The translations under genes were made by a program, and so were the position numbers. This document shows, piece by piece, positions 1 to 64,000 of a DNA stretch of 64,000 bases (positions are counted from its first letter, which is position 1; each line of letters starts with the position of its first letter). The notes below the pieces were generated by a model, which worked only from the letters and a program-made list of their open reading frames with translations, was not told where the DNA came from and did no database searches. The stretch comes from Candidatus Omnitrophota bacterium (GTDB taxonomy: Bacteria; Omnitrophota; Gorgyraeia; JAHJTE01), in contig JAHJTE010000002.1 of the NCBI GenBank assembly GCA_018830005.1, positions 7,053 to 71,052 on the forward strand, in the 5' to 3' direction.

Positions 1-2
1 AA

Positions 3-446
3 TTTAAACAAGAAGAAAATATAAGAATTCATCACTATTGCTTAATGAGTAATCACCTTCATTTGATGGACTCAATAGATCAACAGAGCAATCTTTCTCG
101 ATTTATGAAACGAGTAAATTTGTAGTATTTTTACTATTACCGCCGCAGGCATGATTATTCAGGCCATCTCTGGCAAGGTCGTTACAAAAGCAAAATTATC
201 TTAGACTACGTTTATCTTGTTCAGTGCGGAAAATATATCGAACTTAACCCTATTAGAGCACGTCTAGTACATAAGCCAAGTGATTATGAATTTTCCAGTT
301 TTAGGTTTTACGCCCTCGGCCACAAAGATAATCTAATAGATACAAATCCTTATTACTTAGAACTCGAAAAAAGCCCTAGAGACAGGCAATCTTCTTATCA
401 AGACTTGTTCATTGATGATTATATGGAAGAAAAAATGAAAATTTAA
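3..446 (+). pseudogene. IS200/IS605-like HUH tyrosine transposase (COG1943/RAYT-type) remnant, 5'-truncated by the window edge, with in-frame TAG at 123-125
   Basis: Frame-3 translation gives ...IHHYCLMSNHLHLMDS... (HUH motif), TAG, then GHLWQGRYKSKII..CGKYIELNPIRARLVHKPSDYEFSS, matching COG1943 transposases. TAG is a normal stop elsewhere in the window (e.g. the gene ending at 8560). Confidence 0.6.
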
Positions 447-484
447 CTTCTTGATGTTGTAACGCTATAAAAAATAAGAGGTTA

Positions 485-493
485 GGGGGGGGG
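485..493. repeat. G9 homopolymer tract
   Basis: ggggggggg seen directly. Sits between the transposase remnant and the MNT promoter. Confidence 0.9.
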
Positions 494-534
494 CGAGGAA
501 CCGTCCCTTTTGTTCTTTCTAGGGCAGATTTACC

Positions 535-563
535 TTGACACTAAGATGTTAACTCAATATAAT
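535..563 (+). promoter_or_regulatory. sigma70-like promoter TTGACA-N17-TATAAT upstream of MNT/HEPN pair
   Basis: ttgaca at 535-540, 17 nt spacer, tataat at 558-563. RBS gaggt lies before ATG 602. Confidence 0.55.
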
Positions 564-601
564 GGACATGAGTCCAAAATATTGGATGAAGAGGTAAAAT
601 T

Positions 602-1147
602 ATGGACAACGCAAAATCTATTTTAGTGGCTACAAATTCACAAAAGGTCTTAGAATTCTTCTTGGATCACCCGGGGAGAGAACTTACCGAGAAAGAAACA
701 CAAAATTCTGTTAAGGTAAGTAAATCCGGAACCAACTATGCTTTACGGGAACTTGCAAAGGCAAATTTTCTGCTTAGGGATAAGAAGGGTAAGATGTCCT
801 TTTATTCTTTAAATTACAAAAATCCCGCCATAAAACAACTAAAGGTATTAAAAATAATAATGTTTATACAGCCTATCATTAAGAAGTTAGCTGTGTCTTC
901 CTCGCAAATAACTCTTTTCGGCAGCTCTGCGAGGGGAGAGGATATTTCAGATAGCGATATCGATTTATTCGTTATCAGTAATAGCAAAAAGCAGGAACTA
1001 GAGAGGGTAATTGAGAAAATTAGACTAAAAAGGAAAATACAGCTAATCGTAGAGACAGAATTATTCCATACAGAGCTAAAGGTTAAATCGCCTGATTTTT
1101 ATGAACAGGTTCAGCGAGGCATTGTATTATGGAGAAGAGAACAGTAA
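602..1147 (+). CDS. Minimal nucleotidyltransferase (MNT, Pol-beta superfamily) antitoxin with N-terminal HTH
   Basis: GSSARGEDISDSDIDLFV is the GS-x9-DxD nucleotidyltransferase motif. Overlaps the downstream HEPN gene by 19 nt. Confidence 0.75.
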   Translation: MDNAKSILVATNSQKVLEFFLDHPGRELTEKETQNSVKVSKSGTNYALRELAKANFLLRDKKGKMSFYSLNYKNPAIKQLKVLKIIMFIQPIIKKLAVSSSQITLFGSSARGEDISDSDIDLFVISNSKKQELERVIEKIRLKRKIQLIVETELFHTELKVKSPDFYEQVQRGIVLWRREQ

Positions 1148-1566
1148 GTCCCGAATTTGGGGATTGTCTTAAGAGAAATAAAATAAGAGAGTTTTCTCAA
1201 GGAAAAAACTTGGTGGATAAAGAACTGCTTGCTGCTAGGACTGACCTTTCTGAGGCAAAAGATACCTTTCAAAGAGACAAGTTTAAGTGGGCGATTATTC
1301 AGGCATACTATTCTATGTTTCATTCTGCAAGAGCTCTCTTATATAACCAGAATTACCGAGAAAGAAGCCACCACTGTTTAATCGTTGCTTTAAAATCATT
1401 CTATGTGGAAAAAGGGAAACTCTCAGTGCGATTTCTTGAAGGACTTCAAAAAGCTAAGACGTTAAGAGAGAATGCTGATTATTATGACCAGTGGTCTCAA
1501 CTTGGTGCAAAAGAAATGGTTGCTTTAGCCGGAGAGTTCTTAAATAAGGCCGAGTCTATATTGTAA
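1129..1566 (+). CDS. HEPN domain toxin
   Basis: 145 aa. R-x4-H motif (RERSHH) in a helical context typical of HEPN. Paired with the MNT gene. Confidence 0.7.
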   Translation: MEKRTVSPEFGDCLKRNKIREFSQGKNLVDKELLAARTDLSEAKDTFQRDKFKWAIIQAYYSMFHSARALLYNQNYRERSHHCLIVALKSFYVEKGKLSVRFLEGLQKAKTLRENADYYDQWSQLGAKEMVALAGEFLNKAESIL

Positions 1567-1915
1567 TCGCAAAACAACATGTATTTTTTGCACTATAAAG
1601 GGCCGTTCGGCGCCAAAATCGTTTTCTCAAGTTTCCAAAATGCCAATTTTCCCAACCGGGCATAGATTCCTAACACTTTGTCTTCCATGAAGTCATATAA
1701 GCCAAATTTTATTTTTTTGCCAACTGAGTAGAGAATAGCAGAATAGGGAACGGTTCTTCGAAATATAACTAACTAAGTAGCAATGAAATATAGATGCTGG
1801 AAGTTAAAATACGATTTCCGGGGATACGTACTAATTATTTCAAAATTTGCCTCCCCGGAAATTGAGATTCCATATATATCCAATAAATCGTAATAACCCT
1901 TAGAAAGGAGGGTAC

Positions 1916-2044
1916 ATGGTTAAAAAGCTTCTTTGTTTGTTGATTGTAGCAGTTTTTGCTTTTTCTTCTGCCGGAGCTCATAACCCCCAGCTAGAATTAG
2001 AATTTAATCTGGCAAAAGAAGACAAAAATAATAAAAATAAATAG
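1916..2044 (+). CDS. Small secreted peptide (42 aa), hypothetical
   Basis: Strong RBS aaaggaggg 6 nt before the ATG. MVKKLLCLLIVAVFAFSSAGA looks like a signal peptide, followed by a 21-aa charged mature part. Below the ORF-track cutoff. Confidence 0.3.
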   Translation: MVKKLLCLLIVAVFAFSSAGAHNPQLELEFNLAKEDKNNKNK

Positions 2045-2082
2045 TTTTTTTGATGGAATGGATAGAAGTAAAAAAGATAGCT

Positions 2083-3453
2083 TTAAATTTTACTCTCTAG
2101 CGCTTTGACTCTATCTTTAAGCTCGTCATTTTCCGCCTTTAACTCCTTAACAACCTCCAGTAAATAAATCGCAACTTTATCATATCTAACCGATTCCGGC
2201 ATACCTTCCTTGTTATAAACTACCAGATCAGGAATTATCTCGTCAACATCTTCCGCAATTAGACCAATTCCAGCTTTTTCCGTTGATTTCCAGTTGAATT
2301 TTACTGGATTTAATTTAAGAACCGTATCAGTATTGACTATTAGGTTTTGAATATTTTCTTTATACCTCTTACTAGAAACAGCCCTATAAACAACTCCGCT
2401 TGCATCCGCACTTAGATTTTGCATATCGCCGTCTATAGGTGCGCGGATTTTTAGATTTCCATTAACATCCAAAGCTTCAGTTGGAGCATCAGTCCTAACG
2501 CCAACACTACCGGCGCTACCTTTTGGAAATATTAAAAATGCGTCAGGGGTAGCTATAGTTTCTACAACATTTGAATGACCCCATGCAAATGTCCGATCAG
2601 CAGCAGTAGTCAATTGCATATTCTCTCCTGCTGCAAAGGAATGATCGCCTGCAGCTTCGTTAAATGAGCCGCCTACTATCATGGAATTTGTTCCTGATGC
2701 AGTATTTGAGAAACCACCTGCTACAACAGAACCTTGACCTGATGCTGTATTTAAACTACCGCCTGAAATAGTGGACGTGTTGGCTGATGCTGTGTTTCCG
2801 GCACCGCCACCAGCAACAGTAGAAAAATCACCGCTTGCAACGCAGAGGCTTCCGCCCGAGACTGTTGACCAGTCGCCGCTTGCTTCAGAGTTAAGACCAA
2901 AGGCAACAGAATAATCTCCTATATTGGCATCATCCCACTGATTTGGAAATGCTGCATTTATTGCTCCTGCACGGAAGGCTGCTTTTCTAGGATACCAGAT
3001 AAGCCTTGTACCTGCTCCAGATGTAATAAGCACATTGCCGCTGTTCATAGTTCCCCTAGCGATTATCCCGCCATCATTATTCAGATCAAGCTTGAATTCA
3101 GGAGTATTAGTGCCAATGCCAACCTGCCAAGTAAGATCATTTGGATGAATATCTGTTCCATTTTGCGTCCAAAGCCCGGTTAAAGGTTGCCAGGTAAAAG
3201 TAGCTCCGTCGCAAACAAGTATCTGATCCCCTGTGTTATAGTAACGTAAGGTTCCTTCTTCATTTGCTGCACAGGCAGCACCAGTGGCAAAATCATCATT
3301 AGGATAAAGCGTTAGTTCCTTATACACCCCGTGGGGTGCAGGGTAATAGGTGGTAATAGAAAGTTGTTCAGTAGCAGCAAAAGAGCTTGCACTGTGAAAA
3401 AAGAATGCCAAAAGCATAACAATGACTAAAAGTAAAACTTTATTTTTAAACAT
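2083..3453 (-). CDS. Secreted tail-fiber-domain protein: signal peptide, Gly/Ser-rich tandem repeats, C-terminal peptidase S74 intramolecular chaperone domain
   Basis: Start chosen at MFKNKVLLLVIVML (RBS ggagga). Repeats are of the SGDWSTVSGG / SGDFSTVAGG / SANTSTISGG type. C-terminus SSKRYKENIQNL...IGLIAEDV...ELKAENDELKDRVKALE matches the S-D-x-R-x-K-E-N-I autoproteolytic motif of phage tail-spike/endosialidase chaperone domains. Confidence 0.65.
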   Translation of the reverse strand: MFKNKVLLLVIVMLLAFFFHSASSFAATEQLSITTYYPAPHGVYKELTLYPNDDFATGAACAANEEGTLRYYNTGDQILVCDGATFTWQPLTGLWTQNGTDIHPNDLTWQVGIGTNTPEFKLDLNNDGGIIARGTMNSGNVLITSGAGTRLIWYPRKAAFRAGAINAAFPNQWDDANIGDYSVAFGLNSEASGDWSTVSGGSLCVASGDFSTVAGGGAGNTASANTSTISGGSLNTASGQGSVVAGGFSNTASGTNSMIVGGSFNEAAGDHSFAAGENMQLTTAADRTFAWGHSNVVETIATPDAFLIFPKGSAGSVGVRTDAPTEALDVNGNLKIRAPIDGDMQNLSADASGVVYRAVSSKRYKENIQNLIVNTDTVLKLNPVKFNWKSTEKAGIGLIAEDVDEIIPDLVVYNKEGMPESVRYDKVAIYLLEVVKELKAENDELKDRVKALESKI

Positions 3454-3647
3454 AGCTAAATCCTCCTTTTTAAATCGCTTGTTTTTCATCCAATATATCA
3501 TTAATTTAACACGCCCAGTAGAAATCGTCAATGTCTTTTGCGTTTTCTCTAATTAGAGTTGATATTTCACTTGACAAACCAATGGTTTTGATGAATATTA
3601 TTGTAAGCGAAGAAATAAACATAAAAAATAAAATCACCAGAGAAACT

Positions 3648-4307
3648 ATGAAAAGAAAATATTGCACAGCCAAAGAAATGCAAATTATTGATAAAAAGGC
3701 GCAGGAAGTTTATGGCATTCCTTCTATTGTGCTTATGGAAAATGCCGGTATTTCAAGCGCAGAAGTAGCCTTAAAGATGCTAGGTAGAGGGAGGAAGGCG
3801 CTTTGTATTTGCGGCAAGGGCAATAATGCCGGAGATGGTTTTGTATGCGCAAGGCATTTGATAAATAAAGGTGTAAATGTTGCCATATTCTTACTCGCAA
3901 GTCCTAAGCATCTAAAGTTTGACGCACGAATTAATTTTAATATTCTAAAGAAGTTAACCAAAAATATTTATTTCATAAATAAAAGCTCCAAGTTATTGAA
4001 AAGTAAATTAAAAACAGCAAGTCTTATTATTGACGCAATTTTTGGAATTGGCCTAACTGGACAAATCAAAAAACCTTATGCGAGTATTATTAACTTGATA
4101 AACAGCTATAATAAAAAAATCCTTGCTCTAGATGTACCTTCAGGACTTAATGCCACTAGAGGAGAGATTTTAGGCACTTGCATAAAGGCAACAGAGACTA
4201 TTACATTTGCCTTAGCTAAATCCGGGATGATTAAGAATAATGGACCTAGTTATTGTGGCAAAGTACATGTTGCTGATATATCAATACCTAAAGCCTTACT
4301 CAAATAA
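3648..4307 (+). CDS. NAD(P)H-hydrate epimerase (YjeF N-terminal domain)
   Basis: AKEMQIIDKKAQEVYGIPSIVLMENAG...LCICGKGNNAGDG is the YjeF_N signature. Start moved to MKRKY because the ORF-track start overlaps the divergent upstream region. Confidence 0.7.
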   Translation: MKRKYCTAKEMQIIDKKAQEVYGIPSIVLMENAGISSAEVALKMLGRGRKALCICGKGNNAGDGFVCARHLINKGVNVAIFLLASPKHLKFDARINFNILKKLTKNIYFINKSSKLLKSKLKTASLIIDAIFGIGLTGQIKKPYASIINLINSYNKKILALDVPSGLNATRGEILGTCIKATETITFALAKSGMIKNNGPSYCGKVHVADISIPKALLK

Positions 4308-4309
4308 TA

Positions 4310-5314
4310 ATGACTAAAGTTAGATATGAGATTGATCCGCACAATAGATTGGTTTTAAAGGAATCAGGCAAAAGTACAAGGCTGAGTAGGTACCGCACAG
4401 TTCTCGACGGAAGATTTAAAACTGACAGTAAAAATTCTTTGATTTATCATGCCAAAATCCCCTCTCACACTAAAGAACTGCAACAGATTAAATTAAAGGG
4501 AAACTGGTCTTTAAATAAAAACCACGATCTTGTGTTTACGCTTAACAAATGGGGCAATCAAGTTGCAAAGAACAAATTGACGATAAAAGGGGAGCTGATT
4601 AATGTGGGAGGCGATGAAATAACCTTTGCAGTTATAAGTAGAGAGACAGCTAAAAAGAGATCAATCTATCTTTTAAAATTATCCGGTAAATGGAAGTCTG
4701 GTAAGGATAACGGGCTAGAGTTTGATGTCCAAAAGGATAAAGAGGCAGATACCCTGCATTTTCAAGGCTCCTGGAAACTCAAAAACAACCAATTGACTTA
4801 CAATTATAAAAAATATTCTGGCTCAAAAAGAAAAAAAGATGAGCAGGGTTTAACATTTTGTGGCTACTGGGATATCAAAGATAAATATCGCCTCTCTTAC
4901 GTAATGGATAAACCGTTAAAGTCAGGCTTTGATTTTAGGGCATCGCTTGCAGCACCAATCAGGAGTAAGGGACAATATGGCCTTAAATATAAATTAGGTG
5001 CAGGTCTAATAAGCAATGAGAAAACAAATAAAACCATAATAATTTTTGGAGAGTGGAAAATAAAAAAAGGCATTGGTCTAATCTTTGAAGTAAGATATGG
5101 AGAAAATTACCTTAACTCAATAGTCTTTGGCGGAGAGATGAGAATTAACAAAGATTATAGCCTAATCGTGAATTTGACGAGTAGAGAAAACAATGATCTG
5201 GGGATTAGATTGGAATTATCAAGAAGATTCTTTAATGACTATAAAGGGTTTCTAAGGGTTTTGATGGGGAAAGAGGAGAAGGCTGTTGAACTTGGTGCTG
5301 GCTTTAGATGGTAG
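4310..5314 (+). CDS. Hypothetical Lys-rich beta-rich protein
   Basis: 334 aa, alternating hydrophobic pattern, ends ...GAGFRW. No recognisable motif and no N-terminal signal peptide. Confidence 0.4.
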   Translation: MTKVRYEIDPHNRLVLKESGKSTRLSRYRTVLDGRFKTDSKNSLIYHAKIPSHTKELQQIKLKGNWSLNKNHDLVFTLNKWGNQVAKNKLTIKGELINVGGDEITFAVISRETAKKRSIYLLKLSGKWKSGKDNGLEFDVQKDKEADTLHFQGSWKLKNNQLTYNYKKYSGSKRKKDEQGLTFCGYWDIKDKYRLSYVMDKPLKSGFDFRASLAAPIRSKGQYGLKYKLGAGLISNEKTNKTIIIFGEWKIKKGIGLIFEVRYGENYLNSIVFGGEMRINKDYSLIVNLTSRENNDLGIRLELSRRFFNDYKGFLRVLMGKEEKAVELGAGFRW

Positions 5315-5371
5315 GCTTTTACTTGCAAAATTGAACACTTTGCTGTATAATAACAAATTATGGAGGGAAAT

Positions 5372-5656
5372 ATGCAGGAGAGACGAAGATTTCCTAGAAT
5401 CAACTCAACAAACATCACAGAGATTGAGCCAAGACCTGTAGTTTCAGATATCCAGGCGATTACCAAAGACATAAGTCAAGCTGGAGCTTGCATTTACAGC
5501 GATACCTATCTTGAGCCAGGAAAATTTACCAGGATAAGAATGCACAAGGAAAATCAAGCTTTTCCTGAAGCAAAAGAGGCGGTCGTTGCCTGGTCAAAAT
5601 TATCCAAAGATAAATTTGGCTCAGTCTTTCAAATTGGCTTAAATATCCCAGAATAA
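5372..5656 (+). CDS. PilZ domain protein
   Basis: RRRFPRI (RxxxR) and DISQAGACI (DxSxxG) c-di-GMP binding motifs. RBS ggaggg before ATG 5372. Confidence 0.65.
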   Translation: MQERRRFPRINSTNITEIEPRPVVSDIQAITKDISQAGACIYSDTYLEPGKFTRIRMHKENQAFPEAKEAVVAWSKLSKDKFGSVFQIGLNIPE

Positions 5657-5719
5657 CAACATTGTCTTCAGATCCGAGGGGTTAAGGTAATCAAGAAAGA
5701 GAGGTTTTATTTTTTAATA

Positions 5720-5744
5720 CCCAATAGAGATGTTGGGTTTTTTT
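5720..5744 (+). terminator. Rho-independent terminator
   Basis: cccaatagagatgttggg hairpin followed by a T7 tract. Confidence 0.5.
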
Positions 5745-5754
5745 ATTGATAGTG

Positions 5755-5783
5755 TTGACTAAAAGAAAATTTAAAAGTATAAT
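5755..5783 (+). promoter_or_regulatory. sigma70-like promoter TTGACT-N17-TATAAT
   Basis: Seen directly upstream of the response-regulator gene. Confidence 0.5.
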
Positions 5784-5884
5784 ACATTAACACACTTCTT
5801 TAAAATTTTTAAAAAGTGGATGAGGACATAACTTATGTAATCCGAAAGGATACACGGGTTATGCATTCACTTAAGGAGCTAAAA

Positions 5885-6244
5885 ATGAGTAAATTATTGA
5901 TTGTTGATGATGAACCGGATGTGCGCGAGTTTGCTAAAAATTTCTTTGTCAAAAGAAAACTTGAGGTTGATACTGCTGCAAGTGGTTCTGAGGCAATTGA
6001 TCTTGTAAAAAAGTCAAAACCTGAATTAATTCTGCTTGATTTAAGGATGGAAGGCATAGACGGCCTTGAGACGCTTAAACAAATTAAGGAAATAGATAAA
6101 AACATCAAGGTAATTATGGTTACCGGGGTTAATGATGCTGAGTCTATTAATAAGGCAAAGGAATTAGGGGCAAAAGGTTATATTCATAAGCCCTTGATCT
6201 TAGAAGAATTGGAAAAAGTGGTTTTAAAGGAAATCAGGAAATGA
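5885..6244 (+). CDS. Single-domain CheY-like response regulator receiver
   Basis: KLLIVDDEPDV...LILLDLRMEGIDGLETLKQIKE...KVIMVTG. RBS aaggag before ATG 5885. Confidence 0.8.
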   Translation: MSKLLIVDDEPDVREFAKNFFVKRKLEVDTAASGSEAIDLVKKSKPELILLDLRMEGIDGLETLKQIKEIDKNIKVIMVTGVNDAESINKAKELGAKGYIHKPLILEELEKVVLKEIRK

Positions 6245-7419
6245 CAATAAATTACAAAAGAGAACTAGAGGCTGCTGCTAAAAACATGATTCTTATCCAC
6301 AGGCCAGATACACTCATAAAATTGGTCTTGAGGACAACTGTGCGCAAGGCAAGGCTTACGCATGCAGCTGCGCTTCTTTATGATAAGAAAAAAAATATAT
6401 ACATATTTGCAGAATCAAAAGGCGAGACAGGCGTGAAGGTGCCTTCTGGGTATGTTCGCCTTGATCCCAATAGCGGATTAATCAAATTCTTCCGGGAAAA
6501 AAAGAACTATCTTTTGCATAAAGAAGGGGTCTTAGAATTTGCAGAGATCAGCAATTTTTTAAAAACAAAAAAAGAGCTCTTTGCCAAGGATAAGCTACTG
6601 AAATCATATCTTCAAGAGACAAAATATCAAATGCAACTTTTTGATGCCTATCTTTGCATCCCTAGTTATATTCATGGAACTCTCCTGGGATTACTTCTAC
6701 TTGGATCCAAGAAGTCTGAACAGCCCTTTTCAAAAGAAGAGATAAATTTCTTCGTAGCCTTAACACATGACGTAACCATGGCAGTACGAAATGCTCAGCT
6801 ATTTGAAGAGTTAAAATCTGAACTTGATAAAAATCACAGTTTATTTATCCATACTGCCCAGGCCTTAGCCAGCGCCATAGATGCTAAAGATCACTATACT
6901 CACGGACATACAGAACGTGTGACTCAGTATTGCATGGCAATTGGTAGAGAATTGATCAAGAGAAAAAAGATACGGGTTACAGGCAATTTTTTGGAAACGC
7001 TTCGCGTCTCAAGCCTGCTTCATGACATCGGTAAGATTGGCATACCGGATGATTTACTTTCTAAAAAGGGTCCACTTACTGAAGATGAAAGAAGAGATAT
7101 TGAAGAGCACGCTATGATCGGCAGCTCAATATTAAATCCCTTAGAAGAATTAAGTGATGCAATTACAGCAGTAAAGCAGCACCATGAGAATTTTGATGGT
7201 ACGGGTTATCCTAAAGGGGTTAAGGCTGATGAGATAAACATCTATGCTAGAATTATTCGCGTTGCTGATTCCTATGACGCGATGACAAGCGATAGGCCTT
7301 ATAGAAAAGCATTTTCTGACCAACAGGCATTTGAAGAATTAAGGCAATATAGCGGCACCCAATATGATCCTACTGTAGTGAAGGTTTTTATAGATATTTA
7401 CAGAAGAGGAGATCTTTAG
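6241..7419 (+). CDS. GAF-domain HD-GYP phosphodiesterase (c-di-GMP)
   Basis: HDIGKIGIPDDLL...HHENFDGTGYPKG are the HD and GYP motifs. 4-nt overlap with the upstream receiver gene. Confidence 0.75.
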   Translation: MTINYKRELEAAAKNMILIHRPDTLIKLVLRTTVRKARLTHAAALLYDKKKNIYIFAESKGETGVKVPSGYVRLDPNSGLIKFFREKKNYLLHKEGVLEFAEISNFLKTKKELFAKDKLLKSYLQETKYQMQLFDAYLCIPSYIHGTLLGLLLLGSKKSEQPFSKEEINFFVALTHDVTMAVRNAQLFEELKSELDKNHSLFIHTAQALASAIDAKDHYTHGHTERVTQYCMAIGRELIKRKKIRVTGNFLETLRVSSLLHDIGKIGIPDDLLSKKGPLTEDERRDIEEHAMIGSSILNPLEELSDAITAVKQHHENFDGTGYPKGVKADEINIYARIIRVADSYDAMTSDRPYRKAFSDQQAFEELRQYSGTQYDPTVVKVFIDIYRRGDL

Positions 7420-7423
7420 TCTG

Positions 7424-8560
7424 ATGCCAAAGAAGGCGTTACTACTTTATATATCTGAGGTTTCCGGCCACCATCAGGCAACATTGGCTATTGAGAGTGC
7501 CTTAAAACGGCTTGATCAAAATATAGAGGTCTTGAATCTAAACGCCTTCAATTATACCACTCCAATCTCAGAAAAAATCATCAATCAACTTTACATCAAA
7601 GTAATTAAAAGAACACCTAAGATATGGAAGTATCTTTATGATAATCCCAGCGTAATAGAAAACACTCGGCAAATTAAAAAGACCATCCACAAACTAAATT
7701 CCCCGAAGTTAAAAATACTCATAGATAGATTCAAGCCCACTTGTATTGTATGTACACAGGCCTATCCTTGTGGAATGATTGCTGACTGTAAAAGGACGTT
7801 TGGTCTGAATATACCCTTAATCGGTGTCTTAACCGATTATGCACCGCATTCCTTTTGGATTTACGATGAAGTTGATTATTATATCGTCCCGGCAGAAGAA
7901 GTAAAGCAGGCATTCGTACAAAAGGGTGTTGAGGCAAAGAAAGTTATCAACTTCGGTATCCCAATTGACCCCAAGTTTGTCCAGAGCAAAAATAAAGAAC
8001 TTATTGCACACAAACTCGGCTTAAACCCTTCAGGGCCCATTATAATGATAATGGGGGGTAGCCAGGGAATAGGGCCCATTAAAAAAATAGTGAACGACTT
8101 AGAGGCATTTCCGTTTGAGTTACAAATTTTAGTTATCTGCGGCGTAAATAAAACTCTTCTTAAATGGCTAAAGCGTAAATCAAAAAAGGGCAAGAAAAAA
8201 CTAATTGCCTTAGAATATGTGGAGACAATTGATGAATTGATGGAAATCGCAAGTTTAATTATTACCAAACCTGGCGGACTTACAACAGCAGAAGCCTTAG
8301 CCAAAGGACTTCCGCTTCTAATCGTCAATCCTATCCCCGGCCAAGAAGTTGCTAATGCGAATTTTCTGACAAAGAAAGGTGCCGGAATAACAATTGAGAA
8401 AATGAAAGACTTCTCAAAGTCAGCTACAGAGCTGTTAATCGACCAAAAAAGATTAAACGACATGTCCTTTCAGGCGCGCCAAATCAGCAAACCCAAGGCT
8501 GCCATTGACATTGCTTCATTAATTATAAAACTATGTTCCAATACTTCATTTACAGACTAG
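7424..8560 (+). CDS. GT28 family glycosyltransferase (MGDG-synthase/UgtP-like diacylglycerol glycosyltransferase)
   Basis: MGDG_synth-like N-terminus and ITKPGGLTTAEALAKGLPLLIVNPIPGQEVANANFL C-terminal GT28 motif. Confidence 0.65.
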   Translation: MPKKALLLYISEVSGHHQATLAIESALKRLDQNIEVLNLNAFNYTTPISEKIINQLYIKVIKRTPKIWKYLYDNPSVIENTRQIKKTIHKLNSPKLKILIDRFKPTCIVCTQAYPCGMIADCKRTFGLNIPLIGVLTDYAPHSFWIYDEVDYYIVPAEEVKQAFVQKGVEAKKVINFGIPIDPKFVQSKNKELIAHKLGLNPSGPIIMIMGGSQGIGPIKKIVNDLEAFPFELQILVICGVNKTLLKWLKRKSKKGKKKLIALEYVETIDELMEIASLIITKPGGLTTAEALAKGLPLLIVNPIPGQEVANANFLTKKGAGITIEKMKDFSKSATELLIDQKRLNDMSFQARQISKPKAAIDIASLIIKLCSNTSFTD

Positions 8561-9393
8561 CTCACTTCATAGTTTCACACTCACCGTTAAAGGTTGGCTA
8601 TTCAATAGCAAAATTTGTTGCTACTTGGCAGTATCTATGCTCGAATACAGACAGGAATATTGTTAAGAAAAACTTGAAGGCAATCTTTCCTGAAAAAAGC
8701 GATTCAGAAATTAAGGCAATTACAAAACAGGTATTTATCAATTTTGGCAAATATCTTGCAGATTTTTTGCGCTTTTCAAAAATAGATAAAGAATTTATCA
8801 AAAACAAAGTTAAAATTAAAGGCTTAGAAAGCATTGATAAGGTTTTAAGGCAATCAAACGGCGGCATAATAATCACAGCGCATCTTGGTAACTGGGAACT
8901 TGCCGGGGCTATCATGGGGGTACTGGGTTATAAGATTATTGGCATAGTGATGCCCCATAAACATAAAAAGGTGAGCGATTTCTTCAATAAGCAACGCCAA
9001 ATAAATAATATGGAGGTTTGTTCCTTAGGAAACGCGGCTCGTTTTTGTTTATCAGGATTAAAACAGAATAAGATGGTAGCTGTTGTGGCTGACAGGGACT
9101 TTACCGAGCATGGCCTAGTAACTGATTTTCTAAATAAAAAAGCGCTTTTACCCAAAGGTGCCGCTTCCTTTCATCTTAAGACGCAGGCTCCAATAATTTA
9201 TGCTTTTCTTACCAGATGCAAAGATGACACATTCAGATTTGAACTTGGACAACCCCCTAAGTTTAATTTAACAGGAGAGAAGGAAAAAGATATCGAAATA
9301 ATTATCAAAACATACATAACTATAATTGAAAAATACATAAAGACATATCCAGAACAATGGTTTATGTTTAGAAAATATTGGATAGATGAATAG
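8533..9393 (+). CDS. LpxL/HtrB-family lysophospholipid (lipid A-type) acyltransferase
   Basis: ITAHLGNWELAG is the H-x4-E/D LPLAT motif. Overlaps the GT28 gene. Confidence 0.6.
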   Translation: MFQYFIYRLAHFIVSHSPLKVGYSIAKFVATWQYLCSNTDRNIVKKNLKAIFPEKSDSEIKAITKQVFINFGKYLADFLRFSKIDKEFIKNKVKIKGLESIDKVLRQSNGGIIITAHLGNWELAGAIMGVLGYKIIGIVMPHKHKKVSDFFNKQRQINNMEVCSLGNAARFCLSGLKQNKMVAVVADRDFTEHGLVTDFLNKKALLPKGAASFHLKTQAPIIYAFLTRCKDDTFRFELGQPPKFNLTGEKEKDIEIIIKTYITIIEKYIKTYPEQWFMFRKYWIDE

Positions 9394-9399
9394 CCCAAA

Positions 9400-10080
9400 A
9401 TGAATATCTGTGCCGTAATTCCATCTTATAATGCTAAGAGGACGATAAAGCCGATTATCTCCGCTTTAAAAAAAATAAATATTAAAGTAATAGTAGTTGA
9501 TGATGGCTCAACTGACAAGACAGAGGAAATTGCCAAAGAAGAAGGGGCAATAGTACTACGCCATAGGAAAAACGAAGGAAAAGGCGCAGCGTTACGTAAC
9601 GGTTTCAACTATGTAATCTCCAATACTGACTGCGACGCGATAATCACTCTTGATTCCGACGGTCAGCATGACCCCGAAAGCATTCCTAGCTTTATTACTT
9701 TGGCATATTCAGATGAAAAGATTGGCGTTGTAGTAGGTAACAGAATGAACCATGCAAAAAATATGCCCAGGATTAGAATATTAACCAATAAATTCATGTC
9801 TTGGGCAATCTCCAAACTTTGCCGCCAGGAAATCCCCGATAGCCAGTGTGGCTTTAGATTGGTCAAGTGTCACGTTTTAAAAAACATCAAACTTATGACG
9901 TCAAATTTTGAAGTTGAGTCAGAAACGCTGATAAGGGCAAGCCGCCTGGGTTATAAAATTGCCTCTATGCCCATAGAGTCAATTTATTCTAGAAAAATCA
10001 TCAGTAAAATAAATCCGATTATTGACACCTGTCGTTTTTTCATTTTTATAGCCAAAGAGATATGGATTTCGCTCTTTTAA
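9400..10080 (+). CDS. GT2 family glycosyltransferase (DPM1-like)
   Basis: IPSYNA...VVDDGSTDKT...LDSDGQHDP. Confidence 0.7.
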   Translation: MNICAVIPSYNAKRTIKPIISALKKINIKVIVVDDGSTDKTEEIAKEEGAIVLRHRKNEGKGAALRNGFNYVISNTDCDAIITLDSDGQHDPESIPSFITLAYSDEKIGVVVGNRMNHAKNMPRIRILTNKFMSWAISKLCRQEIPDSQCGFRLVKCHVLKNIKLMTSNFEVESETLIRASRLGYKIASMPIESIYSRKIISKINPIIDTCRFFIFIAKEIWISLF

Positions 10081-10718
10081 AAGAAAGGATGTTAAATGAG
10101 CAGCTAATCCGCCGCGGAATAGAAGATGTACGTGTATTAGAAGCATTCCGAAAGATAAATAGACATGAATTCGTTCCAGCGATTTTAAAAAAACAAAGCT
10201 ATGCTGACTGGCCGCTTGCGATAGGAGAAGGACAAACAATATCTCAACCCTATATTGTTGCCTACATGATTGAAACATTAAACTTAAAAGGGGGAGAGAG
10301 AGTACTTGAAATCGGCACAGGTTCAGGTTATCAGACAGCACTCCTTAGTAATCTAGCCAAAGAAGTTTACTCAATTGAAAGATCACGGGTCTTAGCAAAA
10401 AGAGCACAAGAAGCTCTCCAAAGATTAGAGATTGCCAATAACAAGGTAATCGTTGGTGATGGCACTAAAGGATTAGCTGAATTTTCTCCTTTCGATGCTA
10501 TTATTGTAAGCGCAGCCGCACCCCAGATACCAGCTCCGCTTACTAGGCAGCTAGCTCAAGAAGGAAGGATGATTATACCCATAGGAGAAAGATTTAGCCA
10601 GGTACTCATACGATTAACAAAAATTAAGGATAACATCAAAGAGGAAAGGTTAGTTTCTTGTGTGTTCGTTCCACTCGTTGGTGAATTTGGTTGGGGAGAG
10701 AAGGTAAATCATGAGTGA
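10062..10718 (+). CDS. pcm: Protein-L-isoaspartate O-methyltransferase
   Basis: GEGQTISQPYIVAYMIE...VLEIGTGSGYQTALL. Confidence 0.8.
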   Translation: MDFALLKERMLNEQLIRRGIEDVRVLEAFRKINRHEFVPAILKKQSYADWPLAIGEGQTISQPYIVAYMIETLNLKGGERVLEIGTGSGYQTALLSNLAKEVYSIERSRVLAKRAQEALQRLEIANNKVIVGDGTKGLAEFSPFDAIIVSAAAPQIPAPLTRQLAQEGRMIIPIGERFSQVLIRLTKIKDNIKEERLVSCVFVPLVGEFGWGEKVNHE

Positions 10719-11169
10719 AGAGCTATTAGTCTTATTAACTGCAGCAGCGCCTATATCTGAATTAAGAGGCGCTATTCCCTTGGGAATTATCAAATTCGGC
10801 CTGCCAATATATAAGACGTTATTTATTTCTCTTATCGGCAACATGCTTCCTGTTATTCCCATACTTATTCTTGTTCAGCCTTTTGCAGAGATGTTGAGAA
10901 AATTTGCCTTTTTCAAAAGATTCTTTGATTGGTTCTTCGAACGCACAAAAAGAAAGGCAGAGTTGGTTCAAAGGTATGAAGCCTTAGGCCTAATTCTTTT
11001 TGTGGCAATACCGCTTCCGGTTACAGGTGCCTGGACAGGCGCAGTTGCAGCTACTTTATTCAAGATTCGATTTCGCTATGCCTTGATAGCAATATTTGCT
11101 GGTGTGCTTATAGCCTGCGTTATAGTAACTACCTTAACCATAGGTAGCTATAATTTCTTCATAAAATAG
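10711..11169 (+). CDS. Small multidrug-export-like membrane protein (COG2426 family)
   Basis: 152 aa with 4 TM helices. The AAPISELRGAIPLGI start is typical of this family. Confidence 0.45.
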   Translation: MSEELLVLLTAAAPISELRGAIPLGIIKFGLPIYKTLFISLIGNMLPVIPILILVQPFAEMLRKFAFFKRFFDWFFERTKRKAELVQRYEALGLILFVAIPLPVTGAWTGAVAATLFKIRFRYALIAIFAGVLIACVIVTTLTIGSYNFFIK

Positions 11170-11171
11170 GT

Positions 11172-11675
11172 ATGATACACATTTATACAGGAAATGGAAA
11201 AGGTAAAACAACAGCAGCTATTGGTCTGGCTATGAGAAGAGTCGGCGCAGGAGGTAAGGTCTGCATTATTCAATTCTTAAAGAAAGGCATTTATAATGAA
11301 TTAAAATCATTAAACAAAGTATCAGGCATCACTATAAAACAGTTTGGTAGAAGCTGTCTGCTTAAGGCCAAGCCTACTAAAGAGGACAAAAAGTTAGCAA
11401 AGCAAGCGATTGCTTACGCAAAAGGAGTCATCCAGAAAAAAAACTACGACCTTTTAATTCTGGATGAAATAAATGTTGCTTTAAAATTAAAACTTATAAG
11501 TCTTAATATAGTTTGCGAATTTCTTAAGGCCTTGCCTGAATCTGTTGAGTTGGTACTTACAGGTAGGTATGCGCCTAAGAAATTAATTTCCTTAGCTGAT
11601 TATGTCGCTGAAATAAAAGAAGTGAAGCATCCCTTTAAATTAGGTATTCCTGCCAGGAATGGCATTGAGTTCTAA
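11172..11675 (+). CDS. cobO: Cob(I)yrinic acid a,c-diamide adenosyltransferase (CobO/BtuR type)
   Basis: IHIYTGNGKGKTTAAIGLAMR...LLILDEIN...ELVLTGR. Confidence 0.8.
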   Translation: MIHIYTGNGKGKTTAAIGLAMRRVGAGGKVCIIQFLKKGIYNELKSLNKVSGITIKQFGRSCLLKAKPTKEDKKLAKQAIAYAKGVIQKKNYDLLILDEINVALKLKLISLNIVCEFLKALPESVELVLTGRYAPKKLISLADYVAEIKEVKHPFKLGIPARNGIEF

Positions 11676-12535
11676 TGCATCTTTTAACCAAATTTAACAT
11701 CTATCTAATAGCATTTTTTCTAAATTTCCTCTTTCTTAACAATTCTTCTGCATCTGGCGATGACAAAGATATAAGGATTATTTCCATTTCACCTGCGGCA
11801 ACTGAAATTATCTATGCAATAGGTGCTGGTGATTCTTTAGTCGCTGTAAGCTCTTATTGTAATTGGCCGCCTGAAGCCAAGGCCAAAACCAAAATAGGTT
11901 CTTTCAGTTGGCCCAAGATCGAAAAAATTATTTACCTGCAGCCAGATATTGTTATTACTGCCGGATTAGAACAAGCACCAGTTGTTCAGCAGCTTAAGGC
12001 GCTTAATATTAGAACAATAGTCTGCTCTGCAAAAACAATAGAAGGGCTGTTTGGTGCTATTGAGGAAATAGCTTTGGCAGTGGATAGAATTGAGGAAGGG
12101 CAGAAGTTGATTAAAGTTATGTCAGCTAGGATAAATCAGATTAAAAGCAGATTTGAAGATATACCGGTTAATAAACGGCCAAAGGTTTTATTGGAGCTAT
12201 GGGATGAGCCTTTGATTGTTGCCGGAACTGATTCGCTTATCGGTCAGGTTATTGAGCTTGCGGGAGGCAAAAATATCGCCTATGATGCAATGCACGCCTA
12301 CAGTCGTTTTAGTTATGAGCTCGTGCTTAAGAGAAATCCTGACTACATCATCGCTGTTTATATGAAACGAGGCCAAGATAAGGAACGTATTAAGAATCGT
12401 TTTGGATATAGCAATATCAAAGCTGTGAAGAATGACCACATTATTTGTGACATTAACCCAGATATTATTTTAAGGGCTGGTCCAAGAATTACAGAGGCGA
12501 TTGATGAGATCAACAAAAGGATATACGCACAATAG
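11675..12535 (+). CDS. btuF: ABC transporter periplasmic binding protein, BtuF-like
   Basis: Signal peptide and IISISPAATEIIYAIG...PDIVITAG pattern of class III PBPs. Confidence 0.65.
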   Translation: MHLLTKFNIYLIAFFLNFLFLNNSSASGDDKDIRIISISPAATEIIYAIGAGDSLVAVSSYCNWPPEAKAKTKIGSFSWPKIEKIIYLQPDIVITAGLEQAPVVQQLKALNIRTIVCSAKTIEGLFGAIEEIALAVDRIEEGQKLIKVMSARINQIKSRFEDIPVNKRPKVLLELWDEPLIVAGTDSLIGQVIELAGGKNIAYDAMHAYSRFSYELVLKRNPDYIIAVYMKRGQDKERIKNRFGYSNIKAVKNDHIICDINPDIILRAGPRITEAIDEINKRIYAQ

Positions 12536-13487
12536 GTCATTAATTATAATTGCTTTATTTGCGCTATTGATAATAGGATCTGTCCTGCATTTGTCTTTGG
12601 GTGCTGTAAAGATCAATATATTTACTCATCTTGATGAAATCTCCCTAAAGATTATTCAATTACGTTTTATGCGTCTTGTGCTTGCGCTTATTGCCGGCGG
12701 CGGCCTTGCCGTGAGCGGCGTCATCTTACAAGGCCTAACACGAAATCCTTTAGCCGAACCTTATCTTCTGGGCATCTCCAGTGGCGCAGCTTTAGGTGCA
12801 GTCTCTTGCTTATTAATCGGGGTTGATATCAGACTTCAACCTATCATATCTTTTTTATTTGCTGCCTTAACGTTTTATGCCGTATACTCAATCGCTAAGG
12901 TCAATCAAAAGATATTTATGCATTCCTTAATCTTATCCGGGGTAATAATAAGTATACTTATTTCCAGTGTGACAATGTTTCTTGTGTCTCTTTCTCCAAA
13001 TGAAGCCTTGCATGGAATGTCTTGGTGGTCATTAGGAAGCCTGCATATATTCAGTCAACCGCTGTTAATAATTGTGGGAGTAACAGTAACAATAGCAGTT
13101 GTCTTTAGCCTCTTTTTTGCGCGCAACCTTAATGCTATCAGCCTTGGAGAAGAAGAGGCAATGCATCTGGGCATAGATGTTGAAAAGACAAAAAAGATTC
13201 TGTTTTTGATTGCCGCATTAATAACCGCTAGCTTAGTATCAACCTGCGGTATGATTGGTTTTGTAGGTCTTATAATTCCGCATATGTGCCGCTTACTGCT
13301 TGGTCCAAATCATAGGGTTTTAATGCCAGCATCTGTTTTAGCTGGGGCGGCCTTTCTAATCATAGCTGATATATTCTCACGCAACTTAATGGGTTCTGTA
13401 GAGGTGCCTATTGGGGTCATAACAGCCTTGATTGGTGCACCTGTTTTTATTATTCTCTTCAAGCACAAACTAGGTTCAAGAGTATGA
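12501..13487 (+). CDS. btuC: FecCD-family ABC permease (BtuC-like)
   Basis: Polytopic membrane protein with GIS(S)GAALGA and LGxxxA permease motifs. Confidence 0.7.
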   Translation: MMRSTKGYTHNRSLIIIALFALLIIGSVLHLSLGAVKINIFTHLDEISLKIIQLRFMRLVLALIAGGGLAVSGVILQGLTRNPLAEPYLLGISSGAALGAVSCLLIGVDIRLQPIISFLFAALTFYAVYSIAKVNQKIFMHSLILSGVIISILISSVTMFLVSLSPNEALHGMSWWSLGSLHIFSQPLLIIVGVTVTIAVVFSLFFARNLNAISLGEEEAMHLGIDVEKTKKILFLIAALITASLVSTCGMIGFVGLIIPHMCRLLLGPNHRVLMPASVLAGAAFLIIADIFSRNLMGSVEVPIGVITALIGAPVFIILFKHKLGSRV

Positions 13488-14278
13488 ATTTGATAGATGT
13501 CGAAAATCTAAACTCCGGCTACGAAAAAGACAAAGTCGTCTTGAAGGACATTAGCTTTGAGGTAGGGGAAGGAGAGTTTTTAGGTATTATTGGCCCTAAT
13601 GGCTCAGGAAAGACTACACTCCTAAAATCATTAAGCGGCATCATCAAGCCTTTCAAAGGCAAGGTACTATTAAACAATAGAGACGTATACAAAATGAGTT
13701 TGCGCGAAATAGCTAGAGCCTGTGCCTTTGTTTCATCAGACACCTCAATTGCCTTTCCTTTTAGCGTATTAGATATAGTCTTAATGGGAAGAATCCCTCA
13801 TATAAAAAATTTAGGCGGCTATAGTAAAAATGATATACGCATTGTCAGGGAGTCTTTAGAGCTGACTGACAGCACTGCATTTATAAATCGGCCTATATAC
13901 ACACTTAGTGCGGGTGAACGCCAACGCGTCTTCCTTGCCAAGATGCTGGCTCAGGAGCCTAGGGTGGTTTTTCTTGATGAACCAACAACACATTTGGATA
14001 TTGGCCATCAAATCCAAATACTCAGCCTTTTAAAAAGATTTAATCAACAAGGAAAATTTACTATAGTGGTTGTTTTGCATGACTTGAACCTCGCAAGTGA
14101 ATTCTGCACCCGCCTAATCCTTCTTAATAACGGCAAGATTGAAAAGGCCGCTAGTCCAGAAGAAGTGCTCACCTATGAAATAATTGAAAAGGTTTATAAC
14201 ACCCTTGTGATTGTTAGTAAAAATCCAGTAAGTAGTAAACCCCATATATTATTAGTCAAGGAAGAAGAAAAGATATAG
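13484..14278 (+). CDS. btuD: ABC transporter ATPase (BtuD/FepC-like)
   Basis: Walker A GPNGSGKTT, LSAGERQRV signature, Walker B VVFLDEPTTHLD. Confidence 0.8.
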   Translation: MNLIDVENLNSGYEKDKVVLKDISFEVGEGEFLGIIGPNGSGKTTLLKSLSGIIKPFKGKVLLNNRDVYKMSLREIARACAFVSSDTSIAFPFSVLDIVLMGRIPHIKNLGGYSKNDIRIVRESLELTDSTAFINRPIYTLSAGERQRVFLAKMLAQEPRVVFLDEPTTHLDIGHQIQILSLLKRFNQQGKFTIVVVLHDLNLASEFCTRLILLNNGKIEKAASPEEVLTYEIIEKVYNTLVIVSKNPVSSKPHILLVKEEEKI

Positions 14279-14296
14279 TAAGTCCTTAAATTCTGC

Positions 14297-14330
14297 TTGA
14301 CATCTTGATAAAATAATCTAAAATAGATTT
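14297..14330 (+). promoter_or_regulatory. Promoter TTGACA-N16-TAAAAT preceding the riboswitch
   Basis: ttgacatcttgataaaataatctaaaat, seen directly. Confidence 0.4.
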
Positions 14331-14334
14331 ATCT

Positions 14335-14612
14335 TTGAAAATTAAATCCTACAGGTCCTTTCTCTAGGAAAGAGAAAGGGATAACAGGGAATCCTAAAAA
14401 GGGAACGGTCCCGCCGCTGTATAAGGTAACGAAATCCCAGAAAGCCACTTCTTAAAAGATCTTTTAGAGGGAAGGCAGGGAGAGTAGGTTATGAAGCCTT
14501 GAGTCAGAAAACCTGCCTGTAAAAATAAGCCTCGAGGAAGGGTGAAGTTAAACAGGGCGCAACCCCGAAGCTGACGATTAGAAGAATCGTAGATTTCGGG
14601 GTTTTTTATTTT
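14335..14612 (+). ncRNA. Cobalamin (AdoCbl) riboswitch with terminator expression platform
   Basis: Conserved core GGGAAcGGTCCCGCCGCTGTA, upstream GGGAATCC, and B12-box-like GAGTCAGAAAACCTGCC. Followed by hairpin ccccgaag...cttcgggg and T8 at 14564-14612. Confidence 0.65.
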
Positions 14613-14617
14613 TAAAA

Positions 14618-15223
14618 ATGCCTAAGAAGCTAATCTTAATTCGGCACGGTCAAACAGACTGGAATTATCAAAAAAGATATACTGGCTTTACGGATATAGG
14701 CCTAAATAAAAAAGGCAAGGCCCAGGCAAGAAGGCTTTCTAAGAAGTTAAGCAAAGTAGAAATTCATAACGTCTACGCAAGCAATATGAAAAGAACAGTT
14801 CAGTTTGCCAAGATAATCTTTAAAGATAAACCAGTAAAAGAATTTTCAGGGCTTCGCGAGATGAATTTTGGCATACTTGAAGGCTTGACATATCAGGAGA
14901 TTATGAAAAAGCACTCTCAAGCTTATACGAAATGGTTAGCCAACCCATCAAAACACACTATTCCAGAAGGTGAAAATTTAAATAATTTCGCAAAAAGAGT
15001 AAGAAAAACATTAAAGACGCTATTATCAGACAATAAGAATAAAACAATCGCAATATTTACTCACGCCGGCCCCATAAAAGTAATTTTATGCGATATTTTA
15101 AAAATAAGTTTAAGAGAGACTTGGCGTATAGAGCCAAAATCAGGCAGCATTAATATTATTGAATTTACTAGGGGCAAGGCTAGAATCCACTCTACATCCA
15201 ACACGGCATATTTAAATGGGTAA
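14618..15223 (+). CDS. cobC: Alpha-ribazole phosphatase (histidine phosphatase family)
   Basis: LILIRHGQTDWN phosphoglycerate-mutase-like RHG motif, in a cob operon context. Confidence 0.7.
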   Translation: MPKKLILIRHGQTDWNYQKRYTGFTDIGLNKKGKAQARRLSKKLSKVEIHNVYASNMKRTVQFAKIIFKDKPVKEFSGLREMNFGILEGLTYQEIMKKHSQAYTKWLANPSKHTIPEGENLNNFAKRVRKTLKTLLSDNKNKTIAIFTHAGPIKVILCDILKISLRETWRIEPKSGSINIIEFTRGKARIHSTSNTAYLNG

Positions 15224-15740
15224 GATTATATTTATTCTTGGCGGGGCAAGAAGCGGAAAAAGCGCCTATGCTGTTAAATTGGCTAAGGGGCTTGATAAAA
15301 AGGTCGCGTTTCTTGCTACTTGTCTACCTTTAGATAAAGAAATGAAAGAGCGAATCTCTCTCCATAAGAAAAAAAGGCCTGCGCATTGGCAAACATTTGA
15401 GCAACCTAAAGATTTGACCCCAACACTTAGAAAGATATGTCCTAAATTTAATGTTATCATTATTGACTGTCTTACAATTCTCATATCTAATCTTTTAGGG
15501 CAAGGGCTCAAATGTGCTGCTGTAGAAAATAGGATTGCTAAGATGTTGAAAATCCTTAAACAAAGTAAGCCTACATCAATCATTGTCTCTAACGAAGTCG
15601 GTTTAGGCATAGTCCCCGAGAACGCGCTAGGAAGAAGATTTAGGGACTTGGCTGGAAGAGTGAATCAGAACGTAGCAGCCAGAGCTAATGATGTTTTTTT
15701 TATGGTTTCAGGCCTGCCTTTAAAAGTCAGAAAGGGATAA
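15216..15740 (+). CDS. cobU: Adenosylcobinamide kinase / adenosylcobinamide-phosphate guanylyltransferase
   Basis: IIFILGGARSGKSAYA P-loop with CobU-like length and context. Confidence 0.75.
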   Translation: MGKIIFILGGARSGKSAYAVKLAKGLDKKVAFLATCLPLDKEMKERISLHKKKRPAHWQTFEQPKDLTPTLRKICPKFNVIIIDCLTILISNLLGQGLKCAAVENRIAKMLKILKQSKPTSIIVSNEVGLGIVPENALGRRFRDLAGRVNQNVAARANDVFFMVSGLPLKVRKG

Positions 15741-15741
15741 A

Positions 15742-16803
15742 ATGGACAAAATACAAGAAATTATTAAGAAAATAGAGGAACTTGATCAAGGTCTTATGAC
15801 TAAGGCCCAGGCTAGATTAGATAACCTCACTAAACCGCAAGGAAGTTTAGGCCGACTAGAAGAAATAGCAAAGCTTATTGTTGGTATTAGCAGGAATGAG
15901 AATCCGTCTATTGGAAAAAAAGTAATTTTTACCTTTGCCTCTGATCATGGAGTAACGCAAGAGAAGGTAAGCGCCTTTCCAAAAGAGGTTACAGCACAGA
16001 TGGTCTATAATTTTTTAAGTGGCGGTGCGGGAATTAACGTCTTAGCAGGTTGTGTTGGCGCAAAGGTTATAGTTGCAGATATGGGAATTGCACTTGATTT
16101 AAAGCCGCATCCAAAACTAATTATCAATAAAATCAATTATGGTACCAAAAATATGGCAGCCGGTCCAGCAATGACAAGAGAAGAGGCGGTAAGGTCTGTT
16201 GAAGCAGGTATTGAAATATTTCTAGATGTGTTTAGAGAAGGCGTAGATATTGTCGGCACAGGAGAAATGGGCATTGGGAATACAACAGCCTCAAGCGCTA
16301 TAGCTGCCTGCCTACTAGAAGAGCCGGTTGAAAAAATGACAGGTAGAGGAACAGGCATTGATGATAAGGCCTTCTCTAATAAGGTTGGAGTAATAGAAAA
16401 AGCGCTTAGTATAAATAAACCAAATCCTAAAGACCCTTTAGATGTATTATCTAAAGTAGGTGGATTTGAAATAGGAGGCCTTGCTGGGGTAATTCTAGGG
16501 GCGGCCTCAAAAAGAATTCCTGTAGTCATAGATGGTTTTATTTCCGGAGTAGCTGCCTTAATTGCTTACAGGTTAGAGCCAAAAGTAAAGAATTATATGA
16601 TTGCTGCCCACTGTTCTGTAGAAAAAGGACATAGAATAATCTTAGACTACCTGGGTCTCAAACCACTCCTAGATTTAGAATTACGCCTTGGAGAAGGAAC
16701 CGGGGCTGCTTTAGGAATGGGAATAATTGAGGCTAGTATTAAAATCTTTACTCAGATGGCTACGTTTCAAAAAGCATCTGTTTCCGAGAAAATCGAAGAA
16801 TGA
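15742..16803 (+). CDS. cobT: Nicotinate-nucleotide--dimethylbenzimidazole phosphoribosyltransferase
   Basis: LDNLTKPQGSLGRLEEIA, the typical CobT N-terminus, and GEMGIGNTT. Confidence 0.8.
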   Translation: MDKIQEIIKKIEELDQGLMTKAQARLDNLTKPQGSLGRLEEIAKLIVGISRNENPSIGKKVIFTFASDHGVTQEKVSAFPKEVTAQMVYNFLSGGAGINVLAGCVGAKVIVADMGIALDLKPHPKLIINKINYGTKNMAAGPAMTREEAVRSVEAGIEIFLDVFREGVDIVGTGEMGIGNTTASSAIAACLLEEPVEKMTGRGTGIDDKAFSNKVGVIEKALSINKPNPKDPLDVLSKVGGFEIGGLAGVILGAASKRIPVVIDGFISGVAALIAYRLEPKVKNYMIAAHCSVEKGHRIILDYLGLKPLLDLELRLGEGTGAALGMGIIEASIKIFTQMATFQKASVSEKIEE

Positions 16804-17543
16804 AAAGGTTTTTAATTGCCCTCCAGTTTTTAACTACCCTGCCCATAAAGATTAAATCAGAGATTAAAAATGAGGATTTCGGTAAATCTTTATTGTATTT
16901 TCCTATAGTAGGGATGTTAATCGGTCTTTTATTAAGTTTAATTCTTTCTCTTTTTAACTTCTTGCCCCATTTGGTGTTAGGCGTATTTATCTTATTAGCG
17001 TCCTTTATCATAACAGGTGGAATTCACTTAGATGGATTCGCTGATACTTGTGACGGATTTTATGGCTCCAAACCCAAAAAAAAGATACTCGAGATAATGC
17101 GAGATAGTCGAGTCGGAACAATGGGGGTAACAGGTTTAGTCTGTCTCCTGCTTTTAAAGTTTGCACTTATCGTAAATACTCCCAAAGACATGCTTTGGAA
17201 ATTATTGATTATGATGACTGCATTTGCAAGGTTATCTCAAGTTCTTGCCTGCTATACTTCTGGATATGCACGTCAGGAAGGTAAGGCAAAATACTTCATA
17301 GAATATGCCCTTAAGAAAGATGCTGTTATCGGGGCCTTATTTACCTTGAGCTTATTCTTATGGCTGATGCAGATAAAAGGTGTTGCCCTGTTTCTTATTC
17401 CTATACCTTTAATATTTTTATTCATAAATTATATTAAGAAAAGAATTAATGGAATGACCGGCGATACAATTGGTGCAGTGAGTGAACTGGCAGAAGTGTC
17501 TATTTTGCTAAGTTTTCTTGTTATAAACAGGCTTTATATATGA
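16800..17543 (+). CDS. cobS: Adenosylcobinamide-GDP ribazoletransferase (cobalamin synthase)
   Basis: LQFLTTLPI start and a polytopic membrane protein. Confidence 0.75.
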   Translation: MKRFLIALQFLTTLPIKIKSEIKNEDFGKSLLYFPIVGMLIGLLLSLILSLFNFLPHLVLGVFILLASFIITGGIHLDGFADTCDGFYGSKPKKKILEIMRDSRVGTMGVTGLVCLLLLKFALIVNTPKDMLWKLLIMMTAFARLSQVLACYTSGYARQEGKAKYFIEYALKKDAVIGALFTLSLFLWLMQIKGVALFLIPIPLIFLFINYIKKRINGMTGDTIGAVSELAEVSILLSFLVINRLYI

Positions 17544-18235
17544 AGAATTCCCTAGCCATATCTTCCTGGAGCGGAGGAAAGGATAGTTGCCTTGCTTGCT
17601 ATAAGGCGATGAGACTTGGCTACAAAATAAAATACCTCCTAAATTTTATCTCTAAAGAATATAAACGCTGCTGTTTTCATGGAATTGAAGCTAGGCTGCT
17701 AAAATTGCAGGCTGAACTTGTAGGAATTCCACTCGTTCAAAAAGAGGTTTCACCTGACATGAAAAAGTATGAACAAGAGTTTAAACAGGCTGTAAACGAG
17801 CTTAAAGATAAAGGCATTAGAGAAATGGTGTTTGGAGACATCTATTTGGATGAACACAAAATCTGGGTTGAACGCGTATGCAAGGAAATCGGAATTAAGC
17901 CTATAGAACCCCTCTGGAACCTTTCACCAGAAAAAATCGTAGAAGATTTTATTAATCTAGGATTTAAAGCAATCGTTGTTAGCTGTAAGGCTGATATGTT
18001 TGGAAAAGAGTTTATTGGAAGATATGTAGATAAAGATTTCCTAAAAGAACTTACAGCAAGAGGGATTTGTCCTTGCGGTGAGAACGGCGAATTTCATACC
18101 TTTATTGTTGATGGACCTATATTTAAAAAAAGAATAGAGATAACAGAAAGTCAAACAGTTCTTAAAAAAGGCTTTTGGGAGTATTGGTTTTTAGATATTA
18201 AGAAATATCAAGTTAAAGGAAAGGAGGAAAATTAA
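17540..18235 (+). CDS. PP-loop ATPase of the Dph6/MJ0570 (DUF71) family, translationally coupled to cobS
   Basis: SWSGGKDSCLACY PP-loop, ...GDIYLDEHKIWVERVCKEIGIKPIEPLW, CGENGEFHTFIVDGPIF all match the diphthine-ammonia ligase N-domain. 4-nt overlap with cobS. Confidence 0.7.
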   Translation: MKNSLAISSWSGGKDSCLACYKAMRLGYKIKYLLNFISKEYKRCCFHGIEARLLKLQAELVGIPLVQKEVSPDMKKYEQEFKQAVNELKDKGIREMVFGDIYLDEHKIWVERVCKEIGIKPIEPLWNLSPEKIVEDFINLGFKAIVVSCKADMFGKEFIGRYVDKDFLKELTARGICPCGENGEFHTFIVDGPIFKKRIEITESQTVLKKGFWEYWFLDIKKYQVKGKEEN

Positions 18236-18249
18236 TACAACTTGATAGA

Positions 18250-18415
18250 AGGTATAGACAAAAACACTTTATATAGGCAAAGGAAGTAGGGGTGAAATTC
18301 CCCTTGCTGTCCCGCAACGGTAATACCCAGGCTTGATAAAAGCCTAGGTGAGCCCGGACGATTGCCTCGCTATTTCTGCTTGCAATAAGCAGGAAAGTAT
18401 CCTCGCGGAAGGAGA
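18250..18415 (+). ncRNA. Second cobalamin riboswitch, upstream of btuB
   Basis: GGGGTGAAATTCCCC and GCTGTCCCGCAACGGTAA core motifs. B12-box only approximate (GAGCCCGGACGATTGCC). Confidence 0.5.
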
Positions 18416-18421
18416 AAAACA

Positions 18422-20284
18422 ATGAATAAATTTAAATGCTTGTTTACTTTGACTTTATTATGTATTTTCTGTCTAATTAATACTAAGGTAGATGCAAATG
18501 AGTCTGGTACATCTCATTACACAATTGATTTAGAAAAGATTGTAATTACGCCTTCTAGGCTAAAGCAGGAATATAGGCATTCCACCCAAAATATAAGTAT
18601 TATCACTAAAGAAGACATTGAGTCTGAAGGCAAGCTTGAGATCTCAGAGGTCCTGGATTTATTGCCTTCAGTAGATATATTAGAGTATGGTTCTACTGGC
18701 TCTACGCGAGCTATCCATACCCGAGGTGCCTCATCCAGCCAAGTCCTCACTCTTGTTGACGGAAGACCAGTCAATACCCCGCGCGATGGTCTCACAGATT
18801 TTAATCAAATTCCTCTTTCAAACATTGAAAGGATTGAAGTTTTGCGCGGCCCTTTAAGTAGTATATATGGCGCGAATGCGGTAGGCGGGGTTATCAATAT
18901 AATTACTAAAAGCGGAAAAGAAAAAAAACAGACTAAAAGTTCAAGCAAATTCGGTTCTTTCAATACAAAATCTGTTTCTTTAACCCACTCAAATAAAATA
19001 GATAAGTTCGATTATTTTATATCCAGCGACTACCTAGCCTCGCATGGCCATAGAGATAATGCTGACTATTTAAGCAACAATGTAAATACAAAATTAGGGA
19101 TTGAGTTAGATGCTGACAATCATATTAATACTTCTTTTGGATACTACAATTCAGAAGTAGGAACCCCGGGCTTAATTACTAATCAAGACCTGGATGATAG
19201 ACAGGAAACATTTAAAAAATATATCGATATAACTTATGATGGGAAAATGTTGGAAGGTCAAGATATAGTTTTAAAGGTATATCAGAATTTTGATAGATTG
19301 GAATTTATTGAAGCCTTTGATCCGCTTGATAAAGATACACAACAGACCAAGGTTTATGGGACAGATTTTCAGATTTCTCAAGTTCTATTCGATATTTATC
19401 GATCCGCAATTGGATTAAGCTTTCAAGAGCACAGACTTAACAGTTCAAACAGCGGCAAACATAGCTATAGCCTGAAAGGGACTTATTTTGAATCAGAGAC
19501 AGACATTTTTAATAAAGGGTCCTTGAAGTTCGGAGCACGCTGGGATGACTATTCAAATTTTGGAGATAGGATTAGCCCTAGTGCTAGTTTTAATCTTTGG
19601 TTATTTGATAAAATAAAGCTGCATGCCTTGGCAGCAAAATCTTTCCGTGCGCCTACTTTTAATGATCTTTACTGGCCGCAAGAAGATTGGGGTATTTGGG
19701 GCGGGGTAGAAGGGAATTCTAATCTTGGTCCTGAAAAAGCAATTTCATATGAAGCAGGCATAGGCGGGTATTCCTTAGGAAGACTTAAGACTGATATTAC
19801 ATATTTTATGACAGATTTCGATGATTTAATAGAATGGACAGTTGATGACTCTTGGTGGTGGAGACCTGAAAATGTTAGCTCTGCATCTATAAGAGGAGCT
19901 GAGCTTGAGACAGAATTCGTTACAAATGACCATTTTAAAGCTAATTTTAACTACACTTACCTAAGAGCTAAAAATAAAGATACAAAGAACTGGTTAATAT
20001 ATCGGCCTAGACATCTGTATAAGTTAAAATTAACCTACTCACCTGTCCCTAGATACGAATTGGGCTTAAGCGGCATATACAAAACAAAAAGATTCAGCAA
20101 TGCAAGCAATACGACCTTTCTCAAGGCCTACTTTATTATGAATATGAACCTTTCCTACAAAATAAATGATTTTGCGCAAATTTTGTTTGAGACTAAAAAT
20201 ATCTTTGATAGAACGTATCAAGAGGAGAGGGACTATTCTATGCCAGGAAGGGCATTTTATAGCGGGTTTAAATTAACATTTTAA
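18422..20284 (+). CDS. btuB: TonB-dependent outer-membrane receptor, BtuB-like
   Basis: Signal peptide, TonB-box-like EKIVITPSR, plug and barrel domains, C-terminal ...GFKLTF. Confidence 0.75.
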   Translation: MNKFKCLFTLTLLCIFCLINTKVDANESGTSHYTIDLEKIVITPSRLKQEYRHSTQNISIITKEDIESEGKLEISEVLDLLPSVDILEYGSTGSTRAIHTRGASSSQVLTLVDGRPVNTPRDGLTDFNQIPLSNIERIEVLRGPLSSIYGANAVGGVINIITKSGKEKKQTKSSSKFGSFNTKSVSLTHSNKIDKFDYFISSDYLASHGHRDNADYLSNNVNTKLGIELDADNHINTSFGYYNSEVGTPGLITNQDLDDRQETFKKYIDITYDGKMLEGQDIVLKVYQNFDRLEFIEAFDPLDKDTQQTKVYGTDFQISQVLFDIYRSAIGLSFQEHRLNSSNSGKHSYSLKGTYFESETDIFNKGSLKFGARWDDYSNFGDRISPSASFNLWLFDKIKLHALAAKSFRAPTFNDLYWPQEDWGIWGGVEGNSNLGPEKAISYEAGIGGYSLGRLKTDITYFMTDFDDLIEWTVDDSWWWRPENVSSASIRGAELETEFVTNDHFKANFNYTYLRAKNKDTKNWLIYRPRHLYKLKLTYSPVPRYELGLSGIYKTKRFSNASNTTFLKAYFIMNMNLSYKINDFAQILFETKNIFDRTYQEERDYSMPGRAFYSGFKLTF

Positions 20285-20369
20285 TTTGGCTTGAGTTTTT
20301 ATTTTTTATATGTTATAGTATTTTATAGAAGCAAGAAAAAACTTCTAACTAATTACTATATTTGAAGTT

Positions 20370-21056
20370 ATGGAGCATTCTAGTGCCCAATTTAAAGTAA
20401 TCATATTAATTTCGATATTTATTCACGCTGTGTTCCTTCTAGAATTGCCACGATTTAAAATAATACCTCCAAAGAAATCTTTAACGAATCTGGAGGTAAC
20501 ATATAAGATCCTAAAGCTAGAAAATGCCTTGAATAAAAAATTAAAGCAGAATGTTAATCAACGCGAGGATCTTAGTAAGCTTAAAAAAAATAGACTACTT
20601 CTAAAGGCAGGAGACATGTCTAGTCCGCCGGCATTTTCGCAAAAAGCAGATCTTTTGAGTACCGGTAAGGTTATCGTACGTAATGTACAATTGCCTACGA
20701 GAAAAGAAAAATCACCCATAGAAATAGTAAAGCTTCCTGTGGTCAGCTCTCCTTTTATGTCAAATCCGGCATATTTGAGCTATTACCAGATAATCCGGGA
20801 GAAGATCAAAAATGTGGCTCACTTAAACAATACTTTAGTTAACGAAGGAGAGGTGTATTTATCCTTTGTTGTCGATTCCAGTGGTCAACTCATAACTGCA
20901 AAGGTCGTTAACGAAAAATCAACTAATAATCAAGAACTACAATATATGGCACATAGCTTCTTAGAAAAAGCAGCGCCTTTTCCAGTATTCCCACCAAAAC
21001 TCAAGCATCAGCAACTCTCCTTCAATGTCATTATTGAATTCAGATTGGTTGACTGA
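20370..21056 (+). CDS. tonB: TonB-family energy transducer (C-terminal TonB domain)
   Basis: N-terminal TM anchor and C-terminal EGEVYLSFVVDSSGQLITAKVV...SFNVIIEFRL. Confidence 0.5.
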   Translation: MEHSSAQFKVIILISIFIHAVFLLELPRFKIIPPKKSLTNLEVTYKILKLENALNKKLKQNVNQREDLSKLKKNRLLLKAGDMSSPPAFSQKADLLSTGKVIVRNVQLPTRKEKSPIEIVKLPVVSSPFMSNPAYLSYYQIIREKIKNVAHLNNTLVNEGEVYLSFVVDSSGQLITAKVVNEKSTNNQELQYMAHSFLEKAAPFPVFPPKLKHQQLSFNVIIEFRLVD

Positions 21057-21135
21057 AATTCATACAAGTAAGTTGACATAACATTCTAACAGTGCTATAG
21101 TTGTAATACTATTTAAAGAATGAGGGGTGATATTA

Positions 21136-21297
21136 ATGTCCGAAGTAGAAGTACGCAAAGGCGAACCATTTGAATCTGCATTGCGTCGTTTTAAGAAGAA
21201 GATCGAACGCGAAGGAATATTAAGAGAGGTCAGAGACCGCAAACACTATGAAAAGCCTAGTGAAAAAAGAAGGAAAAAAGGCAAAAGAAAAAAATAA
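21136..21297 (+). CDS. rpsU: 30S ribosomal protein S21
   Basis: [48 protein letters not shown]. Below the ORF-track size cutoff. Promoter ttgaca-17-tatagt at 21073-21101. Confidence 0.85.
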
Positions 21298-22199
21298 TGT
21301 TTGCACTTTCTTTATCCTGGAACGTCAACAAATTTAGAAGTGCAAAGAAACAGATTGATGAGATAGTTAAGGTAGGATTTAAGGAATTAGAGCTTAACTT
21401 TAGTCTTACCGAAAAAAGAATCAGACAAATAGATAGGCTGAGGAAAGAAGGCATGATTAGAATCCTCAGCTGTCATAATTTCTGCCCGATACCTAACTGC
21501 CTCTCAACTAAAAAGGCGTTACCAGACTATTATTCCATTTCCTCGCTAAACGAGAAGAAGCGGCGTCTTGCTTTAAAATATACCAAAAAGTCAATAGAGA
21601 CTGCTTCACAGCTAAAGGCAAGGGCGCTTATCTTGCATTCAGGAAGAGTGGATATGCAAGATAAAAGCAAGCAGCTCATGCAATTGTTTGCTGCCGGCAA
21701 GGGCAATTCCTCTGCTTTTAAAAGTATTAAAAACAGAATGCGCATCTTACGTGAAAAGAGGAAGAAGCCGCATTTAGAGAAGGCCCTCACGAGTATAGGA
21801 GAGCTTTCTAATTACGCAAAAAAGCTGAATGTAAAGCTTGGTCTGGAAAATCGTATCTATTATTCTGAAATCCCACAACTAGATGAATTCGATATTCTGC
21901 TTCAAAACACAAATGCCTTTTTTTGGTTTGATACAGGCCATGCCAGGATTATGCAAAAGCTCTGGGGTATCAGAGAGAAGGAATACTTAAAGAGATACTC
22001 CTCTAAGTTTATTGGCGTCCATCTTCACGATGTAATTGGCATGCAGGATCATCTTGCCCCGGGCGTAGGAGAACTTAATTTCAAATCTTTAGCGCCTTAT
22101 ATTAAAAGAAATACGATTAAGGTAATTGAAGCACATGCTGCGGCTAGTAAAGAAGAGTTGGGCCAAAGCATTAATTTCTTAAATAAAATTTTTAGTTGA
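21297..22199 (+). CDS. Xylose-isomerase-like TIM-barrel protein (sugar phosphate isomerase/epimerase, AP-endonuclease-2 fold)
   Basis: ...LGLENRIYYSEIP...FWFDTGHARIM...IGVHLHDV pattern. Start overlaps the rpsU stop (taATG). Confidence 0.55.
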   Translation: MFALSLSWNVNKFRSAKKQIDEIVKVGFKELELNFSLTEKRIRQIDRLRKEGMIRILSCHNFCPIPNCLSTKKALPDYYSISSLNEKKRRLALKYTKKSIETASQLKARALILHSGRVDMQDKSKQLMQLFAAGKGNSSAFKSIKNRMRILREKRKKPHLEKALTSIGELSNYAKKLNVKLGLENRIYYSEIPQLDEFDILLQNTNAFFWFDTGHARIMQKLWGIREKEYLKRYSSKFIGVHLHDVIGMQDHLAPGVGELNFKSLAPYIKRNTIKVIEAHAAASKEELGQSINFLNKIFS

Positions 22200-22200
22200 T

Positions 22201-23013
22201 ATGTTGCGTGAGTCTGTTGCCTCAGGCAAGTTTTATCCTTCTAGCGCTGCTGCAATTAGAAAGCAGATTAATTCCCTTCTTCCTAAAGAAAGGGCGCAAA
22301 AATCATCTGCGATTGCAGCCATGCTTCCTCATGCCGGCTATATTTACTCCGGAGAGGTAGCAGTTAGCGTAATAGCGCAACTTGAAATTAGAAAAAATAT
22401 AATCCTCCTAGGGCCGAATCATACTGGCATAGGAAAGAGGGTAAGTATTTCATCAAAAGGTAAGTGGAACACACCTATGGGGGATGTGGAAATAAACGAA
22501 GAAATCGCAAAGGCATTTCTTTCCAATTCTGAAATTTTAGAAGAAGATATAAGCGCACATGTTTACGAACACTGCCTGGAAGTAGAACTTCCAATCCTGC
22601 AATATTTTAGTAGTGATTTTAAGATTGTTCCGATTGTTGTTGGGCAAATTAGCCTAAGTGAAATACTAAAACTTGCCGCCGACCTTGTAAAAACAATTAA
22701 GACAGCTGATCTTGTTGATGAAACCTTGTTTTTGGCAAGTTCGGATATGACGCATTATGAAAGTCAGCAGGAGGCAAATTCAAAAGACAAGCTTGCAATT
22801 TCCCAAATAGAGAAGCTCTCAGCAAAAGGCTTAATAGAAATCGTAAGTAAAAATAATATCTCAATGTGTGGGGTATACCCTACAGCTGTAGTTATTGAAG
22901 CAGCACGGATATTAGGAGCCAAGAAGGCCGAGCTGATAAAATACGAAACAAGCGCTAAAGCAAGCGGCGATTATTCTCAAGTAGTAGGTTACGCTGGTTT
23001 GATTATCAAATGA
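22201..23013 (+). CDS. AmmeMemoRadiSam system protein B (MEMO1-like)
   Basis: LPHAGYIYSGEVA...LLGPNHTG...SSDMTHYES, the Memo-family His motifs. Confidence 0.75.
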   Translation: MLRESVASGKFYPSSAAAIRKQINSLLPKERAQKSSAIAAMLPHAGYIYSGEVAVSVIAQLEIRKNIILLGPNHTGIGKRVSISSKGKWNTPMGDVEINEEIAKAFLSNSEILEEDISAHVYEHCLEVELPILQYFSSDFKIVPIVVGQISLSEILKLAADLVKTIKTADLVDETLFLASSDMTHYESQQEANSKDKLAISQIEKLSAKGLIEIVSKNNISMCGVYPTAVVIEAARILGAKKAELIKYETSAKASGDYSQVVGYAGLIIK

Positions 23014-23034
23014 AACAGGAGCGTTCAGAAAGAG

Positions 23035-23415
23035 GTGAATTATATGGAGAGCCCTGAAAAAAAGAAGATTGATGAAGATTGGAAGAAAACTGCAAAAGAG
23101 GAAAAGGCGCAAAAGCCAGAAGGCGCTGAAGGTGACGATAGTAAAGACGGATTCTTACCAGACGAACCAAATTTTACTTTTTTTGTAAGCACCTTGGGTA
23201 TGCAGGCCTCTATCGCCTTAGGGGATATGCCAAATCCAGTTACAAAAGAACAAAAAGTAGATTTAAGGCAAGCTAAGTTCTTTATAGATACCTTAACCAT
23301 GATAAAAGACAAGACATCCGGGAATTTAGCATTAGAAGAGGATAATTTTATAGATACACTTCTCTATGAATTAAAAATGCGTTTTGTTGAAAAATCAAAA
23401 GGGGCCAAGGCTTAA
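23035..23415 (+). CDS. DUF1844-like protein
   Basis: K/E-rich N-terminus, then FTFFVSTLGMQASIALG...AKFFIDTLTMIKDKT, recalled as the DUF1844 pattern. Confidence 0.45.
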   Translation: MNYMESPEKKKIDEDWKKTAKEEKAQKPEGAEGDDSKDGFLPDEPNFTFFVSTLGMQASIALGDMPNPVTKEQKVDLRQAKFFIDTLTMIKDKTSGNLALEEDNFIDTLLYELKMRFVEKSKGAKA

Positions 23416-23432
23416 ACAGGAGGTGGCCAAAG

Positions 23433-23591
23433 ATGATAGACAAAGAATTGTTAGATATCCTTGCGTGTCCTGCGTGTAAGGCAGACATTGAATTAAAAAA
23501 GGAAAAAATTGTCTGCACGAAATGCGGACGTAAATACCCAATAAAAGACGGTATTCCGATAATGCTTATTGATGAGGCAGAGCAGGATTAA
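23433..23591 (+). CDS. Trm112-family small zinc-ribbon protein (UPF0434)
   Basis: [49 protein letters not shown]. Below the ORF-track cutoff. Confidence 0.75.
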
Positions 23592-23623
23592 TCAAGAGAT
23601 CCTTGCGTTCAAAAGGGGTGATT

Positions 23624-24064
23624 ATGCGCAAAATCCTAATTATTCATGGACCAAATCTTAACCTCCTAGGTCAAAGAGAGGTAGACGTCTATGGTAAAGT
23701 AACCTTAGAGGAAATCAATAGCAGTCTAAAAAAAATCGCCAAAAAAGAAAAACTGACGCTTAAGATACTCCAATCCAATCATGAAGGCGAAATAGTAGAC
23801 GTAATCGGTAAGGCCAAAAAACAAGGCTTTAGCGCTATTGTAATAAATCCTGCTGCCTACACCCATACAAGCGTAGCTATCAGGGATGCCGTAGCTGCCT
23901 CAGGCCTGCCGACCATAGAAGTACATTTATCAAATATATATTCTCGTGAAGAATTTAGACAGCATTCTCTTACAGCTGCCGTAACAACAGGACAGATTTG
24001 CGGTTTTGGTATTAACAGCTATTGCTTAGGGTTGCTCGCTGCCTCTAGAATAATAAAAAAGTGA
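23624..24064 (+). CDS. aroQ: 3-dehydroquinate dehydratase, type II
   Basis: [18 protein letters not shown]...HEGEIVD...[10 protein letters not shown]. Confidence 0.85.
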
Positions 24065-25125
24065 AACAACGATTGCTTTATCTCCACAGCAAACTGGATG
24101 AACTGAATCTGGATGCCCTCCTCATAACAGATGTATCCAACATTGCTTATCTTGCAAATTTTAAGGCAGATGATTGTTATATCATTTTAGATGCGAAAAA
24201 AAGGTATTTTTTGACTGATTTCAGGAACATTGAAGAGGCAAAAAAAGCAGTAAAGAACTTTAATGCTGTTTGTATTAAAGATTCTGTGTTTAAGACAGTA
24301 CCTGAGCTTATTAAAAAAATAAAGGCGAGGAGATTGGGTTTTGAGGCAAAATCATTGGATTACGCATCCTATGCGAAATTAAAAAAAGACCTAAAAAAGA
24401 ACTGCAAGTTAATTCCTACATTTGATTTGATTGAAGACTCACGACAGATAAAGACAGAAAGCGAAATCCGGTTAATAAGAAAGGCTGTTAATATCTCTAT
24501 AGGTGCCTATAGATTCGTAAAAAGAATCATTCGCGCCAATATGAGTGAAAATGACCTTATCTCGCGAATCGAAAGTTTTATAAAAGATAAAGGCGCACAA
24601 GGAACTTCTTTTGAGCCGATCGCCGCCAGCGGTAGGCATTCATCCTATCCGCATGCAAGAAGTACAGATAAAAAAATTGGTAAAAACAGCGTTCTAACAT
24701 TGGATTTTGGAGTCGATTATAAGGGCTATAAATCCGACTTGACAAGGGTATTTTTTTTGGGTAGAATACCTGCAGATTTAAGGAAAATTTACGACGTTGT
24801 TCTTGAGGCACAAGCTAGAGCGATTTCTAAAATAGAACCAGGCATTTCTGCGGCCCAAATCGATGCGGAAGCGAGAAATTTTATAGCCCGAAAAGGATTT
24901 GGGCGTTTTTTTCAGCATGCTACTGGCCATGGTATTGGTCTGGAAGTACACGAGGCACCTTTTATATCAAAGAAAAATAAGAAACCTCTCATCCCGGGTA
25001 TGGTCTTCACAGTAGAGCCGGGAATATATATACCGGGAAGGTTTGGGGTTAGAATCGAAGATATGGTTTTGGTCAAGAAAAATGGAGTTGAGGTTCTAAG
25101 TGGCGCTCTCAATAAATCAGCTTAA
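24061..25125 (+). CDS. M24 family Xaa-Pro aminopeptidase
   Basis: Creatinase-like N-domain and HGIGLEVHE metal site. Confidence 0.8.
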
Positions 25126-25663
25126 GAGTGGCTTGACTGTCCTTATTGACGGACAAGTATATACAGTAGTAAGCACTCAACATGTAAAGCCGGGCAAGGG
25201 CTCTGCATTCAGCAGGACGAAACTAAGGAATCTAAAGACAGATACAGTCTCTGAAAAGAAATTCCGTTGCGAGGAAAGAATTGAAGAGGCATTTGTGGAA
25301 CAAAAAAAGATACAATATCTATATAATACACACGATGTGTATCATTTTATGGACCTTGAAAATTACGAAGAAATCGCCATTAGCAAAAACCGACTTAAGG
25401 ACCAATTGCATTTTCTGAAAGATAATCTAGAATTATCCGCTTCTTTTTATGATGGAGAACTGCTTACAATCAGCCTTCCTGCATTTGTCAATTTTAAAAT
25501 ATTACACACTGAAGCTGCAATTAAAGGCGATACTGTAAAGGCAGGCACAAAATCGGCAACAATTGAAACAAAACATACTATTCAGGTGCCACTTTTCATT
25601 AAGCAAGGAGACATTGTTAAAATCGATACCCGAACTGGTAAATATCTTGAACGCGCTTCTTAG
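25100..25663 (+). CDS. efp: Elongation factor P
   Basis: [22 protein letters not shown]...KPGKGSAF. Confidence 0.85.
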   Translation: MALSINQLKSGLTVLIDGQVYTVVSTQHVKPGKGSAFSRTKLRNLKTDTVSEKKFRCEERIEEAFVEQKKIQYLYNTHDVYHFMDLENYEEIAISKNRLKDQLHFLKDNLELSASFYDGELLTISLPAFVNFKILHTEAAIKGDTVKAGTKSATIETKHTIQVPLFIKQGDIVKIDTRTGKYLERAS

Positions 25664-25681
25664 ACATAATGGAGGGAAGCT

Positions 25682-26149
25682 ATGAACATCCGAGAAATTA
25701 AAGAAATGTTATCCCTGATGAACGAGAACAATCTTGCAGAATTTGAGTTTGAAAAGGATGGCATGCGCATTCGCCTTAAGAAAGGAACTGGCTCGCAATA
25801 TGAAGTATCAACCACACAGCCTGACGGCGAGCAAACCAAGGAAATCCTGGACGCCCAGAAACAACAGGCAAAATCTTCAAGTGAAGCCTCAAAAGAAGTA
25901 AAAGGACTTATTGAAATAAAGGTGCCCATGGTGGGTACTTTTTATCGCGCACCTAGTCCGGAGACGCCTCCATACATAGAAGTCGGACAGGTTATTAGTA
26001 AAGGCCAAATAATCTGTATTGTCGAAGCTATGAAATTAATGAATGAGATCAAATCTGAACACAAAGGTAAGATCGTTGAAATCTTAGTAAATAATGCTGA
26101 GCCTGTAGAATATGGACAGGTGATTATGCGCCTGGAACCATCTTCCTAG
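25682..26149 (+). CDS. accB: Acetyl-CoA carboxylase biotin carboxyl carrier protein
   Basis: Biotinylation motif EAMKLMNEI. Confidence 0.85.
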   Translation: MNIREIKEMLSLMNENNLAEFEFEKDGMRIRLKKGTGSQYEVSTTQPDGEQTKEILDAQKQQAKSSSEASKEVKGLIEIKVPMVGTFYRAPSPETPPYIEVGQVISKGQIICIVEAMKLMNEIKSEHKGKIVEILVNNAEPVEYGQVIMRLEPSS

Positions 26150-26167
26150 CCTGCAATTTGCGATAAT

Positions 26168-27520
26168 ATGTTTTCAAAAATTTTAATTGCTAATCGTGGT
26201 GAAATAGCATTAAGAATTATCCACGCCTGTAAAGAACTCGGAATTAAAACTGTTGGGGTATATTCTGAAGCTGATGTAGACAGTCTGCATGTGCGCTTTG
26301 CAGACGAAGTTGTCTGCATTGGTCCTGCAAACAGCGCAAATAGTTATTTAAACATTCCTGCCATCATTAGCGCTGCAGAGATTACTGACGTAGAGGCAAT
26401 CCATCCTGGGTATGGTTTCCTTGCGGAAAATGCCCATTTTGCCGAAATCTGTCAATCCTGCCAGATAGAATTTATCGGACCTTCTCCTTACAATATGCGA
26501 CTCATGGGAGACAAGATGGCAGCGCGTGAGACAATGAAAAAGGCTAAGATTCCCATAATCCCCGGTACGCTAACCGCCATTAAAGAAAAAGAAGATGCAA
26601 TAAAGATAGCAAAAAAAATAAAATATCCAATAATGATAAAGGCTACCGCGGGTGGTGGCGGAAAAGGAATGCGCATCTGTCATAATGACGTGCGACTGAT
26701 CAGCGCTTTAATTACAGCCCAGAATGAAGCTGAATCAAGCTTTGGAAATCCTGATGTCTATTTTGAAAAATATATATCCAATTCCCGTCATATTGAATTC
26801 CAAATTGTAGCTGATCGCAAAGGTCACACAGTCCATTTAGGCGAGCGCGATTGCAGCATCCAAAGAAGACATCAAAAGCTTCTAGAAGAATCTCCTTCTA
26901 TGGCCCTGGATGACAAACTAAGAAGAAAAATGGGCGAGGTTGCTATAAAGGCTGCCAAGGCCGTGGGCTATCAAGGCGTAGGTACAGTTGAATTCCTCCT
27001 AGATGAAAACGGAGATTTTTACTTTTTAGAGATGAATACTCGTATACAGGTTGAACATCCGGTTACAGAGACGCTCACAGGCATAGATCTTGTAAAACTA
27101 CAAATTCTTTTAGCAGCAGGTGAAAAGCTGAAATTGAAACAGGATAAGATAAAATCATCGGGCCACTCAATAGAATGTAGAATCAATGCAGAAGATCCTG
27201 ACAATGGTTTCCTGCCCTCCCCAGGCCTGATAAAGAATTTAATCTTGCCAGGCGGACCTAATATAAGAATTGACACTCATGTCTACTCCGGATATAAAAT
27301 CCCACCCTATTATGACTCTTTAATTGCAAAATTAATCACTAAAGGCAACAATCGCAATGAGGCGCTGCAGACAATGCGCCGCGCCCTTGATGAATTTATA
27401 ATCGAACCGATAAAGACAACCATTCCTTTTCACAGAGAACTATTGGAAAACCGTAATTTCTTAAGGGGAGAAATTACTACGCATTTTATCGAAGACCTAT
27501 TATCCGAAAAGAAGGAGTGA
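26168..27520 (+). CDS. accC: Biotin carboxylase
   Basis: [17 protein letters not shown]...ATP-grasp...[14 protein letters not shown]. Confidence 0.9.
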
Positions 27521-27885
27521 GTATTATGGATCAAAATGTAAAAAGTGAGTTGGGAACCATCCGCATACACAAAAAGGTTATTAGCTCCATTACTACGAAT
27601 GCTGCCAAAGAAGTAGATGGCGTTGCTGACTTGGGTTATTCGCTAAAAAGCTTTGTATCTAAGCTGTTTGGGCTCAATCTTGGCGGAATAATAGACGTTA
27701 ACATTGACAATAATAACGAGGTTACTATATCTGTTCCAATTATAGTTTCCTACGGCTATAACCTTCCAGAGGTTGCAGCCAAGGTACAGGAAAATGTACG
27801 CAAGATGATAGAAAAAAGCACAGAACTAAATATTAAACAGATTGACGTAAATATCCAGGCAGTAGAAAAGGAGGCGAAAAAGTGA
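27517..27885 (+). CDS. Asp23/Gls24-family alkaline shock protein
   Basis: [22 protein letters not shown] pattern. accB-accC-asp23 is a conserved arrangement. Confidence 0.65.
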
Positions 27886-28475
27886 AGATTATAACTAAAT
27901 TTGTTATCTATTGTTATACGATCGTCTTATTCACGATTGGCGCATTATTGATAAGCTTTGCTCTTGGAAAAATCGATGCCTATGACTTAACTGTTCTCTT
28001 GAAAAGCCTTGACACCGTTAATGCCAGATTGGCTACAGGTCTAACAGGCCTATTGATTATTCTAATTGGTTTTGTTTTCTCTCAAATAATGTTTTCAAGG
28101 ATTAAGCGTGAAAAAACAATAGCCTTTCAAACAGCTAGCGGCGAGGTCCTTGTGGCCTTAAATGCAGTAGAAGACCTAATCAGAAAATTAACCGGCGATA
28201 TCGAAGGAATAAAAGAAGCAAGGCCAAACGTCATAGCCTCCAAAAAGGGCATAGAGATTAATTTAAGGCTAGCCTTGAATGCCGACGTGCACATCCCTGA
28301 ATTTACAGGAAAGGTTCAGGAGTTGATAAAGGAGAGGATTCAGGAAATCCTCGGAATTGATGAGGCAATCACCGTTAAGATATTTGTCACTAAGATACTG
28401 GCCAAAGACAGACCGCGAAATAAAAAAGAAGCAGAAGAAGATACATCAGTCCCGTTTAGGGGTTACAAAAGATAA
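27882..28475 (+). CDS. Membrane protein, AmaP-like (Asp23 membrane anchor)
   Basis: Two N-terminal TM helices. Coupled to Asp23 by a 4-nt overlap. Confidence 0.4.
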   Translation: MKIITKFVIYCYTIVLFTIGALLISFALGKIDAYDLTVLLKSLDTVNARLATGLTGLLIILIGFVFSQIMFSRIKREKTIAFQTASGEVLVALNAVEDLIRKLTGDIEGIKEARPNVIASKKGIEINLRLALNADVHIPEFTGKVQELIKERIQEILGIDEAITVKIFVTKILAKDRPRNKKEAEEDTSVPFRGYKR

Positions 28476-28498
28476 CAATCAGTGGAGGCTAACAAGAA

Positions 28499-29533
28499 AT
28501 GGCAAAAAAAAGAATAGCAATTTTAACCGGAGGCGGGGATTGCGCGGGTTTGAATCCGGTAATTAGAGCTGTGACTCGAAAGGGTCTTGAGTTAGATTTT
28601 GAAATTATCGGTTTACTCAACGGTTGGAAAGGACTTATTAATAAAGAGACGATGCCGCTTGATCTAAAGTCTGTTTCAGGAATATTGCCTAAGGGCGGAA
28701 CTATTTTGGGAACAAGCAGGACCAATCCCTATAAGCAGGAAGGTGATGTAGGCAAAATAAAGACAAATTTCAAAGACCTGGCTCTTGATGCACTTATAGC
28801 TATTGGCGGCGAAGACACGCTGGGTGTGGCAAATAAGCTTTATACTCAAGAGAAACTACCTATCGTTGGCGTGCCAAAGACTATTGATAATGACCTTTCT
28901 TGTACAGATTATACATTTGGATTTGATACAGCAATTAACATTGCAACAGAATGCATTGACAGGCTCCATACAACCGCAGAAAGCCACCATAGAATTATTG
29001 TCGTGGAAGTAATGGGTAGACATGCAGGCTGGATTGCGACCTATGCAGGCATTGCCGGAGGTGCAGATATTATTCTCATTCCTGAAATACCTATCGATAC
29101 GGACGAGGTCTGTAATCTTCTAAAGAAACGACACGAGAGAGGTAAAAAATTCAGTATTGTCGTAGTTGCAGAAGGGGCAAAGCTCAAAAAAGACACTGAG
29201 GTATTACAAGAGGAGAAAAAAGACGCATTTGGCCATGTGCGCTTAGGCGGCATTGGAGAAAAATTAGGAAAACTAATAGAAGAAAAAACTGGTTATGAAA
29301 CACGTATTTCAGTTTTAGGGCATATCCAGCGTGGTGGTTCGCCAACTGCATTTGACAGAATTCTCGGAACGCGCTTTGGTATTAAGGCAGTCGAGTTAAT
29401 CAAAGATAAGCAATTCGGAAAAATGGTTGCTCTCTCAGGCAATAAAATAGTTACTGTATCATTAAAAGATGCTGTTAAAGAACTAAAGACAGTAGATATG
29501 GAACTCTACTCTATTGCTAAAATCTTCTTTTAA
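28499..29533 (+). CDS. pfk: 6-phosphofructokinase
   Basis: RIAILTGGGDCAGLNPVIR...GGEDTLG...MGRHAGW. Confidence 0.85.
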   Translation: MAKKRIAILTGGGDCAGLNPVIRAVTRKGLELDFEIIGLLNGWKGLINKETMPLDLKSVSGILPKGGTILGTSRTNPYKQEGDVGKIKTNFKDLALDALIAIGGEDTLGVANKLYTQEKLPIVGVPKTIDNDLSCTDYTFGFDTAINIATECIDRLHTTAESHHRIIVVEVMGRHAGWIATYAGIAGGADIILIPEIPIDTDEVCNLLKKRHERGKKFSIVVVAEGAKLKKDTEVLQEEKKDAFGHVRLGGIGEKLGKLIEEKTGYETRISVLGHIQRGGSPTAFDRILGTRFGIKAVELIKDKQFGKMVALSGNKIVTVSLKDAVKELKTVDMELYSIAKIFF

Positions 29534-29551
29534 TAAAGAATAAAATCTTTC

Positions 29552-30127
29552 ATGAATAGAATTATAAAAAAAGACCTACAAGAAAGCATTTCGATAACTA
29601 ATTACGCTATTAAGAATCAAATTAAAACGATTGAAGGGATAGCTGAAGTTATTATTGACTGTTTGGAAAGAGGAAATAAGGTTATACTTTTCGGTAATGG
29701 CGGCTCTGCAGCTGATGCCCAACATATCGCTGCTGAATTAATAGGAAGATTTGAAAAAAATCGCAAGGCCCTTGCAGCAATAAGCCTAACCACAAATACC
29801 TCTATAATAAGCGCTATTGCAAACGATTTTGGATATAGTCATGTCTTCTCAAAGCAGATTGAAGGACTAGGCCAAGCTGGAGATGTTGCCATAGGTATTT
29901 CTACCAGCGGCAGCTCAAAAAATGTCCTAGAAGCACTAAAAAAAGCAAGACAGCTAGGGCTTGCTACTGTAGGTTTTTGCGGTAAGGCCTCAAAGGCAAT
30001 ATTTAAGGTTTCTGATCTAACCTTAAGCGTTAATTCCCTGCGCACATGCCGCATACAAGAGATGCATATAAAAATCGGCCATATTATTTGTGGTTTAGTG
30101 GAAAAAGCTCTCCTGAATGAAAAATAA
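29552..30127 (+). CDS. gmhA: D-sedoheptulose-7-phosphate isomerase (SIS domain)
   Basis: ILFGNGGSAADAQHIAAEL. Confidence 0.75.
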   Translation: MNRIIKKDLQESISITNYAIKNQIKTIEGIAEVIIDCLERGNKVILFGNGGSAADAQHIAAELIGRFEKNRKALAAISLTTNTSIISAIANDFGYSHVFSKQIEGLGQAGDVAIGISTSGSSKNVLEALKKARQLGLATVGFCGKASKAIFKVSDLTLSVNSLRTCRIQEMHIKIGHIICGLVEKALLNEK

Positions 30128-30596
30128 AATTATATTAAATCAAAAAAAATTAAAGAAGATTCTTGAGCTTCAGAAAAGGAAAGGTAAGAAGATTATATTT
30201 ACAAATGGGTGCTTTGACCTGCTTCACTTTGGTCATATCAAATACCTCAACGATGCTAAGAAATTAGGAGGGTTTTTAATCGTAGCGCTCAATAGCGATA
30301 ACTCGGTCAGGAAAATAAAAGGAAAAGGTAGGCCTTTAACATCAGAAAAAGACAGGCTTCAAATTATCTCCAGCCTAGAAATGGTAGATCAGGTGACGCT
30401 GTTTAACGATAGAACCCCGCTTAAATTAATCAAACTCCTCAATCCGGATATAATCGTAAAGGGCGCGGACTGGAAGCTTGAGGATATAGTTGGTGGTGAT
30501 TTTGTAAAGGGTTACGGAGGAAGCGTGCGTCAAATCCCCTATTCAAAAGGCTACTCTACATCAAAATTAATAAGAAAAATTGCCAAGAGAAACTAA
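30117..30596 (+). CDS. D-glycero-beta-D-manno-heptose 1-phosphate adenylyltransferase (HldE domain II / RfaE2-like cytidylyltransferase)
   Basis: IIFTNGCFDLLHFGHIKYL nucleotidyltransferase HxGH motif. Confidence 0.75.
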   Translation: MKNKIILNQKKLKKILELQKRKGKKIIFTNGCFDLLHFGHIKYLNDAKKLGGFLIVALNSDNSVRKIKGKGRPLTSEKDRLQIISSLEMVDQVTLFNDRTPLKLIKLLNPDIIVKGADWKLEDIVGGDFVKGYGGSVRQIPYSKGYSTSKLIRKIAKRN

Positions 30597-30993
30597 GATC
30601 TACAGGGTAATCGACGCTAACATCAACCGTCTTACGGAAGGAATCAGAGTCTGTGAGGATATTATACGCTTTCTGATTAATGACTATAGTATCTGGATTA
30701 AATTCAAAAAAGTAAGGCACGAAATCTCTGCTATAGTAAAAAAAATTACCGCAAGGCATAAGCTGATAGAACATAGAGATATCGTTAGAGACGTAGGGAA
30801 AAAAAGTATAAAGAGTGAGTCAAGAAGGGATAATTATCAGCAAATCTTTTTTGCAAATATCCAAAGGACTAAAGAGTCTTTAAGGGTTCTGGAGGAGTTT
30901 TCTAAGTTGTTAGGAAATAGCCAGACTCAAAAGATTAAAAAAATCAGATATAAGATTTATGCACTCGAAAAAGAAGCAGCTTTCAAATTCTAG
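30580..30993 (+). CDS. Stand-alone homolog of an N-terminal extension found on some thiamine-phosphate synthases (ThiE-associated domain)
   Basis: IYRVIDANINRLTEGIRVCEDIIRF recalled from fused ThiE proteins of some thermophiles. Overlaps thiE by 35 nt in another frame. Confidence 0.35.
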   Translation: MPRETKIYRVIDANINRLTEGIRVCEDIIRFLINDYSIWIKFKKVRHEISAIVKKITARHKLIEHRDIVRDVGKKSIKSESRRDNYQQIFFANIQRTKESLRVLEEFSKLLGNSQTQKIKKIRYKIYALEKEAAFKF

Positions 30994-31597
30994 ACTTTAT
31001 TGTATTGTTGATGTAAAAAAAAGGCCCCTAGAGATAAAGCGACTCTTGAAAAAGATTACCTCTGCCGGAGTAGACATAGTGCAATTAAGGGAGAAAACCG
31101 AACAATTCCAGAGGCTTCTTACGGCAGCAAAATTAATAAAAGCCAATTCCAGTAAGACCAAGCCTATTCTTATCATCAATGATCGAGTCGATATCGCAAG
31201 GCTTTCTTCTGCCGACGGCGTTCATTTAGGCCAGAGCGACATAACAATAAAGGATGCCAGAAAGATTTTAGGGCCGGGAAAAATAGTTGGTATTTCCTGC
31301 CATAGCCTTGCTCAAGCCAAGAGAGCGCAGGCTAGCGGCGCAGACTACATCTCAATAGGACCAATCTATAAAACGCCTACGAAAAAAGGAGTGCCTGCAA
31401 TAGGCGAACGATTGCTGTCAGAAGTATCCAATAAAATCAATATACCAGTTTTTGCAATTGGGGGAATAAATCGAAAAAATCTAGACAAGATAAAAAGAAA
31501 AGGTATAAAAAGAATCGCTGTGCATCGCGCTATAACAAGAGCCAAGAATCCCGCTGGTGAGGCAACGCGCTTAAAACAGCTCCTAAGATGCAATTGA
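30959..31597 (+). CDS. thiE: Thiamine-phosphate synthase
   Basis: LYCIVD...ADGVHLGQSD...ISCHS...GADYISIGPIYKTPTK...FAIGGI. Confidence 0.8.
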   Translation: MHSKKKQLSNSRLYCIVDVKKRPLEIKRLLKKITSAGVDIVQLREKTEQFQRLLTAAKLIKANSSKTKPILIINDRVDIARLSSADGVHLGQSDITIKDARKILGPGKIVGISCHSLAQAKRAQASGADYISIGPIYKTPTKKGVPAIGERLLSEVSNKINIPVFAIGGINRKNLDKIKRKGIKRIAVHRAITRAKNPAGEATRLKQLLRCN

Positions 31598-31598
31598 T

Positions 31599-32882
31599 AT
31601 GACTCAAATAGATCAAGCAAAGACAAATCGAATCACTCAAGAAGTACGCTATATAGCTAAGCTAGAAAAAATCCCCTCTAAGCTCCTGTCAAAAAGAATA
31701 GCTTCTAATGAGGCAGTGATTTTTTCAAATAATATAAGACGCCCTAAAAAGACAACGGCAGTGGGCAAGGGTTTAAAAACAAAGGTTAATGTTAACATCG
31801 GAAGCTCGACCGATAAAGCCAATGTTAAACTGGAATTAAAGAAACTTAGAGAGGCTGTAAATTTAGGAGCTGATACTATAATGGATTTAAGTGTTGGTCC
31901 GGATGCGCAAAGAGTACGCAATCTAATCTTAAAGAATTCTCCTATTCCTGTAGGAACAGTGCCGATTTATGAAGCGGCATTACTGGCAAGGAAAAAGAGA
32001 GGCAGCTTTCTCAAGATGGATTTAGAGACAATGCTTAAATGCATTGAAAATCAGGCAAAAGAGGGTGTTGACTTCTTTACAATTCATTCTGGCATAACAA
32101 GAGAAGGATTAAAGATCTTAAAAAAATCCAAACGTCAGATTAAAATTGCAAGCAGGGGAGGAGCAATTTTAAGCGCTTGGATGGATGCAAATAAAAAAGA
32201 AAATCCTCTCTATGAACATTTTGATGAAATTTTAAAGATTGCATATAAATACGATATTGTCTTGAGTCTGGGTGACGCCTTAAGGCCTGGCGCAATATCT
32301 GATGCCACTGATGCTGCACAAATAAACGAATTAAGACACCTGGCTGATCTTGTGAAAAAGGCAAGAAGAAAAAATGTGCAGGTTATTGTAGAAGGACCCG
32401 GGCATGTGCCGCTACATCAAATCGAATCTAATATTGTCCTGCAAAAAAAGTTATGTAAAAACGCGCCATTTTATGTCCTGGGGCCGCTTGTTTGTGATGT
32501 GGCAGCAGGATATGACCACATAACTGCGGCAATCGGAGGCGCTTTGGCTGCTATGTATGGTGCTGATTTTCTTTGCTATGTCACACCTGCAGAGCATTTA
32601 CGGCTACCTACGATCAGCGACATGAGAGAAGGTCTGATTGCCTCGCGCATTGCGGCGCACAGCGCAGATATTGCCAAGGGAATTAAACAAGCGGATAAAT
32701 GGGACAGGCAGGTATCTTCTGCAAGAAATAAAAGAGATTGGAAAAAGCTAATCTCTCTTTCTATTGATCCGCAACGAGCAAGCGAATTTAGACACTCTAT
32801 TAAAGCAAGGGAATTAAAAACCTGTTCTATGTGCGGTGATTATTGCTCTATGAAACTGACCGAGGCTTCATTACCTAGTTAA
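31599..32882 (+). CDS. thiC: Phosphomethylpyrimidine synthase
   Basis: GSSTDKANV...TIMDLS...C-terminal CSMCGDYCSMK. Confidence 0.85.
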   Translation: MTQIDQAKTNRITQEVRYIAKLEKIPSKLLSKRIASNEAVIFSNNIRRPKKTTAVGKGLKTKVNVNIGSSTDKANVKLELKKLREAVNLGADTIMDLSVGPDAQRVRNLILKNSPIPVGTVPIYEAALLARKKRGSFLKMDLETMLKCIENQAKEGVDFFTIHSGITREGLKILKKSKRQIKIASRGGAILSAWMDANKKENPLYEHFDEILKIAYKYDIVLSLGDALRPGAISDATDAAQINELRHLADLVKKARRKNVQVIVEGPGHVPLHQIESNIVLQKKLCKNAPFYVLGPLVCDVAAGYDHITAAIGGALAAMYGADFLCYVTPAEHLRLPTISDMREGLIASRIAAHSADIAKGIKQADKWDRQVSSARNKRDWKKLISLSIDPQRASEFRHSIKARELKTCSMCGDYCSMKLTEASLPS

Positions 32883-32894
32883 GTCAGTATTTTT

Positions 32895-32965
32895 GCGGGC
32901 GTAGTTCAGTGGTAGAACATTAGCTTCCCAAGCTAAAAATGAGGGTTCGATTCCCTTCGCCCGCT
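32895..32965 (+). tRNA. tRNA-Gly (anticodon CCC)
   Basis: gcgggcg acceptor stem, D-arm agtggtag, anticodon loop ttCCCaa, T-arm ggttcgatt, 3' cgcccgc. CCA not encoded. Confidence 0.85.
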
Positions 32966-32985
32966 TGGATTAGAATTAAAAAAGC

Positions 32986-34629
32986 ATGGTTGATAAAGAA
33001 ATAATACTAAAACGCATTAATATCCTAGAGCCTATCTACAAACGCCTCAACAGCCTTGTAGATGGTTATCGTCAAAATATTGCCTTGATTGGCGAAACCG
33101 GTGTCGGTAAGAGCACAATTTTAAAATATCTTCTCACTTCGTTTATGCGGCCCCAGCTTACGTTTGCCTACGTTAATCTAAACTGCTCTGATTTTGAGCA
33201 GTTCAGCTATAAGTTATTGGGTAGTATGCTATACAACTATCTGCAGGAGAAAGGACTGATTATCAAAGATGATTTCGATTACTTAAGCAAGGCAAGTGAA
33301 AAGATTTTACCAAATACCTCCAGCCAGATAGAAGAGATCAAGCAATTAATAGAAAGACATAAATACAATGAGGCCTTTGCCAAGACATTTGATTGCACTG
33401 ATATCTTTACAAAGGAGACCGGCCATAGGCTGGTGTTCATAATCGATGAATTCCATCTCTTAGAGGAAATGGACATAAAAAATGTATTTGCCCTTTTCAG
33501 TAAACGGATTATGCTACAGCAATCCGTGGCCTTTATAGTAGCCAGTTCACATGTAGGAAAGGCAAGAAAAATCCTCTCTGAAAAATTATCACTTTTATTC
33601 GGTAATTTTGAAGTCATGAATATACATCCCCTGGATCACACAACAAGCAAAGAATTTATCTCAAGCATCATTTATCCTTTCGGAATCGCAGACGTAGGCA
33701 ATGATTTTCTTATTAATCTAACGGGCGGGTTTCCTCTTTATCTAAAGCTAATCGCCAATGAACTTTCTCGTCTGGCAGAGAAAAATGTGTTCAAGCAAAT
33801 AGATGAGCATATTATTGCTACGGCGCTGTATAATCTCTTATCAAAAGAGACAGGACTACTTAATGAGAAATTCAACAATACAGTAATGAAGATATCAGAA
33901 CTAAAAAGTGAGCATAAGAGGACCTCTTCAGTTCATTCCTGGAAGATTTTAATTTCAATTGCCAATGGTTTTAATAAATCTAGCAGCTTGGTTAAGAACC
34001 TGCGAAAGGGCAAACCGCAGATACAGGCTAAGCTTACAAAACTTATTGATCAAAATATCATCAGCAAGAACTCGTCATTCTTTAAGATAAATGATCCTGT
34101 GTTCGAATTGTGGTTAAAATATGTTTTTTCAAAAAAACAGTATAATTTCAATGAGGATGAATTGGATTTCAAAAATCAATTTATCTCTGAAATCAAAACA
34201 TTGATTGAGAATTTTACAGTAGAATCAAAGCGTAATTTCATAGACAGGATCTCTGAAGTCTTCGAACAATTTAAGGATGAATCCATCGTATTTGAACGCC
34301 GCAGGTGGAAACTGACAAAATTTAATGAGATAAGGCCTTTAAGCTTTGCTGGTAGTGGAATTAGAAGTGGTATCTATGGTCGCGGCGCTGGAGATCTCTG
34401 GATTGCTGCCTTAAAACAAGGACATGTCTGCGAAAGTGATATATCTGAATTTATTGTAGAATGTAAAAAATTTAAAAACAAGCGCTTAAAAAAAGTCCTG
34501 ATTGCCCTTGGCGAAATTGATTTAAATGCAGCGCTCTTGGCCAAAGAAGAGAAGATTCAAACCTGGAACTTGAACCATCTCAATCTATTGCTGAGATTGT
34601 TTGGGAAGCCAAAGATTATTCATTATTAA
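32986..34629 (+). CDS. Arch_ATPase/DUF234-like P-loop ATPase
   Basis: Walker A GETGVGKST, Walker B LVFIIDEFH, LTGGFPLYL motif resembling the TGGxPxYL of PF01637. 547 aa. Confidence 0.5.
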   Translation: MVDKEIILKRINILEPIYKRLNSLVDGYRQNIALIGETGVGKSTILKYLLTSFMRPQLTFAYVNLNCSDFEQFSYKLLGSMLYNYLQEKGLIIKDDFDYLSKASEKILPNTSSQIEEIKQLIERHKYNEAFAKTFDCTDIFTKETGHRLVFIIDEFHLLEEMDIKNVFALFSKRIMLQQSVAFIVASSHVGKARKILSEKLSLLFGNFEVMNIHPLDHTTSKEFISSIIYPFGIADVGNDFLINLTGGFPLYLKLIANELSRLAEKNVFKQIDEHIIATALYNLLSKETGLLNEKFNNTVMKISELKSEHKRTSSVHSWKILISIANGFNKSSSLVKNLRKGKPQIQAKLTKLIDQNIISKNSSFFKINDPVFELWLKYVFSKKQYNFNEDELDFKNQFISEIKTLIENFTVESKRNFIDRISEVFEQFKDESIVFERRRWKLTKFNEIRPLSFAGSGIRSGIYGRGAGDLWIAALKQGHVCESDISEFIVECKKFKNKRLKKVLIALGEIDLNAALLAKEEKIQTWNLNHLNLLLRLFGKPKIIHY

Positions 34630-35118
34630 ATGAAAGTAGTTGTAATTTCCGATACACATATACCAGAAAGGGCAGAGCAACTTCCGACTAGCTTCCTAGA
34701 AAAGGCAAAAGACGCTGATTTAATATTGCATGCCGGCGACCTAGCCGACATTTCAGTCTTAAGTGAACTTAAAAAGATCTCTAAGGTCGTGGCTGTCTGG
34801 GGCAACATGGACTCGCCTGAGGTCAAAAAAACATTAAAGGAAAAGGAAATAATTAAAATCGAAGACATCTCAATAGGATTAATGCATGGCAGGGGACATC
34901 CAAACTATCTAATAAAATTTTTAACAGAACAATTTAGGAGTGACGCCGTAGATATCATTATCTTCGGCCATTCTCATAAACCAATGAATAAAGAGATTGA
35001 TGATATTCTATTCTTCAACCCGGGAAGTTTAACAGATGATTTCTTCTCAGACTATGCCTCTTTTGGTGTTATTGAGATAAAAACAGGTAAATATAAAGCT
35101 AAAATCGAAAAATTATAA
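34630..35118 (+). CDS. YfcE/MJ0936-type metallophosphoesterase
   Basis: MKVVVISDTHIP...HAGD...GNMD...GHSHK. Confidence 0.7.
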   Translation: MKVVVISDTHIPERAEQLPTSFLEKAKDADLILHAGDLADISVLSELKKISKVVAVWGNMDSPEVKKTLKEKEIIKIEDISIGLMHGRGHPNYLIKFLTEQFRSDAVDIIIFGHSHKPMNKEIDDILFFNPGSLTDDFFSDYASFGVIEIKTGKYKAKIEKL

Positions 35119-35122
35119 GAAG

Positions 35123-35599
35123 ATGGAAAATTTATGGGCGCCCTGGCGCATGGACTACATTAAGCCAAAAAGAAAACAAAGCGGCTGTCTACTTTGTAGA
35201 ATCGCAAGGGATAAATCGCACGATAGGAAAAATTTGGTATTCTTACGTACAAAGGCAGCTTTTTGCGTGCTTAATAAATTTCCCTACAGCAATGGCCATA
35301 TAATGATATGTCCTAATGCCCATAAAAGACACCTAAGACAGTTAAACAAAGAAGAAATCCTACAGCTAAGCAGCTTAGTAATTCAAACTCAAGACTTGTT
35401 ACATAAGGTATTAAGGCCTGCAGGCTATAATATCGGAATTAATCTTGGTAGCCACGCAGGTGCAGGTATTGATAAACATTTACACATTCATCTTGTTCCG
35501 CGCTGGAGAGGGGATACGAACTTTATGCCTGTTATTTCAAAGACCAAGGTTATCCCTCAATCTCTAGATAGCCTTTTTAAGAAACTTAAAAAAAGATGA
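35123..35599 (+). CDS. HIT-family nucleotide hydrolase/transferase
   Basis: HLHIHLVPRW histidine triad. Confidence 0.7.
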   Translation: MENLWAPWRMDYIKPKRKQSGCLLCRIARDKSHDRKNLVFLRTKAAFCVLNKFPYSNGHIMICPNAHKRHLRQLNKEEILQLSSLVIQTQDLLHKVLRPAGYNIGINLGSHAGAGIDKHLHIHLVPRWRGDTNFMPVISKTKVIPQSLDSLFKKLKKR

Positions 35600-36756
35600 G
35601 TAAACTATCTAATGAAACATTGATAGCCAGTTCTGACTCCACATTAGCAGCATATGCGTCTAAAAACCAAGCAAGTCGTGGCAGAATCTATAAAGAGCCA
35701 GAACATGCATATAGAACAATATATCAGCGTGATAGAGACAGGATTATCCACTCTGCCTCGTTTAGAAGACTAGAATATAAAACGCAGGTTTTTGTAAATC
35801 ACGAAGGTGATTACTATCGCACAAGGCTTACGCATACCTTAGAGGTTGCTCAAATAGGTCGCACTATCGCAAAGGCGCTTAATCTTAATGAAGAGCTGGT
35901 TGAGGCCATAGCCTTAGCCCATGACCTTGGACACACCCCTTTTGGTCATGCTGGCGAAGATACCTTAGATGATTTAATGAAGGAAGAAGGTGGTTTTAAC
36001 CATAATCTGCAAGGATTGCGCGTCGTAGATCAGCTAGAAGAAAGATATCCTGATTTTCCCGGCCTGAATTTGAGTTGGGAAGTCAGAGAAGGTATTGCCA
36101 AGCATTCAACCATCTATGACTTTCCTAAGACCCTATCAGAGTTTGAGCCAGGCAAGGGTCCTAGTCTAGAAACTCAGGTTGTTGATGCGGCTGATGAAAT
36201 TGCCTATGATAATCATGATTTAGATGATGGCCTGACCTCAGGACTATTAAAGGCAGACTCATTAAGGAAGATTGATTTCTGGCGGGAGATTGAAGACGGA
36301 ATCAATAAGCGCTATCCTGAAATCGGAAAAGAATTACAAAAATACCAGATAATTAATTCTTTGATAAATTTCCTTGTTACTGATATAATAAACGAATCAA
36401 AAAAGAGGCTTAAAAAATTCAATATAAAAAATGTTAATGACGCAAAAGAAATCAAGGAAAAAATTATTACCTTTAGTAACGAAGTTCAAAAGAAGAGAGG
36501 ACCATTGAGAGAATTCCTGTTTAAGAATTTATATAATCATTATCGGGTTATACGCATGTCAGATAAAGCAAAACGTTTTATAAAGGACTTATTTAACGTC
36601 TACCTAGAGAAACCTCAACAATTACCAATCAGGACTCAGGAACATTTTAAGAATGAATCTATTAAAAGAGTTGTCTGTGATTATATCGCAGGAATGACTG
36701 ACAGGTTCGCGCTAAATGAATACAAAAAATTATTTGACCCTTACGAAAAAGTATAA
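35596..36756 (+). CDS. dGTP triphosphohydrolase-like HD-domain protein
   Basis: RTRLTHTLEVAQIGR...HDLGHTPFGH. Confidence 0.75.
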   Translation: MSKLSNETLIASSDSTLAAYASKNQASRGRIYKEPEHAYRTIYQRDRDRIIHSASFRRLEYKTQVFVNHEGDYYRTRLTHTLEVAQIGRTIAKALNLNEELVEAIALAHDLGHTPFGHAGEDTLDDLMKEEGGFNHNLQGLRVVDQLEERYPDFPGLNLSWEVREGIAKHSTIYDFPKTLSEFEPGKGPSLETQVVDAADEIAYDNHDLDDGLTSGLLKADSLRKIDFWREIEDGINKRYPEIGKELQKYQIINSLINFLVTDIINESKKRLKKFNIKNVNDAKEIKEKIITFSNEVQKKRGPLREFLFKNLYNHYRVIRMSDKAKRFIKDLFNVYLEKPQQLPIRTQEHFKNESIKRVVCDYIAGMTDRFALNEYKKLFDPYEKV

Positions 36757-37804
36757 AACGGCCCTTTCGGCTATTCATATAATAGCCCGTCTTATAAATT
36801 CAACAACGAATATTAAGGAGCTGCTTTTGCGCGTGGCTAGACTCGCCTGCCAAGTTGTAAAGGGCAAGAACTGCCAAATCATCATTTCTGATAATAATCA
36901 ATTTATCTCTGCCAGGATCAACGCTGAAACCACAAAAAAAGGATTATATCGAAGAAGGAAAAAGATTTCAGTGCCTATCGAAAAAAAGATTGTTCTTTCT
37001 GGTTCCTTGATCCTTGAGCCAGCCTTTCTTGGAATCCCTCTTATCGGTGATGATCTGATGGGAGCAATTATCGTTAAGGGTAAAACCGAACCTAAAAAAT
37101 TCGATGTGGTTGACCAAGAAATCTTAATGAACCTTGGCGAACAACTTGTAATGGCAATTAAGAATTTACGCCTTTACGATGAACAAGAAAAGCTCCTTTT
37201 AGGAAGCGTCAAAACATTAGTCTCGGTCTTAAACTCTACAAGCCCCCAGGCCTATACGCACTCTAAGAATTTTAATCATATATTATTGGCAATTGCAGAA
37301 CAGATGCATTTGTCTGAGCAAGAAATTCATGCCTTACTTTACGCCGGACTTCTTCATGATGCCGGAAAAATCGATATACCGACAAATATCTTAACTAAAT
37401 CAACTAAACTAACGGGTAGGGAATTTCGCATAATAAAGGAGCATCCCTTAAAGGGCGTTAAAATTATCAAGCCACTCCAGCTTCTTAAGCCCGCAATACC
37501 AATAATCCAGCATCATCATGAAAAATATGATGGCACAGGATATCCTGCGGGACTAAAGAAAAACCAGATCCCCTTAGGTGCAAGAATTATGGCAGTTGCT
37601 GATGCCTTTGAGGCAATGCTAGTGGAAAGACCTTATCGTCGTCATAAAATGACCCTATCAGCTGCAGTAGGCGAAATGAAGAAATTTTCCGGCACGCAAT
37701 TCGATCCTAAAGTAATTGATGCCTTGATTAAAAGCCTGAAGGCAAAAAAATTAAAAAAATATTTATCAGGCCGTCCCCGTAATCATAATCCGGATAAACT
37801 TTAG
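36716..37804 (+). CDS. GAF-domain HD-GYP phosphodiesterase (second copy)
   Basis: HDAGKIDIP...HHHEKYDGTGYPAG. Confidence 0.75.
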   Translation: MNTKNYLTLTKKYKTALSAIHIIARLINSTTNIKELLLRVARLACQVVKGKNCQIIISDNNQFISARINAETTKKGLYRRRKKISVPIEKKIVLSGSLILEPAFLGIPLIGDDLMGAIIVKGKTEPKKFDVVDQEILMNLGEQLVMAIKNLRLYDEQEKLLLGSVKTLVSVLNSTSPQAYTHSKNFNHILLAIAEQMHLSEQEIHALLYAGLLHDAGKIDIPTNILTKSTKLTGREFRIIKEHPLKGVKIIKPLQLLKPAIPIIQHHHEKYDGTGYPAGLKKNQIPLGARIMAVADAFEAMLVERPYRRHKMTLSAAVGEMKKFSGTQFDPKVIDALIKSLKAKKLKKYLSGRPRNHNPDKL

Positions 37805-37807
37805 CAA

Positions 37808-38323
37808 ATGAAACAGCTTGAGCTATTCGATGGTTTTCATAAATCTGGAGGAGAGAAATCTTTTAAAAAAAAGACCCAGCATACTAACAACCTGCGGATA
37901 TTAAGATATGGGCTATTTCTCATAATCTATACAATTGTTGTCCTAATACTCGGCTTTGTCCTAGGCTATGATCGGGCAAAAGTAAAAAGGCCCAGTCCAA
38001 GCAAAGCTCCAGAAGCAACTTTAGAGAAGACAGTTAAAGAAGAACCTGTAAGAATAGAAACTGTGGCTACTGACAAAGACATCAAGGTTAAAGACGCCTA
38101 TGAGATTCAGGTAGCTTCGCTTAAAAAGCAATCGTCTGCAAAAACAGAAAAAGAGACACTAACAAAGGCTGGATTTAAGGCCTATATTTCTGAGTCCGGA
38201 GAATATATAAAGGTTTGTATCGGCCCATTTAAAACCGAAAAAGAAGCTGATAAAAATCTAAGGGCTCTTAAAGAAAAATATCCAAAGAAATACAAAGATT
38301 CTTTTATAAAGAAAATCAAATGA
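37808..38323 (+). CDS. SPOR-domain membrane protein
   Basis: TM anchor and C-terminal YEIQVASLKKQSSAKTE...GFKAYISESGEYIKVCIGPFKTEKEA. Confidence 0.6.
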   Translation: MKQLELFDGFHKSGGEKSFKKKTQHTNNLRILRYGLFLIIYTIVVLILGFVLGYDRAKVKRPSPSKAPEATLEKTVKEEPVRIETVATDKDIKVKDAYEIQVASLKKQSSAKTEKETLTKAGFKAYISESGEYIKVCIGPFKTEKEADKNLRALKEKYPKKYKDSFIKKIK

Positions 38324-38347
38324 GGATACTGAAGGAGGAGATTTAAC

Positions 38348-38659
38348 ATGTCTATTCATCCATCTCTACGAAAGGCATCAAAAGGCAAGCAACAACGTTC
38401 TATACTTAAACGTATCGAGCGGGTTAAGAAACTTGTCGAAGAAGAAGCCTGGGAAGAGGATAAGGTGTTTAAGCTTCCTAAAATAAAAATGATAAGACTG
38501 AAGGTCAAGAAAGAAAAACTTAAGGAAGAGGCTACCGAGGCTACTGAGGCAGGGGCTGGGGCTGCAGCTGGAGGCGCCCAAGAAGGAAAACCAACACAAG
38601 CCAAAGAAAAGCCAGATGAGAAAAAAGAGTCCAAAAAGGACGCTAAAAAGCAAAAATGA
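38348..38659 (+). CDS. Small basic protein with E/K/A-rich tail
   Basis: MSIHPSLRKASKGKQQRSILKRIERVKKL. Possibly the TIGR04137-type small basic protein, from memory only. Confidence 0.35.
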   Translation: MSIHPSLRKASKGKQQRSILKRIERVKKLVEEEAWEEDKVFKLPKIKMIRLKVKKEKLKEEATEATEAGAGAAAGGAQEGKPTQAKEKPDEKKESKKDAKKQK

Positions 38660-39471
38660 AAAGAATAATATTATTTATATTTAGTTTTATCATTCTTTTT
38701 AGCTTATCAGCTGTCTATGCTCAATCCAATCAAGAAGATACGCATTTTCCTTTTATTGGCAGGATAAAAGCAGAAAGGGTTAATGTTCGCTCTGGTCCGC
38801 ATCTAAACTTTGAAACCCTGGGTAAGGTAAAAAAAGGACAAGATATTACCGTGGTAGGAGAAAAACAGGATTGGTATAAGGTTAGAGTACCAAGCAATTT
38901 TTCAGTGTTTGTTGACTATAAATTTGTCCAAAAACGCACTGAGCCTGTTGGGGTTGTTAAGGGTAAAAGAGTAAATGTCAGGGCAAAGCCAAACTTAAAG
39001 GCTACGCTCCTAGGACAACTTAACAAAGGAGAGATAGTTACAATTAGAGGCCAAAATAATGAATGGCTAAAGATTGCACCCACACCAAACTGTTTTGCCT
39101 GGATAAAGGCAGAATTCGTCAATTACATTCGAGCCGGACTCGCCAAAGAACCAGCAGACGAAATAGAGCTTGTTAAAAAACCTGAGCCTAAGGTAGAGAA
39201 GGCATCCTCTGGTTGTAAAAAGTGCGGCCAGAAAAGAAAAGAAACTCCTACGGCAAAAGGCATAGTTGAAGATTCCGGAAGACTATTAAACAAGCGCTCC
39301 TTGGCCAAACTCATTGATAAGAATAATGAAATTGAATACTTCCTAGATGCTGATAAGAAATTACTAGACACCTATGGCAATTCCAGAGTAGCTGTGTGGG
39401 GAGAAGTAATAAAAGATAAGGATTACCCTGCCCCGATAATAAAGGTAGAAAAAATAATCTTGTTAGAGTAG
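38656..39471 (+). CDS. Secreted tandem bacterial SH3 (SH3b) domain protein
   Basis: Signal peptide. Two RVNVR(S/A)xP..........G..V....DWYKV repeats. Confidence 0.6.
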   Translation: MKRIILFIFSFIILFSLSAVYAQSNQEDTHFPFIGRIKAERVNVRSGPHLNFETLGKVKKGQDITVVGEKQDWYKVRVPSNFSVFVDYKFVQKRTEPVGVVKGKRVNVRAKPNLKATLLGQLNKGEIVTIRGQNNEWLKIAPTPNCFAWIKAEFVNYIRAGLAKEPADEIELVKKPEPKVEKASSGCKKCGQKRKETPTAKGIVEDSGRLLNKRSLAKLIDKNNEIEYFLDADKKLLDTYGNSRVAVWGEVIKDKDYPAPIIKVEKIILLE

Positions 39472-39472
39472 A

Positions 39473-40078
39473 ATGTCTTTTTTGATTTCTATAAGCCTAT
39501 TTTTCTTTGCATTCACCATTCACGAATTCGCCCATGGTTGGGTAGCATTAAAACTGGGTGATCCTACTGCAAAATATTCCGGAAGACTAACCCTCAATCC
39601 GCTAAAACACATCGATCCTATAGGTACTGTCCTTATTCCTGTTTTACTCTACATTACTCATTCACCCTTTATTTTTGGCTGGGCAAAGCCGGTTCCCATA
39701 AATTTTTTGAGATTAGGAAATCCCAAAAAGGATATTATCTGGGTAGGTCTGGCCGGTCCAATGGCAAATATTATCCTGGCAATTATTATCGGCACTATAT
39801 TTCGTATGAATATTGCAATAGACATTAACCTGTTTGTCATGCTGCGGACTCTAGGAATATTAAATCTGGTCCTTGCTGTTTTCAATCTCATCCCTATTCC
39901 GCCTTTAGATGGCTCACGCGTATTACTAGGATTGTTACCGAACAATTTAGCCCGTTCCTATGCGCGAATCGAACCATTTGGTATGTTCATACTTATTGGC
40001 CTGCTTGCATTTGGCCTGCTGCGTGTAATCATCTGGCCGATAATTTCACTTCTAGCAGTTATCATAGGTTTGATATAG
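39473..40078 (+). CDS. M50 site-2 protease family membrane metalloprotease
   Basis: HEFAHGW HExxH motif in TM1 and a polytopic membrane protein. Confidence 0.7.
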   Translation: MSFLISISLFFFAFTIHEFAHGWVALKLGDPTAKYSGRLTLNPLKHIDPIGTVLIPVLLYITHSPFIFGWAKPVPINFLRLGNPKKDIIWVGLAGPMANIILAIIIGTIFRMNIAIDINLFVMLRTLGILNLVLAVFNLIPIPPLDGSRVLLGLLPNNLARSYARIEPFGMFILIGLLAFGLLRVIIWPIISLLAVIIGLI

Positions 40079-41161
40079 ATGAAAAAGATTAAGGTTAATC
40101 TCAAGGACAGAAGCTACGATATCCTCGTTGGAAATAAGATTATTCCTGGATTGCCTGCCTGTATTAGGAGGATTATCAAGCAGACTGATGCAATCATAAT
40201 CACAAATTCAACTATTGCCAAGCGTTACGCAGGTGCGCTAAAAAAAGCATTAAAAGGCAGTGGATTTTCTCATATACTTCTTACTGTACCTGACAGCGAA
40301 AAGGCAAAATCCATATTCTACCTGAATAAACTTTTAAATAAAATTGCAAGATACGCAAAGGACAAACTGCCTTTTATCATCGCTCTAGGGGGAGGAGTGG
40401 TAGGTGATGTTGCGGGATTCCTGGCATCAATTTATAAAAGAGGCATCCCCTATATACAAATTCCTACAACCCTGCTTGCGCAAATTGATTCTAGTATTGG
40501 CGGGAAGACTGCCCTAGATTTAACCAGTGGTAAGAATCTCGTTGGTTCATTCTATCAGCCAAAATTGGTATTATGCGACATTGGTCTCCTAAAGAGTCTG
40601 CCGCAGCGGGAAATTAGCTCAGGTCTGGCAGAACTAATCAAATATGCCTTGATAAAGGATGTTGGACTTTTTAATTATCTTGAAAAAAACTATAAAAATT
40701 TACTAAAGTTAAAGCCCGCAAATTTACTACCGGCTGTTTCTTGTTGCGTTAAAATTAAGGCCCAAGTTGTATCAAAAGATGAAAGGGAAAAAAGAGGACT
40801 GCGCACTATTCTTAATTTTGGTCATACTGTAGGGCATGCCATAGAAAGTGCCAGTAATTACAGATACAATCACGGTGAATCAGTAGCCTTAGGAATGCTG
40901 GCTGAGGCAAGGATTGCGCTCTCTCTGAAACTGATAAATAATGATATTTATGACAGGATCTTAAAGTTGATAAGGAATTGCCGCCTACCTACTAAAATAA
41001 GAAAGATAAAGTGCGAAAAAATAATGCAGGTTATTTATTTTGATAAGAAATTCGTTGGTAAGCTTAGTCGTTTTGTCCTGCCAACTAAAATTGGTAAGGT
41101 GATAATTAAAGAGAATATTAAGCAGGCAGTTATAAGAGAGGCCATAAAGGACCTGAGTTAA
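40079..41161 (+). CDS. aroB: 3-dehydroquinate synthase
   Basis: GGGVVGDVAGF...IPTTLLAQIDSSIGGKTA. Confidence 0.85.
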   Translation: MKKIKVNLKDRSYDILVGNKIIPGLPACIRRIIKQTDAIIITNSTIAKRYAGALKKALKGSGFSHILLTVPDSEKAKSIFYLNKLLNKIARYAKDKLPFIIALGGGVVGDVAGFLASIYKRGIPYIQIPTTLLAQIDSSIGGKTALDLTSGKNLVGSFYQPKLVLCDIGLLKSLPQREISSGLAELIKYALIKDVGLFNYLEKNYKNLLKLKPANLLPAVSCCVKIKAQVVSKDEREKRGLRTILNFGHTVGHAIESASNYRYNHGESVALGMLAEARIALSLKLINNDIYDRILKLIRNCRLPTKIRKIKCEKIMQVIYFDKKFVGKLSRFVLPTKIGKVIIKENIKQAVIREAIKDLS

Positions 41162-41176
41162 AGATTCTTAATTTTG

Positions 41177-41839
41177 TTACTCGATAGTCAAAACAAATTC
41201 CTTACCGCCAAATGAAAGCACTACCTCTCTGGAACCTACCGAAATTACCTTAGCGCCTTTTATCGTATCGCCAACCTCAACAATCTGATCATCAATCAGG
41301 GCTAGATTGCGTCCCTCAGAAGAAACTATCCCATCAAGCGAAAGGGAGATCTCAGGACTTAAATGAAATAAGTTCTTCTTTGACTTCTTTTGAACTGGTT
41401 GGGCGCCAGAGGCTTCAGGCGTAGTCACAGGCCCTTCCTCAGTAACCTGCACTAAATATTTATCCTGGAACTTGAAAGCAAAAAGATAAAAGACTAAAAG
41501 GCTACCCAATAGTCCAAATACAATCATGGCAATAAAAGCAAAAGGGTTCATATGTCTAATATCATGTATAGTCCACATGTGCAGACGCGGGCGCTTTGTT
41601 GCCTTTTCCTTAGCAACATCTTTTTCCTGTTCAGCTATCGGCCGTGTGCCTGCTATAGGCTTAATAGGTTGCGTTAAGTCTTCGCCAGCAGCAAAACCAG
41701 AAGAAGTAATCCCACGAGTAGGAGTTTTATCCTTAGGTGCTTCTTGTGGTTTTTGCGACTCTTTTGATTCAGGTTCTTTGGCATGCTGAGAACTAAATCT
41801 GGACTGAGCCTTCTTTAGAGCGTCAAATATTATACTCAT
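41177..41839 (-). CDS. Type II secretion GspB/ExeB-like membrane protein
   Basis: N-terminal charged region, one TM helix, C-terminal ...LIDDQIVEVGDTIKGAKVISV..VVLSFGG resembling the T2SS-B domain. Overlaps the ExeA-like gene. Confidence 0.45.
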   Translation of the reverse strand: MSIIFDALKKAQSRFSSQHAKEPESKESQKPQEAPKDKTPTRGITSSGFAAGEDLTQPIKPIAGTRPIAEQEKDVAKEKATKRPRLHMWTIHDIRHMNPFAFIAMIVFGLLGSLLVFYLFAFKFQDKYLVQVTEEGPVTTPEASGAQPVQKKSKKNLFHLSPEISLSLDGIVSSEGRNLALIDDQIVEVGDTIKGAKVISVGSREVVLSFGGKEFVLTIE

Positions 41840-42636
41840 CCTAACTCCTCAATACATTTTTTTATCAAATCTCTTGATATAGTGTTTGTCTCTAGAACAA
41901 ATCCTGCCAGCAAGGCGCGGTCACAGAGAATATTGATTAGACGAGGCGTGCCTCCAGAGTAACTAAAGATTTCACTCAATGCATCCTGGCTAAATTCAAT
42001 TTTACTCTTTGCCCTGGCAATGTGCAAGCGATGTTTTATATATTCTTCCAATTCATCTCGCTCAAGAGGCAAGATATGGTAACGCACAGCAATCCTTTGA
42101 TTCAACTGTCTCAAGCTCGGCTGCTTCAGTTTGTCGCATAATTCTGGTTGACCAACAAGAACGATCTGTAAGAGCTTGAGCTTCTCTGTCTCTAGATTAG
42201 AAAGGAGACGAATCTGCTCTAATTGTTTTGAAGATAAGTTTTGTGCCTCATCAATTAAAATAACAACATTATTACCACAATTCGCCTCTCGTAGAAGAAA
42301 ATCATTCAAGGCGTTGATAAGGGCAAGTTTTGTGCGCGACTTTAAATTCAAACCAAGGTCTGCCATAATTGCCTGCAATAATTGGACTTGCGACAAATAT
42401 GGATTTAAGATAAATGCGGTTTTTGTACTCCTGTCTAGGTGGTTAAGAAGTGCTCTGCAGAGAGTGGTCTTGCCTGTTCCGATCTCACCTGTAATCTCCA
42501 AGATGCCTTTTCTATCTTGGATACCATAGACAAGGTGAGAGAAAGCCTCTTTATGCCTTCTACTTAAATAAAAAAAGGTAGGATCAGCCGTTACGTTGAA
42601 CGGCTTTTCTTTAAAACCATAAAAATTTTCATACAT
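41836..42636 (-). CDS. ExeA/GspA/MshM-family AAA ATPase
   Basis: ITGEIGTGKTTLCRALL Walker A and ILIDEAQNL Walker B with ExeA-like architecture. Confidence 0.7.
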   Translation of the reverse strand: MYENFYGFKEKPFNVTADPTFFYLSRRHKEAFSHLVYGIQDRKGILEITGEIGTGKTTLCRALLNHLDRSTKTAFILNPYLSQVQLLQAIMADLGLNLKSRTKLALINALNDFLLREANCGNNVVILIDEAQNLSSKQLEQIRLLSNLETEKLKLLQIVLVGQPELCDKLKQPSLRQLNQRIAVRYHILPLERDELEEYIKHRLHIARAKSKIEFSQDALSEIFSYSGGTPRLINILCDRALLAGFVLETNTISRDLIKKCIEELG

Positions 42637-42724
42637 AATATTTTCTTAAATTATAGCAAGACTCTAAATCAATGTAAAGGGCAAATATTTGACATCGCTA
42701 ATTTATTGTGCTAGACTTACTAGC

Positions 42725-43075
42725 ATGGAACAGGCAAATATTGAAAGAAGAAAGCATAAAAGACTCAATAAACGCTTCCCCGTACATTTCCGCATAAAAA
42801 CTACCAATAAATACGGCGATACCTTAAGCTGTGACGTTAGCGGAGGCGGCATAAGGGTAATGATTCAGAATTTCATAGCCCCCAAAACTGATTTTATGCT
42901 TGAATTTAGCATTAATGATTTCTTTCAGATTATTTCCGCTGTCGGAAAAGTCGTCTGGACAAAGAAAGTGCCCCATTCTGATCGCTATCAGTTAGGTATA
43001 GAATTCAAGGAAATCCCTTCAAAAGTCAAAGAAGTCATAACTCAATTTATTGAAGATTGCTTTAGCAAGCTCTAA
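42725..43075 (+). CDS. PilZ domain protein
   Basis: RRKHKRLNKRFPV (RxxxR) and DVSGGGIRV (DxSxxG). The ORF-track ATG at 42689 lies inside the -35 TTGACA, so the start is moved to MEQANIE. Confidence 0.6.
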   Translation: MEQANIERRKHKRLNKRFPVHFRIKTTNKYGDTLSCDVSGGGIRVMIQNFIAPKTDFMLEFSINDFFQIISAVGKVVWTKKVPHSDRYQLGIEFKEIPSKVKEVITQFIEDCFSKL

Positions 43076-43161
43076 CCCACCTTTAAAAAATCTTTTGCCA
43101 TAAAAATTATATGTGTTAAAATATGGTGTTGGGCTTACTAATAAAATAAGGAGATAAATTA

Positions 43162-43524
43162 ATGCCAAAGAAAGAGAAAAAAGCTAAAGAAGAACAAAAT
43201 AAAAACTGTCAAAATTGTAACAAGCCAATATACAGAATTTCACGTTATTATCGAAATGGTAAATTCTTCTGTGGTAAAGGTTGCTTTAAGGCCTCCGAAG
43301 AGAAAATGGCGGAAGAGAGAAAGAAAAAGGAAGAAGAGGAGAAAGAGCAAAAACGTCAAGAAGCCGAAAAGCAAACAGAAGAGGCAAAAAAACAAACAGA
43401 GGAATCTAAGGATAAAGAGTCACAAGTTGAGGAAAAAGCAGAGGAGTCCCCTAAGAAAGAAGAGGCAGCTCCCAAAGAGACTAAAAAAGAAGAAGAACCT
43501 AAGAAAGATCCGAAGCAGGGATAA
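43162..43524 (+). CDS. TRASH/YHS-like zinc-ribbon protein with K/E-rich tail
   Basis: CQNCNKPIY...YYRNGKFFCGKGCF fits the C-x2-C...F-C-x3-C TRASH pattern. The remainder is low-complexity KE. Confidence 0.4.
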   Translation: MPKKEKKAKEEQNKNCQNCNKPIYRISRYYRNGKFFCGKGCFKASEEKMAEERKKKEEEEKEQKRQEAEKQTEEAKKQTEESKDKESQVEEKAEESPKKEEAAPKETKKEEEPKKDPKQG

Positions 43525-43529
43525 AAATA

Positions 43530-43910
43530 ATGAACTACAAAGGATCAGAAAGAAGAAGAGCAAGTCGAGTCGAAAAGAATGTACCCATAAAGATAAAAGA
43601 GGTCAATTTTGACTCTGTCAGTGAAACAAGAAACCTAAGCTCTTCTGGAATTTACTGCAGGCTGGATAAATATATCGCACCAATGGAAAAGGTTGTTATG
43701 ATTCTTTTGGTACCGCGATTAAAAGAATCTTCCCCTGGAAAAGACCGCTGCAAAAAGGTCGAATGCGAAGGCACAATAGTAAGAACCGAGCTGGTCAATG
43801 ATCCTATTGAAGGCGACTACTATAATGTTGCTATCTTCTTTAGCGAGATAAAAAAAGCAGACAAGTCCTACATTGAAAAATATGTAAAGAGACATTTGGA
43901 AGAAAAGTGA
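43530..43910 (+). CDS. PilZ domain protein
   Basis: RRRASRV and NLSSSGIYC motifs. Confidence 0.55.
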   Translation: MNYKGSERRRASRVEKNVPIKIKEVNFDSVSETRNLSSSGIYCRLDKYIAPMEKVVMILLVPRLKESSPGKDRCKKVECEGTIVRTELVNDPIEGDYYNVAIFFSEIKKADKSYIEKYVKRHLEEK

Positions 43911-43926
43911 CAACCCACCCCAGGCA

Positions 43927-44622
43927 ATGAGAAAAGTTATTACAATCCTTGCTCTTCTTTGCCTATCCATAATAAGCCTCAATGTTTTTTCTAAAGAAAA
44001 CAAGGAAGCTATGAGTATCAAGCTCCCAGACATCAAAATATCCACGAATAAACCTCTTAATCGACTTCTTCAAAAACGACAATCCCTTAGAAAATTCAGC
44101 AATAAAAAATTAACATTGGAACAAATCTCTTCACTTCTCTGGGCAGCAATAGGTGAAAAGGTTGATGCTGTTAGCTCTGCCAGCCGCACTGTGCCATCAG
44201 CAGGAGCAAGCTATCCTGTTGAAGTATATTTATATGTACAAGGTGATACTGTGGATGTTTTAAAGTCAGGATTTTATCATTATCTTTCTGGTACACATAG
44301 CCTGAATTCTCTGCCTGTAAAAATTAACAATGAGGAAATCATCTCTTCCTGCTGGGACCAGGGATTTATCGCCCAAGCCCCTATTGTTATTATAGTTGTG
44401 GCTAATTTTGAAAAAACAACAAGTCGCTACGGGAAAAGAGGCCAGCGCTATGTCTACATCGATGCCGGACATGTTGGTCAGAATTTATATCTTATGGCTA
44501 CACAATTAGGCTTAGTAACTGTAGAGGTAGGGGCGTTTGACGATTTTAGACTAGCAGAATGCTTAAAATTACCAAAACCATTAAAGCCAATACTGGTTAT
44601 GCCAGTTGGTTATGCCTTTTAG
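43927..44622 (+). CDS. SagB/ThcOx-type nitroreductase-fold dehydrogenase with signal peptide
   Basis: Signal peptide MRKVITILALLCLSIISLNVFS. RQSLRKF...SAGASYPVEVYLYV...YIDAGHVGQNLYLMATQLGL matches the SagB-type dehydrogenase domain. Confidence 0.6.
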   Translation: MRKVITILALLCLSIISLNVFSKENKEAMSIKLPDIKISTNKPLNRLLQKRQSLRKFSNKKLTLEQISSLLWAAIGEKVDAVSSASRTVPSAGASYPVEVYLYVQGDTVDVLKSGFYHYLSGTHSLNSLPVKINNEEIISSCWDQGFIAQAPIVIIVVANFEKTTSRYGKRGQRYVYIDAGHVGQNLYLMATQLGLVTVEVGAFDDFRLAECLKLPKPLKPILVMPVGYAF

Positions 44623-44628
44623 TAAAAA

Positions 44629-45156
44629 ATGAGAGTCGCAGGATTTACTGAATCTGTAAAATTAATCGTTGGCCTCATCAGTAAGGATGAGGCGTTTCTT
44701 TTATCGGCAAAAAAAGAATTAGCAAAAGAATTCGGAAAAATAGACTTTGAGAGTCGTATAATGGCCTTTAACTACACAGATTACTATACCCGGGAGATGG
44801 GAGATAACCTTAAACGCGTTTTCTTGGGTTTTGAAAAATTAATTGATCCAACCAAATTAACCAGGATAAAAATCTTGACCAATAAGTTAGAAGAACGTTT
44901 CTCTCATCAAGGCAGGAGAAAAGTAAATATTGACCCCGGCTACATTGATTTAGCAAGATTGATCCTAGCCTCAACAAAGGACTTTAGCCATCGAATCTGC
45001 TTGGGCAAAGGGATTTATGCAGAGGTTACGCTACTGTTTAAAAATAAGACATTTACCCCGCTTGAGTGGACGTATCCGGATTACAGAACAAAAGATTATA
45101 TAGAAGTTTTTAAAGACTTAAGAGCAATATACAGCAGACAAATTTCCTCACAATGA
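44629..45156 (+). CDS. DUF4416-like protein
   Basis: Family recalled from the pattern KLIVGLIS...INIDPGYIDLARLILAS. No catalytic motif. Confidence 0.35.
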   Translation: MRVAGFTESVKLIVGLISKDEAFLLSAKKELAKEFGKIDFESRIMAFNYTDYYTREMGDNLKRVFLGFEKLIDPTKLTRIKILTNKLEERFSHQGRRKVNIDPGYIDLARLILASTKDFSHRICLGKGIYAEVTLLFKNKTFTPLEWTYPDYRTKDYIEVFKDLRAIYSRQISSQ

Positions 45157-45896
45157 AATTAAAAACTTTTTTAATATTGGTTTTGCTATTCGTCTTTTTA
45201 TCTGGTTGCGCTAATACATATAATCCAGCAACCGGCAAAAACGAATTTATCATTATTGGCACGAGCTCAGAAGTAAGCCTTGGAAAACAAGTCGCTCGCC
45301 AGATTGCCTGGGAAAAACAAATAATAAAAACCGGGTTTCAGCAATTAAGAGTACAAAGAATCGGAGAACGCCTAGCTAAACACTCAGATCGCAAGGATTT
45401 GGAATATAATTTTTTTCTAGTTAAAGATGAAGAACTTAATGCCTTTGCCGTACCCGGCGGCTTTATCTACATAAACACTGGTTTAGCAGAGAGGGCAACT
45501 GAGGACGAACTTGCCTGTGTAATCGCCCATGAAATTGTCCACGTTGCTGCGCGCCACAGCGTAAAAAACCTTCAGGCCTCTTTAGGTTACCAACTTCTTA
45601 TTTCAATAGCCTTAGGTAATAAAAATCAGATAAGGACACGACAGATCTCTGATATGGTATTTAATTTAAGCAGACTTGGTTATTCACGTAGTGATGAAAC
45701 GTTAGCAGATAAATTGGGCGTAAAATACGCACATTTAGCTGGATATAATCCGCAAGGAATGATTAGTTTCTTTGAGAAATTAAAACAAGAGGCCCTAAAA
45801 CATGGAGGCGCTTTACGCATCGAGATATTCAGTTCACATCCTGACATAGACAAACGAATACTGACTACTAAAGAAGAGATTAAAAAGCTGCAATAA
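45153..45896 (+). CDS. M48 family metallopeptidase lipoprotein
   Basis: Lipobox LSGC and HEIVHVAARH HExxH. 4-nt overlap with the upstream gene. Confidence 0.7.
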   Translation: MKLKTFLILVLLFVFLSGCANTYNPATGKNEFIIIGTSSEVSLGKQVARQIAWEKQIIKTGFQQLRVQRIGERLAKHSDRKDLEYNFFLVKDEELNAFAVPGGFIYINTGLAERATEDELACVIAHEIVHVAARHSVKNLQASLGYQLLISIALGNKNQIRTRQISDMVFNLSRLGYSRSDETLADKLGVKYAHLAGYNPQGMISFFEKLKQEALKHGGALRIEIFSSHPDIDKRILTTKEEIKKLQ

Positions 45897-45898
45897 CA

Positions 45899-46435
45899 AT
45901 GAAAAATAAAAAGAAGGTGTGTCTCCTGCTTTTTCTTTTATTGCTTATTGACTCCTCAGTATCAGCTGAAACAATCAAGCTTAAATCAGGAAAAACTGTT
46001 GAAGGAAAAATTGTTACGATGACAGATAAATATATAAAGGTAGATATCGGAATTAATGTAAATATTATGTATTTTTTAGATGAAATAGAAAAGGTAGATA
46101 AAGGCGAGACGGAGGACAGTCAAGTTGAGGACTACACTGTTGAGAATGAGCATTCTATTAAAAGAAACAAATTCTATCCTATTCCTTACCAACCCAACGT
46201 GAATAAATTACAACATCGCCTAAAGCCTAATTTCAAAACAACAACAAGAACCATCCAATTCCAAAAAAGTGCCCTGAAATTACAAATGCCACTTCAATCT
46301 AAAGAAGAATTTCTGATAGATGCGCCTCAGCATGATCATTTTACAGGAGAATATCAGCTACAAAGAGATACCTGGAGAGACGCCTGGCGACAGAGAAGAA
46401 ATAGTTGGCAAGAGAACCATTTTTATAGAAAATAA
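45899..46435 (+). CDS. Hypothetical secreted/lipoprotein
   Basis: Signal peptide, no motif. Confidence 0.35.
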
Positions 46436-46436
46436 G

Positions 46437-47477
46437 ATGGTAAAGACAAAGATAATCTGTACAATAGGCCCATCCAGCTCTAATGAAACTGTCTTAAGGA
46501 ATATGGTGTTAGCAGGTATGGATGTTATAAGGCTGAATTTTTCGCATGGCACTCATAGAGAACATCAATCCCGAATTGATTTAATTAGAGGGTTAAATAA
46601 AAGGTATAGGCGACACATCAAGATATTACAGGACCTGGAAGGATATCGCATAAGAATTGGCAGGCTAAAAGGTAGGAAGGCAATTGAATTAAAAAGAAGA
46701 CAAGTAGTTCTTTTGAGCAATAAGAAAAGATTAAAAAACAAAAGTATTATAGCATTCGACTACCAAGGCTCATTAAACGACATAGAGGCAGGAAGTTATA
46801 TATATATAGATGATGGAAATATCTCGCTTAAGGTAAAGGCCAGATATAAGAATTATATAAAAACAGAGGTAGTTATTCCGGGAACCCTAAAAGAAAATAA
46901 AGGCATTAATATCCCAGATGCTAAGTTAAAATTCAAAGGCCTAACAGAAAAGGATAAGATAGATCTTGAATTCGCAATCAGAAACAAGGTAGATTATATC
47001 GCCCAGTCATTTGTAAGAAGTAAAAAGGATATTAATAATATTAGACGCTTTATTAAAAAAGGCGGCGCGAATCCCAAGGTTATTGCTAAGATCGAAAACC
47101 GTCAAGGAATCAATAATATAGATAAGATTCTAGGTGTATCTGATGGGATTATGATTGCACGTGGAGATATGGGTGTATCTTTACCCATATATCAGATACC
47201 ATTTTATCAGAAGATGATAATTAAAAAATGTAATAAAAGAAGGCGGTTCGTAATTACAGCTACGCAAATGCTTGAGAGCATGACTGAAAATCTAAAACCT
47301 ACGCGCGCAGAAGTAACTGACGTGGCTAATGCAATACTTGATGGTTCGGATTTCCTGATGCTTTCAGGAGAGACAGCTGTTGGCAAATATCCTGCTAAAA
47401 CAGTAGAGATGATGAATCAAATAATTAAATTCACGGAAAGGTCAAGTAAGACCACAACTAAGGAGGTAGTAATATGA
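46437..47477 (+). CDS. Pyruvate kinase-like protein lacking the C-terminal regulatory domain
   Basis: [37 protein letters not shown] are all present. Ends about 346 aa, right after the barrel domain, and is 4-nt coupled to the next gene. Confidence 0.7.
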
Positions 47478-48250
47478 ATTGGGGTATGAAGAATAGATTA
47501 TCAAGAATAATCAGCCCGAAGACAGGCCGCTGTGTCATGCTGGCAGTAGACCATGGTTATTTTCAAGGTCCCACTACTGGCTTAAAAGACCTAGCTAAAA
47601 CCGTCAGTCCCCTCCTAGACTTTGCAGATGCATTAATGATAACCAGGGGCGCATTAAGAAACTGGATTGCACCAGAGATGGATAAACCTATCATTCTAAG
47701 GGTCTCAGGCGGCCAAAGCATATTAAAAGAATTATCAAACGAAATAATCACAACTTCTATTTCTGATTGCATAAGAATAAATGCATCTAGTATTACTTGC
47801 TCTGTTTACATCGGATCGGAATTTGAAAAACAGACGATTGGAAATTTATCTAAAATAGTAAATGAAGGGGAAAATTACGGAATTCCCGTGCTGGCAGTAA
47901 CAGCAGTCGGTAAGGAAATAGCGCGCGATGCGCGTTATTTAAGTCTAGCATCAAGGATGTGCGTAGAATTGGGTGCACATATGATAAAAACCTATTACTG
48001 CGAAAACTTTAAAAAAGTTGTGCAGGCCTGTGGAAACGTTCCGGTTGTTATTGCAGGTGGAAAGAAAATAGAAGAAAAAAAGGCCTTAGAAATGGCCTAT
48101 CATGCGATTAAAGACGGCGCAGCTGGTGTAGATATGGGAAGAAATATATTCCAATCTGATAATCCAGTCGGAATGATAAAAGCCGTAAGGGCTATTGTCC
48201 ATAACAAGGCCTCAGTCAATGAAGCCTTCAGGATTTATAAACATACCTAG
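47474..48250 (+). CDS. DhnA-type class I aldolase family protein (FbaB / ADH-synthase / LsrF-like)
   Basis: [13 protein letters not shown] and Schiff-base lysine motif HMIKTYY. 258 aa. Confidence 0.6.
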
Positions 48251-48254
48251 ATTA

Positions 48255-49235
48255 ATGAAAGTCGCAGTCTATTATAATAACAGAAAGATCAAGATAGAAG
48301 AACTGCCACGACCCCAGATAAAGGAGGGAGAAATCCTGCTTAAGGTCAAGGCCTCTGGTATCTGCGGCACAGATGTCCTGGAGTGGTATAGGATTAAAAA
48401 GGCCCCCCACATTCTAGGTCATGAAATAAGCGGTGAGATTGCTGAATCAAAATCAGCTAAATTCAAAGTTGGACAGAGAGTATTTGTAAGCCACCACGTT
48501 CCTTGTAATACTTGCAAATACTGCAGAGATGACAATCAAACAGCATGCGAAACCCTGCACAAAGGCAATTATGATCCGGGCGGATATAGTGAATTTGTCA
48601 GGGTGCCGAAAATAAACGTAGAATACGGCACCTATCTATTGCCGGATAATGTCTCTTATGAAGCGGCAACCATGATTGAGCCTCTGGCCTGTGCGATAAG
48701 GGGATTAAACTTAATTAATATAAGAGAGGGGCATTCTGTTTTAATTCTTGGGAGTGGTGTCTCTGGATTGATGAATATTGCGCTGGCAAAATTAAAAGGT
48801 GCAAAGGTTATCGCAACTGATATAAACGAATACAGATTAGAAAAGGCCAAGGAATTTGGCGCAGATAGGATAATAAATGCAAATCAAGACTTCAAGGTAA
48901 CGGCTGAAAGGATAATAATTTGTACTGGCGCTAAAGCTGCCATCTTAGAGGCATTCAAATCCATAGATAGAAAAGGTATAATACTTTTCTTTGCTATCGG
49001 CGATGAAAGAATCGAAGTCCCGGCTGTTGATTTTTGGAGGAATGAAATAACAATTACCTCAAGTTATGGTGCAGCCCCTAATGACCTAAAGCAGGCCTTA
49101 GAGCTGATCAAGGAAGAAAGATTAGATATTGAAGGGCTAATAACACATAAGCTACCCCTAGAACAAATCCAAGAGGGATTCGATATTGTCGCATCTGCAA
49201 ATAAATCTCTAAAGGTCATATTACTGCCTTTTTAA
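48255..49235 (+). CDS. Zinc-dependent medium-chain alcohol dehydrogenase (threonine/sorbitol dehydrogenase-like)
   Basis: GICGTDV...GHEISGE zinc ligands, structural-Zn cysteines CNTCKYC, Rossmann GSGVSG. Confidence 0.75.
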   Translation: MKVAVYYNNRKIKIEELPRPQIKEGEILLKVKASGICGTDVLEWYRIKKAPHILGHEISGEIAESKSAKFKVGQRVFVSHHVPCNTCKYCRDDNQTACETLHKGNYDPGGYSEFVRVPKINVEYGTYLLPDNVSYEAATMIEPLACAIRGLNLINIREGHSVLILGSGVSGLMNIALAKLKGAKVIATDINEYRLEKAKEFGADRIINANQDFKVTAERIIICTGAKAAILEAFKSIDRKGIILFFAIGDERIEVPAVDFWRNEITITSSYGAAPNDLKQALELIKEERLDIEGLITHKLPLEQIQEGFDIVASANKSLKVILLPF

Positions 49236-49254
49236 GTTAATAAGAGGGGAATAA

Positions 49255-49731
49255 ATGGATAACGGAGAAACTTATTTAACGCGGGACGGTTACGAGAAAC
49301 TAAAGAAAAAACTCGACCATTTAAAGAATAAACGCAGAAGAGAGCTTTCTAAGGCAATAGCCGAAGCCAGGGCGCATGGGGACATAAGCGAAAATGCTGA
49401 ATATGACGCTGCTAAAGATGCGCAGGCCTTAAACGAGGGAAGGATCGCAACTTTAGAAAGTAAATTGGCTCGCACTAGAATAATCGATGATGAGGACATA
49501 CCTAAAGACCAGATATTTATCGGGGCAAAAGTAGACCTCCTAGACCTAGAAACAGAAGAAGAAATTCACTATATACTAGTATCAGAATTAGAGGCAGATT
49601 ATGAGCAGAACAAGATCTCCATTACCTCTCCTGTAGGCAAGGCACTTTTGGGCCACAAACAAGGCGAAACAGTAGAAATCCAAGCTCCCGCAGGCCTCTT
49701 ACAATACAAAATATTGAAGATATCAAGATAA
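49255..49731 (+). CDS. greA: Transcription elongation factor GreA
   Basis: YLTRDGYEKLKKKLDHLKN...GDISENAEYDAAKD. Confidence 0.85.
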   Translation: MDNGETYLTRDGYEKLKKKLDHLKNKRRRELSKAIAEARAHGDISENAEYDAAKDAQALNEGRIATLESKLARTRIIDDEDIPKDQIFIGAKVDLLDLETEEEIHYILVSELEADYEQNKISITSPVGKALLGHKQGETVEIQAPAGLLQYKILKISR

Positions 49732-50156
49732 GGTATTCTTGGGGTTTATTTTTTTTGCGGCGGGTCGATTTTTTATTCTTAAGCCTTACCTTGGAAGAAG
49801 CTCTAAATTCTATTGCCTTTCGTGTTTCAAAATAAAGTCTAGAAATCAGATTATGTAGCTCTGCTTCCCCTGATTCATCATTAATTATTTTTTTTGCTGC
49901 CTTCATGATTCCCTTTGAAGTAAAAGGGGACTTGTATCCTGGAAACAATGCGGAAATCGTATATACAATACCCAGGCACATAAAGCCTCTAACTGCCTCA
50001 GAAAAACTAACATCATCCTCTTTAGCAATAAATTTAAGATATTCCAGCTACCAATCAGTAAGCAATACTTGACATCTCTTAAGCATATTCTCGCCTCCTG
50101 TATTTCTGTAATAATATCGTAGCTTCTAAATTTGAGCAACCCTTTATCTGAAAAAC

Positions 50157-50185
50157 TTGACAATCTCCTGAGCCGGAGTATAATT
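50157..50185 (+). promoter_or_regulatory. Consensus sigma70 promoter TTGACA-N16-TATAAT
   Basis: cttgacaatctcctgagccggagtataatt, seen directly. Confidence 0.55.
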
Positions 50186-50220
50186 ACCTACAAAAGGTGT
50201 GTAACCTAATTACATAAGCC

Positions 50221-50412
50221 ATGGATAGGGAAGAACACCATAATTGCTGGGAATATTGGGACTGCCCAGATAAAGAAAGAAAGCAATGCCGCGCACATAC
50301 AGCAGGGGCTGGCAAGAAATGTTTCTATTATTCACATAATTTCAAACCAGTGGTCAAGCGCAGCTTCAAATCCTGCGCTGAGTGCCCCTGGTTATATAAA
50401 ACGTTGGGATAA
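50221..50412 (+). CDS. Six-cysteine small protein (63 aa), hypothetical
   Basis: HHNCWEYWDCP...QCRAH...KKCFYY...SCAECPW. No clear SD, so the call is uncertain. Confidence 0.3.
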   Translation: MDREEHHNCWEYWDCPDKERKQCRAHTAGAGKKCFYYSHNFKPVVKRSFKSCAECPWLYKTLG

Positions 50413-50413
50413 A

Positions 50414-50665
50414 ATGGTTGAATTATTCAAAAATGGCCAAGTAGAACTCAGCAAGGATATCGATGAATCCGGAAATGTAAATATAAGCGTCAGATTCAAT
50501 GCAGGTATAGATAAGGCTGAAATAGATGTGTTTTATGAGGTTATAAGCTGTGCCTTGCATCGAAGATATGGAGAGTGGCTAGATCTATATAATATCGAAA
50601 ACTACCAAAATAACTATCGCAACAACTCCCGTCTAGAAAATCTTATTGACAACGAAAAGTATTAA
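50414..50665 (+). CDS. Hypothetical acidic 83-aa protein
   Basis: ORF immediately follows the Cys-rich ORF. No motif. Confidence 0.3.
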   Translation: MVELFKNGQVELSKDIDESGNVNISVRFNAGIDKAEIDVFYEVISCALHRRYGEWLDLYNIENYQNNYRNNSRLENLIDNEKY

Positions 50666-50778
50666 TATATAATTAAATTCAGTAGTAAATAAGGAGGTAG
50701 AATTCTGCTGCTGTAAGGCGAGAAGAGCCTTAGGTGTTGCGGTTGATTTCTTTCCGCAAAAAGGAGGTGTAGTAAGTA

Positions 50779-50979
50779 ATGGCGAAGGGTAAAGTAAAAT
50801 GGTTTAGCAATCAAAAAGGTTACGGTTTTATTACTCCTGAGAATGGCAATGACGTATTTGTACATCATGCAGCAATTCAAGGCGAAGGCTACAAGACTTT
50901 AGAAGAAGGCCAGGAAGTTGAATTCGAGATCGAGCAGGGTCCTAAGGGCGAACAGGCTAAAAACGTAACGAAGATATAA
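50779..50979 (+). CDS. cspA: Cold-shock protein, CspA family
   Basis: [37 protein letters not shown] aaaggaggtg. Promoter ttgaca-16-tataat at 50646-50673. Confidence 0.9.
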
Positions 50980-50990
50980 GCTGAAAAGCA

Positions 50991-51025
50991 AAAAAGCCCG
51001 ACATTAAAAGTCGGGCTTTTTTTAT
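50991..51025 (+). terminator. Rho-independent terminator
   Basis: aaaaaagcccgac attaaaa gtcgggc ttttttt. Confidence 0.75.
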
Positions 51026-51044
51026 GCATGATTAGGATATTTAA

Positions 51045-51317
51045 TTGAAAAATAAATTAGTCAAAAACTATGATAGCGGTTTTGCTTCTCTAATAGGGCT
51101 TCTCATTACTCTTGCCTTAATGTGTCTGCTCGTATACATTGCCTTCAATACCTATTTTAAAACTCCGGTTACTGATAAAGAAACTAAAAAATCTCTTTCG
51201 CAACAGGGCATAGATAGCTCTAGCTATAAAACAATTTTGGATTCTAGCCGAAACAAAGTCAAGGATATACAAAAGCAGCTCAAAGAACAAACAGAAGAGC
51301 TCGAAGGCCTTAGATAA
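51045..51317 (+). CDS. Hypothetical membrane-anchored coiled-coil protein
   Basis: SGFASLIGLLITLALMCLLVY TM segment, loosely pilin-like but lacking Glu+5. K/E-rich tail. Confidence 0.35.
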   Translation: MKNKLVKNYDSGFASLIGLLITLALMCLLVYIAFNTYFKTPVTDKETKKSLSQQGIDSSSYKTILDSSRNKVKDIQKQLKEQTEELEGLR

Positions 51318-51340
51318 ACCAAACTCAATAAAACTTAAGG

Positions 51341-51880
51341 ATGAAAATCTTAACTGAAAAAGAGGCCATTACCTTAACCAGGCCACTTATTTACACGTTG
51401 GTCACTTCTTTAAATAAGAAGGGGCGGCCGAATGCACTTGGAGTATCCTGGGTTATGCGAACATCTATCAAGCCTCTATTGATGGCCATTTCAATTGATC
51501 GGCGTCGTTACTCCCACAGAAACATTCAATTACATAAAGAATTTGTTATCAATTATCCTAATAAGGATCAGGCAAGGTCTGCCTGGATTTGTGGCGTGAA
51601 ATCCGGCCGTAGTATTGACAAAATAAAATTAGCTAAAATTACCTTAGTAAAATCTAAAAAAGTTAAAGTGCCTACAATTCATGATGCAACGGTTGCATTT
51701 GAATGCAAATTAATAGATAAATTCAAGACAGGAGATCATACAATATTTGTAGGAAAGGTCTTGGCAATGACAGGTAATCCGAAAAAGAGCAAACATCTAT
51801 TCGTTGCTTGTGACTGGAGACTTATTGGGTTAGATAAAAAAGGCAAGAGTAAGCTTAATTTAACCAAAGGAACAATATAA
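51341..51880 (+). CDS. Flavin reductase-like (FMN-binding split barrel) protein
   Basis: GRPNALGVSWV...LLMAISIDRRRYSHRNI...EFVINY...GDHTIFVGKV. Confidence 0.6.
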   Translation: MKILTEKEAITLTRPLIYTLVTSLNKKGRPNALGVSWVMRTSIKPLLMAISIDRRRYSHRNIQLHKEFVINYPNKDQARSAWICGVKSGRSIDKIKLAKITLVKSKKVKVPTIHDATVAFECKLIDKFKTGDHTIFVGKVLAMTGNPKKSKHLFVACDWRLIGLDKKGKSKLNLTKGTI

Positions 51881-51882
51881 TT

Positions 51883-52251
51883 ATGCCTAAGAAATATCAA
51901 GGCATTGAAGCCAGGCGCTATCCTAGAATATCCTGGAATTTCATAGTAAAATTCAGGCTCAAAACTTCACAAGACTCCAAGTGGTTTATTTCCAATATCA
52001 CAAATATAAGCCAAGGCGGCTGCTTTTTTTATAGTCCTGTCCCTTATGAAATAGGCCAAACCTTGGAGGTTGAAATACAGTTTCCCAGGCTAACGCAACC
52101 CATGCACTTTCTAGGAGAAGTAAGGCGAAAGGTAGATGAGGAAAACGCACTAAATTCAAGATACGGTATAGCGGTTATGTTTTTAGAGATGGAGGAAGAA
52201 AAGAGGAAGGAATTTCTCGAATCGATAGACTTTTTTCTGAAGAAACGCTAG
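51883..52251 (+). CDS. PilZ domain protein
   Basis: RRYPRI and NISQGGCFF motifs. Confidence 0.6.
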   Translation: MPKKYQGIEARRYPRISWNFIVKFRLKTSQDSKWFISNITNISQGGCFFYSPVPYEIGQTLEVEIQFPRLTQPMHFLGEVRRKVDEENALNSRYGIAVMFLEMEEEKRKEFLESIDFFLKKR

Positions 52252-52257
52252 AGAATT

Positions 52258-53382
52258 ATGGAAAAAATAGATATTACTATTGTAGGCGCTGGAGTCATTG
52301 GTTTGGCTATAGCATCTGAGCTGTCAAAAACGCATAAAGACATCATTGTCATTGAAAGGAATTATGCCTTTGGACAGGAAACAAGTTCAAGAAATAGCGA
52401 GGTTATCCATGCCGGAATCTATTACCCTAAAGATTCTCTGAAGGCCAAAACCTGTATTGAAGGAAAAAATCTACTTTATGAATACTGCGTTAAGAATAAT
52501 ATCAACCATAGAATGCTGGGTAAACTTATCGTTGCTGCTAACGTCTCTGAAATCCTGGATTTAGAAGTCCTTTATAAAAATGCCTTAAATAATGGCCTGA
52601 ATGATTTAAGGCTTATTTCCAAAAGCGAAATAGAAAAAATTGAACCGAATATAAAGGCAGAGGCAGCAATCCATTCGCCCTCTACAGGCATAATAGATTC
52701 GCATGGACTAATGAAAAGTCTTGTTGATGAATTTGCAAGCCGTAAAGGACAAATAGCTTATAATACAGAACTCACCGCTATAGAAAAATCAAATTCAGGC
52801 TATAAAGTTACTGTTGAAGATAAAAGCGAAGGTGCATTTAGTTTTTCCACAAAGGTTTTTATTAATTCCGCGGGCCTTAATTCAGATAAAATAGCCAAAA
52901 TGGTTGGCATTGAAGAAGATGAATACAGACTAAAGTACTGTAAAGGAGACTATTTCAGGACTAGTAACAAAAAGGGAAAATTAGTTAACAGATTAGTCTA
53001 CCCTGTTCCTAAGAATAAAGGGGCAGGACTAGGCATACATGCAACTCTAGATTTAGGCGGAAGTCTGCGATTAGGCCCTGATGATGAATATGTGCAGGAT
53101 TTAGATTATAATATTGATGGGACTAAGCAGAGACTTTTTTATGATAGCGTTAAACACTTCTTGCCGTTTATTGAATACGATGACTTGGCTAAAGACATGG
53201 CAGGAATTAGGCCAAAACTACAGGGACAGGATGAGGATTTTAGGGATTTTCTCATAAAAGAAGAGAGTGATAAGGGACTCCCTGGCTTTGTGAACCTTAT
53301 TGGCATTGAATCTCCTGGGCTTACCTCAGCGCTCTCTATTGCCAAGTTAGTTAAAAAAATAGTTAAGGGAGGCGATAAATGA
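52258..53382 (+). CDS. FAD-dependent oxidoreductase, L-2-hydroxyglutarate oxidase/dehydrogenase (LhgO) family
   Basis: ITIVGAGVIGLAIA dinucleotide fold and C-terminal IGIESPGLTSALSIAKLV. Confidence 0.6.
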   Translation: MEKIDITIVGAGVIGLAIASELSKTHKDIIVIERNYAFGQETSSRNSEVIHAGIYYPKDSLKAKTCIEGKNLLYEYCVKNNINHRMLGKLIVAANVSEILDLEVLYKNALNNGLNDLRLISKSEIEKIEPNIKAEAAIHSPSTGIIDSHGLMKSLVDEFASRKGQIAYNTELTAIEKSNSGYKVTVEDKSEGAFSFSTKVFINSAGLNSDKIAKMVGIEEDEYRLKYCKGDYFRTSNKKGKLVNRLVYPVPKNKGAGLGIHATLDLGGSLRLGPDDEYVQDLDYNIDGTKQRLFYDSVKHFLPFIEYDDLAKDMAGIRPKLQGQDEDFRDFLIKEESDKGLPGFVNLIGIESPGLTSALSIAKLVKKIVKGGDK

Positions 53383-53645
53383 GACAAATTAAATTAGAAG
53401 AAATCTTTCACCCCATTTTCAATAAAATAAGCAATATTGGGATTGCTGCGGCCTTAAACAAGAAAATATTGGAAGAAGATACAACTAAACTCTCCAGCAA
53501 AGAATTAGAAGCTAAATTTTCCCATATTATTGATGTTCTAGGCAGTATTGAAGAGAATTGTAACGCGTTACATGATTATATGAAGGCAATTTATGAACGC
53601 TTAGACAAAGAAACGAATTTCCAGACACCAAAATCACCAAAATAA
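53379..53645 (+). CDS. Hypothetical 88-aa protein, coupled to the LhgO-like gene
   Basis: 4-nt overlap (atga). No motif. Confidence 0.35.
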   Translation: MRQIKLEEIFHPIFNKISNIGIAAALNKKILEEDTTKLSSKELEAKFSHIIDVLGSIEENCNALHDYMKAIYERLDKETNFQTPKSPK

Positions 53646-53759
53646 AACCCCCATTAACATAACCTCTTATTTTACAGTCAATTACGTCGAATAATAGAAA
53701 AAAACTAATTTTTGTGGTATACTTATAGTGTTATATTGTAGCTAATACGATAAAGGCAA

Positions 53760-53915
53760 ACCATTTGAAAGAGTGGGGCGGGCCGAAAGCCCGGTCCTGA
53801 AAAGGACCGCAAAACTTATAGAGCCTAAATCCTAAAAACTTAGGATATGGCAGTCAGTTGCCGAACATAGTGGATAAAAAATGCCTATTCTTTCAAAGGA
53901 ATAGGCATTTTTTTT
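53760..53915 (+). ncRNA. Candidate small RNA: three hairpins plus intrinsic terminator
   Basis: gggccgaaagccc, ggtcctgaaaaggacc, atcctaaaaacttaggat hairpins, then gcctattctttcaaaggaataggc + T8. Confidence 0.25.
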
Positions 53916-53929
53916 GGGGGGTGGCAAAG

Positions 53930-54304
53930 ATGAACGAGAAGATTCTGATAGTAGACGATGAGCCTGACGTATGCGAAGCAATCGGTCTATATTTTAGCAA
54001 AAGAAACTATAAAATTATTACTGCCAATAACGGTCAAGAGGCACTCTCTAAAGCCAAGAATGAGAAGCCGGCATTAATATTGCTAGATATAGTTATGCCT
54101 AAAATGGGTGGAATCGAGTGTCTGCGCAAAATAAGAAGGTTTAATAAGAGGGTACCTATCATTATAGTTACTTGCGTAGATAAATTAAAAACAGCCTTGA
54201 AGGCCATGAAATTAGGCGCTACTGATTATATAACAAAACCTCTTGGTTTTGATGCCTTAGAGACAACTATTTCTACATATCTCTTTTTGAAGAGCGTTAA
54301 TTGA
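53930..54304 (+). CDS. Single-domain CheY-like response regulator receiver
   Basis: KILIVDDEPDV...LILLDIVMPKMGGIE...IIIVT...K. Start moved to MNEKIL because the ORF-track start overlaps the terminator hairpin. Confidence 0.8.
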   Translation: MNEKILIVDDEPDVCEAIGLYFSKRNYKIITANNGQEALSKAKNEKPALILLDIVMPKMGGIECLRKIRRFNKRVPIIIVTCVDKLKTALKAMKLGATDYITKPLGFDALETTISTYLFLKSVN

Positions 54305-54419
54305 AATAAAAAAACCCACCAGCCACGTAAGAAGCAAACAGCAACTTTACAATTGACCATTCCTTAAATCATGTATATAATAACATATTAAGTAATAATC
54401 CCTTCATAAATAGGATCAA

Positions 54420-55007
54420 ATGAAATCCCTATATTCCCTTCTAATATTTCTACTTGCTGTTGTAGTCAGCGTTGCATTTTTTCTACCCTGGTTAAATGTT
54501 GAATCAAAGCCGCTAGGTTCAGTTTCAAAGATACTTACCGGAAAATCCCAAGGAACGCTCGATAATATAAATGCATTCAGAATACCCATTCTGGCAAATG
54601 GTGCTGAAGCCCGCTTTATGATTAGCGTGATAAAAATATTTAGCCCTGAGATGAGAAATGCACCGACAAAAAGCTTTTTCGTATGGATTTTGCCGCTTCT
54701 TGCAGTGCTTATCTTTGGTGCAAGTTACTTCTTTCCCAGAAGCAGGCTAATCAGCCTTACAATTGGAATTGCAGGAATTACAGTATTTACTACTGGACTA
54801 TACAAAATAAGTATAACTGATTTAGATAGATTAATGCTAACAGTATATATTGGCCATGGTCTCTGGCTAACGCTCTATGCATATTTAACCATGGGCTTAA
54901 TTGGCTGGGTGCGTTTTACTCAGCTCTCAATCAGAGCAAAAAGACGAAAGATAGAAGAACTTAGAAGCAAAAAATGGCCTTGGAAAATAAAGACTGTAAG
55001 CCCTTGA
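54420..55007 (+). CDS. Hypothetical polytopic membrane protein
   Basis: Multiple TM helices, no motif. Confidence 0.4.
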   Translation: MKSLYSLLIFLLAVVVSVAFFLPWLNVESKPLGSVSKILTGKSQGTLDNINAFRIPILANGAEARFMISVIKIFSPEMRNAPTKSFFVWILPLLAVLIFGASYFFPRSRLISLTIGIAGITVFTTGLYKISITDLDRLMLTVYIGHGLWLTLYAYLTMGLIGWVRFTQLSIRAKRRKIEELRSKKWPWKIKTVSP

Positions 55008-55036
55008 ATAAACTCTAAAGACAGAAGAGGTGGATA

Positions 55037-55402
55037 ATGTTAAAAAGGTTTTTAATTATTTTATTATCTCTTGCCTTAGCCGGATGCGCAACCACTTATG
55101 GAAAACCAATTACCCTGCAAGACATATCCCAACTGAAAAAAGACATTACACAGGAGGAAATCATAGAACTTTTAGGTGAACCGCAGGCAATAAATTTAAC
55201 AGCAAATGGTAAAACTATCTGGGTCTATGTGTATACAAGGTCTAAGACAAGTACCTCAACATATATCCCGGTTGTAAATGTATTAAAAAGCGGGGCAAAA
55301 GTTAAAACTCAGATGTTGCAAATACTCTTTGATGAAAACAATATCTACCAAAAACATTCTTTTTCAGATAGCGAAAAGCGACTAAAAACAGGAATGTTTT
55401 AA
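55037..55402 (+). CDS. Hypothetical lipoprotein
   Basis: LSLALAGCATTYG lipobox. Confidence 0.45.
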   Translation: MLKRFLIILLSLALAGCATTYGKPITLQDISQLKKDITQEEIIELLGEPQAINLTANGKTIWVYVYTRSKTSTSTYIPVVNVLKSGAKVKTQMLQILFDENNIYQKHSFSDSEKRLKTGMF

Positions 55403-55414
55403 AAGGAGGTACGT

Positions 55415-55705
55415 ATGTTAAGATTTATGGGATTGTTCTGCACTATTCCTTTGGCACTATTACTTACAGTGAGCTTTTTTGTGCTTCTTGCCTTAAGTAA
55501 GGTCGGTTCTAAGTCGCTGCGTGGTTTTGCTATTGCTATTGTAATCCTTTTATGGATTTCTGCTTTGTTAGTGGCCTCTTGCGGTATCTACACGCTGACT
55601 ACAGGTACCTGTCCAATGATGAAATGCATGAAAGAGATGAAAATGATGCAACGTCCAATGATGCATGAGAAAATGATGATGCAGCATAAGTCTATGAAAG
55701 AATGA
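55415..55705 (+). CDS. Small two-TM membrane protein with Met/His-rich C-terminal tail
   Basis: CPMMKCMKEMKMMQRPMMHEKMMMQHKSMKE. Confidence 0.45.
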   Translation: MLRFMGLFCTIPLALLLTVSFFVLLALSKVGSKSLRGFAIAIVILLWISALLVASCGIYTLTTGTCPMMKCMKEMKMMQRPMMHEKMMMQHKSMKE

Positions 55706-55898
55706 TCAGGTTCCTTCAACTGATTGCGTCAATCTTTGAGGAAATCAGCAAGCTCTTATGTCTCTAAAATCGAATTCGTGCCGCAGGTAGCCAATTAAGC
55801 ACAAAATACAATTTTCATAACTATAATAATAGCAACAAGATATAGAAGGTAGTCAAAAACTTACAAATTAAGGGGCATTTTAAAATGGAGGGAGCAAA

Positions 55899-57359
55899 AT
55901 GAGTGGAATTTTTGGCGTTACTTCTAAAAATGATTGTACAGAATCTTTATTTTACGGAACAGACTATCACTCACATTTAGGCACGGAATATGGAGGCATG
56001 GCCGTGTTAGGTGAAGATTTCCAACGCCAAATACATAATATAGCGCAGACTCAATTCAAATCAAAATTCTATGAAGACTACAGACGCATGAAAGGAAATA
56101 AAGGCATAGGTGTTATCAGTGATTCTGATGAACAGCCCATATATCTAAACTCTAAATTCGGACCTTTTTGCATAGTTACCGCAGGATTAATAGAAAACAA
56201 AGAACAATTAGCAGAAGACTTATTGAAAAAAGGCATATCATTCAGCGAAGTAGGCAAGGGTTTAGTTAATTCCACAGAACTTGTGGCAAAATTAATAAAC
56301 CAGGGCGATAGTATTATAGATGGCATAGATAAGATGTTTGATTCAATAGAAGGTTCTTGCACGCTTCTTTTGCTAAACAAAGATGGGCTTTATGCAGCTA
56401 GGGACAGACTCGGCTATACTCCAATAATCCTTGGCAAGGGCGATGAGGCCTGGGCTGTAACCTCAGAAACTAGCGCATTCGCTAATACAGGATTCACAAT
56501 TGAAAAATACCTCTTGCCAGGAGAAATCATATTACTTACTGAAAATGGCCTAACTCAACGAAAGCCCGGTAAAACTGAGTGTCAAATCTGCACATTCTTG
56601 TGGATATATACGGGTTTTCCAGCATCAACTTATGAAGGCATAAATGTTGAAACTGTGCGTGAAAGATGCGGCAGATTCTTAGCAAAACGAGATAAGGATA
56701 TAAAGGTCGATGTTGTTTCAGGCGTACCTGACTCTGGAGTGGCGCATGCACTTGGCTATGCAATGGAATCCGGCAAACCATTCCGCCGCCCACTTGTAAA
56801 ATATACTCCTGGCTATGGCAGAAGTTATACCCCGTCTTCACAAGAAACACGCGATTTGGTTGCTAAAATGAAGCTTCTACCGATTAGGGAGATCATAGAG
56901 GGTAATAAAATAGTAGTGTGCGAAGACTCAATAGTAAGAGGGACTCAATTGAAGAATTTTACCGTAAAAAAACTCTGGGATTGTTGCGCAAAAGAGGTTC
57001 ACGTACGGCCAGCTTGTCCGCCTCTTATGTTCCCGTGTAAATTTTGTCTTTCTACGCGAAGCATTCATGAGCTTGCTGCGCGTCGTGCAATTAAGGCGCT
57101 TGAAGGCCATGACCTTGAAGACGTATCTGAATACATAGATCATAACACGGATAAATATAAGAAGATGATAGACTGGATAACCAGAGACTTAACATTAACC
57201 ACGCTAAGATACCAAACAATAGACGATATGATAAAGGCAGTGGGTCTACCCAAGGAAAAACTCTGTCTTTATTGCTGGACAGGTGAATCACCTAAGCAGA
57301 ACGCAAAATCTGATATAGAAAACAAGAGCAAAAAGACCACATCTTTCTCTGATATTTAA
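55899..57359 (+). CDS. Amidophosphoribosyltransferase (PurF) paralog with degenerate glutaminase site
   Basis: MSGIFG (Cys1 to Ser), HNGN to TAGL, but PRTase motifs VVSGVPDSG and VVCEDSIVRGTQ plus four Cys at B. subtilis-type 4Fe-4S ligand positions. Confidence 0.7.
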   Translation: MSGIFGVTSKNDCTESLFYGTDYHSHLGTEYGGMAVLGEDFQRQIHNIAQTQFKSKFYEDYRRMKGNKGIGVISDSDEQPIYLNSKFGPFCIVTAGLIENKEQLAEDLLKKGISFSEVGKGLVNSTELVAKLINQGDSIIDGIDKMFDSIEGSCTLLLLNKDGLYAARDRLGYTPIILGKGDEAWAVTSETSAFANTGFTIEKYLLPGEIILLTENGLTQRKPGKTECQICTFLWIYTGFPASTYEGINVETVRERCGRFLAKRDKDIKVDVVSGVPDSGVAHALGYAMESGKPFRRPLVKYTPGYGRSYTPSSQETRDLVAKMKLLPIREIIEGNKIVVCEDSIVRGTQLKNFTVKKLWDCCAKEVHVRPACPPLMFPCKFCLSTRSIHELAARRAIKALEGHDLEDVSEYIDHNTDKYKKMIDWITRDLTLTTLRYQTIDDMIKAVGLPKEKLCLYCWTGESPKQNAKSDIENKSKKTTSFSDI

Positions 57360-57550
57360 GGATTAATCGTAAGTTTTACCTCATTTCCATTATTCTTTTA
57401 ATTACTTGACAAACTAAAGATTTTGTGTATAATGATACCCGTAGTAAATAAGGGAAGGGAAGTTGAATGCCGTAAGGCAAAACACTCGCCTTGCGGTTTT
57501 TTTCTGCCATTATTTACTAAAAATTCATGAAAAAGGAGGTGTAGTAAGTA

Positions 57551-57751
57551 ATGGCAAAAGGCAAAGTAAAATGGTTCAGTAATCAAAAAGGTTATGGTTT
57601 TATTACTCCTGAAAACGGCAATGACGTATTTGTGCATCACTCAGCAATTCAAGGTGATGGCTATAAGTCTTTAGAGGAAAATCAAGAAGTTGAATTCGAG
57701 ATTGAACAAGGTCCTAAGGGCGAACAGGCTAAAAACGTAACAAAAGTATAA
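57551..57751 (+). CDS. cspA: Cold-shock protein, CspA family (paralog)
   Basis: [34 protein letters not shown]. Promoter ttgaca-16-tataat at 57407-57434. Confidence 0.9.
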
Positions 57752-57768
57752 GCTGAATTGGAAAAATC

Positions 57769-57808
57769 TAAGGCTCGAGACTTTAAATAGGCTTGAGCCT
57801 TATTTTTA
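57769..57808 (+). terminator. Rho-independent terminator
   Basis: aaggctcgag...cttgagcctt + T-tract. Confidence 0.6.
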
Positions 57809-57821
57809 AAGGAGATATTTC

Positions 57822-58034
57822 ATGCATAAAGGAAAAATAAAAAGACTGGTTCGCGATAAGGGTTTTGGTTTCATCAGCGTACTTGATGGAAGGGATATAT
57901 TTTTCCACCAGAATAGCGTATTAGATACTAACTTTGAAGATCTTAAAGAGGGTCAAGAAGTTGAGTGCGAAGTTGAAAAAAGTCCAAAGGGTCCACGCGC
58001 ACTTAATGTACGTATTGTCGCAGAAGCAGCTTGA
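57822..58034 (+). CDS. Cold-shock domain protein (divergent third paralog)
   Basis: KGKIKRLVRDKGFGFISVLDGRDIFFH. Confidence 0.8.
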   Translation: MHKGKIKRLVRDKGFGFISVLDGRDIFFHQNSVLDTNFEDLKEGQEVECEVEKSPKGPRALNVRIVAEAA

Positions 58035-58198
58035 CTTAGTCCACCAGACATACCTACGACACACAACTGTTTAATTTCCAATAGGTCATAATTTTCTTAT
58101 CTAAGGAAGTTGAGCATGGCATTTAAAAAATGTTTAAATTAATGAGCAACTCTTTTTCTAAAGGGTTGCTTTTTTGTTTATAGCTAAAAGGAGACAGT

Positions 58199-58612
58199 AT
58201 GAAAAGGCTATTAATAATTGCATTGGCATTATCATTTGTATTCTCTGCAACACCTTTGTTTGCTGCCGAAGGAGGAGAAAAAGGCGCCAGTAAAAAGGCC
58301 TATGAGCATGCAAGCGATGAAGCGGTATTCAATAGGGTGAGTGATTGGTTTGCTACAAGAGGCAAGTCCAAGGAAGAAAAAGAAGCAATAATAGCTGAGC
58401 GTAAGGCAAAAAGGGCAGTAAAACAGGCTGCAAAAGAGACTAAGAAGGCGGAAATAGAACTAAAAAAACAAGAAATGGAAACCAAGAAAGAGACGAAAAA
58501 AATAGAAAAGCAAACAAGAGAACAAGTAAGGACTACAGAACGCGAGACTAAAAGAGTAAGCAAAAAAGCTGAAGGAAAAATGAAAGGCCTAAAAAAGGGT
58601 TGGAAAAAATAA
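58199..58612 (+). CDS. Hypothetical secreted K/E-rich protein
   Basis: Signal peptide and a charged low-complexity repeat region. Confidence 0.4.
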   Translation: MKRLLIIALALSFVFSATPLFAAEGGEKGASKKAYEHASDEAVFNRVSDWFATRGKSKEEKEAIIAERKAKRAVKQAAKETKKAEIELKKQEMETKKETKKIEKQTREQVRTTERETKRVSKKAEGKMKGLKKGWKK

Positions 58613-58639
58613 TATTAAAAAGAGGTAAGGAGGTATAAG

Positions 58640-59446
58640 GTGGACAATCTTTTCTTAAAGCCCTTAGAGATATCAAAGGCACTAAGTAGAATTGGCGAAA
58701 GAAAAGCAAAAGAAACAATATTTGAACTCTTCATCTTTGGGATTCTTGCTGGTATCTACATTTCCTTTGGCGCTCATGCTGCAATTGCTATTTTAAGCGG
58801 AGGGACCCTTGATCCAGGTCTGGCAAAATTCCTTGCCGGAAGCGTCTTTAGTGTAGGACTGATGTTGGTACTCATTCCCGGTTCAGAACTCTTTACCGGG
58901 AACATCCTCATGACCATAGGCTTTATCTATCGAAAATATTCCTTTGCAAAGGTCTTTCGTAATTTGTTTGTAGTCTATTTCAGCAATCTATTGGGCGCTT
59001 TAATCATCGCCTGGTTTGTCTATAAGAGCGGTCTGCTTATGCAGGGCAATGCCTTAACCTCAATGGGCGCTGTTGCAGTTAACATCTGCGAAACAAAATT
59101 AGGTTTGAGTTTTACAGAGGCACTCTGCAGAGGAATCTTATGCAATATGCTAGTTTGTCTTGCAGTAATAATGTGTATCGCTGCAAGGTCAATAGCAGGT
59201 AAGATTTTTGGCATATATTTCCCAATTATGGTCTTTGTTGCCTCTGGCTATGAACACAGTGTAGCTAATATGTATTTCCTGCCAATAGGCCTGATGTTAA
59301 AAGGAGAGTTCTTTTCTAACTTTTCTTCAATGTTTACTAACCTCATACCCGTAACCATTGGAAACATTATAGGAGGTTTGTTAATTGTCCTGTTACATCC
59401 AAAGGCTGAGGAAAAGATCGTTAGTACTCTGATGGGCAAAAAATAA
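58640..59446 (+). CDS. Formate/nitrite transporter (FNT) family channel
   Basis: ...GAHAAIA...LAGSVFSVGLMLVLIPGSELFTGN. Confidence 0.75.
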   Translation: MDNLFLKPLEISKALSRIGERKAKETIFELFIFGILAGIYISFGAHAAIAILSGGTLDPGLAKFLAGSVFSVGLMLVLIPGSELFTGNILMTIGFIYRKYSFAKVFRNLFVVYFSNLLGALIIAWFVYKSGLLMQGNALTSMGAVAVNICETKLGLSFTEALCRGILCNMLVCLAVIMCIAARSIAGKIFGIYFPIMVFVASGYEHSVANMYFLPIGLMLKGEFFSNFSSMFTNLIPVTIGNIIGGLLIVLLHPKAEEKIVSTLMGKK

Positions 59447-59513
59447 ACTCAACAAATAACCAGTTATATAGATTGCAGTAAATCCTGCCAAACAGCCTAT
59501 TTGGGAGATTTAT

Positions 59514-59948
59514 ATGGGTGATAAGAACCAAAAGAGCTTTATATGTACGGATTGTTTCCGGCTCAAAAGATGCAAAGAACCGCTCGCCTCATGGCTGTTT
59601 TTTAGTATTGCAATTATTGCGGTTATTTCGCTCAGGGCTGTAAATATCTTTATAGATTTTAATCCTCTAATTGCCAAGACACTCTGGTATGTTGGCGTAA
59701 CAGGATTTTTGGTATTCTTTATATATAAATTCCACCACCACAACATCTTACACAGAGAGCTTAATAAAACAAATCTTGTGGAGAAACTACTCAGTAAAGA
59801 GAAGCTTTCTGAGCATGATTATGAAGTCCTAGGAACCATCCTTTGTAGCTTAAGTTCAAAAAAGGACAAGATAAATTATTTCCTTATATTCTTTTTTTCA
59901 GCGGTGGCTCTAATAATAGCAATATATGCTGATTTCTTTAAAAGGTAG
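59514..59948 (+). CDS. Hypothetical membrane protein
   Basis: N-terminal CTDC...C motif, then TM helices. Confidence 0.35.
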   Translation: MGDKNQKSFICTDCFRLKRCKEPLASWLFFSIAIIAVISLRAVNIFIDFNPLIAKTLWYVGVTGFLVFFIYKFHHHNILHRELNKTNLVEKLLSKEKLSEHDYEVLGTILCSLSSKKDKINYFLIFFFSAVALIIAIYADFFKR

Positions 59949-59965
59949 AACAAAGGAGGAGTAAA

Positions 59966-60544
59966 ATGGCTAAATCAATCAAAGGAACGAAAACCGAGAA
60001 TAATTTATTGGCAGCCTTTGCAGGTGAATCGCAGGCAAGGAATAGATATACATATTTTGCCAGCGCTGCCAGAAAAGTAGGTTATGAGCAAATTGCCAAT
60101 ATATTTACCGAAACAGCTGAAAACGAAAAAGAACACGCCAAGGTATTCTTTAAGTATCTTGAAGGCGGCGATCTAGCAATTACTGCATCTTACCCAGCAG
60201 GAGCAATAAAAGAAACAAAAATCAATTTAGAAGCTGCTGCTGATGGTGAGAAACTAGAATGGACAACCCTTTATGCAAACTTTGCAAAGATTGCCAAAGA
60301 TGAAGGTTTTACTGAAGTAGCTCAATCCTTTGAACAGATTGCCAAGGTAGAGAGATTTCATGAAACAAGATACAGAAAGCTAATCGCCAACCTAGACAAA
60401 GACAGCGTATTTAAGAAGGCTAAACCAGTGAAATGGCATTGTATTAACTGCGGTTACGTCTTCGAAGGTGAAGAAGCACCCCAGGAATGTCCTGCCTGCA
60501 AGCATCCACAGGCGTTCTATGAAGTTCTGGCTGAGAATTACTAA
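59966..60544 (+). CDS. rbr: Rubrerythrin
   Basis: Ferritin-like ENNLLAAFAGESQARNRY and C-terminal rubredoxin-like WHCINCGY...ECPACKHP. Confidence 0.85.
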   Translation: MAKSIKGTKTENNLLAAFAGESQARNRYTYFASAARKVGYEQIANIFTETAENEKEHAKVFFKYLEGGDLAITASYPAGAIKETKINLEAAADGEKLEWTTLYANFAKIAKDEGFTEVAQSFEQIAKVERFHETRYRKLIANLDKDSVFKKAKPVKWHCINCGYVFEGEEAPQECPACKHPQAFYEVLAENY

Positions 60545-60549
60545 TAACT

Positions 60550-61773
60550 ATGAAATACAAAAGACCTGAGTTAATATCACCAGCAGGTGACTGGTGTAGT
60601 CTAAATACAGCAATAGAAGCAGGGGCTGATGCTGTGTATTTCGGCATAAAGAACCTAAATATGCGGCATTGGGCCTGTAATTTTGATATGCTTGAAATAA
60701 AAAAGGTAATCTCTGTTTTGCATGATAATGGAAAAAAAGGCTATCTTGCGTTAAACACCATTATGTATAACAATGACATCAAAAAGATAAAGAAGATCTT
60801 AAGTATAGCCAAAAAAGCAGAGGTTGATGCGGTTATACTTTGGGATATGGCAGTGCTTAAACTTGCAAAAGAGCTAGGCCTGCGCATACATCTATCAACA
60901 CAGGCAAGCGTTGCGAACTTTACAGCGCTTAAATTTTATCATTCATTAGGCGTTAAAAGGATTGTTCTTGCAAGGGAATGTGGATTTCTTCAGATAAAGG
61001 AGATAATTAACAGTGTAGGAAAAGAAAACCTAGATTGTGAAATAGAGGTCTTTGCCCATGGGGCCTTATGCGTCAGTATATCCGGGAGATGTTTTCTTTC
61101 GCATAGTTCATTCTCAAAATCAGCAAACAGAGGTATGTGCCTTCAGCCATGCAGGCGTAAGTTTTTAATAAAAGACATAGAAGAAAAGAACAATGAATAT
61201 ATCTTAGGCCAGGATTATGTGCTAAGCGCGAAGGATCTGTGCACAATAGAATTTATTGATAAATTAATACAGTCTGGTATAAGCGCCTTTAAAATAGAAG
61301 GCAGGATGCGCTCTGCAGAATATGTAGGAGAGGTTACTTCTAGTTACAGACAGGCAATGGATTCTTTTTTTAATGGCGGTCTTACCCCCCGTAAGAAAAA
61401 ATCCCTCAAAAAGAGACTTTCAGCAACCTTTAACAGAGGCTTTAGCCATGGTTTTTTCTTCTCCCAGCCTAATGATACGGGCAGTGAAAAAGGCACAAGT
61501 GGCTATGAAAAGGTTTTTGTGGGCAATGTAGTTAAGTTCTATAATAAAATAAGCGTTGCAGAAGTCTCAGTAATAAACCAAGGTTTAAGAAAAGGTCAGA
61601 ATATATTAATCTATGGAAAAAATACTCCAGCCAGGGTTGTAGCGGTGGCTGAAATGCACCAAAACCACAATCAAATAGATTATGCAAAGAAGGGAGAGCG
61701 AATCGGCATAAAATTACCGTTTAGGGCTAGACGTAATGACAAGGTGTTTTTGTATGAGTTGAAAAATGAATGA
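60550..61773 (+). CDS. Peptidase U32 family protein
   Basis: KRPELISPAGDWCSLNTAIEAGADAVYFG. Confidence 0.75.
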   Translation: MKYKRPELISPAGDWCSLNTAIEAGADAVYFGIKNLNMRHWACNFDMLEIKKVISVLHDNGKKGYLALNTIMYNNDIKKIKKILSIAKKAEVDAVILWDMAVLKLAKELGLRIHLSTQASVANFTALKFYHSLGVKRIVLARECGFLQIKEIINSVGKENLDCEIEVFAHGALCVSISGRCFLSHSSFSKSANRGMCLQPCRRKFLIKDIEEKNNEYILGQDYVLSAKDLCTIEFIDKLIQSGISAFKIEGRMRSAEYVGEVTSSYRQAMDSFFNGGLTPRKKKSLKKRLSATFNRGFSHGFFFSQPNDTGSEKGTSGYEKVFVGNVVKFYNKISVAEVSVINQGLRKGQNILIYGKNTPARVVAVAEMHQNHNQIDYAKKGERIGIKLPFRARRNDKVFLYELKNE

Positions 61774-62515
61774 GATCATACATTTAATTATAGTGTTTTC
61801 TGCAGGGGCTATTGCAGGCTTTATTAATGTTATGGCTGGTGGTGGCTCAGTGTTGACTTTGGGCGTTATGATGCTAATTGGCCTAGATGCACCCATAGCA
61901 AATGGAACAAATAGAATTGGTATACTGGCAGGAGCTATTTCAGGGGCGTCTGCATACAATTCTGAAAAACTTAGCAATATAAAAGAAAGTTTCCTTCTTG
62001 GAATTTGGACTCTGCCGGGCGCAATAATCGGCTCTATTTTTGCTATTAACATTAGTAATCTCCTTTTTCAAAGAATTCTTGCCGGTGTTATGATATTTGT
62101 TGTCATAACCCTGTTTAGACCAATAGCTAATGGACAGAATTCCAAAGAGTTTTCCAAAGGCCGAAATAAGCTTATTTATCCGACAATGTTTCTTATAGGC
62201 TTATATGGTGGTTTTATTCAAGCTGGCGTAGGATTCCTGATTATGTTTTCCTTGCGACATATACTGGGTTTAAGCCTTACAAAAATAAATATTCATAAGG
62301 TTTGCATAATTTTACTGTACACAATCCCTGTTATCTTTATATTTGGGCTTACTAAAAATATTAATTGGATTTATGCAGTTTGCCTAGGTTTAGGCAGCGC
62401 TTTAGGCGCCTGGCTGTCTGTAAAAGTATCAGTCAAGAAGGGTGAGGGAGTTATAAAAATTGTTTTGTGTGTAGCAATTTTACTAATGGCGGCGAAATTT
62501 CTGTTAACTTTTTGA
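61766..62515 (+). CDS. TauE/SafE-family (DUF81) anion exporter
   Basis: AGFINVMAGGGSVLTLG...ANGTNRI. Confidence 0.7.
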   Translation: MNEIIHLIIVFSAGAIAGFINVMAGGGSVLTLGVMMLIGLDAPIANGTNRIGILAGAISGASAYNSEKLSNIKESFLLGIWTLPGAIIGSIFAINISNLLFQRILAGVMIFVVITLFRPIANGQNSKEFSKGRNKLIYPTMFLIGLYGGFIQAGVGFLIMFSLRHILGLSLTKINIHKVCIILLYTIPVIFIFGLTKNINWIYAVCLGLGSALGAWLSVKVSVKKGEGVIKIVLCVAILLMAAKFLLTF

Positions 62516-62547
62516 AAAATCGCCCTGACTGAAGGGCTCTGTTAAAT

Positions 62548-63465
62548 ATGAGTGACGATAGAGATATTGGTTATGCTATTTTTGGATTTGGATTTGGCAT
62601 CTGGTCTTTCTTTTGGGGATTCAAACGTCTGCGCAGAAAGAGAATGATTGAGAATATCCCCACTTCTACTGTACGTGGTTTAGCCATGGGTTTGGTGGAA
62701 CTTACCGGCAAGGCAAAGAAGACTACTCCTCTAAAAAGTGTCTTTACTAATACCGACTGTGTATTCTATAATTATACAGTGGAGAGGTATCAAAGAAGCG
62801 GCAAATCAGGCCACTGGGTAACAGTTGCTAAAGGCGACAGTGGTGATTGTACATTCTTGCTAGATGACACAACCGGTAAGGTAGCGATTTTACCTAAAGG
62901 CGCTGAATTTATCATGCCTAAGGATTATGAATTCTCCACTGGCTGGGGCAGGCCTATGCCTTCTAATTTACAAGCATTTCTAAATAATAATCATATACAG
63001 TATAATTCATTTATGGGTACATATGCTATGCGCTTTAAAGAATGCTATATCTGTCCAGGTGAGGATATATATGTACTGGGGACAGCTAAAAAGACGCATG
63101 CTGCAGTAGATTCCCATAAGAAAACATTAATGGATCGGATAACGCAATTAAAGAGCAACCCTGAGAAGATGGAAAAGGTTGATCTAAATAAAGACGGTCA
63201 GATTAACGAAGAGGAATGGACTAGGGCTGTAGCTAAAATCGAACAGAATCTCCTGGAAGAGGAGCTAAAAGAGATTCAAAGCAACGAATTAGCTGATGTA
63301 GTAGTAACAAAAGGAGATATGGAAAAGACATTCATCATATCAGACCATAGCCAAAAAGAACTAACTAAGAAATTAACCTGGCAGGCCTTTTCCGGGGTTT
63401 TTGGAGGGGCAGCCTTAACAATAGCAATGCTTTGTTATTTACTGTTTCGTTTTAATATATTTTAG
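62548..63465 (+). CDS. Membrane protein with EF-hand Ca-binding loop (possibly GIDE-like)
   Basis: N- and C-terminal TM helices. DLNKDGQINEEEW is a canonical EF-hand loop. The GIDE-domain assignment is from memory and weak. Confidence 0.4.
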   Translation: MSDDRDIGYAIFGFGFGIWSFFWGFKRLRRKRMIENIPTSTVRGLAMGLVELTGKAKKTTPLKSVFTNTDCVFYNYTVERYQRSGKSGHWVTVAKGDSGDCTFLLDDTTGKVAILPKGAEFIMPKDYEFSTGWGRPMPSNLQAFLNNNHIQYNSFMGTYAMRFKECYICPGEDIYVLGTAKKTHAAVDSHKKTLMDRITQLKSNPEKMEKVDLNKDGQINEEEWTRAVAKIEQNLLEEELKEIQSNELADVVVTKGDMEKTFIISDHSQKELTKKLTWQAFSGVFGGAALTIAMLCYLLFRFNIF

Positions 63466-63482
63466 CCAAAAGGAGGTAGCAT

Positions 63483-64000
63483 ATGACGGGGATTATTGTT
63501 TTGGGTATTCTGCTATTTGTTGTTGTAGGGATTATTCTTTATTTTGTATCTCTGTATAACGGCCTGATTAGACTTTCGCGTAATACTGAAAAGGCATGGT
63601 CAAATATTGATGTGTTGTTAAAACAACGCCATGATGAAATACCCAAATTAGTAAAGGTCTGCGAAGGCTATATGAAATACGAAAGAGAGACGTTGGAAAA
63701 GATCACAGCAGCCCGGACAGCCTGTATCAACGCTAAAAACGTAGGCGAGTCATCAAAGGCAGAAGGAGAACTGGGTAAAACACTAAAGACACTTTTTGCC
63801 GTTGCTGAAAATTATCCTGATCTTAAGGCGAACCAGAACTTTACGCAGCTTCAAGGCAGGGTAAGCTACTTAGAAAACCAGATAGCAGACAGGAGAGAAT
63901 TCTACAATGATTCTGTAAATAACTACAATATAAGAATACATCAGCTGCCGGATATGTTTGTTGCGCAAATGTTGAATATGCAATCAAAGGAACTTTTTAA
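63483..64000 (+). CDS. LemA family protein (3'-truncated by window end)
   Basis: N-terminal TM helix, LemA-like helical core, PDMFVAQMLN... tail typical of LemA. RBS aaaggaggt. Confidence 0.7.
   Translation, partial: MTGIIVLGILLFVVVGIILYFVSLYNGLIRLSRNTEKAWSNIDVLLKQRHDEIPKLVKVCEGYMKYERETLEKITAARTACINAKNVGESSKAEGELGKTLKTLFAVAENYPDLKANQNFTQLQGRVSYLENQIADRREFYNDSVNNYNIRIHQLPDMFVAQMLNMQSKELF

What the first reader, a model, noticed from the sequence alone, without database searches (positions are those of the whole stretch)
2083..3453. Cellular secreted repeat protein with a phage tail-spike S74 self-cleaving chaperone domain, outside any prophage
Sec signal peptide, about 7 degenerate Gly/Ser-rich 10-13-aa repeats (SGDWSTVSGG-like) and a C-terminal S-x-K-R-x-K-E-N-I motif plus coiled coil, characteristic of intramolecular chaperone auto-processing domains of phage tail fibres and endosialidases. 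No other phage genes nearby. Likely a trimeric beta-helical surface adhesin or depolymerase that self-cleaves after folding.
Basis: partly seen in the sequence, partly recalled or inferred. Interest (0 to 1): 0.5.

Follow-up and report, generated by a model that had tools for sequence, protein, structure and literature searches.

The report
Secreted self-cleaving adhesin fibre, Omnitrophota
This is a chromosomal gene of an uncultured Omnitrophota bacterium for an exported fibre protein with an adhesin-type head and a phage-type self-cleaving folding domain; cellular fibres of this kind are already described in the predator Bdellovibrio, so it is a new member of a known kind.

Summary
Window 2083-3453 (minus strand) encodes a 456-aa protein with these parts:
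- a Sec-type signal peptide;
- seven YadA/UspA1-type head repeats, with a period of 14-16 aa rather than the 10-13 aa reported;
- two VGxxTxxPxxxL capping loops;
- a C-terminal Peptidase_S74 intramolecular chaperone domain (Pfam E=2e-11; family profile against MyRF 7dc3, E=8e-19), with the invariant Ser360/Lys365 dyad and a terminal helix.

No phage genes lie within 10 kb on either side. None were found among 40 scanned ORFs of the window.

Relatives number more than 1,400, mostly from Omnitrophota. They share a conserved N-terminal module (TTYYPAPxGxY plus a Cys hairpin) placed directly after the signal peptide. That module was confirmed at 185 sites in species-representative genomes and at none in 2.9 million viral contigs. 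Relatives carry either S74 or other C-terminal tips. At one housekeeping site (SMC/ACP to FabV) they form arrays of 3-6 paralogs.

This is the architecture of the Bdellovibrio MAT (mosaic adhesive trimeric) fibres of Caulton et al. 2024, whose supplement already lists an Omnitrophica example. NCBI names this protein "tail fiber domain-containing protein".

Verdict: a cellular, Sec-exported trimeric adhesin fibre whose chaperone domain is shed after folding. It is a new member of a known kind and of modest interest. Trimer formation, cleavage and target are inferred. The undescribed N-terminal module is the more novel lead.

The parts
2083..3453 (-). Whole coding sequence, 456 aa plus TAA stop. 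Identical to NCBI MBU2541148.1 / MFH1491927.1, named 'tail fiber domain-containing protein [Ca. Omnitrophota bacterium]'.
3461..3466 (-). Shine-Dalgarno sequence GGAGGA, 7 nt upstream of the ATG.
   Evidence: Read directly from the sequence.
3503..3531 (-). Promoter-like site TTGACG-17-TAAATT with an extended TG. Weak candidate only.
   Evidence: The number of such sites in the region is not above the shuffle expectation.
3376..3453 (-). Sec signal peptide, aa 1-26, with predicted cleavage at SFA|AT.
   Evidence: Sequence inspection; AF2 helix at aa 4-23; a hydrophobic segment is present in the family in 102 of 103 cases.
3127..3375 (-). Conserved N-terminal module, aa 27-109. It comprises the motif LSITTYYPAPHGVYKEL (aa 31-47) and a Cys61...Cys81 hairpin (C..GTL.YY....L.C...W). 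Proposed cell-proximal docking domain.
   Evidence: Alignments (G67, C81 and W95 invariant; C61 at 90% or more). Found in 1,893 representative clusters, at 185 genomic loci and in 0 viral contigs. No PDB or viral fold match.
3085..3126 (-). Capping loop 1, QVGIGTNTPEFKLD (aa 110-123).
   Evidence: Matches the MAT/MyRF consensus V-G-G/N-pi-x-x-P-x-x-x-L. Conserved in the family.
2941..3084 (-). Conserved base of the head, aa 124-171 (..NDGGI.A.G...GAGTRLIWYPRKAAFRAG..).
   Evidence: Family consensus; AF2 pLDDT 79-94.
2575..2940 (-). YadA/UspA1-type head, aa 172-293: seven repeats of 14-16 aa (SxVxGGxxNxAxG).
   Evidence: period; UspA1 3pr7, E=4.8e-17; Foldseek hits to UspA1, CbpF, BpaC, BoaA, YadA; AF2 pLDDT about 98.
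2467..2508 (-). Capping loop 2, SVGVRTDAPTEALD (aa 316-329), just before the chaperone domain.
   Evidence: Aligns to MyRF GRVGINTDRPDEALV. The family profile covering this capping loop and the chaperone domain hits Bdellovibrio MAT crystal structures 8ojn and 8ond.
2086..2376 (-). Peptidase_S74 intramolecular chaperone domain, aa 360-456. Predicted scissile bond is V359|S360, with catalytic Ser360 and Lys365. It contains the GLIAEDV motif and a terminal helix at aa 424-455. The domain is predicted to be released as an 11-kDa fragment.
   Evidence: PF13884; MyRF 7.8e-19, phage S16 6f45 7e-15, 8jov 4e-13, T5 8hqz, GA-1 3gud; S360 nearly invariant at 90% or more, K365 invariant there; both invariant.

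Best explanation
The gene encodes a cellular, Sec-exported fibre of the MAT (mosaic adhesive trimeric) type.

Proposed course of events:
1. The signal peptide (aa 1-26) is removed.
2. Three chains are brought into register by the C-terminal S74 intramolecular chaperone domain.
3. That domain templates folding of the capping-loop stalk and the seven-turn YadA/UspA1-like beta-roll head.
4. The Ser360/Lys365 dyad then cuts the V359|S360 bond. This releases an 11-kDa chaperone fragment and leaves a stable 3 x 34-kDa fibre with a newly exposed C-terminal tip.
5. The conserved N-terminal module (TTYYPAPxGxY plus the disulfide hairpin) holds the fibre at the cell envelope. The head and tip bind a surface ligand on another cell or a substrate.

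Shown here: the domain architecture, homology of each part, conservation of the catalytic dyad, the cellular (non-viral) distribution, and the mosaic, multi-paralog family.

Inferred: trimer formation, cleavage, surface display, and the ligand or biological role. The suggested role is host or prey adhesion, in line with the proposed predatory or parasitic lifestyle of Omnitrophota.
For: S74 domain. Pfam E=2.3e-11, above the cut-off. A family profile of the capping loop plus chaperone domain hits MyRF ICA 7dc3 (7.8e-19), phage fibres 6f45 and 8jov, T5 8hqz, GA-1 3gud, and Bdellovibrio MAT structures 8ojn (Bd3182, 1e-9) and 8ond (Bd2133, 1.5e-9). Lys365 is invariant and Ser360 nearly invariant (90% or more) across 60 relatives; both are invariant across 18.

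Head. UspA1 3pr7 at E=4.8e-17. AF2 mean pLDDT is 82, with head and ICD above 90. Foldseek finds TAA heads and MyRF/ICD chains.

Cellular, not viral.
- The signal peptide is conserved in the family.
- The N-module was confirmed at 185 sites in species-representative genomes and at 0 in IMG/VR.
- Phage records match only aa 261-453, at 31% identity.
- Neighbours are housekeeping genes.
- Relatives lie in arrays of 6, 6 and 3 at the same SMC/ACP-FabV site, and as a pair elsewhere, never with phage genes.

Mosaic family. Of the 120 top hits, 48 have both the N-module and the ICD, and 30 have the N-module with other tips.

Literature. Bdellovibrio MAT fibres have a signal peptide, a conserved N-domain, a trimeric fibre and an S74 or other tip. 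Bd3182 cleaves at S782 and the S782A mutant does not. An Omnitrophica protein is listed as a MAT (PMC10769870). Omnitrophota are proposed to be predators or parasites (PMC10066038).
Against: - No trimer model could be made; only a monomer AF2 model was available. The TTYYPAP motif and both capping loops have pLDDT below 50 in that model.
- No route across the outer membrane is evident. The genome has a TonB-dependent receptor, so the organism is probably diderm. The protein has no beta-barrel anchor and no secretion genes lie next to it.
- Homology of the N-module to the Bdellovibrio MAT N-domain could not be tested, because no Bdellovibrio full-length sequence was available.
- This copy is solitary and short: 456 aa against about 650 aa, and 7 repeats against about 20.
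- There are no expression data.
Confidence: 0.75

Rival explanations
1. A tail fibre of a prophage, tailocin or extracellular contractile injection system encoded elsewhere in the genome, or a decaying remnant of one.
For: The C-terminal third matches many PHROG tail-fibre and baseplate families and phage proteins. eCIS fibres can carry S74 domains (papers listed). A pseudogenised IS200-like transposase and an orphan ICD fragment lie 2-3.6 kb away, so the neighbourhood is somewhat mobile.
Against: Particle fibres are assembled in the cytoplasm and lack Sec signal peptides, whereas here the signal peptide is family-wide. The N-terminal 260 aa have no phage match. The N-motif has 0 confirmed hits in 2.9 million viral contigs and no viral fold match. 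No phage or CIS genes occur within 10 kb, in 40 scanned window ORFs, or in four other genomic contexts.
Confidence: 0.04
2. A secreted enzyme of the tailspike or depolymerase kind that degrades a polysaccharide on target cells.
For: S74 domains are classically attached to endosialidases and other tailspike depolymerases (established knowledge, and the papers).
Against: The body is a left-handed YadA/UspA1-type beta-roll of 14-16-aa repeats, a fold known from adhesins. No glycosidase, lyase or right-handed beta-helix domain appears in Pfam at E<=1.
Confidence: 0.05
3. A released, not cell-anchored, soluble trimeric lectin or toxin-like factor. Alternatively, a periplasmic protein that never reaches the surface.
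For: There is no recognisable membrane or cell-wall anchor, no lipobox and no adjacent secretion system. Polymorphic Rhs/YD toxin genes lie about 6 kb and 8 kb beyond the window start.
Against: The strictly conserved N-terminal module shared by fibres with many different tips is most simply explained as a common docking element. This is what was proposed for Bdellovibrio MATs, which were shown to be surface-located.
Confidence: 0.12
4. An ice-binding or antifreeze beta-roll protein.
For: Weak Pfam match to LbR_Ice_bind (18.5 bits) and to PDB 3ult.
Against: The score is below the Pfam cut-off of 30 bits. The similarity reflects the shared Gly/Ser/Asn-rich beta-roll repeat. The TAA-head matches are far stronger.
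Confidence: 0.02

Closest known systems
Bdellovibrio bacteriovorus MAT (mosaic adhesive trimeric) fibres, S74 subgroup, e.g. Bd3182 (Caulton et al. 2024, Nat Microbiol, PMC10769870)
   Same: Both have a Sec signal peptide, a conserved N-terminal domain directly behind it, and a trimeric beta-structured fibre with V-G-x-x-T-x-x-P-x-x-x-L capping loops. Both carry a C-terminal S74 chaperone/protease with a Ser-x4-Lys motif. Both families also contain members with other tips and have many paralogs per genome. Both are cellular and sit in a (putative) predator. The family profile hits the Bd3182 and Bd2133 crystal structures. The paper's Table S3 already lists an Omnitrophica MAT.
   Different: The body here is a YadA/UspA1-type left-handed beta-roll head, not the triple beta-helix tip of Bd3182. 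The protein is much shorter: 456 aa against about 1,000 aa. The N-module (TTYYPAPxGxY plus Cys hairpin) could not be compared with the Bdellovibrio N-domain. No Bdellovibrio genome appeared among the best 80 of 185 motif loci, but that scan only sees the exact motif.
Phage S74 intramolecular chaperone domains: K1F endosialidase (3gw6), T5 L-shaped tail fibre pb1 (4uw8, 8hqz), GA-1 neck appendage (3gud), S16 long tail fibre (6f45)
   Same: C-terminal position, the S(S/D)xRxKxNI motif with a Ser/Lys dyad, the G-(L/F/V)-IA-(E/Q)-(D/E)-V core and a terminal helix. Matches are significant by sequence and fold.
   Different: Those proteins are cytoplasmically assembled virion parts without signal peptides, encoded among phage structural genes. 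This one is exported and chromosomal.
Trimeric autotransporter adhesins (type Vc): UspA1, YadA, BoaA, BpaC, CbpF
   Same: The head repeats are homologous (UspA1 3pr7, E=4.8e-17). Both are obligate trimers used for adhesion.
   Different: There is no C-terminal YadA-type beta-barrel anchor and no coiled-coil stalk. Trimerisation would be driven by a cleavable S74 domain. Polarity is presumably reversed, with the N-terminus cell-proximal.
Eukaryotic MyRF ICA domain (7dc3)
   Same: This is the best PDB sequence match to the capping loop plus chaperone module (E=7.8e-19). It includes GRVGINTDRPDEALV against SVGVRTDAPTEALD.
   Different: MyRF is a membrane-tethered transcription factor, and there the cleavage releases a DNA-binding domain.

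Membership tests
Peptidase_S74 / intramolecular chaperone auto-processing domain (PF13884) | Profile match above the curated threshold | tested here: met
   44.3 bits against a cut-off of 22, E=2.3e-11, aa 360-411. Family profile against MyRF 7.8e-19, 6f45 7e-15, 8jov 4e-13.
Peptidase_S74 / intramolecular chaperone auto-processing domain (PF13884) | Catalytic Ser and Lys five residues apart (S-x-x-x-x-K) | tested here: met
   S360-S-K-R-Y-K365. K365 is invariant and S360 nearly invariant (90% or more) in the 60-sequence alignment; both are invariant in the 18-sequence alignment. Aligned with the SDxRxK sites of MyRF and phage fibres.
Peptidase_S74 / intramolecular chaperone auto-processing domain (PF13884) | C-terminal to a trimeric beta-helix or beta-roll passenger | tested here: met
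   The domain occupies the last 97 aa, behind capping loop 2 and the YadA-type head.
Peptidase_S74 / intramolecular chaperone auto-processing domain (PF13884) | Autoproteolytic release after trimer folding | not testable with these tools
   Needs expression of the wild type and S360A/K365A mutants. Predicted products are 34.2 and 11.1 kDa.
MAT fibres (Caulton et al. 2024) | Sec signal peptide | tested here: met
   Sequence inspection. Family-wide in 102 of 103 cases. No predictor tool was available.
MAT fibres (Caulton et al. 2024) | Conserved beta-rich N-terminal domain directly after the signal peptide, homologous to that of the Bdellovibrio MATs | tested here: inconclusive
   A conserved N-module exists at aa 27 to about 110, continuing to about 170. 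It has no PDB homologue, as was reported for the MAT N-domain. No Bdellovibrio N-domain sequence or model was available for comparison.
MAT fibres (Caulton et al. 2024) | Capping-loop motif V-G-G/N-pi-x-x-P-x-x-x-L in the fibre | tested here: met
   QVGIGTNTPEFKLD and SVGVRTDAPTEALD. Profile hits to Bd3182 8ojn and Bd2133 8ond.
MAT fibres (Caulton et al. 2024) | Mosaic family: same N-domain, interchangeable tips (S74 or other), several paralogs per genome | tested here: met
   48 hits with N-module plus ICD against 30 with N-module plus other tips. 19 with ICD against 84 without among 103 motif ORFs. Arrays of 3-6 genes. Only one copy lies in this 64-kb window.
MAT fibres (Caulton et al. 2024) | Surface display and role in prey handling | not testable with these tools
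   Needs microscopy or genetics in an Omnitrophota culture.
Trimeric autotransporter adhesin (type Vc secretion) | YadA-like head repeats | tested here: met
   UspA1 3pr7 at E=4.8e-17. Foldseek TAA heads. The Pfam YadA_head and UspA1_rep matches are sub-threshold in this copy but above cut-off in relatives.
Trimeric autotransporter adhesin (type Vc secretion) | C-terminal 12-stranded beta-barrel translocator (YadA_anchor, PF03895) | tested here: not met
   No such hit at E<=1. The C-terminus is the S74 domain. The protein is therefore not a TAA.
Prophage, tailocin or eCIS tail fibre | Encoded among phage or CIS structural genes | tested here: not met
   for the window; for relatives.
Prophage, tailocin or eCIS tail fibre | N-terminal particle-attachment domain shared with viral fibres, and no export signal | tested here: not met
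   A signal peptide is present. The N-motif is absent from IMG/VR. No phage match covers aa 1-260. No viral fold match.

The most novel reading that the evidence does not exclude
The signal-peptide-proximal module (E/Q)x(I/L)T(I/L)TTYYPAPxGxY..LRL plus the Cys hairpin may be an undescribed, widespread surface-docking tag. It is found here mainly in Omnitrophota, in MAGs labelled Planctomycetia/Planctomycetales and in Elusimicrobiota. It heads about 1,900 protein clusters. Only about a fifth of those sampled are S74 fibres. The rest are small proteins (130-330 aa) with unrelated, often Cys-terminated tips, and some sit directly upstream of HxsABCD radical-SAM systems. On this reading, the module plugs an interchangeable repertoire of trimeric fibres and knobs into one envelope receptor. 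The 3-6-gene arrays at the SMC/ACP-FabV hotspot would then be the host- or prey-recognition repertoire of these ultra-small bacteria.
Probability: 0.3. Interest if true: 0.6.

Novelty: new member of a known kind. Interest (0 to 1): 0.3.

Why it matters
Omnitrophota are uncultured, mostly ultra-small bacteria proposed to live as predators or parasites. How they recognise partner cells is unknown. Published discussion has centred on giant ORFs and Tad pili (PMC10066038).

A large, diversifying family of exported fibres built from an adhesin head, a phage-type folding domain and a common N-terminal module gives concrete candidates for host recognition. It also extends the Bdellovibrio MAT concept to another phylum.

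For this particular gene the gain is modest. The architecture, the cleavage chemistry and even an Omnitrophica example are already in the literature, and the protein is already auto-annotated.

Tried and rejected
- The afdb50 fold library was not available. I therefore could not ask whether Bdellovibrio MAT N-domains share the fold of the N-module.
- The search for homologous proteins with the N-module profile returned only 14 short fragments and was uninformative.
It was repeated with 7 sequences.
- Literature searches for 'Omnitrophota' with 'tail fiber', for 'YYPAP', and for 'intramolecular chaperone' with 'YadA' found no description of this family or motif.
- NCBIfam has no model for the protein.
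- Cluster names for the best N-module hits were uninformative.
- Explanations considered and rejected: prophage, tailocin or eCIS fibre; type Vc autotransporter (no barrel); depolymerase (no enzyme domain); ice-binding protein (sub-threshold repeat similarity).
- The promoter and terminator scan gave nothing above chance.
Full report
**1. What is at the coordinates**

The finding corresponds to one gene on the minus strand. The mechanical ORF runs 2083..3531 from a TTG. The ATG at 3453 has a GGAGGA Shine-Dalgarno sequence 7 nt upstream, and both ENA and NCBI gene calls give this 456-aa product.

The protein is 100% identical to NCBI MBU2541148.1 / MFH1491927.1, [quoted passage not shown]. The window is part of a long chromosomal contig of an Omnitrophota metagenome-assembled genome. 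GC content at the gene (0.39) does not differ from the rest of the window (0.35-0.40).

**2. Check of each element of the observation**

- Signal peptide. The N-terminus reads MFKNK-VLLLVIVMLLAFFF-HSASSFA|ATEQ: a basic n-region, a 14-residue hydrophobic core and a small-x-small cleavage site, with no lipobox Cys. AF2 models aa 4-23 as a helix. I had no dedicated predictor, so this rests on sequence rules. It is backed by the family: 102 of 103 relatives from species-representative genomes have a hydrophobic segment directly upstream of the conserved N-motif, which sits at a median position of 32.
- Repeats. There are seven copies, anchored at aa 182, 196, 211, 227, 242, 257 and 272. They are spaced 14-16 aa apart with a clear self-similarity peak at lag 15. 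These are not generic Gly/Ser repeats. phmmer against PDB sequences gives the Moraxella UspA1 head 3pr7 at E=4.8e-17 over aa 189-298.
- S74 motif. SSKRYKENI lies at aa 360-368. Pfam Peptidase_S74 (PF13884) matches at E=2.3e-11 with 44.3 bits against a gathering score of 22. PHROG tail-fibre and baseplate families match the C-terminal third.
- Terminal helix. AF2 predicts a helix at aa 424-455.
- No phage genes. On one side lie YjeF_N, an unknown 334-aa protein, PilZ, a response regulator, HD-GYP, MGDG synthase, a lipid A acyltransferase, GT2, and cobalamin and ABC transport genes. On the other side lie a 42-aa ORF, a nucleotidyltransferase/HEPN pair, a broken IS200-like transposase, an Lnb_N-domain protein, DUF3015 and Rhs/YD toxin genes. 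Thirty further ORFs across the window are metabolic or housekeeping genes. They include a TonB-dependent receptor, biotin carboxylase, ThiC, PFK, pyruvate kinase and DHQ synthase.

**3. Anatomy**

An alignment of 60 relatives, an AF2 model built on it (mean pLDDT 82) and PDB comparisons give this layout:

| Part | Residues | Notes |
|---|---|---|
| Signal peptide | 1-26 | |
| N-terminal module | 27-109 | LSITTYYPAPHGVYKEL, then a hairpin bracketed by conserved C61 and C81 and ending in invariant W95 |
| Capping loop 1 | 110-123 | QVGIGTNTPEFKLD |
| Conserved base | 124-171 | ..GAGTRLIWYPRKAAFRAG.. |
| Head | 172-293 | seven-turn beta-roll, pLDDT about 98 |
| Short neck | 294-315 | |
| Capping loop 2 | 316-329 | SVGVRTDAPTEALD |
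| Linker | 330-359 | low confidence |
| S74 domain | 360-456 | pLDDT about 90 |

Foldseek of the model against the PDB returns trimeric-autotransporter heads (UspA1, CbpF, BpaC, BoaA, YadA) for the body. For the C-terminus it returns the MyRF ICA domain and the K1F, GA-1 and T5 chaperone domains.

A profile of the capping loop plus chaperone region from 18 relatives gave these PDB matches:

| PDB entry | Protein | E-value |
|---|---|---|
| 7dc3 | MyRF | 7.8e-19 |
| 6f45 | phage S16 fibre | 7e-15 |
| 8jov | tail fibre | 4e-13 |
| 8ojn | Bdellovibrio MAT Bd3182 | 1.1e-9 |
| 8ond | Bdellovibrio MAT Bd2133 | 1.5e-9 |
| 8hqz | T5 pb1 | 3.6e-7 |
| 3gud | GA-1 | 6e-5 |

Lys365 is invariant and Ser360 nearly invariant (90% or more) in the 60-sequence alignment; both are invariant in the 18-sequence alignment, as are G397 and A400 of the GLIAEDV core. 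The spacing S-x4-K is that of the catalytic dyad of endosialidase and MyRF S74 domains (established knowledge), and of the SDxxxK motif of the Bdellovibrio MATs.

**4. Cellular family, not a stray phage gene**

The homology search found more than 1,400 relatives. The named ones are overwhelmingly from Omnitrophota, and many share a contig. Their N-termini show the same arrangement: a signal peptide followed within a few residues by (I/L)T(T/S)YYP(A/S)PxGxY..LRL.P, then C..G(T/S)LY....L.YC...W.

Distribution of the N-module:

- A profile search against 1.84 billion representatives finds 1,893 clusters at E<=1e-3, and 871 at E<=1e-10. The module is almost always at aa 17-110.
- A pattern scan of one genome per species finds 185 confirmed sites. 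Most are in Omnitrophota, in MAGs labelled Planctomycetia/Planctomycetales and in Elusimicrobiota.
- A scan of 2.9 million IMG/VR viral contigs with a near-identical pattern (lacking only the last position) finds none.
- GenBank phages match only aa 261-453, at 31% identity.

Genomic contexts of relatives are chromosomal. Arrays of six, six and three paralogs sit between SMC/acyl carrier protein and a FabV-type enoyl reductase in three different genomes. A pair sits among pyrimidine and ribosomal genes in a fourth. None has phage genes nearby.

Within one six-gene array, the N-module/base and the S74 domain are the most conserved parts (45-58% mean pairwise identity). The head repeats are the least conserved (32-42%), as expected if the head is the diversifying, ligand-binding part.

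**5. Mosaicism**

Of the 120 best hits, 78 carry the N-module and 66 the S74 domain. Forty-eight have both. Thirty combine the N-module with other C-termini that have no Pfam model. One of those alternative tips is a second copy of the N-module's Cys hairpin (hhalign probability 92%).

I also took 103 N-motif ORFs without regard to S74. Nineteen have the S74 domain (median 644 aa). Eighty-four do not (median 258 aa), and 46 of those end in a Cys-containing tail.

**6. Comparison with what is known**

The closest described system is the MAT (mosaic adhesive trimeric) fibre family of Bdellovibrio bacteriovorus (Caulton et al. 2024, PMC10769870). Its features are:

- 21 proteins, each with a signal peptide and a conserved beta-rich N-domain of about 130 aa of unknown fold, proposed to bind a surface element of the predator;
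- a long trimeric fibre with V-G-G/N-pi-x-x-P-x-x-x-L capping loops, a motif shared with MyRF;
- a tip that is either an S74 chaperone/protease (13 proteins) or another adhesive domain (8 proteins).

Bd3182 self-cleaves at S782, and the S782A mutant does not. Several MATs are on the predator surface or in the invasion vesicle. Supplementary Table S3 of that paper lists an Omnitrophica protein (A0A2H0LB00, 713 aa, "S74-like") among MATs of predator-associated bacteria, citing the proposal that Omnitrophota are predators or parasites (PMC10066038).

The present protein fits every MAT feature I could test (see the membership table), with one caveat. I could not obtain a Bdellovibrio N-domain to test homology of the N-module, because the afdb50 library was unavailable and the PDB holds only MAT tips.

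It is not a trimeric autotransporter, because the defining beta-barrel anchor is absent. It is not a phage, tailocin or eCIS fibre. It differs from Bd3182 in having a YadA/UspA1-type head rather than a triple beta-helix tip, and in being short.

**7. Most likely mechanism**

The steps are inferred unless marked as shown.

1. Sec export and signal-peptidase cleavage after A26.
2. Registration of three chains by the C-terminal S74 domain, followed by C-to-N folding of capping loop 2, the beta-roll head, capping loop 1 and the N-module. The C61-C81 pair is likely to form a disulfide outside the cytoplasm.
3. Cleavage of V359|S360 by Ser360/Lys365. The dyad and its conservation are shown. The products would be a 34.2-kDa chain, as a trimer, and an 11.1-kDa chaperone fragment.
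4. Attachment through the N-module, with the head and the newly exposed C-terminal tip pointing outward to bind a ligand on another cell.

The weak points are the unknown route across the outer membrane, the unknown receptor of the N-module, and the lack of any trimer model or expression data.

**8. Novelty and score**

It is no longer surprising: it has been shown experimentally in Bdellovibrio, an Omnitrophica example has been published, and NCBI already names this protein from the same Pfam hit.

I rate it a new member of a known kind, with interest 0.3. The more novel lead is the N-terminal TTYYPAP/Cys-hairpin module as a phylum-spanning tag for a mosaic set of exported fibres and knobs, together with the paralog arrays at a conserved hotspot. 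I found no description of the motif in the searchable literature.

Noticed in passing
L001:13629-13967 (ENA contig k141_556995; about 180-510 bp beyond window position 1): An orphan 112-aa ORF that is only an S74 chaperone domain. L001 13651-13924 is 89.8% DNA-identical to codons ~354-445 of the window gene, so the copy starts about six codons before the cleavage-site Ser. It lies directly next to the broken IS200-like transposase. It looks like a truncated paralog or a spare chaperone cassette.
   Followed up: partly
window 1-445 (continues upstream in L001:13329-13577): An IS200/IS605-type Y1 transposase (PF01797) interrupted by a stop at window 123-125. The reading frame then continues in another frame (..GHLWQGRYKSK..), so it is probably a pseudogene.
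   Followed up: partly
window 602-1566: An overlapping nucleotidyltransferase (NTP_transf_2/Polbeta) and HEPN gene pair, a typical type VII toxin-antitoxin module. It lies between the transposase remnant and the fibre gene.
   Followed up: no
window 1917-2045 (+): A 42-aa ORF with a signal-peptide-like N-terminus (MVKKLLCLLIVAVFAFSSAGA..) and a Lys/Asn-rich tail, convergent with the fibre gene. It is also called as a gene in the ENA and NCBI annotations.
   Followed up: no
window 4310-5314 (+): A 334-aa protein with no Pfam hit. It has an internally repetitive pattern (..GNWSLNKNHDLVF.., ..GKWKSGKDNGLEF.., ..GSWKLKNNQLTY.., ..GEWKIKKGIGLIF..). It lies downstream of the divergently transcribed YjeF_N gene.
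   Followed up: no
L003:1791-14667, L004:3701-16011, L082:6081-11938: Tandem arrays of 6, 6 and 3 full-length fibre paralogs, plus a 121-aa S74 fragment in L003. In three Omnitrophota genomes they occupy the same site, between SMC/acyl carrier protein and a FabV-type enoyl reductase. This is a conserved hotspot with variable copy number.
   Followed up: partly
L022, L024, L033, L044, L056, L065, L066, L068, L071, L075, L078 (e.g. L044:7920-13130): In 11 of 75 loci, small N-motif proteins (128-333 aa, often ending in a Cys-containing tail) lie beside, mostly directly upstream of, radical-SAM genes. In L044, the one locus scanned, these are a His-Xaa-Ser radical-SAM system: HxsD at 59.5 bits (cut-off 50), HxsB at 474.7 bits (cut-off 370), plus HxsC-like and HxsA-like genes below their cut-offs. 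The link between this uncharacterised system and the N-motif family is unexplained.
   Followed up: partly
P0138, P0147, P0161, P0179, P0237 (hits): Proteins of 1,000-1,900 aa carry 7-19 tandem copies of the Cys-hairpin part of the N-module (profile positions ~25-81). The hairpin is therefore an independent, repeatable domain. It also recurs as a C-terminal tip in six fibre paralogs.
   Followed up: partly
L001:17384-18625 and L001:19496-20743: Two paralogous Rhs/YD-shell (TEN_YD-shell) polymorphic-toxin C-terminal genes with divergent tails, each followed by small genes. They lie about 6 kb and 8 kb beyond the window start.
   Followed up: no
window 2083-3453 compared with the rest of the window: The fibre gene is one of only three large minus-strand genes in a 64-kb window that is otherwise transcribed on the plus strand (the others are at 41177-42636). 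It sits at the border between a housekeeping block and a mobile, variable stretch containing the IS remnant, the TA pair and the Rhs toxins.
   Followed up: no

What the first reader, a model, noticed from the sequence alone, without database searches (positions are those of the whole stretch)
17540..18235. Dph6/MJ0570-type PP-loop ATPase embedded in the cobalamin operon, translationally coupled to cobS
The protein carries the SGGKDS PP-loop and a full diphthine-ammonia-ligase-like N-domain. Dph6 performs ATP-dependent amidation of a carboxylate with free ammonia. Lying between cobS and the btuB riboswitch, it is a candidate ammonia-dependent corrinoid side-chain amidase, for example re-amidating salvaged cobyrinate or cobinamide precursors. 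That would be a function not assigned to this family in bacteria.
Basis: inference. Interest (0 to 1): 0.55.

Follow-up and report, generated by a model that had tools for sequence, protein, structure and literature searches.

The report
B12-salvage PP-loop ATPase (DUF71-B12)
The gene is real and sits in a vitamin-B12 salvage operon, but it belongs to the "DUF71-B12" subgroup whose B12 link was published in 2012, and whose actual reaction has not been determined in any paper I could find.

Summary
ORF 17540-18235 (+) encodes a 231-aa protein that matches PF01902 (DUF71) over its full length (E=1e-62). It has an SGGKDS PP-loop, and its ATG overlaps the cobS stop codon (ATGA). It is the last gene of a cobC-cobU-cobT-cobS operon that follows a cobalamin riboswitch. 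The operon is flanked by cobA-btuFCD upstream and a btuB-like receptor downstream.

It is not a diphthine-ammonia ligase. The catalytic EGG[E/D]xE motif of Dph6 is replaced by ENGEFH, and the protein scores below the NCBIfam Dph6 cut-off. ENGE[F/Y]H together with B12 gene clustering is exactly how de Crecy-Lagard et al. (2012, Biol Direct 7:32) defined the "DUF71-B12" subgroup, so the claim that no B12 role was assigned to this family is wrong.

In my own survey, 48 of 80 species-representative loci carry B12 loop-assembly or transport genes within 5 kb. A same-strand cobalamin riboswitch lies upstream in 12 of 18 B12-context loci tested.

The reaction remains unknown. I found no experimental paper. 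New here: DUF71-B12 shares operons with CbiR and, in one bacterial locus, with CbiZ, which weakens the 2012 "CbiZ substitute" proposal. Verdict: a new member of a known kind, of modest interest.

The parts
17540..18235 (+). DUF71-B12 subgroup PP-loop ATP pyrophosphatase (231 aa), the gene of the finding
   Evidence: ORF. PF01902 at E=9.8e-63. TIGR03679 Dph6_archaeal scores 156 bits, below the 197 cut-off. AF2 model has pLDDT 97 and TM 0.84-0.90 to 2D13/3RK1.
17570..17587 (+). PP-loop S11-G-G-K-D-S16 (ATP alpha/beta-phosphate binding)
   Evidence: Read directly from the sequence. G13 and K14 are invariant, and S11, G12 and D15 are >=90% conserved, in 83 diverse homologues.
18080..18100 (+). E181-N-G-E-F-H186-T187, the DUF71-B12 signature that replaces the Dph6 motif EGG[E/D]xE188
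   Evidence: Read directly from the sequence. Aligned to PF0828 GEGGEFE. E181, G183, E184, H186 and T187 are invariant in alignment A2. The signature is defined in PMC3541065.
14297..14324 (+). Promoter-like site TTGACA-16-TAAAAT (11/12), just upstream of the riboswitch
   Evidence: This is a consensus match only. The total count of such sites in the region is not above the shuffled controls.
14336..14534 (+). Cobalamin riboswitch leading the cobC-cobU-cobT-cobS-DUF71 operon
   Evidence: RF00174 at 92.9 bits (gathering score 31.5), E=8.7e-22.
14618..15223 (+). cobC, alpha-ribazole phosphatase
   Evidence: TIGR03162 at 168.6 bits, above the 162.9 cut-off.
15216..15740 (+). cobU, adenosylcobinamide kinase / guanylyltransferase
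   Evidence: PF02283 at E=2.6e-59. NF004469 at 197.6 bits, above the 161 cut-off.
15742..16803 (+). cobT, NaMN:base phosphoribosyltransferase
   Evidence: TIGR03160 at 459 bits, above the 319 cut-off.
16800..17543 (+). cobS, cobalamin-5'-phosphate synthase. Its stop codon overlaps the DUF71 start codon.
   Evidence: PF02654 at E=7e-57. TIGR00317 at 166.5 bits, above the 110 cut-off. The overlap is read from the sequence.
18263..18401 (+). Probable second cobalamin riboswitch (below threshold) ahead of btuB
   Evidence: RF01482 at 34.5 bits, below the gathering score of 50, E=7.6e-5 in the local search. Matches recur at the same position in L004 (37 bits) and L003 (36.8 bits). The stem covaries in alignment A3.
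18422..20284 (+). btuB-like TonB-dependent receptor
   Evidence: Plug and TonB_dep_Rec domains. The best NCBIfam match is TIGR01779 TonB-B12, at 252 bits, below its 600 cut-off.
20370..21056 (+). TonB-like protein
   Evidence: TIGR01352 tonB_Cterm at 32.6 bits, above the 27.1 cut-off. The Pfam TonB_C match is weak.
11172..11675 (+). cobA/btuR, corrinoid adenosyltransferase
   Evidence: PF02572 at E=5e-60.
11675..14278 (+). btuF-btuC-btuD-like ABC importer (11675-12535, 12501-13487, 13484-14278)
   Evidence: Peripla_BP_2, FecCD and ABC_tran domains. The best NCBIfam match for the binding protein is BtuF, below its cut-off.

Best explanation
The gene encodes a member of the DUF71-B12 subgroup of PP-loop ATP pyrophosphatases. 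It is made only when cobalamin is scarce, as the last, translationally coupled gene of the riboswitch-led cobC-cobU-cobT-cobS operon. It acts on an imported corrinoid.

Committed mechanism:
1. The conserved PP-loop binds ATP.
2. The enzyme adenylates a free carboxylate on a salvaged, incompletely amidated or incomplete corrinoid, releasing PPi.
3. Ammonia, or possibly an amine, displaces AMP to form the amide. This yields a corrinoid that CobA, CobU and CobS can carry through to a functional cobamide.
4. His186, which replaces the Dph6 catalytic Glu, would act as a general base or as a contact to the corrinoid.

Status of the evidence:
- Shown: the fold, an intact ATP site, operon membership, riboswitch control of the operon, and conserved B12 synteny.
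- Inferred: that the substrate is a corrinoid (high likelihood, about 0.85), that the chemistry forms an adenylate (about 0.7), and that the outcome is amidation of a carboxylate (about 0.3-0.35).
For: Protein and motif:
- Full-length PF01902 match with an intact SGGKD PP-loop.
- Confident model superposing on the ATP-bound PF0828 structure 3RK1.
- The ENGEFH signature of the published DUF71-B12 subgroup.
- All 102 of the best 150 library representatives that have a recognisable motif carry His at this position.

Operon:
- 4-nt overlap with cobS.
- Tightly packed cobC-U-T-S genes behind an RF00174 riboswitch.

Synteny:
- 48/80 species-representative loci have B12 loop-assembly, late-biosynthesis or btuF/C/B-like genes within 5 kb, and 43/80 have one directly adjacent.
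- The rate is 12/17 among loci >=50% identical to the window protein.
- The association persists with different gene orders in different phyla.
- A same-strand cobalamin riboswitch lies upstream in 12/18 B12-context loci tested.
- Loci without B12 genes show no alternative recurrent neighbour family.

Corrinoid as substrate:
- One natural fusion joins DUF71 to a BtuF-like domain (P0249).

Support for amidation specifically:
- The only characterised relatives (Dph6) amidate a carboxylate with ATP and NH3 (PMC3541065, PMC3585130).
- In four loci (L041, L048, L056, L036) an asparagine-synthetase-like PP-loop gene without a detected glutaminase domain sits next to the DUF71 gene. Three of these are B12 uptake loci; L036 is a 2-kb contig with no other context.
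Against: - No biochemical or genetic test of any DUF71-B12 protein was found in the searched literature. A 2016 review still lists it as 'function unknown, B12 salvage'.
- The Glu-to-His change at the catalytic position suggests chemistry different from Dph6.
- About 40% of sampled His-type loci show no B12 context and no same-strand riboswitch, so the wider clade may not be monofunctional.
- In some loci DUF71 sits beside cbiP, which already amidates four side chains, so a plain amidation role could be redundant there.
- Selection bias: the loci were retrieved with a pattern that contained the His motif.
Confidence: 0.35

Rival explanations
1. Functional analogue of bacterial CbiZ (the 2012 proposal). 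The enzyme would open an alternative route for salvaging pseudo-B12 or other unusable cobamides, either by cleaving them to adenosylcobyric acid or by another remodelling step.
For: PMC3541065 reports that genomes with CbiB carry either CbiZ or DUF71-B12, and that the two are strictly anti-correlated in bacteria. In my sample CbiZ occurs in only 1 of 83 DUF71 loci.
Against: - PP-loop enzymes activate carbonyl or carboxyl groups by adenylation; they are not hydrolases.
- In L041, a Deltaproteobacteria MAG, a BtuF-CbiZ fusion (PF01955, E=2e-52) and DUF71 lie in the same riboswitch-led operon, so the two are not mutually exclusive.
- In L001 DUF71 shares an operon with a bona fide CbiR remodelling enzyme (NF041277, 252 bits, above the 105 cut-off).
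- The window locus and its Omnitrophota relatives have no cbiB within 10 kb, and the window has none in 64 kb. CbiB would be needed to reuse cobyric acid.
Confidence: 0.15
2. CbiB bypass. The enzyme would adenylate the f-propionate of (adenosyl)cobyric acid and ligate aminopropanol to give cobinamide, which CobU then phosphorylates.
For: The chemistry is Dph6-like with an amine in place of ammonia. The window locus has a kinase-capable cobU but no cbiB or cobD in 64 kb.
Against: In five loci (L014, L040, L043, L045, L081) DUF71 lies in the same cluster as cbiB and the cobD-type aminotransferase, so it does not simply replace CbiB. Nothing indicates a source of aminopropanol.
Confidence: 0.1
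3. Another B12-related adenylation, not on a corrin carboxylate. Examples are activation of a carbonyl or amide oxygen (as in QueC, TilS or GMP synthetase) on the nucleotide loop or on a lower-ligand precursor.
For: The commonest neighbours in my sample are the nucleotide-loop genes cobS (21 loci), cobT (16), cobU (15) and cobC (14). Apart from chance-level matches (TM about 0.2), the nearest non-DUF71 fold match is QueC, which converts carboxylate to amide to nitrile. The Glu-to-His change hints at altered chemistry.
Against: The association with transporters (btuF 19 loci, btuB 18; 75/102 in the 2012 study) points to the imported corrinoid itself. No specific candidate reaction is missing from the loop-assembly pathway.
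Confidence: 0.2
4. Genuine diphthine-ammonia ligase, as the NCBI record names it.
For: NCBI names P0001, which is 100% identical, 'diphthine--ammonia ligase'. The best NCBIfam match is TIGR03679.
Against: - The score of 156 bits is below the equivalog cut-off of 197.
- The catalytic E188 is replaced by His.
- Diphthamide is a modification of archaeal and eukaryotic EF-2 and is absent from Bacteria (PMC3541065).
- The operon context is entirely B12.
Confidence: 0.01
5. A passenger gene with a function unrelated to B12, which merely sits at the end of the operon.
For: 32/80 homologous loci show no B12 context.
Against: The gene has a 4-nt overlap with cobS. The association recurs with shuffled gene orders across many phyla and in archaea. 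The non-B12 loci share no other recurrent neighbour family.
Confidence: 0.04

Closest known systems
DUF71-B12 subgroup of DUF71/COG2102 (de Crecy-Lagard et al. 2012, Biol Direct 7:32; e.g. P. furiosus PF0295, C. perfringens YP_695745)
   Same: The ENGE[F/Y]H signature, single-domain architecture of about 220-230 aa, an intact PP-loop, and clustering with btuFCD-type transporter and cobamide salvage genes.
   Different: Nothing defining differs. Here the gene is fused into a cobCUTS nucleotide-loop operon rather than sitting next to cbiB. The window clade (>=69% identity) carries extra conserved cysteines (C17, C20, C44, C114, C149, C177, C179), most of which are not general to the subgroup.
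Dph6 diphthine-ammonia ligase (EC 6.3.1.14; P. furiosus PF0828 / 3RK1, P. horikoshii PH1257 / 2D13, yeast YLR143W)
   Same: Same fold (TM 0.84-0.90, 29% identity), the same PP-loop, the same conserved His47 and C-terminal G-E-x-G-E motif. The adenylate-forming ATP-to-AMP+PPi chemistry is probably shared.
   Different: The catalytic Glu188 is His. The residues that the 2012 model places at the EF-2 interface differ in the DUF71-B12 subgroup, according to the paper. The protein scores below the TIGR03679 cut-off. The host is a bacterium, which has no diphthamide. There are no RidA domains, unlike eukaryotic Dph6.
CbiZ (adenosylcobinamide / pseudo-B12 amidohydrolase, PF01955)
   Same: Proposed in 2012 to fill the same physiological niche, the entry of salvaged corrinoids into the pathway. 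It occurs in similar operons.
   Different: There is no sequence or fold relationship. CbiZ is a hydrolase with no ATP requirement. It co-occurs with DUF71 in one bacterial operon (L041).
CbiR cobamide-remodelling phosphodiesterase (AP endonuclease 2 superfamily; Mok et al. 2020, PMC7733943)
   Same: An accessory salvage enzyme encoded in cobUST-type operons of non-producers.
   Different: The fold (TIM barrel) and the chemistry are unrelated. It is present together with DUF71 in L001. The window's own AP_endonuc_2 gene (21297-22199) is not CbiR (27.9 bits, below the 105 cut-off).
CbiA/CobB and CbiP/CobQ corrinoid side-chain amidotransferases
   Same: If the committed mechanism is right, the outcome is the same: ATP-dependent conversion of a corrin carboxylate to an amide.
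   Different: These are glutamine-dependent enzymes of the MinD/ParA-like class that hydrolyse ATP to ADP and Pi via an acyl-phosphate. They have no homology to DUF71. cbiP lies beside DUF71 in some loci (L033, L042, L043, L045).

Membership tests
DUF71 / COG2102 / PF01902 PP-loop ATP pyrophosphatases | Full-length match to the family HMM above the curated cut-off | tested here: met
   PF01902 at 212 bits against a 23.2 cut-off, covering profile positions 4-218 of 219.
DUF71 / COG2102 / PF01902 PP-loop ATP pyrophosphatases | PP-loop SGGKD at the N-terminus | tested here: met
   S11-G-G-K-D15 read from the sequence. Conserved in 83 homologues.
DUF71 / COG2102 / PF01902 PP-loop ATP pyrophosphatases | The fold of PF0828 and PH1257 | tested here: met
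   AF2 model with pLDDT 97. Foldseek gives TM 0.84-0.90 and E down to 4e-21 against 2D13 and 3RK1.
Dph6 diphthine-ammonia ligase (EC 6.3.1.14) | Strictly conserved EGG[E/D]xE188 motif with the catalytic Glu | tested here: not met
   The window protein has ENGEFH186, which aligns residue for residue to PF0828 EGGEFE188.
Dph6 diphthine-ammonia ligase (EC 6.3.1.14) | Score above the equivalog cut-off of NCBIfam TIGR03679 | tested here: not met
   156.2 bits against a 197.3 cut-off.
Dph6 diphthine-ammonia ligase (EC 6.3.1.14) | The organism makes diphthine on EF-2 (dph2 and dph5 present) | not testable with these tools
   Only 64 kb of the genome is available. Bacteria lack diphthamide according to established knowledge (PMC3541065). 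The source is a Candidatus Omnitrophica MAG.
DUF71-B12 subgroup (de Crecy-Lagard 2012) | The ENGE[F/Y]H signature in place of the Dph6 motif | tested here: met
   ENGEFH at residues 181-186.
DUF71-B12 subgroup (de Crecy-Lagard 2012) | Physical clustering with B12 transport and salvage genes | tested here: met
   The window order is cobA-btuFCD, riboswitch, cobCUTS-DUF71, probable riboswitch, btuB-tonB. 48/80 related loci have B12 genes within 5 kb.
DUF71-B12 subgroup (de Crecy-Lagard 2012) | Absence of bacterial CbiZ from the same genome (reported as strict anti-correlation) | tested here: inconclusive
   No CbiZ in the 64-kb window, but the rest of the genome is not available. One bacterial locus (L041) has both in one operon.
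DUF71-B12 subgroup (de Crecy-Lagard 2012) | Co-occurrence with CbiB in the genome | not testable with these tools
   No cbiB in the window. cbiB is adjacent in 5/80 related loci. A whole-genome check was not possible.
Cobalamin riboswitch control (RF00174 / RF01482) | Aptamer match above the gathering score upstream on the same strand | tested here: met
   RF00174 at 92.9 bits at 14336-14534, ahead of cobC.
Cobalamin riboswitch control (RF00174 / RF01482) | A second aptamer between the DUF71 gene and btuB | tested here: inconclusive
   RF01482 at 34.5 bits, below the gathering score of 50. The match recurs at the same position in L003 and L004, with a covarying stem.
   This needs an enzyme assay. 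No report was found in the literature searches.

The most novel reading that the evidence does not exclude
DUF71-B12 is an ammonia-dependent, adenylate-forming 'corrinoid repair' amide synthetase. It would re-amidate deamidated or incompletely amidated corrinoids, such as cobalamin or cobinamide monocarboxylic acids and cobyric-acid-type precursors, after uptake. It may work together with the asparagine-synthetase-like PP-loop partner seen in some operons. This would be a salvage step with no known enzyme, non-homologous to CbiA and CbiP.
Probability: 0.25. Interest if true: 0.6.

Novelty: new member of a known kind. Interest (0 to 1): 0.3.

Why it matters
No paper in the searched library reports the reaction of DUF71-B12, a gap open since the 2012 prediction, even though the subgroup is very widespread. 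Knowing the reaction would show which corrinoid forms these organisms can use, and so how B12 is shared in anoxic communities. This window does not itself answer that question. It adds a clean, riboswitch-controlled, translationally coupled example, and the survey adds two constraints: co-occurrence with CbiR, and co-occurrence with CbiZ. In practical terms, the public annotation 'diphthine--ammonia ligase' on these bacterial genes is almost certainly an over-annotation.

Tried and rejected
1. Looked for an experimental characterisation of DUF71-B12 with eight full-text searches (DUF71, COG2102, TIGR00290, PF01902, MJ0570, PF0295, Dph6+B12, PP-loop+corrinoid, diphthine-ammonia ligase+cobalamin, CbiR). 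Only the 2012 prediction and papers citing it turned up.

2. Considered that window ORF 21297-22199 (AP_endonuc_2) might be the remodelling enzyme CbiR. Rejected: NF041277 scores 27.9 bits against a 105 cut-off. The gene is paired with an AmmeMemoRadiSam-B gene, and the pair is a conserved flank in relatives.

3. Considered that the seven cysteines conserved in close homologues might mark a [4Fe-4S] or Zn site general to the family, as in TtuA or QueC. Only C179 (75%), C114 (64%) and C17 (48%) are common in the wider subgroup; the others are specific to this clade. No model coordinates were available to measure Cys-Cys distances, so this stays open for the window clade.

4. Looked for an alternative conserved context in the 32 loci without B12 genes. 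There was none: the most frequent Pfam family occurs in 2 of 96 neighbours, and there is no same-strand riboswitch.

5. Looked up the contig encoding the exact window protein. It is not on record.

6. Wanted a genome-level presence/absence check of cbiB, cbiZ and cbiA for the carriers.

7. Fusion partners other than BtuF (GNAT, DUF4116, Cys_rich_CWC) were not informative for B12.
Full report
**1. The observation**

The ORF at 17540-18235 (+) is real and encodes 231 aa. The sequence shows the PP-loop S11-G-G-K-D-S16 at nt 17570-17587. It also shows an ATGA overlap between the ORF's start codon (17540-17542) and the cobS stop codon (17541-17543).

The protein matches Pfam PF01902 (Diphthami_syn_2, the DUF71 family) end to end at E=9.8e-63. 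An AlphaFold2 model built on 83 diverse homologues is very confident (pLDDT 97, pTM 0.92). Across its full length it matches only the two solved Pyrococcus DUF71 proteins: PH1257 (2D13) and PF0828 (3RJZ, 3RK0, 3RK1), at TM 0.84-0.90 and 29% identity. Apart from a few chance-level matches (TM about 0.2), the next fold match is QueC, at E=8e-3. The window protein is 100% identical to a protein of a Candidatus Omnitrophica MAG that NCBI names 'diphthine--ammonia ligase'.

**2. The surroundings**

All of the following genes lie on the + strand:
- cobA/btuR (11172-11675).
- btuF-, btuC- and btuD-like importer genes (11675-14278).
- A promoter-like site at 14297-14324.
- A cobalamin riboswitch at 14336-14534 (RF00174, 92.9 bits).
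- cobC, cobU, cobT, cobS and the DUF71 gene. These are packed with overlaps of 8, 4 and 4 nt and one 1-nt gap.
- A 186-nt spacer.
- A btuB-like TonB-dependent receptor (18422-20284) and a TonB-like gene (20370-21056).

The spacer matches the AdoCbl riboswitch model RF01482 at only 34.5 bits, below the gathering score of 50. Equivalent sub-threshold matches occur at the same position in an Omnitrophota relative (L004, 37 bits) and a Planctomycetales MAG (L003, 36.8 bits). The alignment shows a compensatory stem, GGGG/CCCC in the window against CTGG/CCAG in L004. I take it as a probable divergent cobalamin riboswitch.

HMMs built from related loci detect no cbiB, cobD-type aminotransferase, cbiP, cobY or cbiZ anywhere in the 64-kb window.

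**3. It is not Dph6**

The alignment to PF0828 places the window's G-E-N-G-E-F-H186 on G-E-G-G-E-F-E188. The Glu that the 2012 structural model puts next to the diphthine carboxylate and the ATP alpha-phosphate is therefore a His. NCBIfam's Dph6_archaeal equivalog model scores 156 bits, below its 197 cut-off.

An HMMER search of 1.84 billion cluster representatives gave 4954 hits at E<=0.001. Among the best 150, all 102 with a recognisable motif read E-x-G-E-[F/Y]-H-T. In an alignment of 83 diverse members:
- Invariant: G13, K14, G99, E181, G183, E184, H186, T187.
- At least 90% conserved: W10, S11, G12, D15, H47, Q57, Y77, D100, P124, L125, W126, G160, G180, P193, F195.

**4. It is already described**

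De Crecy-Lagard, Forouhar, Brochier-Armanet, Tong and Hunt (Biol Direct 2012, 7:32; PMC3541065) split DUF71 into Dph6 and a 'DUF71-B12' subgroup. They defined the subgroup by the ENGE[F/Y]H motif and by clustering with B12 genes: 75/102 members lie next to btuCDF-type transporter genes and 18/102 next to cbiB. They also reported anti-correlation with bacterial CbiZ. They proposed that the subgroup either acts as an Ado-pseudo-B12 amidohydrolase or has another role in pseudo-B12 salvage.

A 2016 review by the same group lists it as 'function unknown, B12 salvage'. Eight full-text searches found no experimental follow-up. It remains correct that no specific reaction has been assigned.

**5. Independent test of synteny**

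I kept the best 80 loci. One caveat applies: the search pattern contained the His motif.

I called ORFs and labelled them with HMMs seeded from the window's own genes and from neighbour clusters checked against Pfam.
- 48/80 loci have a B12 loop-assembly, late-biosynthesis or btuF/C/B-like gene within 5 kb.
- 43/80 have such a gene directly adjacent.
- 33 loci have less than 3 kb of flank on one side, so these figures are underestimates.
- Neighbour families by number of loci: cobS 21, btuF 19, btuB 18, cobT 16, btuC 15, cobU 15, cobC 14, cobA 8, cobY 8, archaeal cobT 6, cbiB 5, cobD-type aminotransferase 5, cbiP 4.

The association falls with distance from the window protein:

| Identity to window protein | Loci with B12 context |
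|---|---|
| >=50% | 12/17 |
| 43-49% | 21/30 |
| <=42% | 15/33 |

Gene order varies between phyla:
- Syntrophaceae: btuB-cbiR-cobU-cobS-cobT-DUF71.
- Nitrospirota: DUF71-cobT-cobS-cbiP-cbiB-cobD-cobU.
- Dehalococcoidia: cobT-cobS-DUF71-cobU.
- Bacteroidota: btuB-DUF71 or DUF71-btuF.

This variation argues for functional linkage rather than inherited gene order. Omnitrophota relatives with 70-76% identical proteins keep the window's arrangement, including the flanking genes.

A same-strand cobalamin riboswitch lies upstream in 12 of 18 B12-context loci tested. It was found in none of 20 loci without B12 neighbours; one of those, L080, has a riboswitch on the opposite strand. The loci without B12 genes share no other recurrent neighbour family: the most frequent family occurs in 2 of 96 neighbours.

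**6. What bears on the mechanism**

- The intact PP-loop and the conserved H47 and G-E-x-G-E elements argue that ATP-to-AMP+PPi adenylation is retained.
- One natural fusion joins DUF71 to a BtuF-like binding domain (P0249). This supports a corrinoid substrate.
- In L001 the operon also encodes a bona fide CbiR (NF041277, 252 bits against a 105 cut-off).
- In L041, a Deltaproteobacteria MAG, the operon reads riboswitch-btuB-cobA-[BtuF-CbiZ fusion]-[Asn-synthetase-like]-DUF71. DUF71-B12 therefore coexists with both known classes of cobamide-remodelling initiators. Together with its non-hydrolytic fold, this weakens the 2012 'stands in for CbiZ' idea.
- DUF71 co-occurs with cbiB and cobD in five loci. 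This argues against a simple CbiB bypass.
- An asparagine-synthetase-like PP-loop gene, with no glutaminase domain detected, sits next to DUF71 in four loci (L041, L048, L056, L036). That makes a second amidation-type enzyme in these loci; L036 is a 2-kb contig with no other context.

My estimates are about 0.3-0.35 for that specific reaction, about 0.85 for 'acts in corrinoid salvage', and about 0.01 for a true Dph6 function. The Glu-to-His substitution and the presence of cbiP in some of the same loci are the main internal arguments against simple amidation.

**7. Verdict**

The gene is a new member of a known kind. The new elements contributed here are the co-occurrence of DUF71-B12 with CbiR and with CbiZ, the recurrent Asn-synthetase-like partner, and a probable divergent riboswitch ahead of btuB. 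Interest is modest (0.3). It would rise to about 0.6 if corrinoid re-amidation were demonstrated.

Noticed in passing
window 21297-23013 (+): An AP_endonuc_2 TIM-barrel gene (PF01261, E=1e-15) is followed by an AmmeMemoRadiSam system protein B gene (TIGR04336, 303 bits). The pair lies just downstream of the B12 locus and is conserved there in Omnitrophota relatives L083 and L084. It is not CbiR (NF041277 scores 27.9 bits against a 105 cut-off).
   Followed up: partly
window 53745-53865 (+): A c-di-GMP-I riboswitch (RF01051, 55.7 bits against a gathering score of 35). A c-di-GMP-I riboswitch also lies near the B12 locus of another Omnitrophota MAG (L042 9507-9594).
   Followed up: no
L041 5214-7277 (+): A 687-aa fusion of a BtuF-like binding domain with CbiZ (PF01497 and PF01955) in a Deltaproteobacteria MAG. 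It lies in the same riboswitch-led operon as an Asn-synthetase-like gene (7219-8196) and DUF71 (8109-8861). This is a counter-example to the reported strict CbiZ/DUF71-B12 anti-correlation in bacteria.
   Followed up: partly
L056 7997-8929; L041 7219-8196; also L048 and L036: An asparagine-synthetase-like PP-loop gene (PF00733, about 310-325 aa, no glutaminase domain detected) sits immediately upstream of the DUF71 gene in L041, L048 and L056, which are B12 uptake loci. In L036, a 2-kb contig with no other context, it lies immediately downstream. It may be a two-enzyme partner.
   Followed up: partly
L083 6821-8203; L007 6339-7697; L042 40-1452: A radical-SAM/SPASM gene of about 450-470 aa is inserted in or next to the cobU-cobT-cobS-DUF71 operon in some Omnitrophota. 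Its function is unknown. It is absent from the window.
   Followed up: no
L007 7663-8388 and 10251-10943: Two DUF71 paralogues flank the btuB-like receptor gene in one Omnitrophota MAG.
   Followed up: no
window 17540-18235 (residues C17, C20, C44, C45, C114, C149, C177, C179): The window clade (>=69% identity) has five invariant and two nearly invariant cysteines, several of them next to active-site motifs (SGGKDS-C-LA-C, CC-F-H47, C-P-C-G-ENGEFH). Only C179, C114 and C17 are common in the wider subgroup. A clade-specific metal or Fe-S site is possible. It could not be tested because no model coordinates were available.
   Followed up: partly
window 17540-18235; P0001, P0035, P0038, P0057, P0072, P0117: Public records name these bacterial proteins 'diphthine--ammonia ligase'. 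Given His at the catalytic position and the B12 operon context, this is very likely an over-annotation that has spread across many MAGs.
   Followed up: yes
P0249; also P0251 and P0262 (library representatives): Natural fusions of His-type DUF71 with other domains: a BtuF-like periplasmic-binding-protein domain in P0249, and GNAT acetyltransferase domains in P0251 and P0262. The GNAT fusions hint that part of the clade has a non-B12 role.
   Followed up: no

Follow-up and report, generated by a model that had tools for sequence, protein, structure and literature searches.

The best explanation of our data is that three enzyme genes lying one behind the other in a Candidatus Omnitrophota genome make up two functional units, which are adjacent by chance in the window (the whole 64,000-nucleotide stretch of DNA that was analysed): a short pyruvate kinase (PK) on the one side and, on the other, an LsrF-type aldolase-fold enzyme together with a zinc dehydrogenase (ADH). 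The latter two genes form a conserved two-gene cassette that is widespread in uncultured bacteria and archaea. As to what this pair does, we tentatively propose that the ADH would oxidise 5-deoxyribulose-1-phosphate to the substrate of LsrF, which would then undergo CoA-dependent cleavage to DHAP and acetyl-CoA, with the PK acting separately in glycolysis; the salvage mechanism is suggested by gene context in 8 of 88 loci. The features concerned are the following:

46437-47477, forward strand: PK without a C-domain, 346 aa, comprising the A barrel and B domain only (PF00224 and TIGR01064 profiles).
47460-47477, forward strand: PK/aldolase junction, read from the sequence, with the Shine-Dalgarno motif AAGGAGG at 47460-47466 and the aldolase ATG (47474-47476) overlapping the PK stop TGA (47475-47477).
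47474-48250, forward strand: LsrF-type class I aldolase-fold enzyme, 258 aa, with Schiff-base lysine K172, annotated as 3-hydroxy-5-phosphonooxypentane-2,4-dione thiolase.
48255-49235, forward strand: Zn-dependent medium-chain dehydrogenase (MDR) of the polyol/threonine-dehydrogenase type, 326 aa, predicted to be NAD+-specific (ADH_N and ADH_zinc_N domains).

The overlap between the PK stop and the aldolase start, and the zinc MDR dehydrogenase that follows, are as an earlier note on this DNA had described them. That note also took the three genes for a single carbon-carbon lyase and redox module outside the textbook pathways, acting on PEP or pyruvate plus an aldehyde. The overlapping stop and start codons and the tight, co-directional packing would fit such a pathway, as would the presence of PK near the pair in three related assemblies. 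However, the same packing runs through seven consecutive genes between 44629 and 49731, encoding a DUF4416 protein, an M48 peptidase, a lipoprotein-like protein, PK, aldolase, ADH and GreA, with gaps of -4 to +19 nt, and the junctions with the unrelated M48 peptidase and GreA are equally tight. Since tight gaps extend across seven unrelated genes, the PK/aldolase overlap is not special, and co-transcription of PK with the pair would reflect a compact genome that packs unrelated genes together. Scans for promoters and terminators returned counts near the shuffled expectation and were uninformative.

Synteny also argues against a three-gene unit. The aldolase-ADH pair was missing within 10 kb in 79 of the 80 genome loci found via the short PK, and PK was present in none of the 80 metagenome loci retrieved via the aldolase. 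PK adjoins the pair only in close Omnitrophota relatives, and even there the gene order varies, with one arrangement in the window and L172 and another in L006 and L171. A conserved PK-aldolase-ADH trio, which the earlier note had named as a point to check, was thereby ruled out, and a single pathway formed by all three enzymes, already largely refuted by synteny, is in our view extremely improbable. What survives of the proposed module is the aldolase and its Zn-MDR partner, conserved in what is predicted to be non-textbook chemistry; PK drops out as a member. Any tie between PK and the pair would be a loose one, in which DHAP flows via lower glycolysis to PEP.

The PK itself has PF00224 as its sole Pfam match (395 bits against a cut-off of 30, profile positions 3-328 of 328) and scores 461.7 bits on TIGR01064 (cut-off 306.4), where positions 2-340 of 476 are matched. 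Its alignment to the full-length E. coli enzyme PykF, at 46% identity, covers residues 1-338 of 470, and its C-terminus lies 10 residues past the barrel. In this pairwise alignment the catalytic and Mg/PEP-site residues R32, N34, S36, D66, R73, K218, E220, D244, T276, S310 and E312 are all identical to what we take to be their PykF counterparts (R32, N34, S36, D66, R73, K220, E222, D246, T278, S312 and E314). The earlier note was therefore right that the enzyme keeps its catalytic motifs, stops after the barrel and lacks a C-domain. It had also named a C-domain ORF downstream, or a sequencing frameshift, as what would speak against this. When the PykF C-domain was used as a query, neither the window nor the 80 related loci gave a match (all E > 0.4); the best of the weak hits, downstream of PK in L078 and L081, belong to genes for a P-type ATPase and a trehalose synthase. 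Furthermore, the PK ORF stops 0-23 residues past the barrel in 79 of 80 genome loci, a conservation of the ORF end which shows that the short PK is not a frameshift; with no C-domain similarity found, a frameshifted or split gene was ruled out.

C-domain-less PKs are a common, large and widespread family that is not peculiar to this operon: the closest 120 homologues are all 335-366 aa long, and JGI entry P0001, at 346 aa, is identical to the window PK. A search of the literature by phrase found no account of a characterised, naturally C-domain-less PK, and this large natural family offers a test case for the purpose of the C-domain. As a side observation, one gene caller places the PK start 22 codons too late.

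At the K+-site (positions 113/114/117/120 in rabbit-PK numbering, where the K+-dependent signature is T113/K114/E117/T120), the window PK carries L67/E68/R71/I74 in place of the T/K/E/T of classical PKs. PMC8835810 gives the K+-independent pattern at these rabbit-PK positions as L/Q/K/(L,I,V). The L/E/R/I of the window PK is close to that pattern, and the enzyme is predicted to be of the K+-independent type. Because it has no C-domain, neither the usual effector site nor a C-C tetramer interface is to be expected, and the K+-site signature points the same way; we infer that the enzyme may be unregulated, or regulated differently. With activity predicted, it is probably the normal glycolytic pyruvate kinase of its lineage. 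In other genomes the short PK has glycolytic surroundings, with glycogen phosphorylase next to it in 10 loci and class II FBP aldolase in 5.

The aldolase and the ADH show the opposite pattern of association to that of the trio. Of 80 metagenomic loci, 46 have an ADH orthologue no more than 3 kb from the aldolase, and in 41 of the 46 it follows immediately downstream in the same orientation; a more distant MDR adjoins the aldolase in 8 further loci, and 13 loci had no room for a neighbour. Bacteria (Omnitrophota among them) and DPANN archaea both carry the pair, with the aldolase conserved at about 80% identity and the ADH at about 70%, and the aldolase of a Woesearchaeota locus (L163) is 82% identical to that of the window. 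When ORFs within 7 kb were clustered across 82 loci, no conserved neighbour other than the ADH emerged, the remainder being antisense artefacts and lineage-specific housekeeping synteny.

The aldolase belongs to family PF01791 and aligns K172, within the motif MIKTYY, with LsrF K203, in agreement with the earlier note, which had placed it in the FbaB / ADH-synthase / LsrF superfamily on the strength of a Schiff-base lysine. Within that superfamily, it passes the LsrF equivalog model NF006081 (402.1 bits, cut-off 297), matches the LsrF structures 3GKF/4P2V at E = 5e-92 and is 53.7% identical to E. coli LsrF. It falls below the cut-offs of NF040816 for archaeal FBA (137.5 vs 430), TIGR01949 for ADH synthase (193.7 vs 299.45) and NF005556 (210 vs 241). 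Across 88 orthologues the equivalents of LsrF D57, H58, K203, Y205, G226, G227, D251, M252, G253 and R254 are invariant, the active-site residues being those named by Diaz et al. 2009 (PMC2728841). These comprise the Schiff-base Lys203, Asp57 and Asp251, the last of which sets LsrF apart from FBA and ADH synthase, and a phosphate site made up of His58/Gly226/Gly227/Gly253/Arg254 (PMC2728841). The enzyme is thus firmly LsrF-type, with thiolase activity predicted. A role as the glycolytic FBA (FbaB) of the organism was ruled out, in line with the earlier note, as the protein lies under the FBA cut-offs and relatives have a class II FBA beside PK. In addition, the ligand of LsrF-type enzymes is a phosphoketone of the DHAP type rather than pyruvate (PMC2728841); with PK also outside the conserved unit, the suggestion of PEP or pyruvate plus aldehyde chemistry finds no support.

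With the ATG as its start, the ADH is translated into a product identical (100%) to P0241. Its best NCBIfam match is Tdh, under the cut-off (NF003808, 170.1 vs 380; TIGR00692, 159.1 vs 458), and in the PDB it comes closest to ketose reductase and sorbitol dehydrogenase. Invariant in 41 ADH orthologues are C37/H56/E142, C84/C87/C90/C98, G166xG168xxG171 and D189, which represent, in turn, the catalytic Zn ligands, a 4-Cys structural site, the GxGxxG motif and the aspartate for NAD+. Judged by these motifs, the Glu142 zinc ligand marks the polyol/threonine-dehydrogenase type and Asp189 the NAD+ type.

Both the equivalog name in NCBIfam and the 'AI-2 aldolase' label in source annotations would suggest genuine degradation or quenching of autoinducer-2 (phospho-DPD), with the ADH in place of LsrG. 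The surroundings of the gene make this very improbable. No lsrK, lsrR, lsrACDB or lsrG is present in the Pfam-annotated neighbourhood of the window aldolase, and E. coli LsrG and LsrK had no tblastn match in the window; among the aldolase loci, LsrG had no recognisable match (tblastn, E <= 1e-3), and weak LsrK-like FGGY kinases were found in L119 and L131 only. The step from P-DPD to P-HPD, moreover, is a redox-neutral isomerisation, which a dehydrogenase alone cannot perform, and minimal-genome DPANN archaea seem unlikely importers of AI-2. E. coli LsrF itself groups with L130, L138, L147, L148 and L139, a sister clade of the window-type aldolases. Four of these five have, 35-66 nt downstream and in place of the ADH, a gene of the ABM fold (PF03992, the fold of LsrG) whose product is 21% identical to LsrG (E = 4e-5).

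A different source for the substrate is suggested by the genes for Mtn proteins that flank the aldolase in 8 of 88 loci (L084, L086, L123, L128, L153, L161, L163 and L169), where the neighbours MtnA, MTAP, Apt and MtnK pass NCBIfam cut-offs. Seven of the eight are DPANN-like archaeal contigs and hence not independent. None of 79 PK-only loci had Mtn genes (Fisher p = 0.007), bacterial PK loci being an imperfect control, and Mtn genes were absent from the window and from the 10 kb past either end. L119, with a rhamnulokinase-like kinase and a class II aldolase, is another terminal-deoxy ketose-1-phosphate setting. Other Omnitrophota contexts, in which the pair is flanked by aroE and aroC (L165, also L166) or by EF-G and an MFS transporter (L167/L168), are uninformative or point away from deoxy-sugar salvage.

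In the salvage route that we tentatively favour, 5'-deoxyadenosine, and possibly methylthioadenosine, would be converted to 5-deoxy-D-ribulose-1-phosphate via MtnP (or MtnN and MtnK) and MtnA. The NAD+-dependent ADH would then act, in the manner of threonine or polyol dehydrogenases, on the penultimate carbinol at C4 (CH3-CHOH-) and oxidise it, giving CH3-CO-CHOH-CO-CH2OP, that is, 3-hydroxy-2,4-pentanedione-5-phosphate, the established LsrF substrate. Marques et al. are said to have defined the LsrF thiolase reaction and CoA binding in 2014. The LsrF-type enzyme of the pair would form its Schiff base at the DHAP carbonyl and pass the acetyl group to CoA, so that the route would yield DHAP, acetyl-CoA and NADH. 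The ADH would thereby act as a feeder, the role that the LsrG isomerase has in the enteric lsr operon. Against this route, several of the Mtn-context loci (L084, L128 and L169) encode a small class II aldolase-family (Aldolase_II) protein, confined to some archaeal loci, which might be the aldolase of a DHAP shunt; the LsrF-type enzyme would then have no defined role.

The same Mtn gene context also fits a class I version of the DHAP shunt, in which the LsrF-type enzyme is a plain retro-aldolase that cleaves 5-deoxyribulose-1-phosphate or methylthioribulose-1-phosphate to DHAP and acetaldehyde or 2-(methylthio)acetaldehyde, and the Zn-ADH turns the aldehyde into the alcohol, ethanol or 2-(methylthio)ethanol. 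Retro-aldol cleavage is in principle within reach of a Schiff-base scaffold, the last step of the known DHAP shunt is reduction of the aldehyde by an alcohol dehydrogenase (PMC6302742), and ethanol-type ADHs such as 1RJW score nearly as well as polyol dehydrogenases against the window ADH. We nevertheless regard this as unlikely. The aldolase passes the LsrF equivalog cut-off and keeps all LsrF-specific residues, including Asp251, and the ADH has the Glu ligand of polyol/threonine dehydrogenases and an NAD+-type Asp. Nor would one expect bacteria and archaea alike to have kept a generic aldehyde reductase next to the aldolase, and the alternative partner of the sister clade, an LsrG-fold isomerase, is of the kind that feeds in substrate and does not remove product. 

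A further route to the same diketone would be oxidation of 1-deoxy-D-xylulose-5-phosphate (DXP) at C4 by the ADH, followed by cleavage to DHAP and acetyl-CoA by the LsrF-type enzyme; with DXP synthase, this would form a bypass from pyruvate to acetyl-CoA that could also explain the PK neighbour, as PK supplies pyruvate. Chemically, it would give the identical LsrF substrate. L161 encodes a RuBisCO-like protein together with MtnA/MtnK, and in Rhodospirillum a RuBisCO-like protein and MtnA/MtnK-type genes lead from methylthioadenosine to DXP. However, the pair is common in DPANN archaea, and to our knowledge archaea generally lack the DXP pathway. No DXP synthase gene was seen among the recurring neighbour families, and dehydrogenases of the polyol/threonine type would normally oxidise a carbinol beside a small terminal group rather than beside CH2OP. 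We consider this route improbable.

The aroE and aroC genes flanking the pair in L165/L166, an aroB 6 kb upstream in the window (40079-41161) and the secondary match of the aldolase to ADH-synthase models might instead indicate an entry step of aromatic amino-acid synthesis akin to archaeal ADH synthase (AroA'). Against this, the ADH-synthase score is under its cut-off (194 vs 299) and the LsrF model is passed; aro genes occur in no aldolase loci besides L165/L166, and the window AroB is canonical, not DHQ synthase II. As far as we know, DPANN archaea with the pair generally lack the shikimate pathway. As aroE/aroC in L165/L166 and the window aroB do not amount to a recurrent association, the aromatic link was dropped, with hardly any probability left to it.

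Taken more broadly, the salvage reading suggests, possibly though doubtfully, that the pair represents an undescribed 'oxidative DHAP shunt' in which 5'-deoxyadenosine, the universal waste product of radical-SAM enzymes, would be turned via 5-deoxyribulose-1-phosphate into DHAP, acetyl-CoA and NADH. Such a shunt would have a wide distribution, taking in Omnitrophota, further uncultured anaerobes and DPANN archaea, and the enteric LsrF/LsrG for AI-2 would be a specialised offshoot of an older salvage chemistry. Among the matches listed in our literature search, none linked LsrF to 5-deoxyribose, 5-deoxyribulose, methylthioribulose or the DHAP shunt. In metagenomic data, the label 'AI-2 aldolase / P-HPD thiolase' is attached to thousands of proteins and is taken as a sign of quorum sensing in organisms without an lsr system, as in one paper on ammonia-oxidising archaea (PMC11442133). 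If the pair does serve in the salvage of S-adenosylmethionine by-products, such 'AI-2 aldolase' annotations would be misleading, minimal-genome symbionts (DPANN archaea, Omnitrophota) would have an energy-yielding disposal of a toxic metabolite (acetyl-CoA, NADH), and the odd thiolase chemistry of LsrF would gain an evolutionary origin.

Set beside known systems, the window PK has the same barrel and lid domains and catalytic residues as PykF/PykA, from which it differs in lacking the C-domain and in its L/E/R/I K+-site. Short PKs are already catalogued under NF005234 (a 352-position profile); the window PK is likewise short, yet at 321 bits against a cut-off of 564 it is a non-member.

The aldolase shares the class I aldolase fold of LsrF in the LsrF/LsrG system of E. 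coli and Salmonella and keeps all published active-site residues, while lacking the N-terminal 31 residues of E. coli LsrF. As in the lsr operon, the LsrF-type enzyme is paired with an adjoining gene that plausibly makes the diketone substrate; in the window, however, the pair stands without lsrK, lsrR, lsrACDB and lsrG, and the partner is an NAD+-type Zn dehydrogenase instead of an ABM-fold isomerase. The hosts differ as well, the pair being found in uncultured anaerobe lineages and DPANN archaea, and so would the starting material, S-adenosylmethionine by-products in place of AI-2.

The DHAP shunt, or 5-deoxyribose salvage, proceeds through MtnP or MtnK, MtnA/DrdI and the class II aldolase Ald2/DrdA (PMC6079011, PMC10986504). 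It has in common with the pair the upstream genes MtnP/MtnK, MtnA and Apt, as seen in 8 related loci, and the proposed three-carbon product, DHAP. Cleavage by the pair, in contrast, would fall to a class I LsrF-type enzyme and a dehydrogenase rather than to a metal-dependent class II aldolase, and the two-carbon product would be acetyl-CoA (with NADH), not acetaldehyde.

Finally, Tdh and Kbl (2-amino-3-ketobutyrate CoA ligase) convert threonine to glycine and acetyl-CoA. The proposed route would share the logic of this system, in which an MDR Zn dehydrogenase oxidises CH3-CHOH- to CH3-CO- and CoA-dependent cleavage then gives acetyl-CoA; it would differ in that the window ADH lies below the Tdh cut-off, the cleaving enzyme has a Schiff-base aldolase fold in place of PLP, and the substrate would be a phosphosugar.

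The short pyruvate kinase (PK) gene lies in a run of forward-strand open reading frames, from 44629 to 49731, which encode a DUF4416 protein, an M48 peptidase, a lipoprotein-like protein of 178 aa, PK, an aldolase-fold protein, a zinc dehydrogenase (ADH) and GreA, in this order and with intergenic gaps of -4 to +19 nt. The genes of interest are:

46437-47477, + strand, short PK
47474-48250, + strand, aldolase-fold gene
48255-49235, + strand, zinc dehydrogenase (ADH)

The coupling described in the earlier note is real: in the sequence, the ATG of the aldolase gene, preceded by AAGGAGG, overlaps the TGA stop of PK, and ADH follows. Such an overlap is typical for this compact stretch, and alone is no marker of a functional unit. 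In one public annotation, PK begins only at an internal ATG (46503; 9030 in L001), giving 324 aa instead of 346 aa and dropping a conserved N-terminal strand (12 residues). Past greA, a gene-poor 1.6-kb stretch with only two small ORFs (83 and 90 aa) carries two sigma-70 promoters that match the consensus at all 12 of 12 positions (TTGACA and TATAAT with a 16-nt spacer; 50157-50184 and 50646-50673, +). Elsewhere in the window, a cobalamin riboswitch (14336-14534, +; 92.9 bits) lies upstream of a gene string beginning at 14618, and a c-di-GMP-I riboswitch (53745-53865, +; 55.7 bits, gathering score 35) stands directly before an ORF for a CheY-like receiver-domain protein (53858-54304), with several PilZ-domain proteins nearby (42689-43075, 43530-43910 and 51883-52251).

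PK matches the PK barrel family only, covering positions 2-340 of 476 in the TIGR01064 profile, and aligns with residues 1-338 of 470 of E. coli PykF at 46% identity with all catalytic residues checked retained, bearing out the earlier description of a catalytically intact enzyme without a C-domain. The truncation is no artefact, since the best 120 database matches all measure 335-366 aa, the ORF ends 0-23 residues past the barrel at 79 of the 80 loci found through PK in species-representative genomes, sequence searches detected no similarity to the PykF C-domain in the window or in these 80 loci, and 17 of the best 150 50%-identity cluster representatives are shorter than 375 aa (the remainder being full length). 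The conserved ORF end and the lack of C-domain similarity nearby likewise rule out a frameshifted or split full-length PK. An NCBIfam model for short PKs already exists (NF005234, 352 positions), of which the window PK is not a member; it is an ordinary representative of a short architecture that is catalogued but uncharacterised, and is predicted to be non-allosteric. Its monovalent-cation site reads L67/E68/R71/I74, against T/K/E/T in K+-dependent enzymes, and resembles the L/Q/K/(L,I,V) signature given for K+-independent PKs (PMC8835810). Short PKs recurrently neighbour alpha-glucan phosphorylase (10 of the 80 loci) and class II FBP aldolase (5 loci). We conclude that this is the glycolytic PK of its lineage.

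The interpretation given in the earlier note is supported in part; its proposal that PK, aldolase and ADH form a single three-enzyme carbon-carbon lyase and redox module did not hold. Aldolase and ADH lie within 10 kb of PK in just one of the 80 PK-anchored loci (L006), and PK is absent from all 80 metagenome loci found through the aldolase. Adjacency recurs in close relatives only, in two differing orders: M48-x-PK-aldolase (the window and L172) and aldolase-ADH-78 aa-87 aa-PK (L006 and L171). In the latter, the ORFs separating ADH from PK (L006 1942-2444; L171 5499-6001) are small and conserved, with no Pfam match.

The conserved unit is instead the aldolase with ADH, without PK. In 46 of 80 loci the aldolase has an ADH orthologue (42-80% identity) no more than 3 kb away, and 41 of these 46 have it immediately downstream in the same orientation (median gap ~77 nt); a distant MDR adjoins the aldolase in 8 further loci, and 13 are too short to judge. 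Between Omnitrophota and Woesearchaeota/Nanoarchaeota, the aldolases share ~80% and the ADHs ~70% identity, well above cross-domain expectation, which suggests that the cassette was recently transferred between domains (L163/L164, L169, L084 and L153, DPANN-type archaeal contigs).

The aldolase, previously placed in the FbaB/ADH-synthase/LsrF superfamily, can be assigned to the LsrF type: it exceeds the curated NCBIfam LsrF-thiolase equivalog cut-off (402 vs 297 bits), falls below those of the archaeal FBA and ADH-synthase models, and matches LsrF crystal structures at E = 5e-92. The published LsrF active-site residues (D57, H58, K203, Y205, G226, G227, D251, M252, G253 and R254; Diaz et al. 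2009, PMC2728841) have equivalents unchanged across 88 orthologues and E. coli LsrF. No lsr genes lie beside the aldolase in the window neighbourhood or in related loci, and true AI-2 processing by the pair is less likely, as is an aromatic-pathway role. ADH, judged by its sequence, is an MDR of the polyol/threonine-dehydrogenase type, with Tdh (under cut-off), ketose reductase and sorbitol dehydrogenase as best matches. Its catalytic zinc site (Cys37/His56/Glu142), four-cysteine structural site and Asp189 are constant in 41 orthologues, and Asp189 predicts NAD+ use. DXP is a less likely substrate.

Five loci (L130, L138, L147, L148 and L139) group with E. coli LsrF, and in four of them the place of ADH, 35-66 nt past the aldolase, is taken by an ABM-fold gene that has the LsrG fold and distant similarity to LsrG:

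L130 8466-8777, ABM-fold (LsrG-like) gene
L148 6094-6405, ABM-fold (LsrG-like) gene
L147 10801-11112, ABM-fold (LsrG-like) gene
L138 1098-1409, ABM-fold (LsrG-like) gene

No further lsr genes were detectable at these four loci. The LsrF-type enzyme is thus accompanied by either an LsrG-like isomerase or a dehydrogenase, suggesting that each supplies it with a diketone substrate.

Genes for salvage of S-adenosylmethionine by-products (Mtn genes) surround the pair in eight loci, including Apt, MTAP and MtnA in L153, L163/L164 (a Woesearchaeota assembly) and L169, and an ABC transporter, MtnA, MtnK and a RuBisCO-like protein in the bacterial L161. The association (8/88 aldolase loci vs 0/79 PK-only loci, p = 0.007) is overstated by the phylogenetic non-independence of the loci; most aldolase loci have no informative context, and the window, with 10 kb past either end, contains no Mtn genes. 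L119 encodes a rhamnulokinase-like kinase together with a class II aldolase. Some archaeal Mtn/LsrF/ADH clusters also encode a class II aldolase/MtnB-like protein of ~195 aa:

L084 8322-8906
L128 3022-3612, - strand
L169 12688-13275, - strand

This protein, far under every family cut-off, could be a dehydratase, aldolase or epimerase, and could itself perform the cleavage, which bears on the pathway model.

Most likely, the LsrF-type/dehydrogenase cassette, which is of more interest than the short PK, represents a putative new variant of 5-deoxypentose (DHAP-shunt-like) salvage. Starting from 5-deoxyribulose-1-phosphate (CH3-CHOH-CHOH-CO-CH2OP), oxidation of the C4 carbinol would give CH3-CO-CHOH-CO-CH2OP, constitutionally identical to the known LsrF substrate 3-hydroxy-2,4-pentanedione-5-phosphate, from which LsrF chemistry would yield DHAP and acetyl-CoA. 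Under this scheme, the close pairing of the two genes, the presence of a polyol/threonine-like dehydrogenase of the NAD+ type, the exchange of ADH for an LsrG-like partner and the Mtn neighbours would all find an explanation. Alternatively, the pair may form a simpler DHAP shunt of class I, in which the LsrF-type enzyme performs a retro-aldol cleavage and the aldehyde is then reduced. None of the papers listed by the literature searches linked LsrF to 5-deoxyribose, 5-deoxyribulose, methylthioribulose or the DHAP shunt. Whereas cleavage in known deoxypentose salvage and DHAP-shunt pathways falls to a class II aldolase (PMC6079011, PMC6302742), the enzyme proposed here is a class I, LsrF-type protein, which keeps the complete published LsrF active site but, unlike E. 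coli LsrF, has no lsr neighbours. The oxidation and cleavage proposed for ADH and the LsrF-type enzyme would mirror the logic of Tdh/Kbl.
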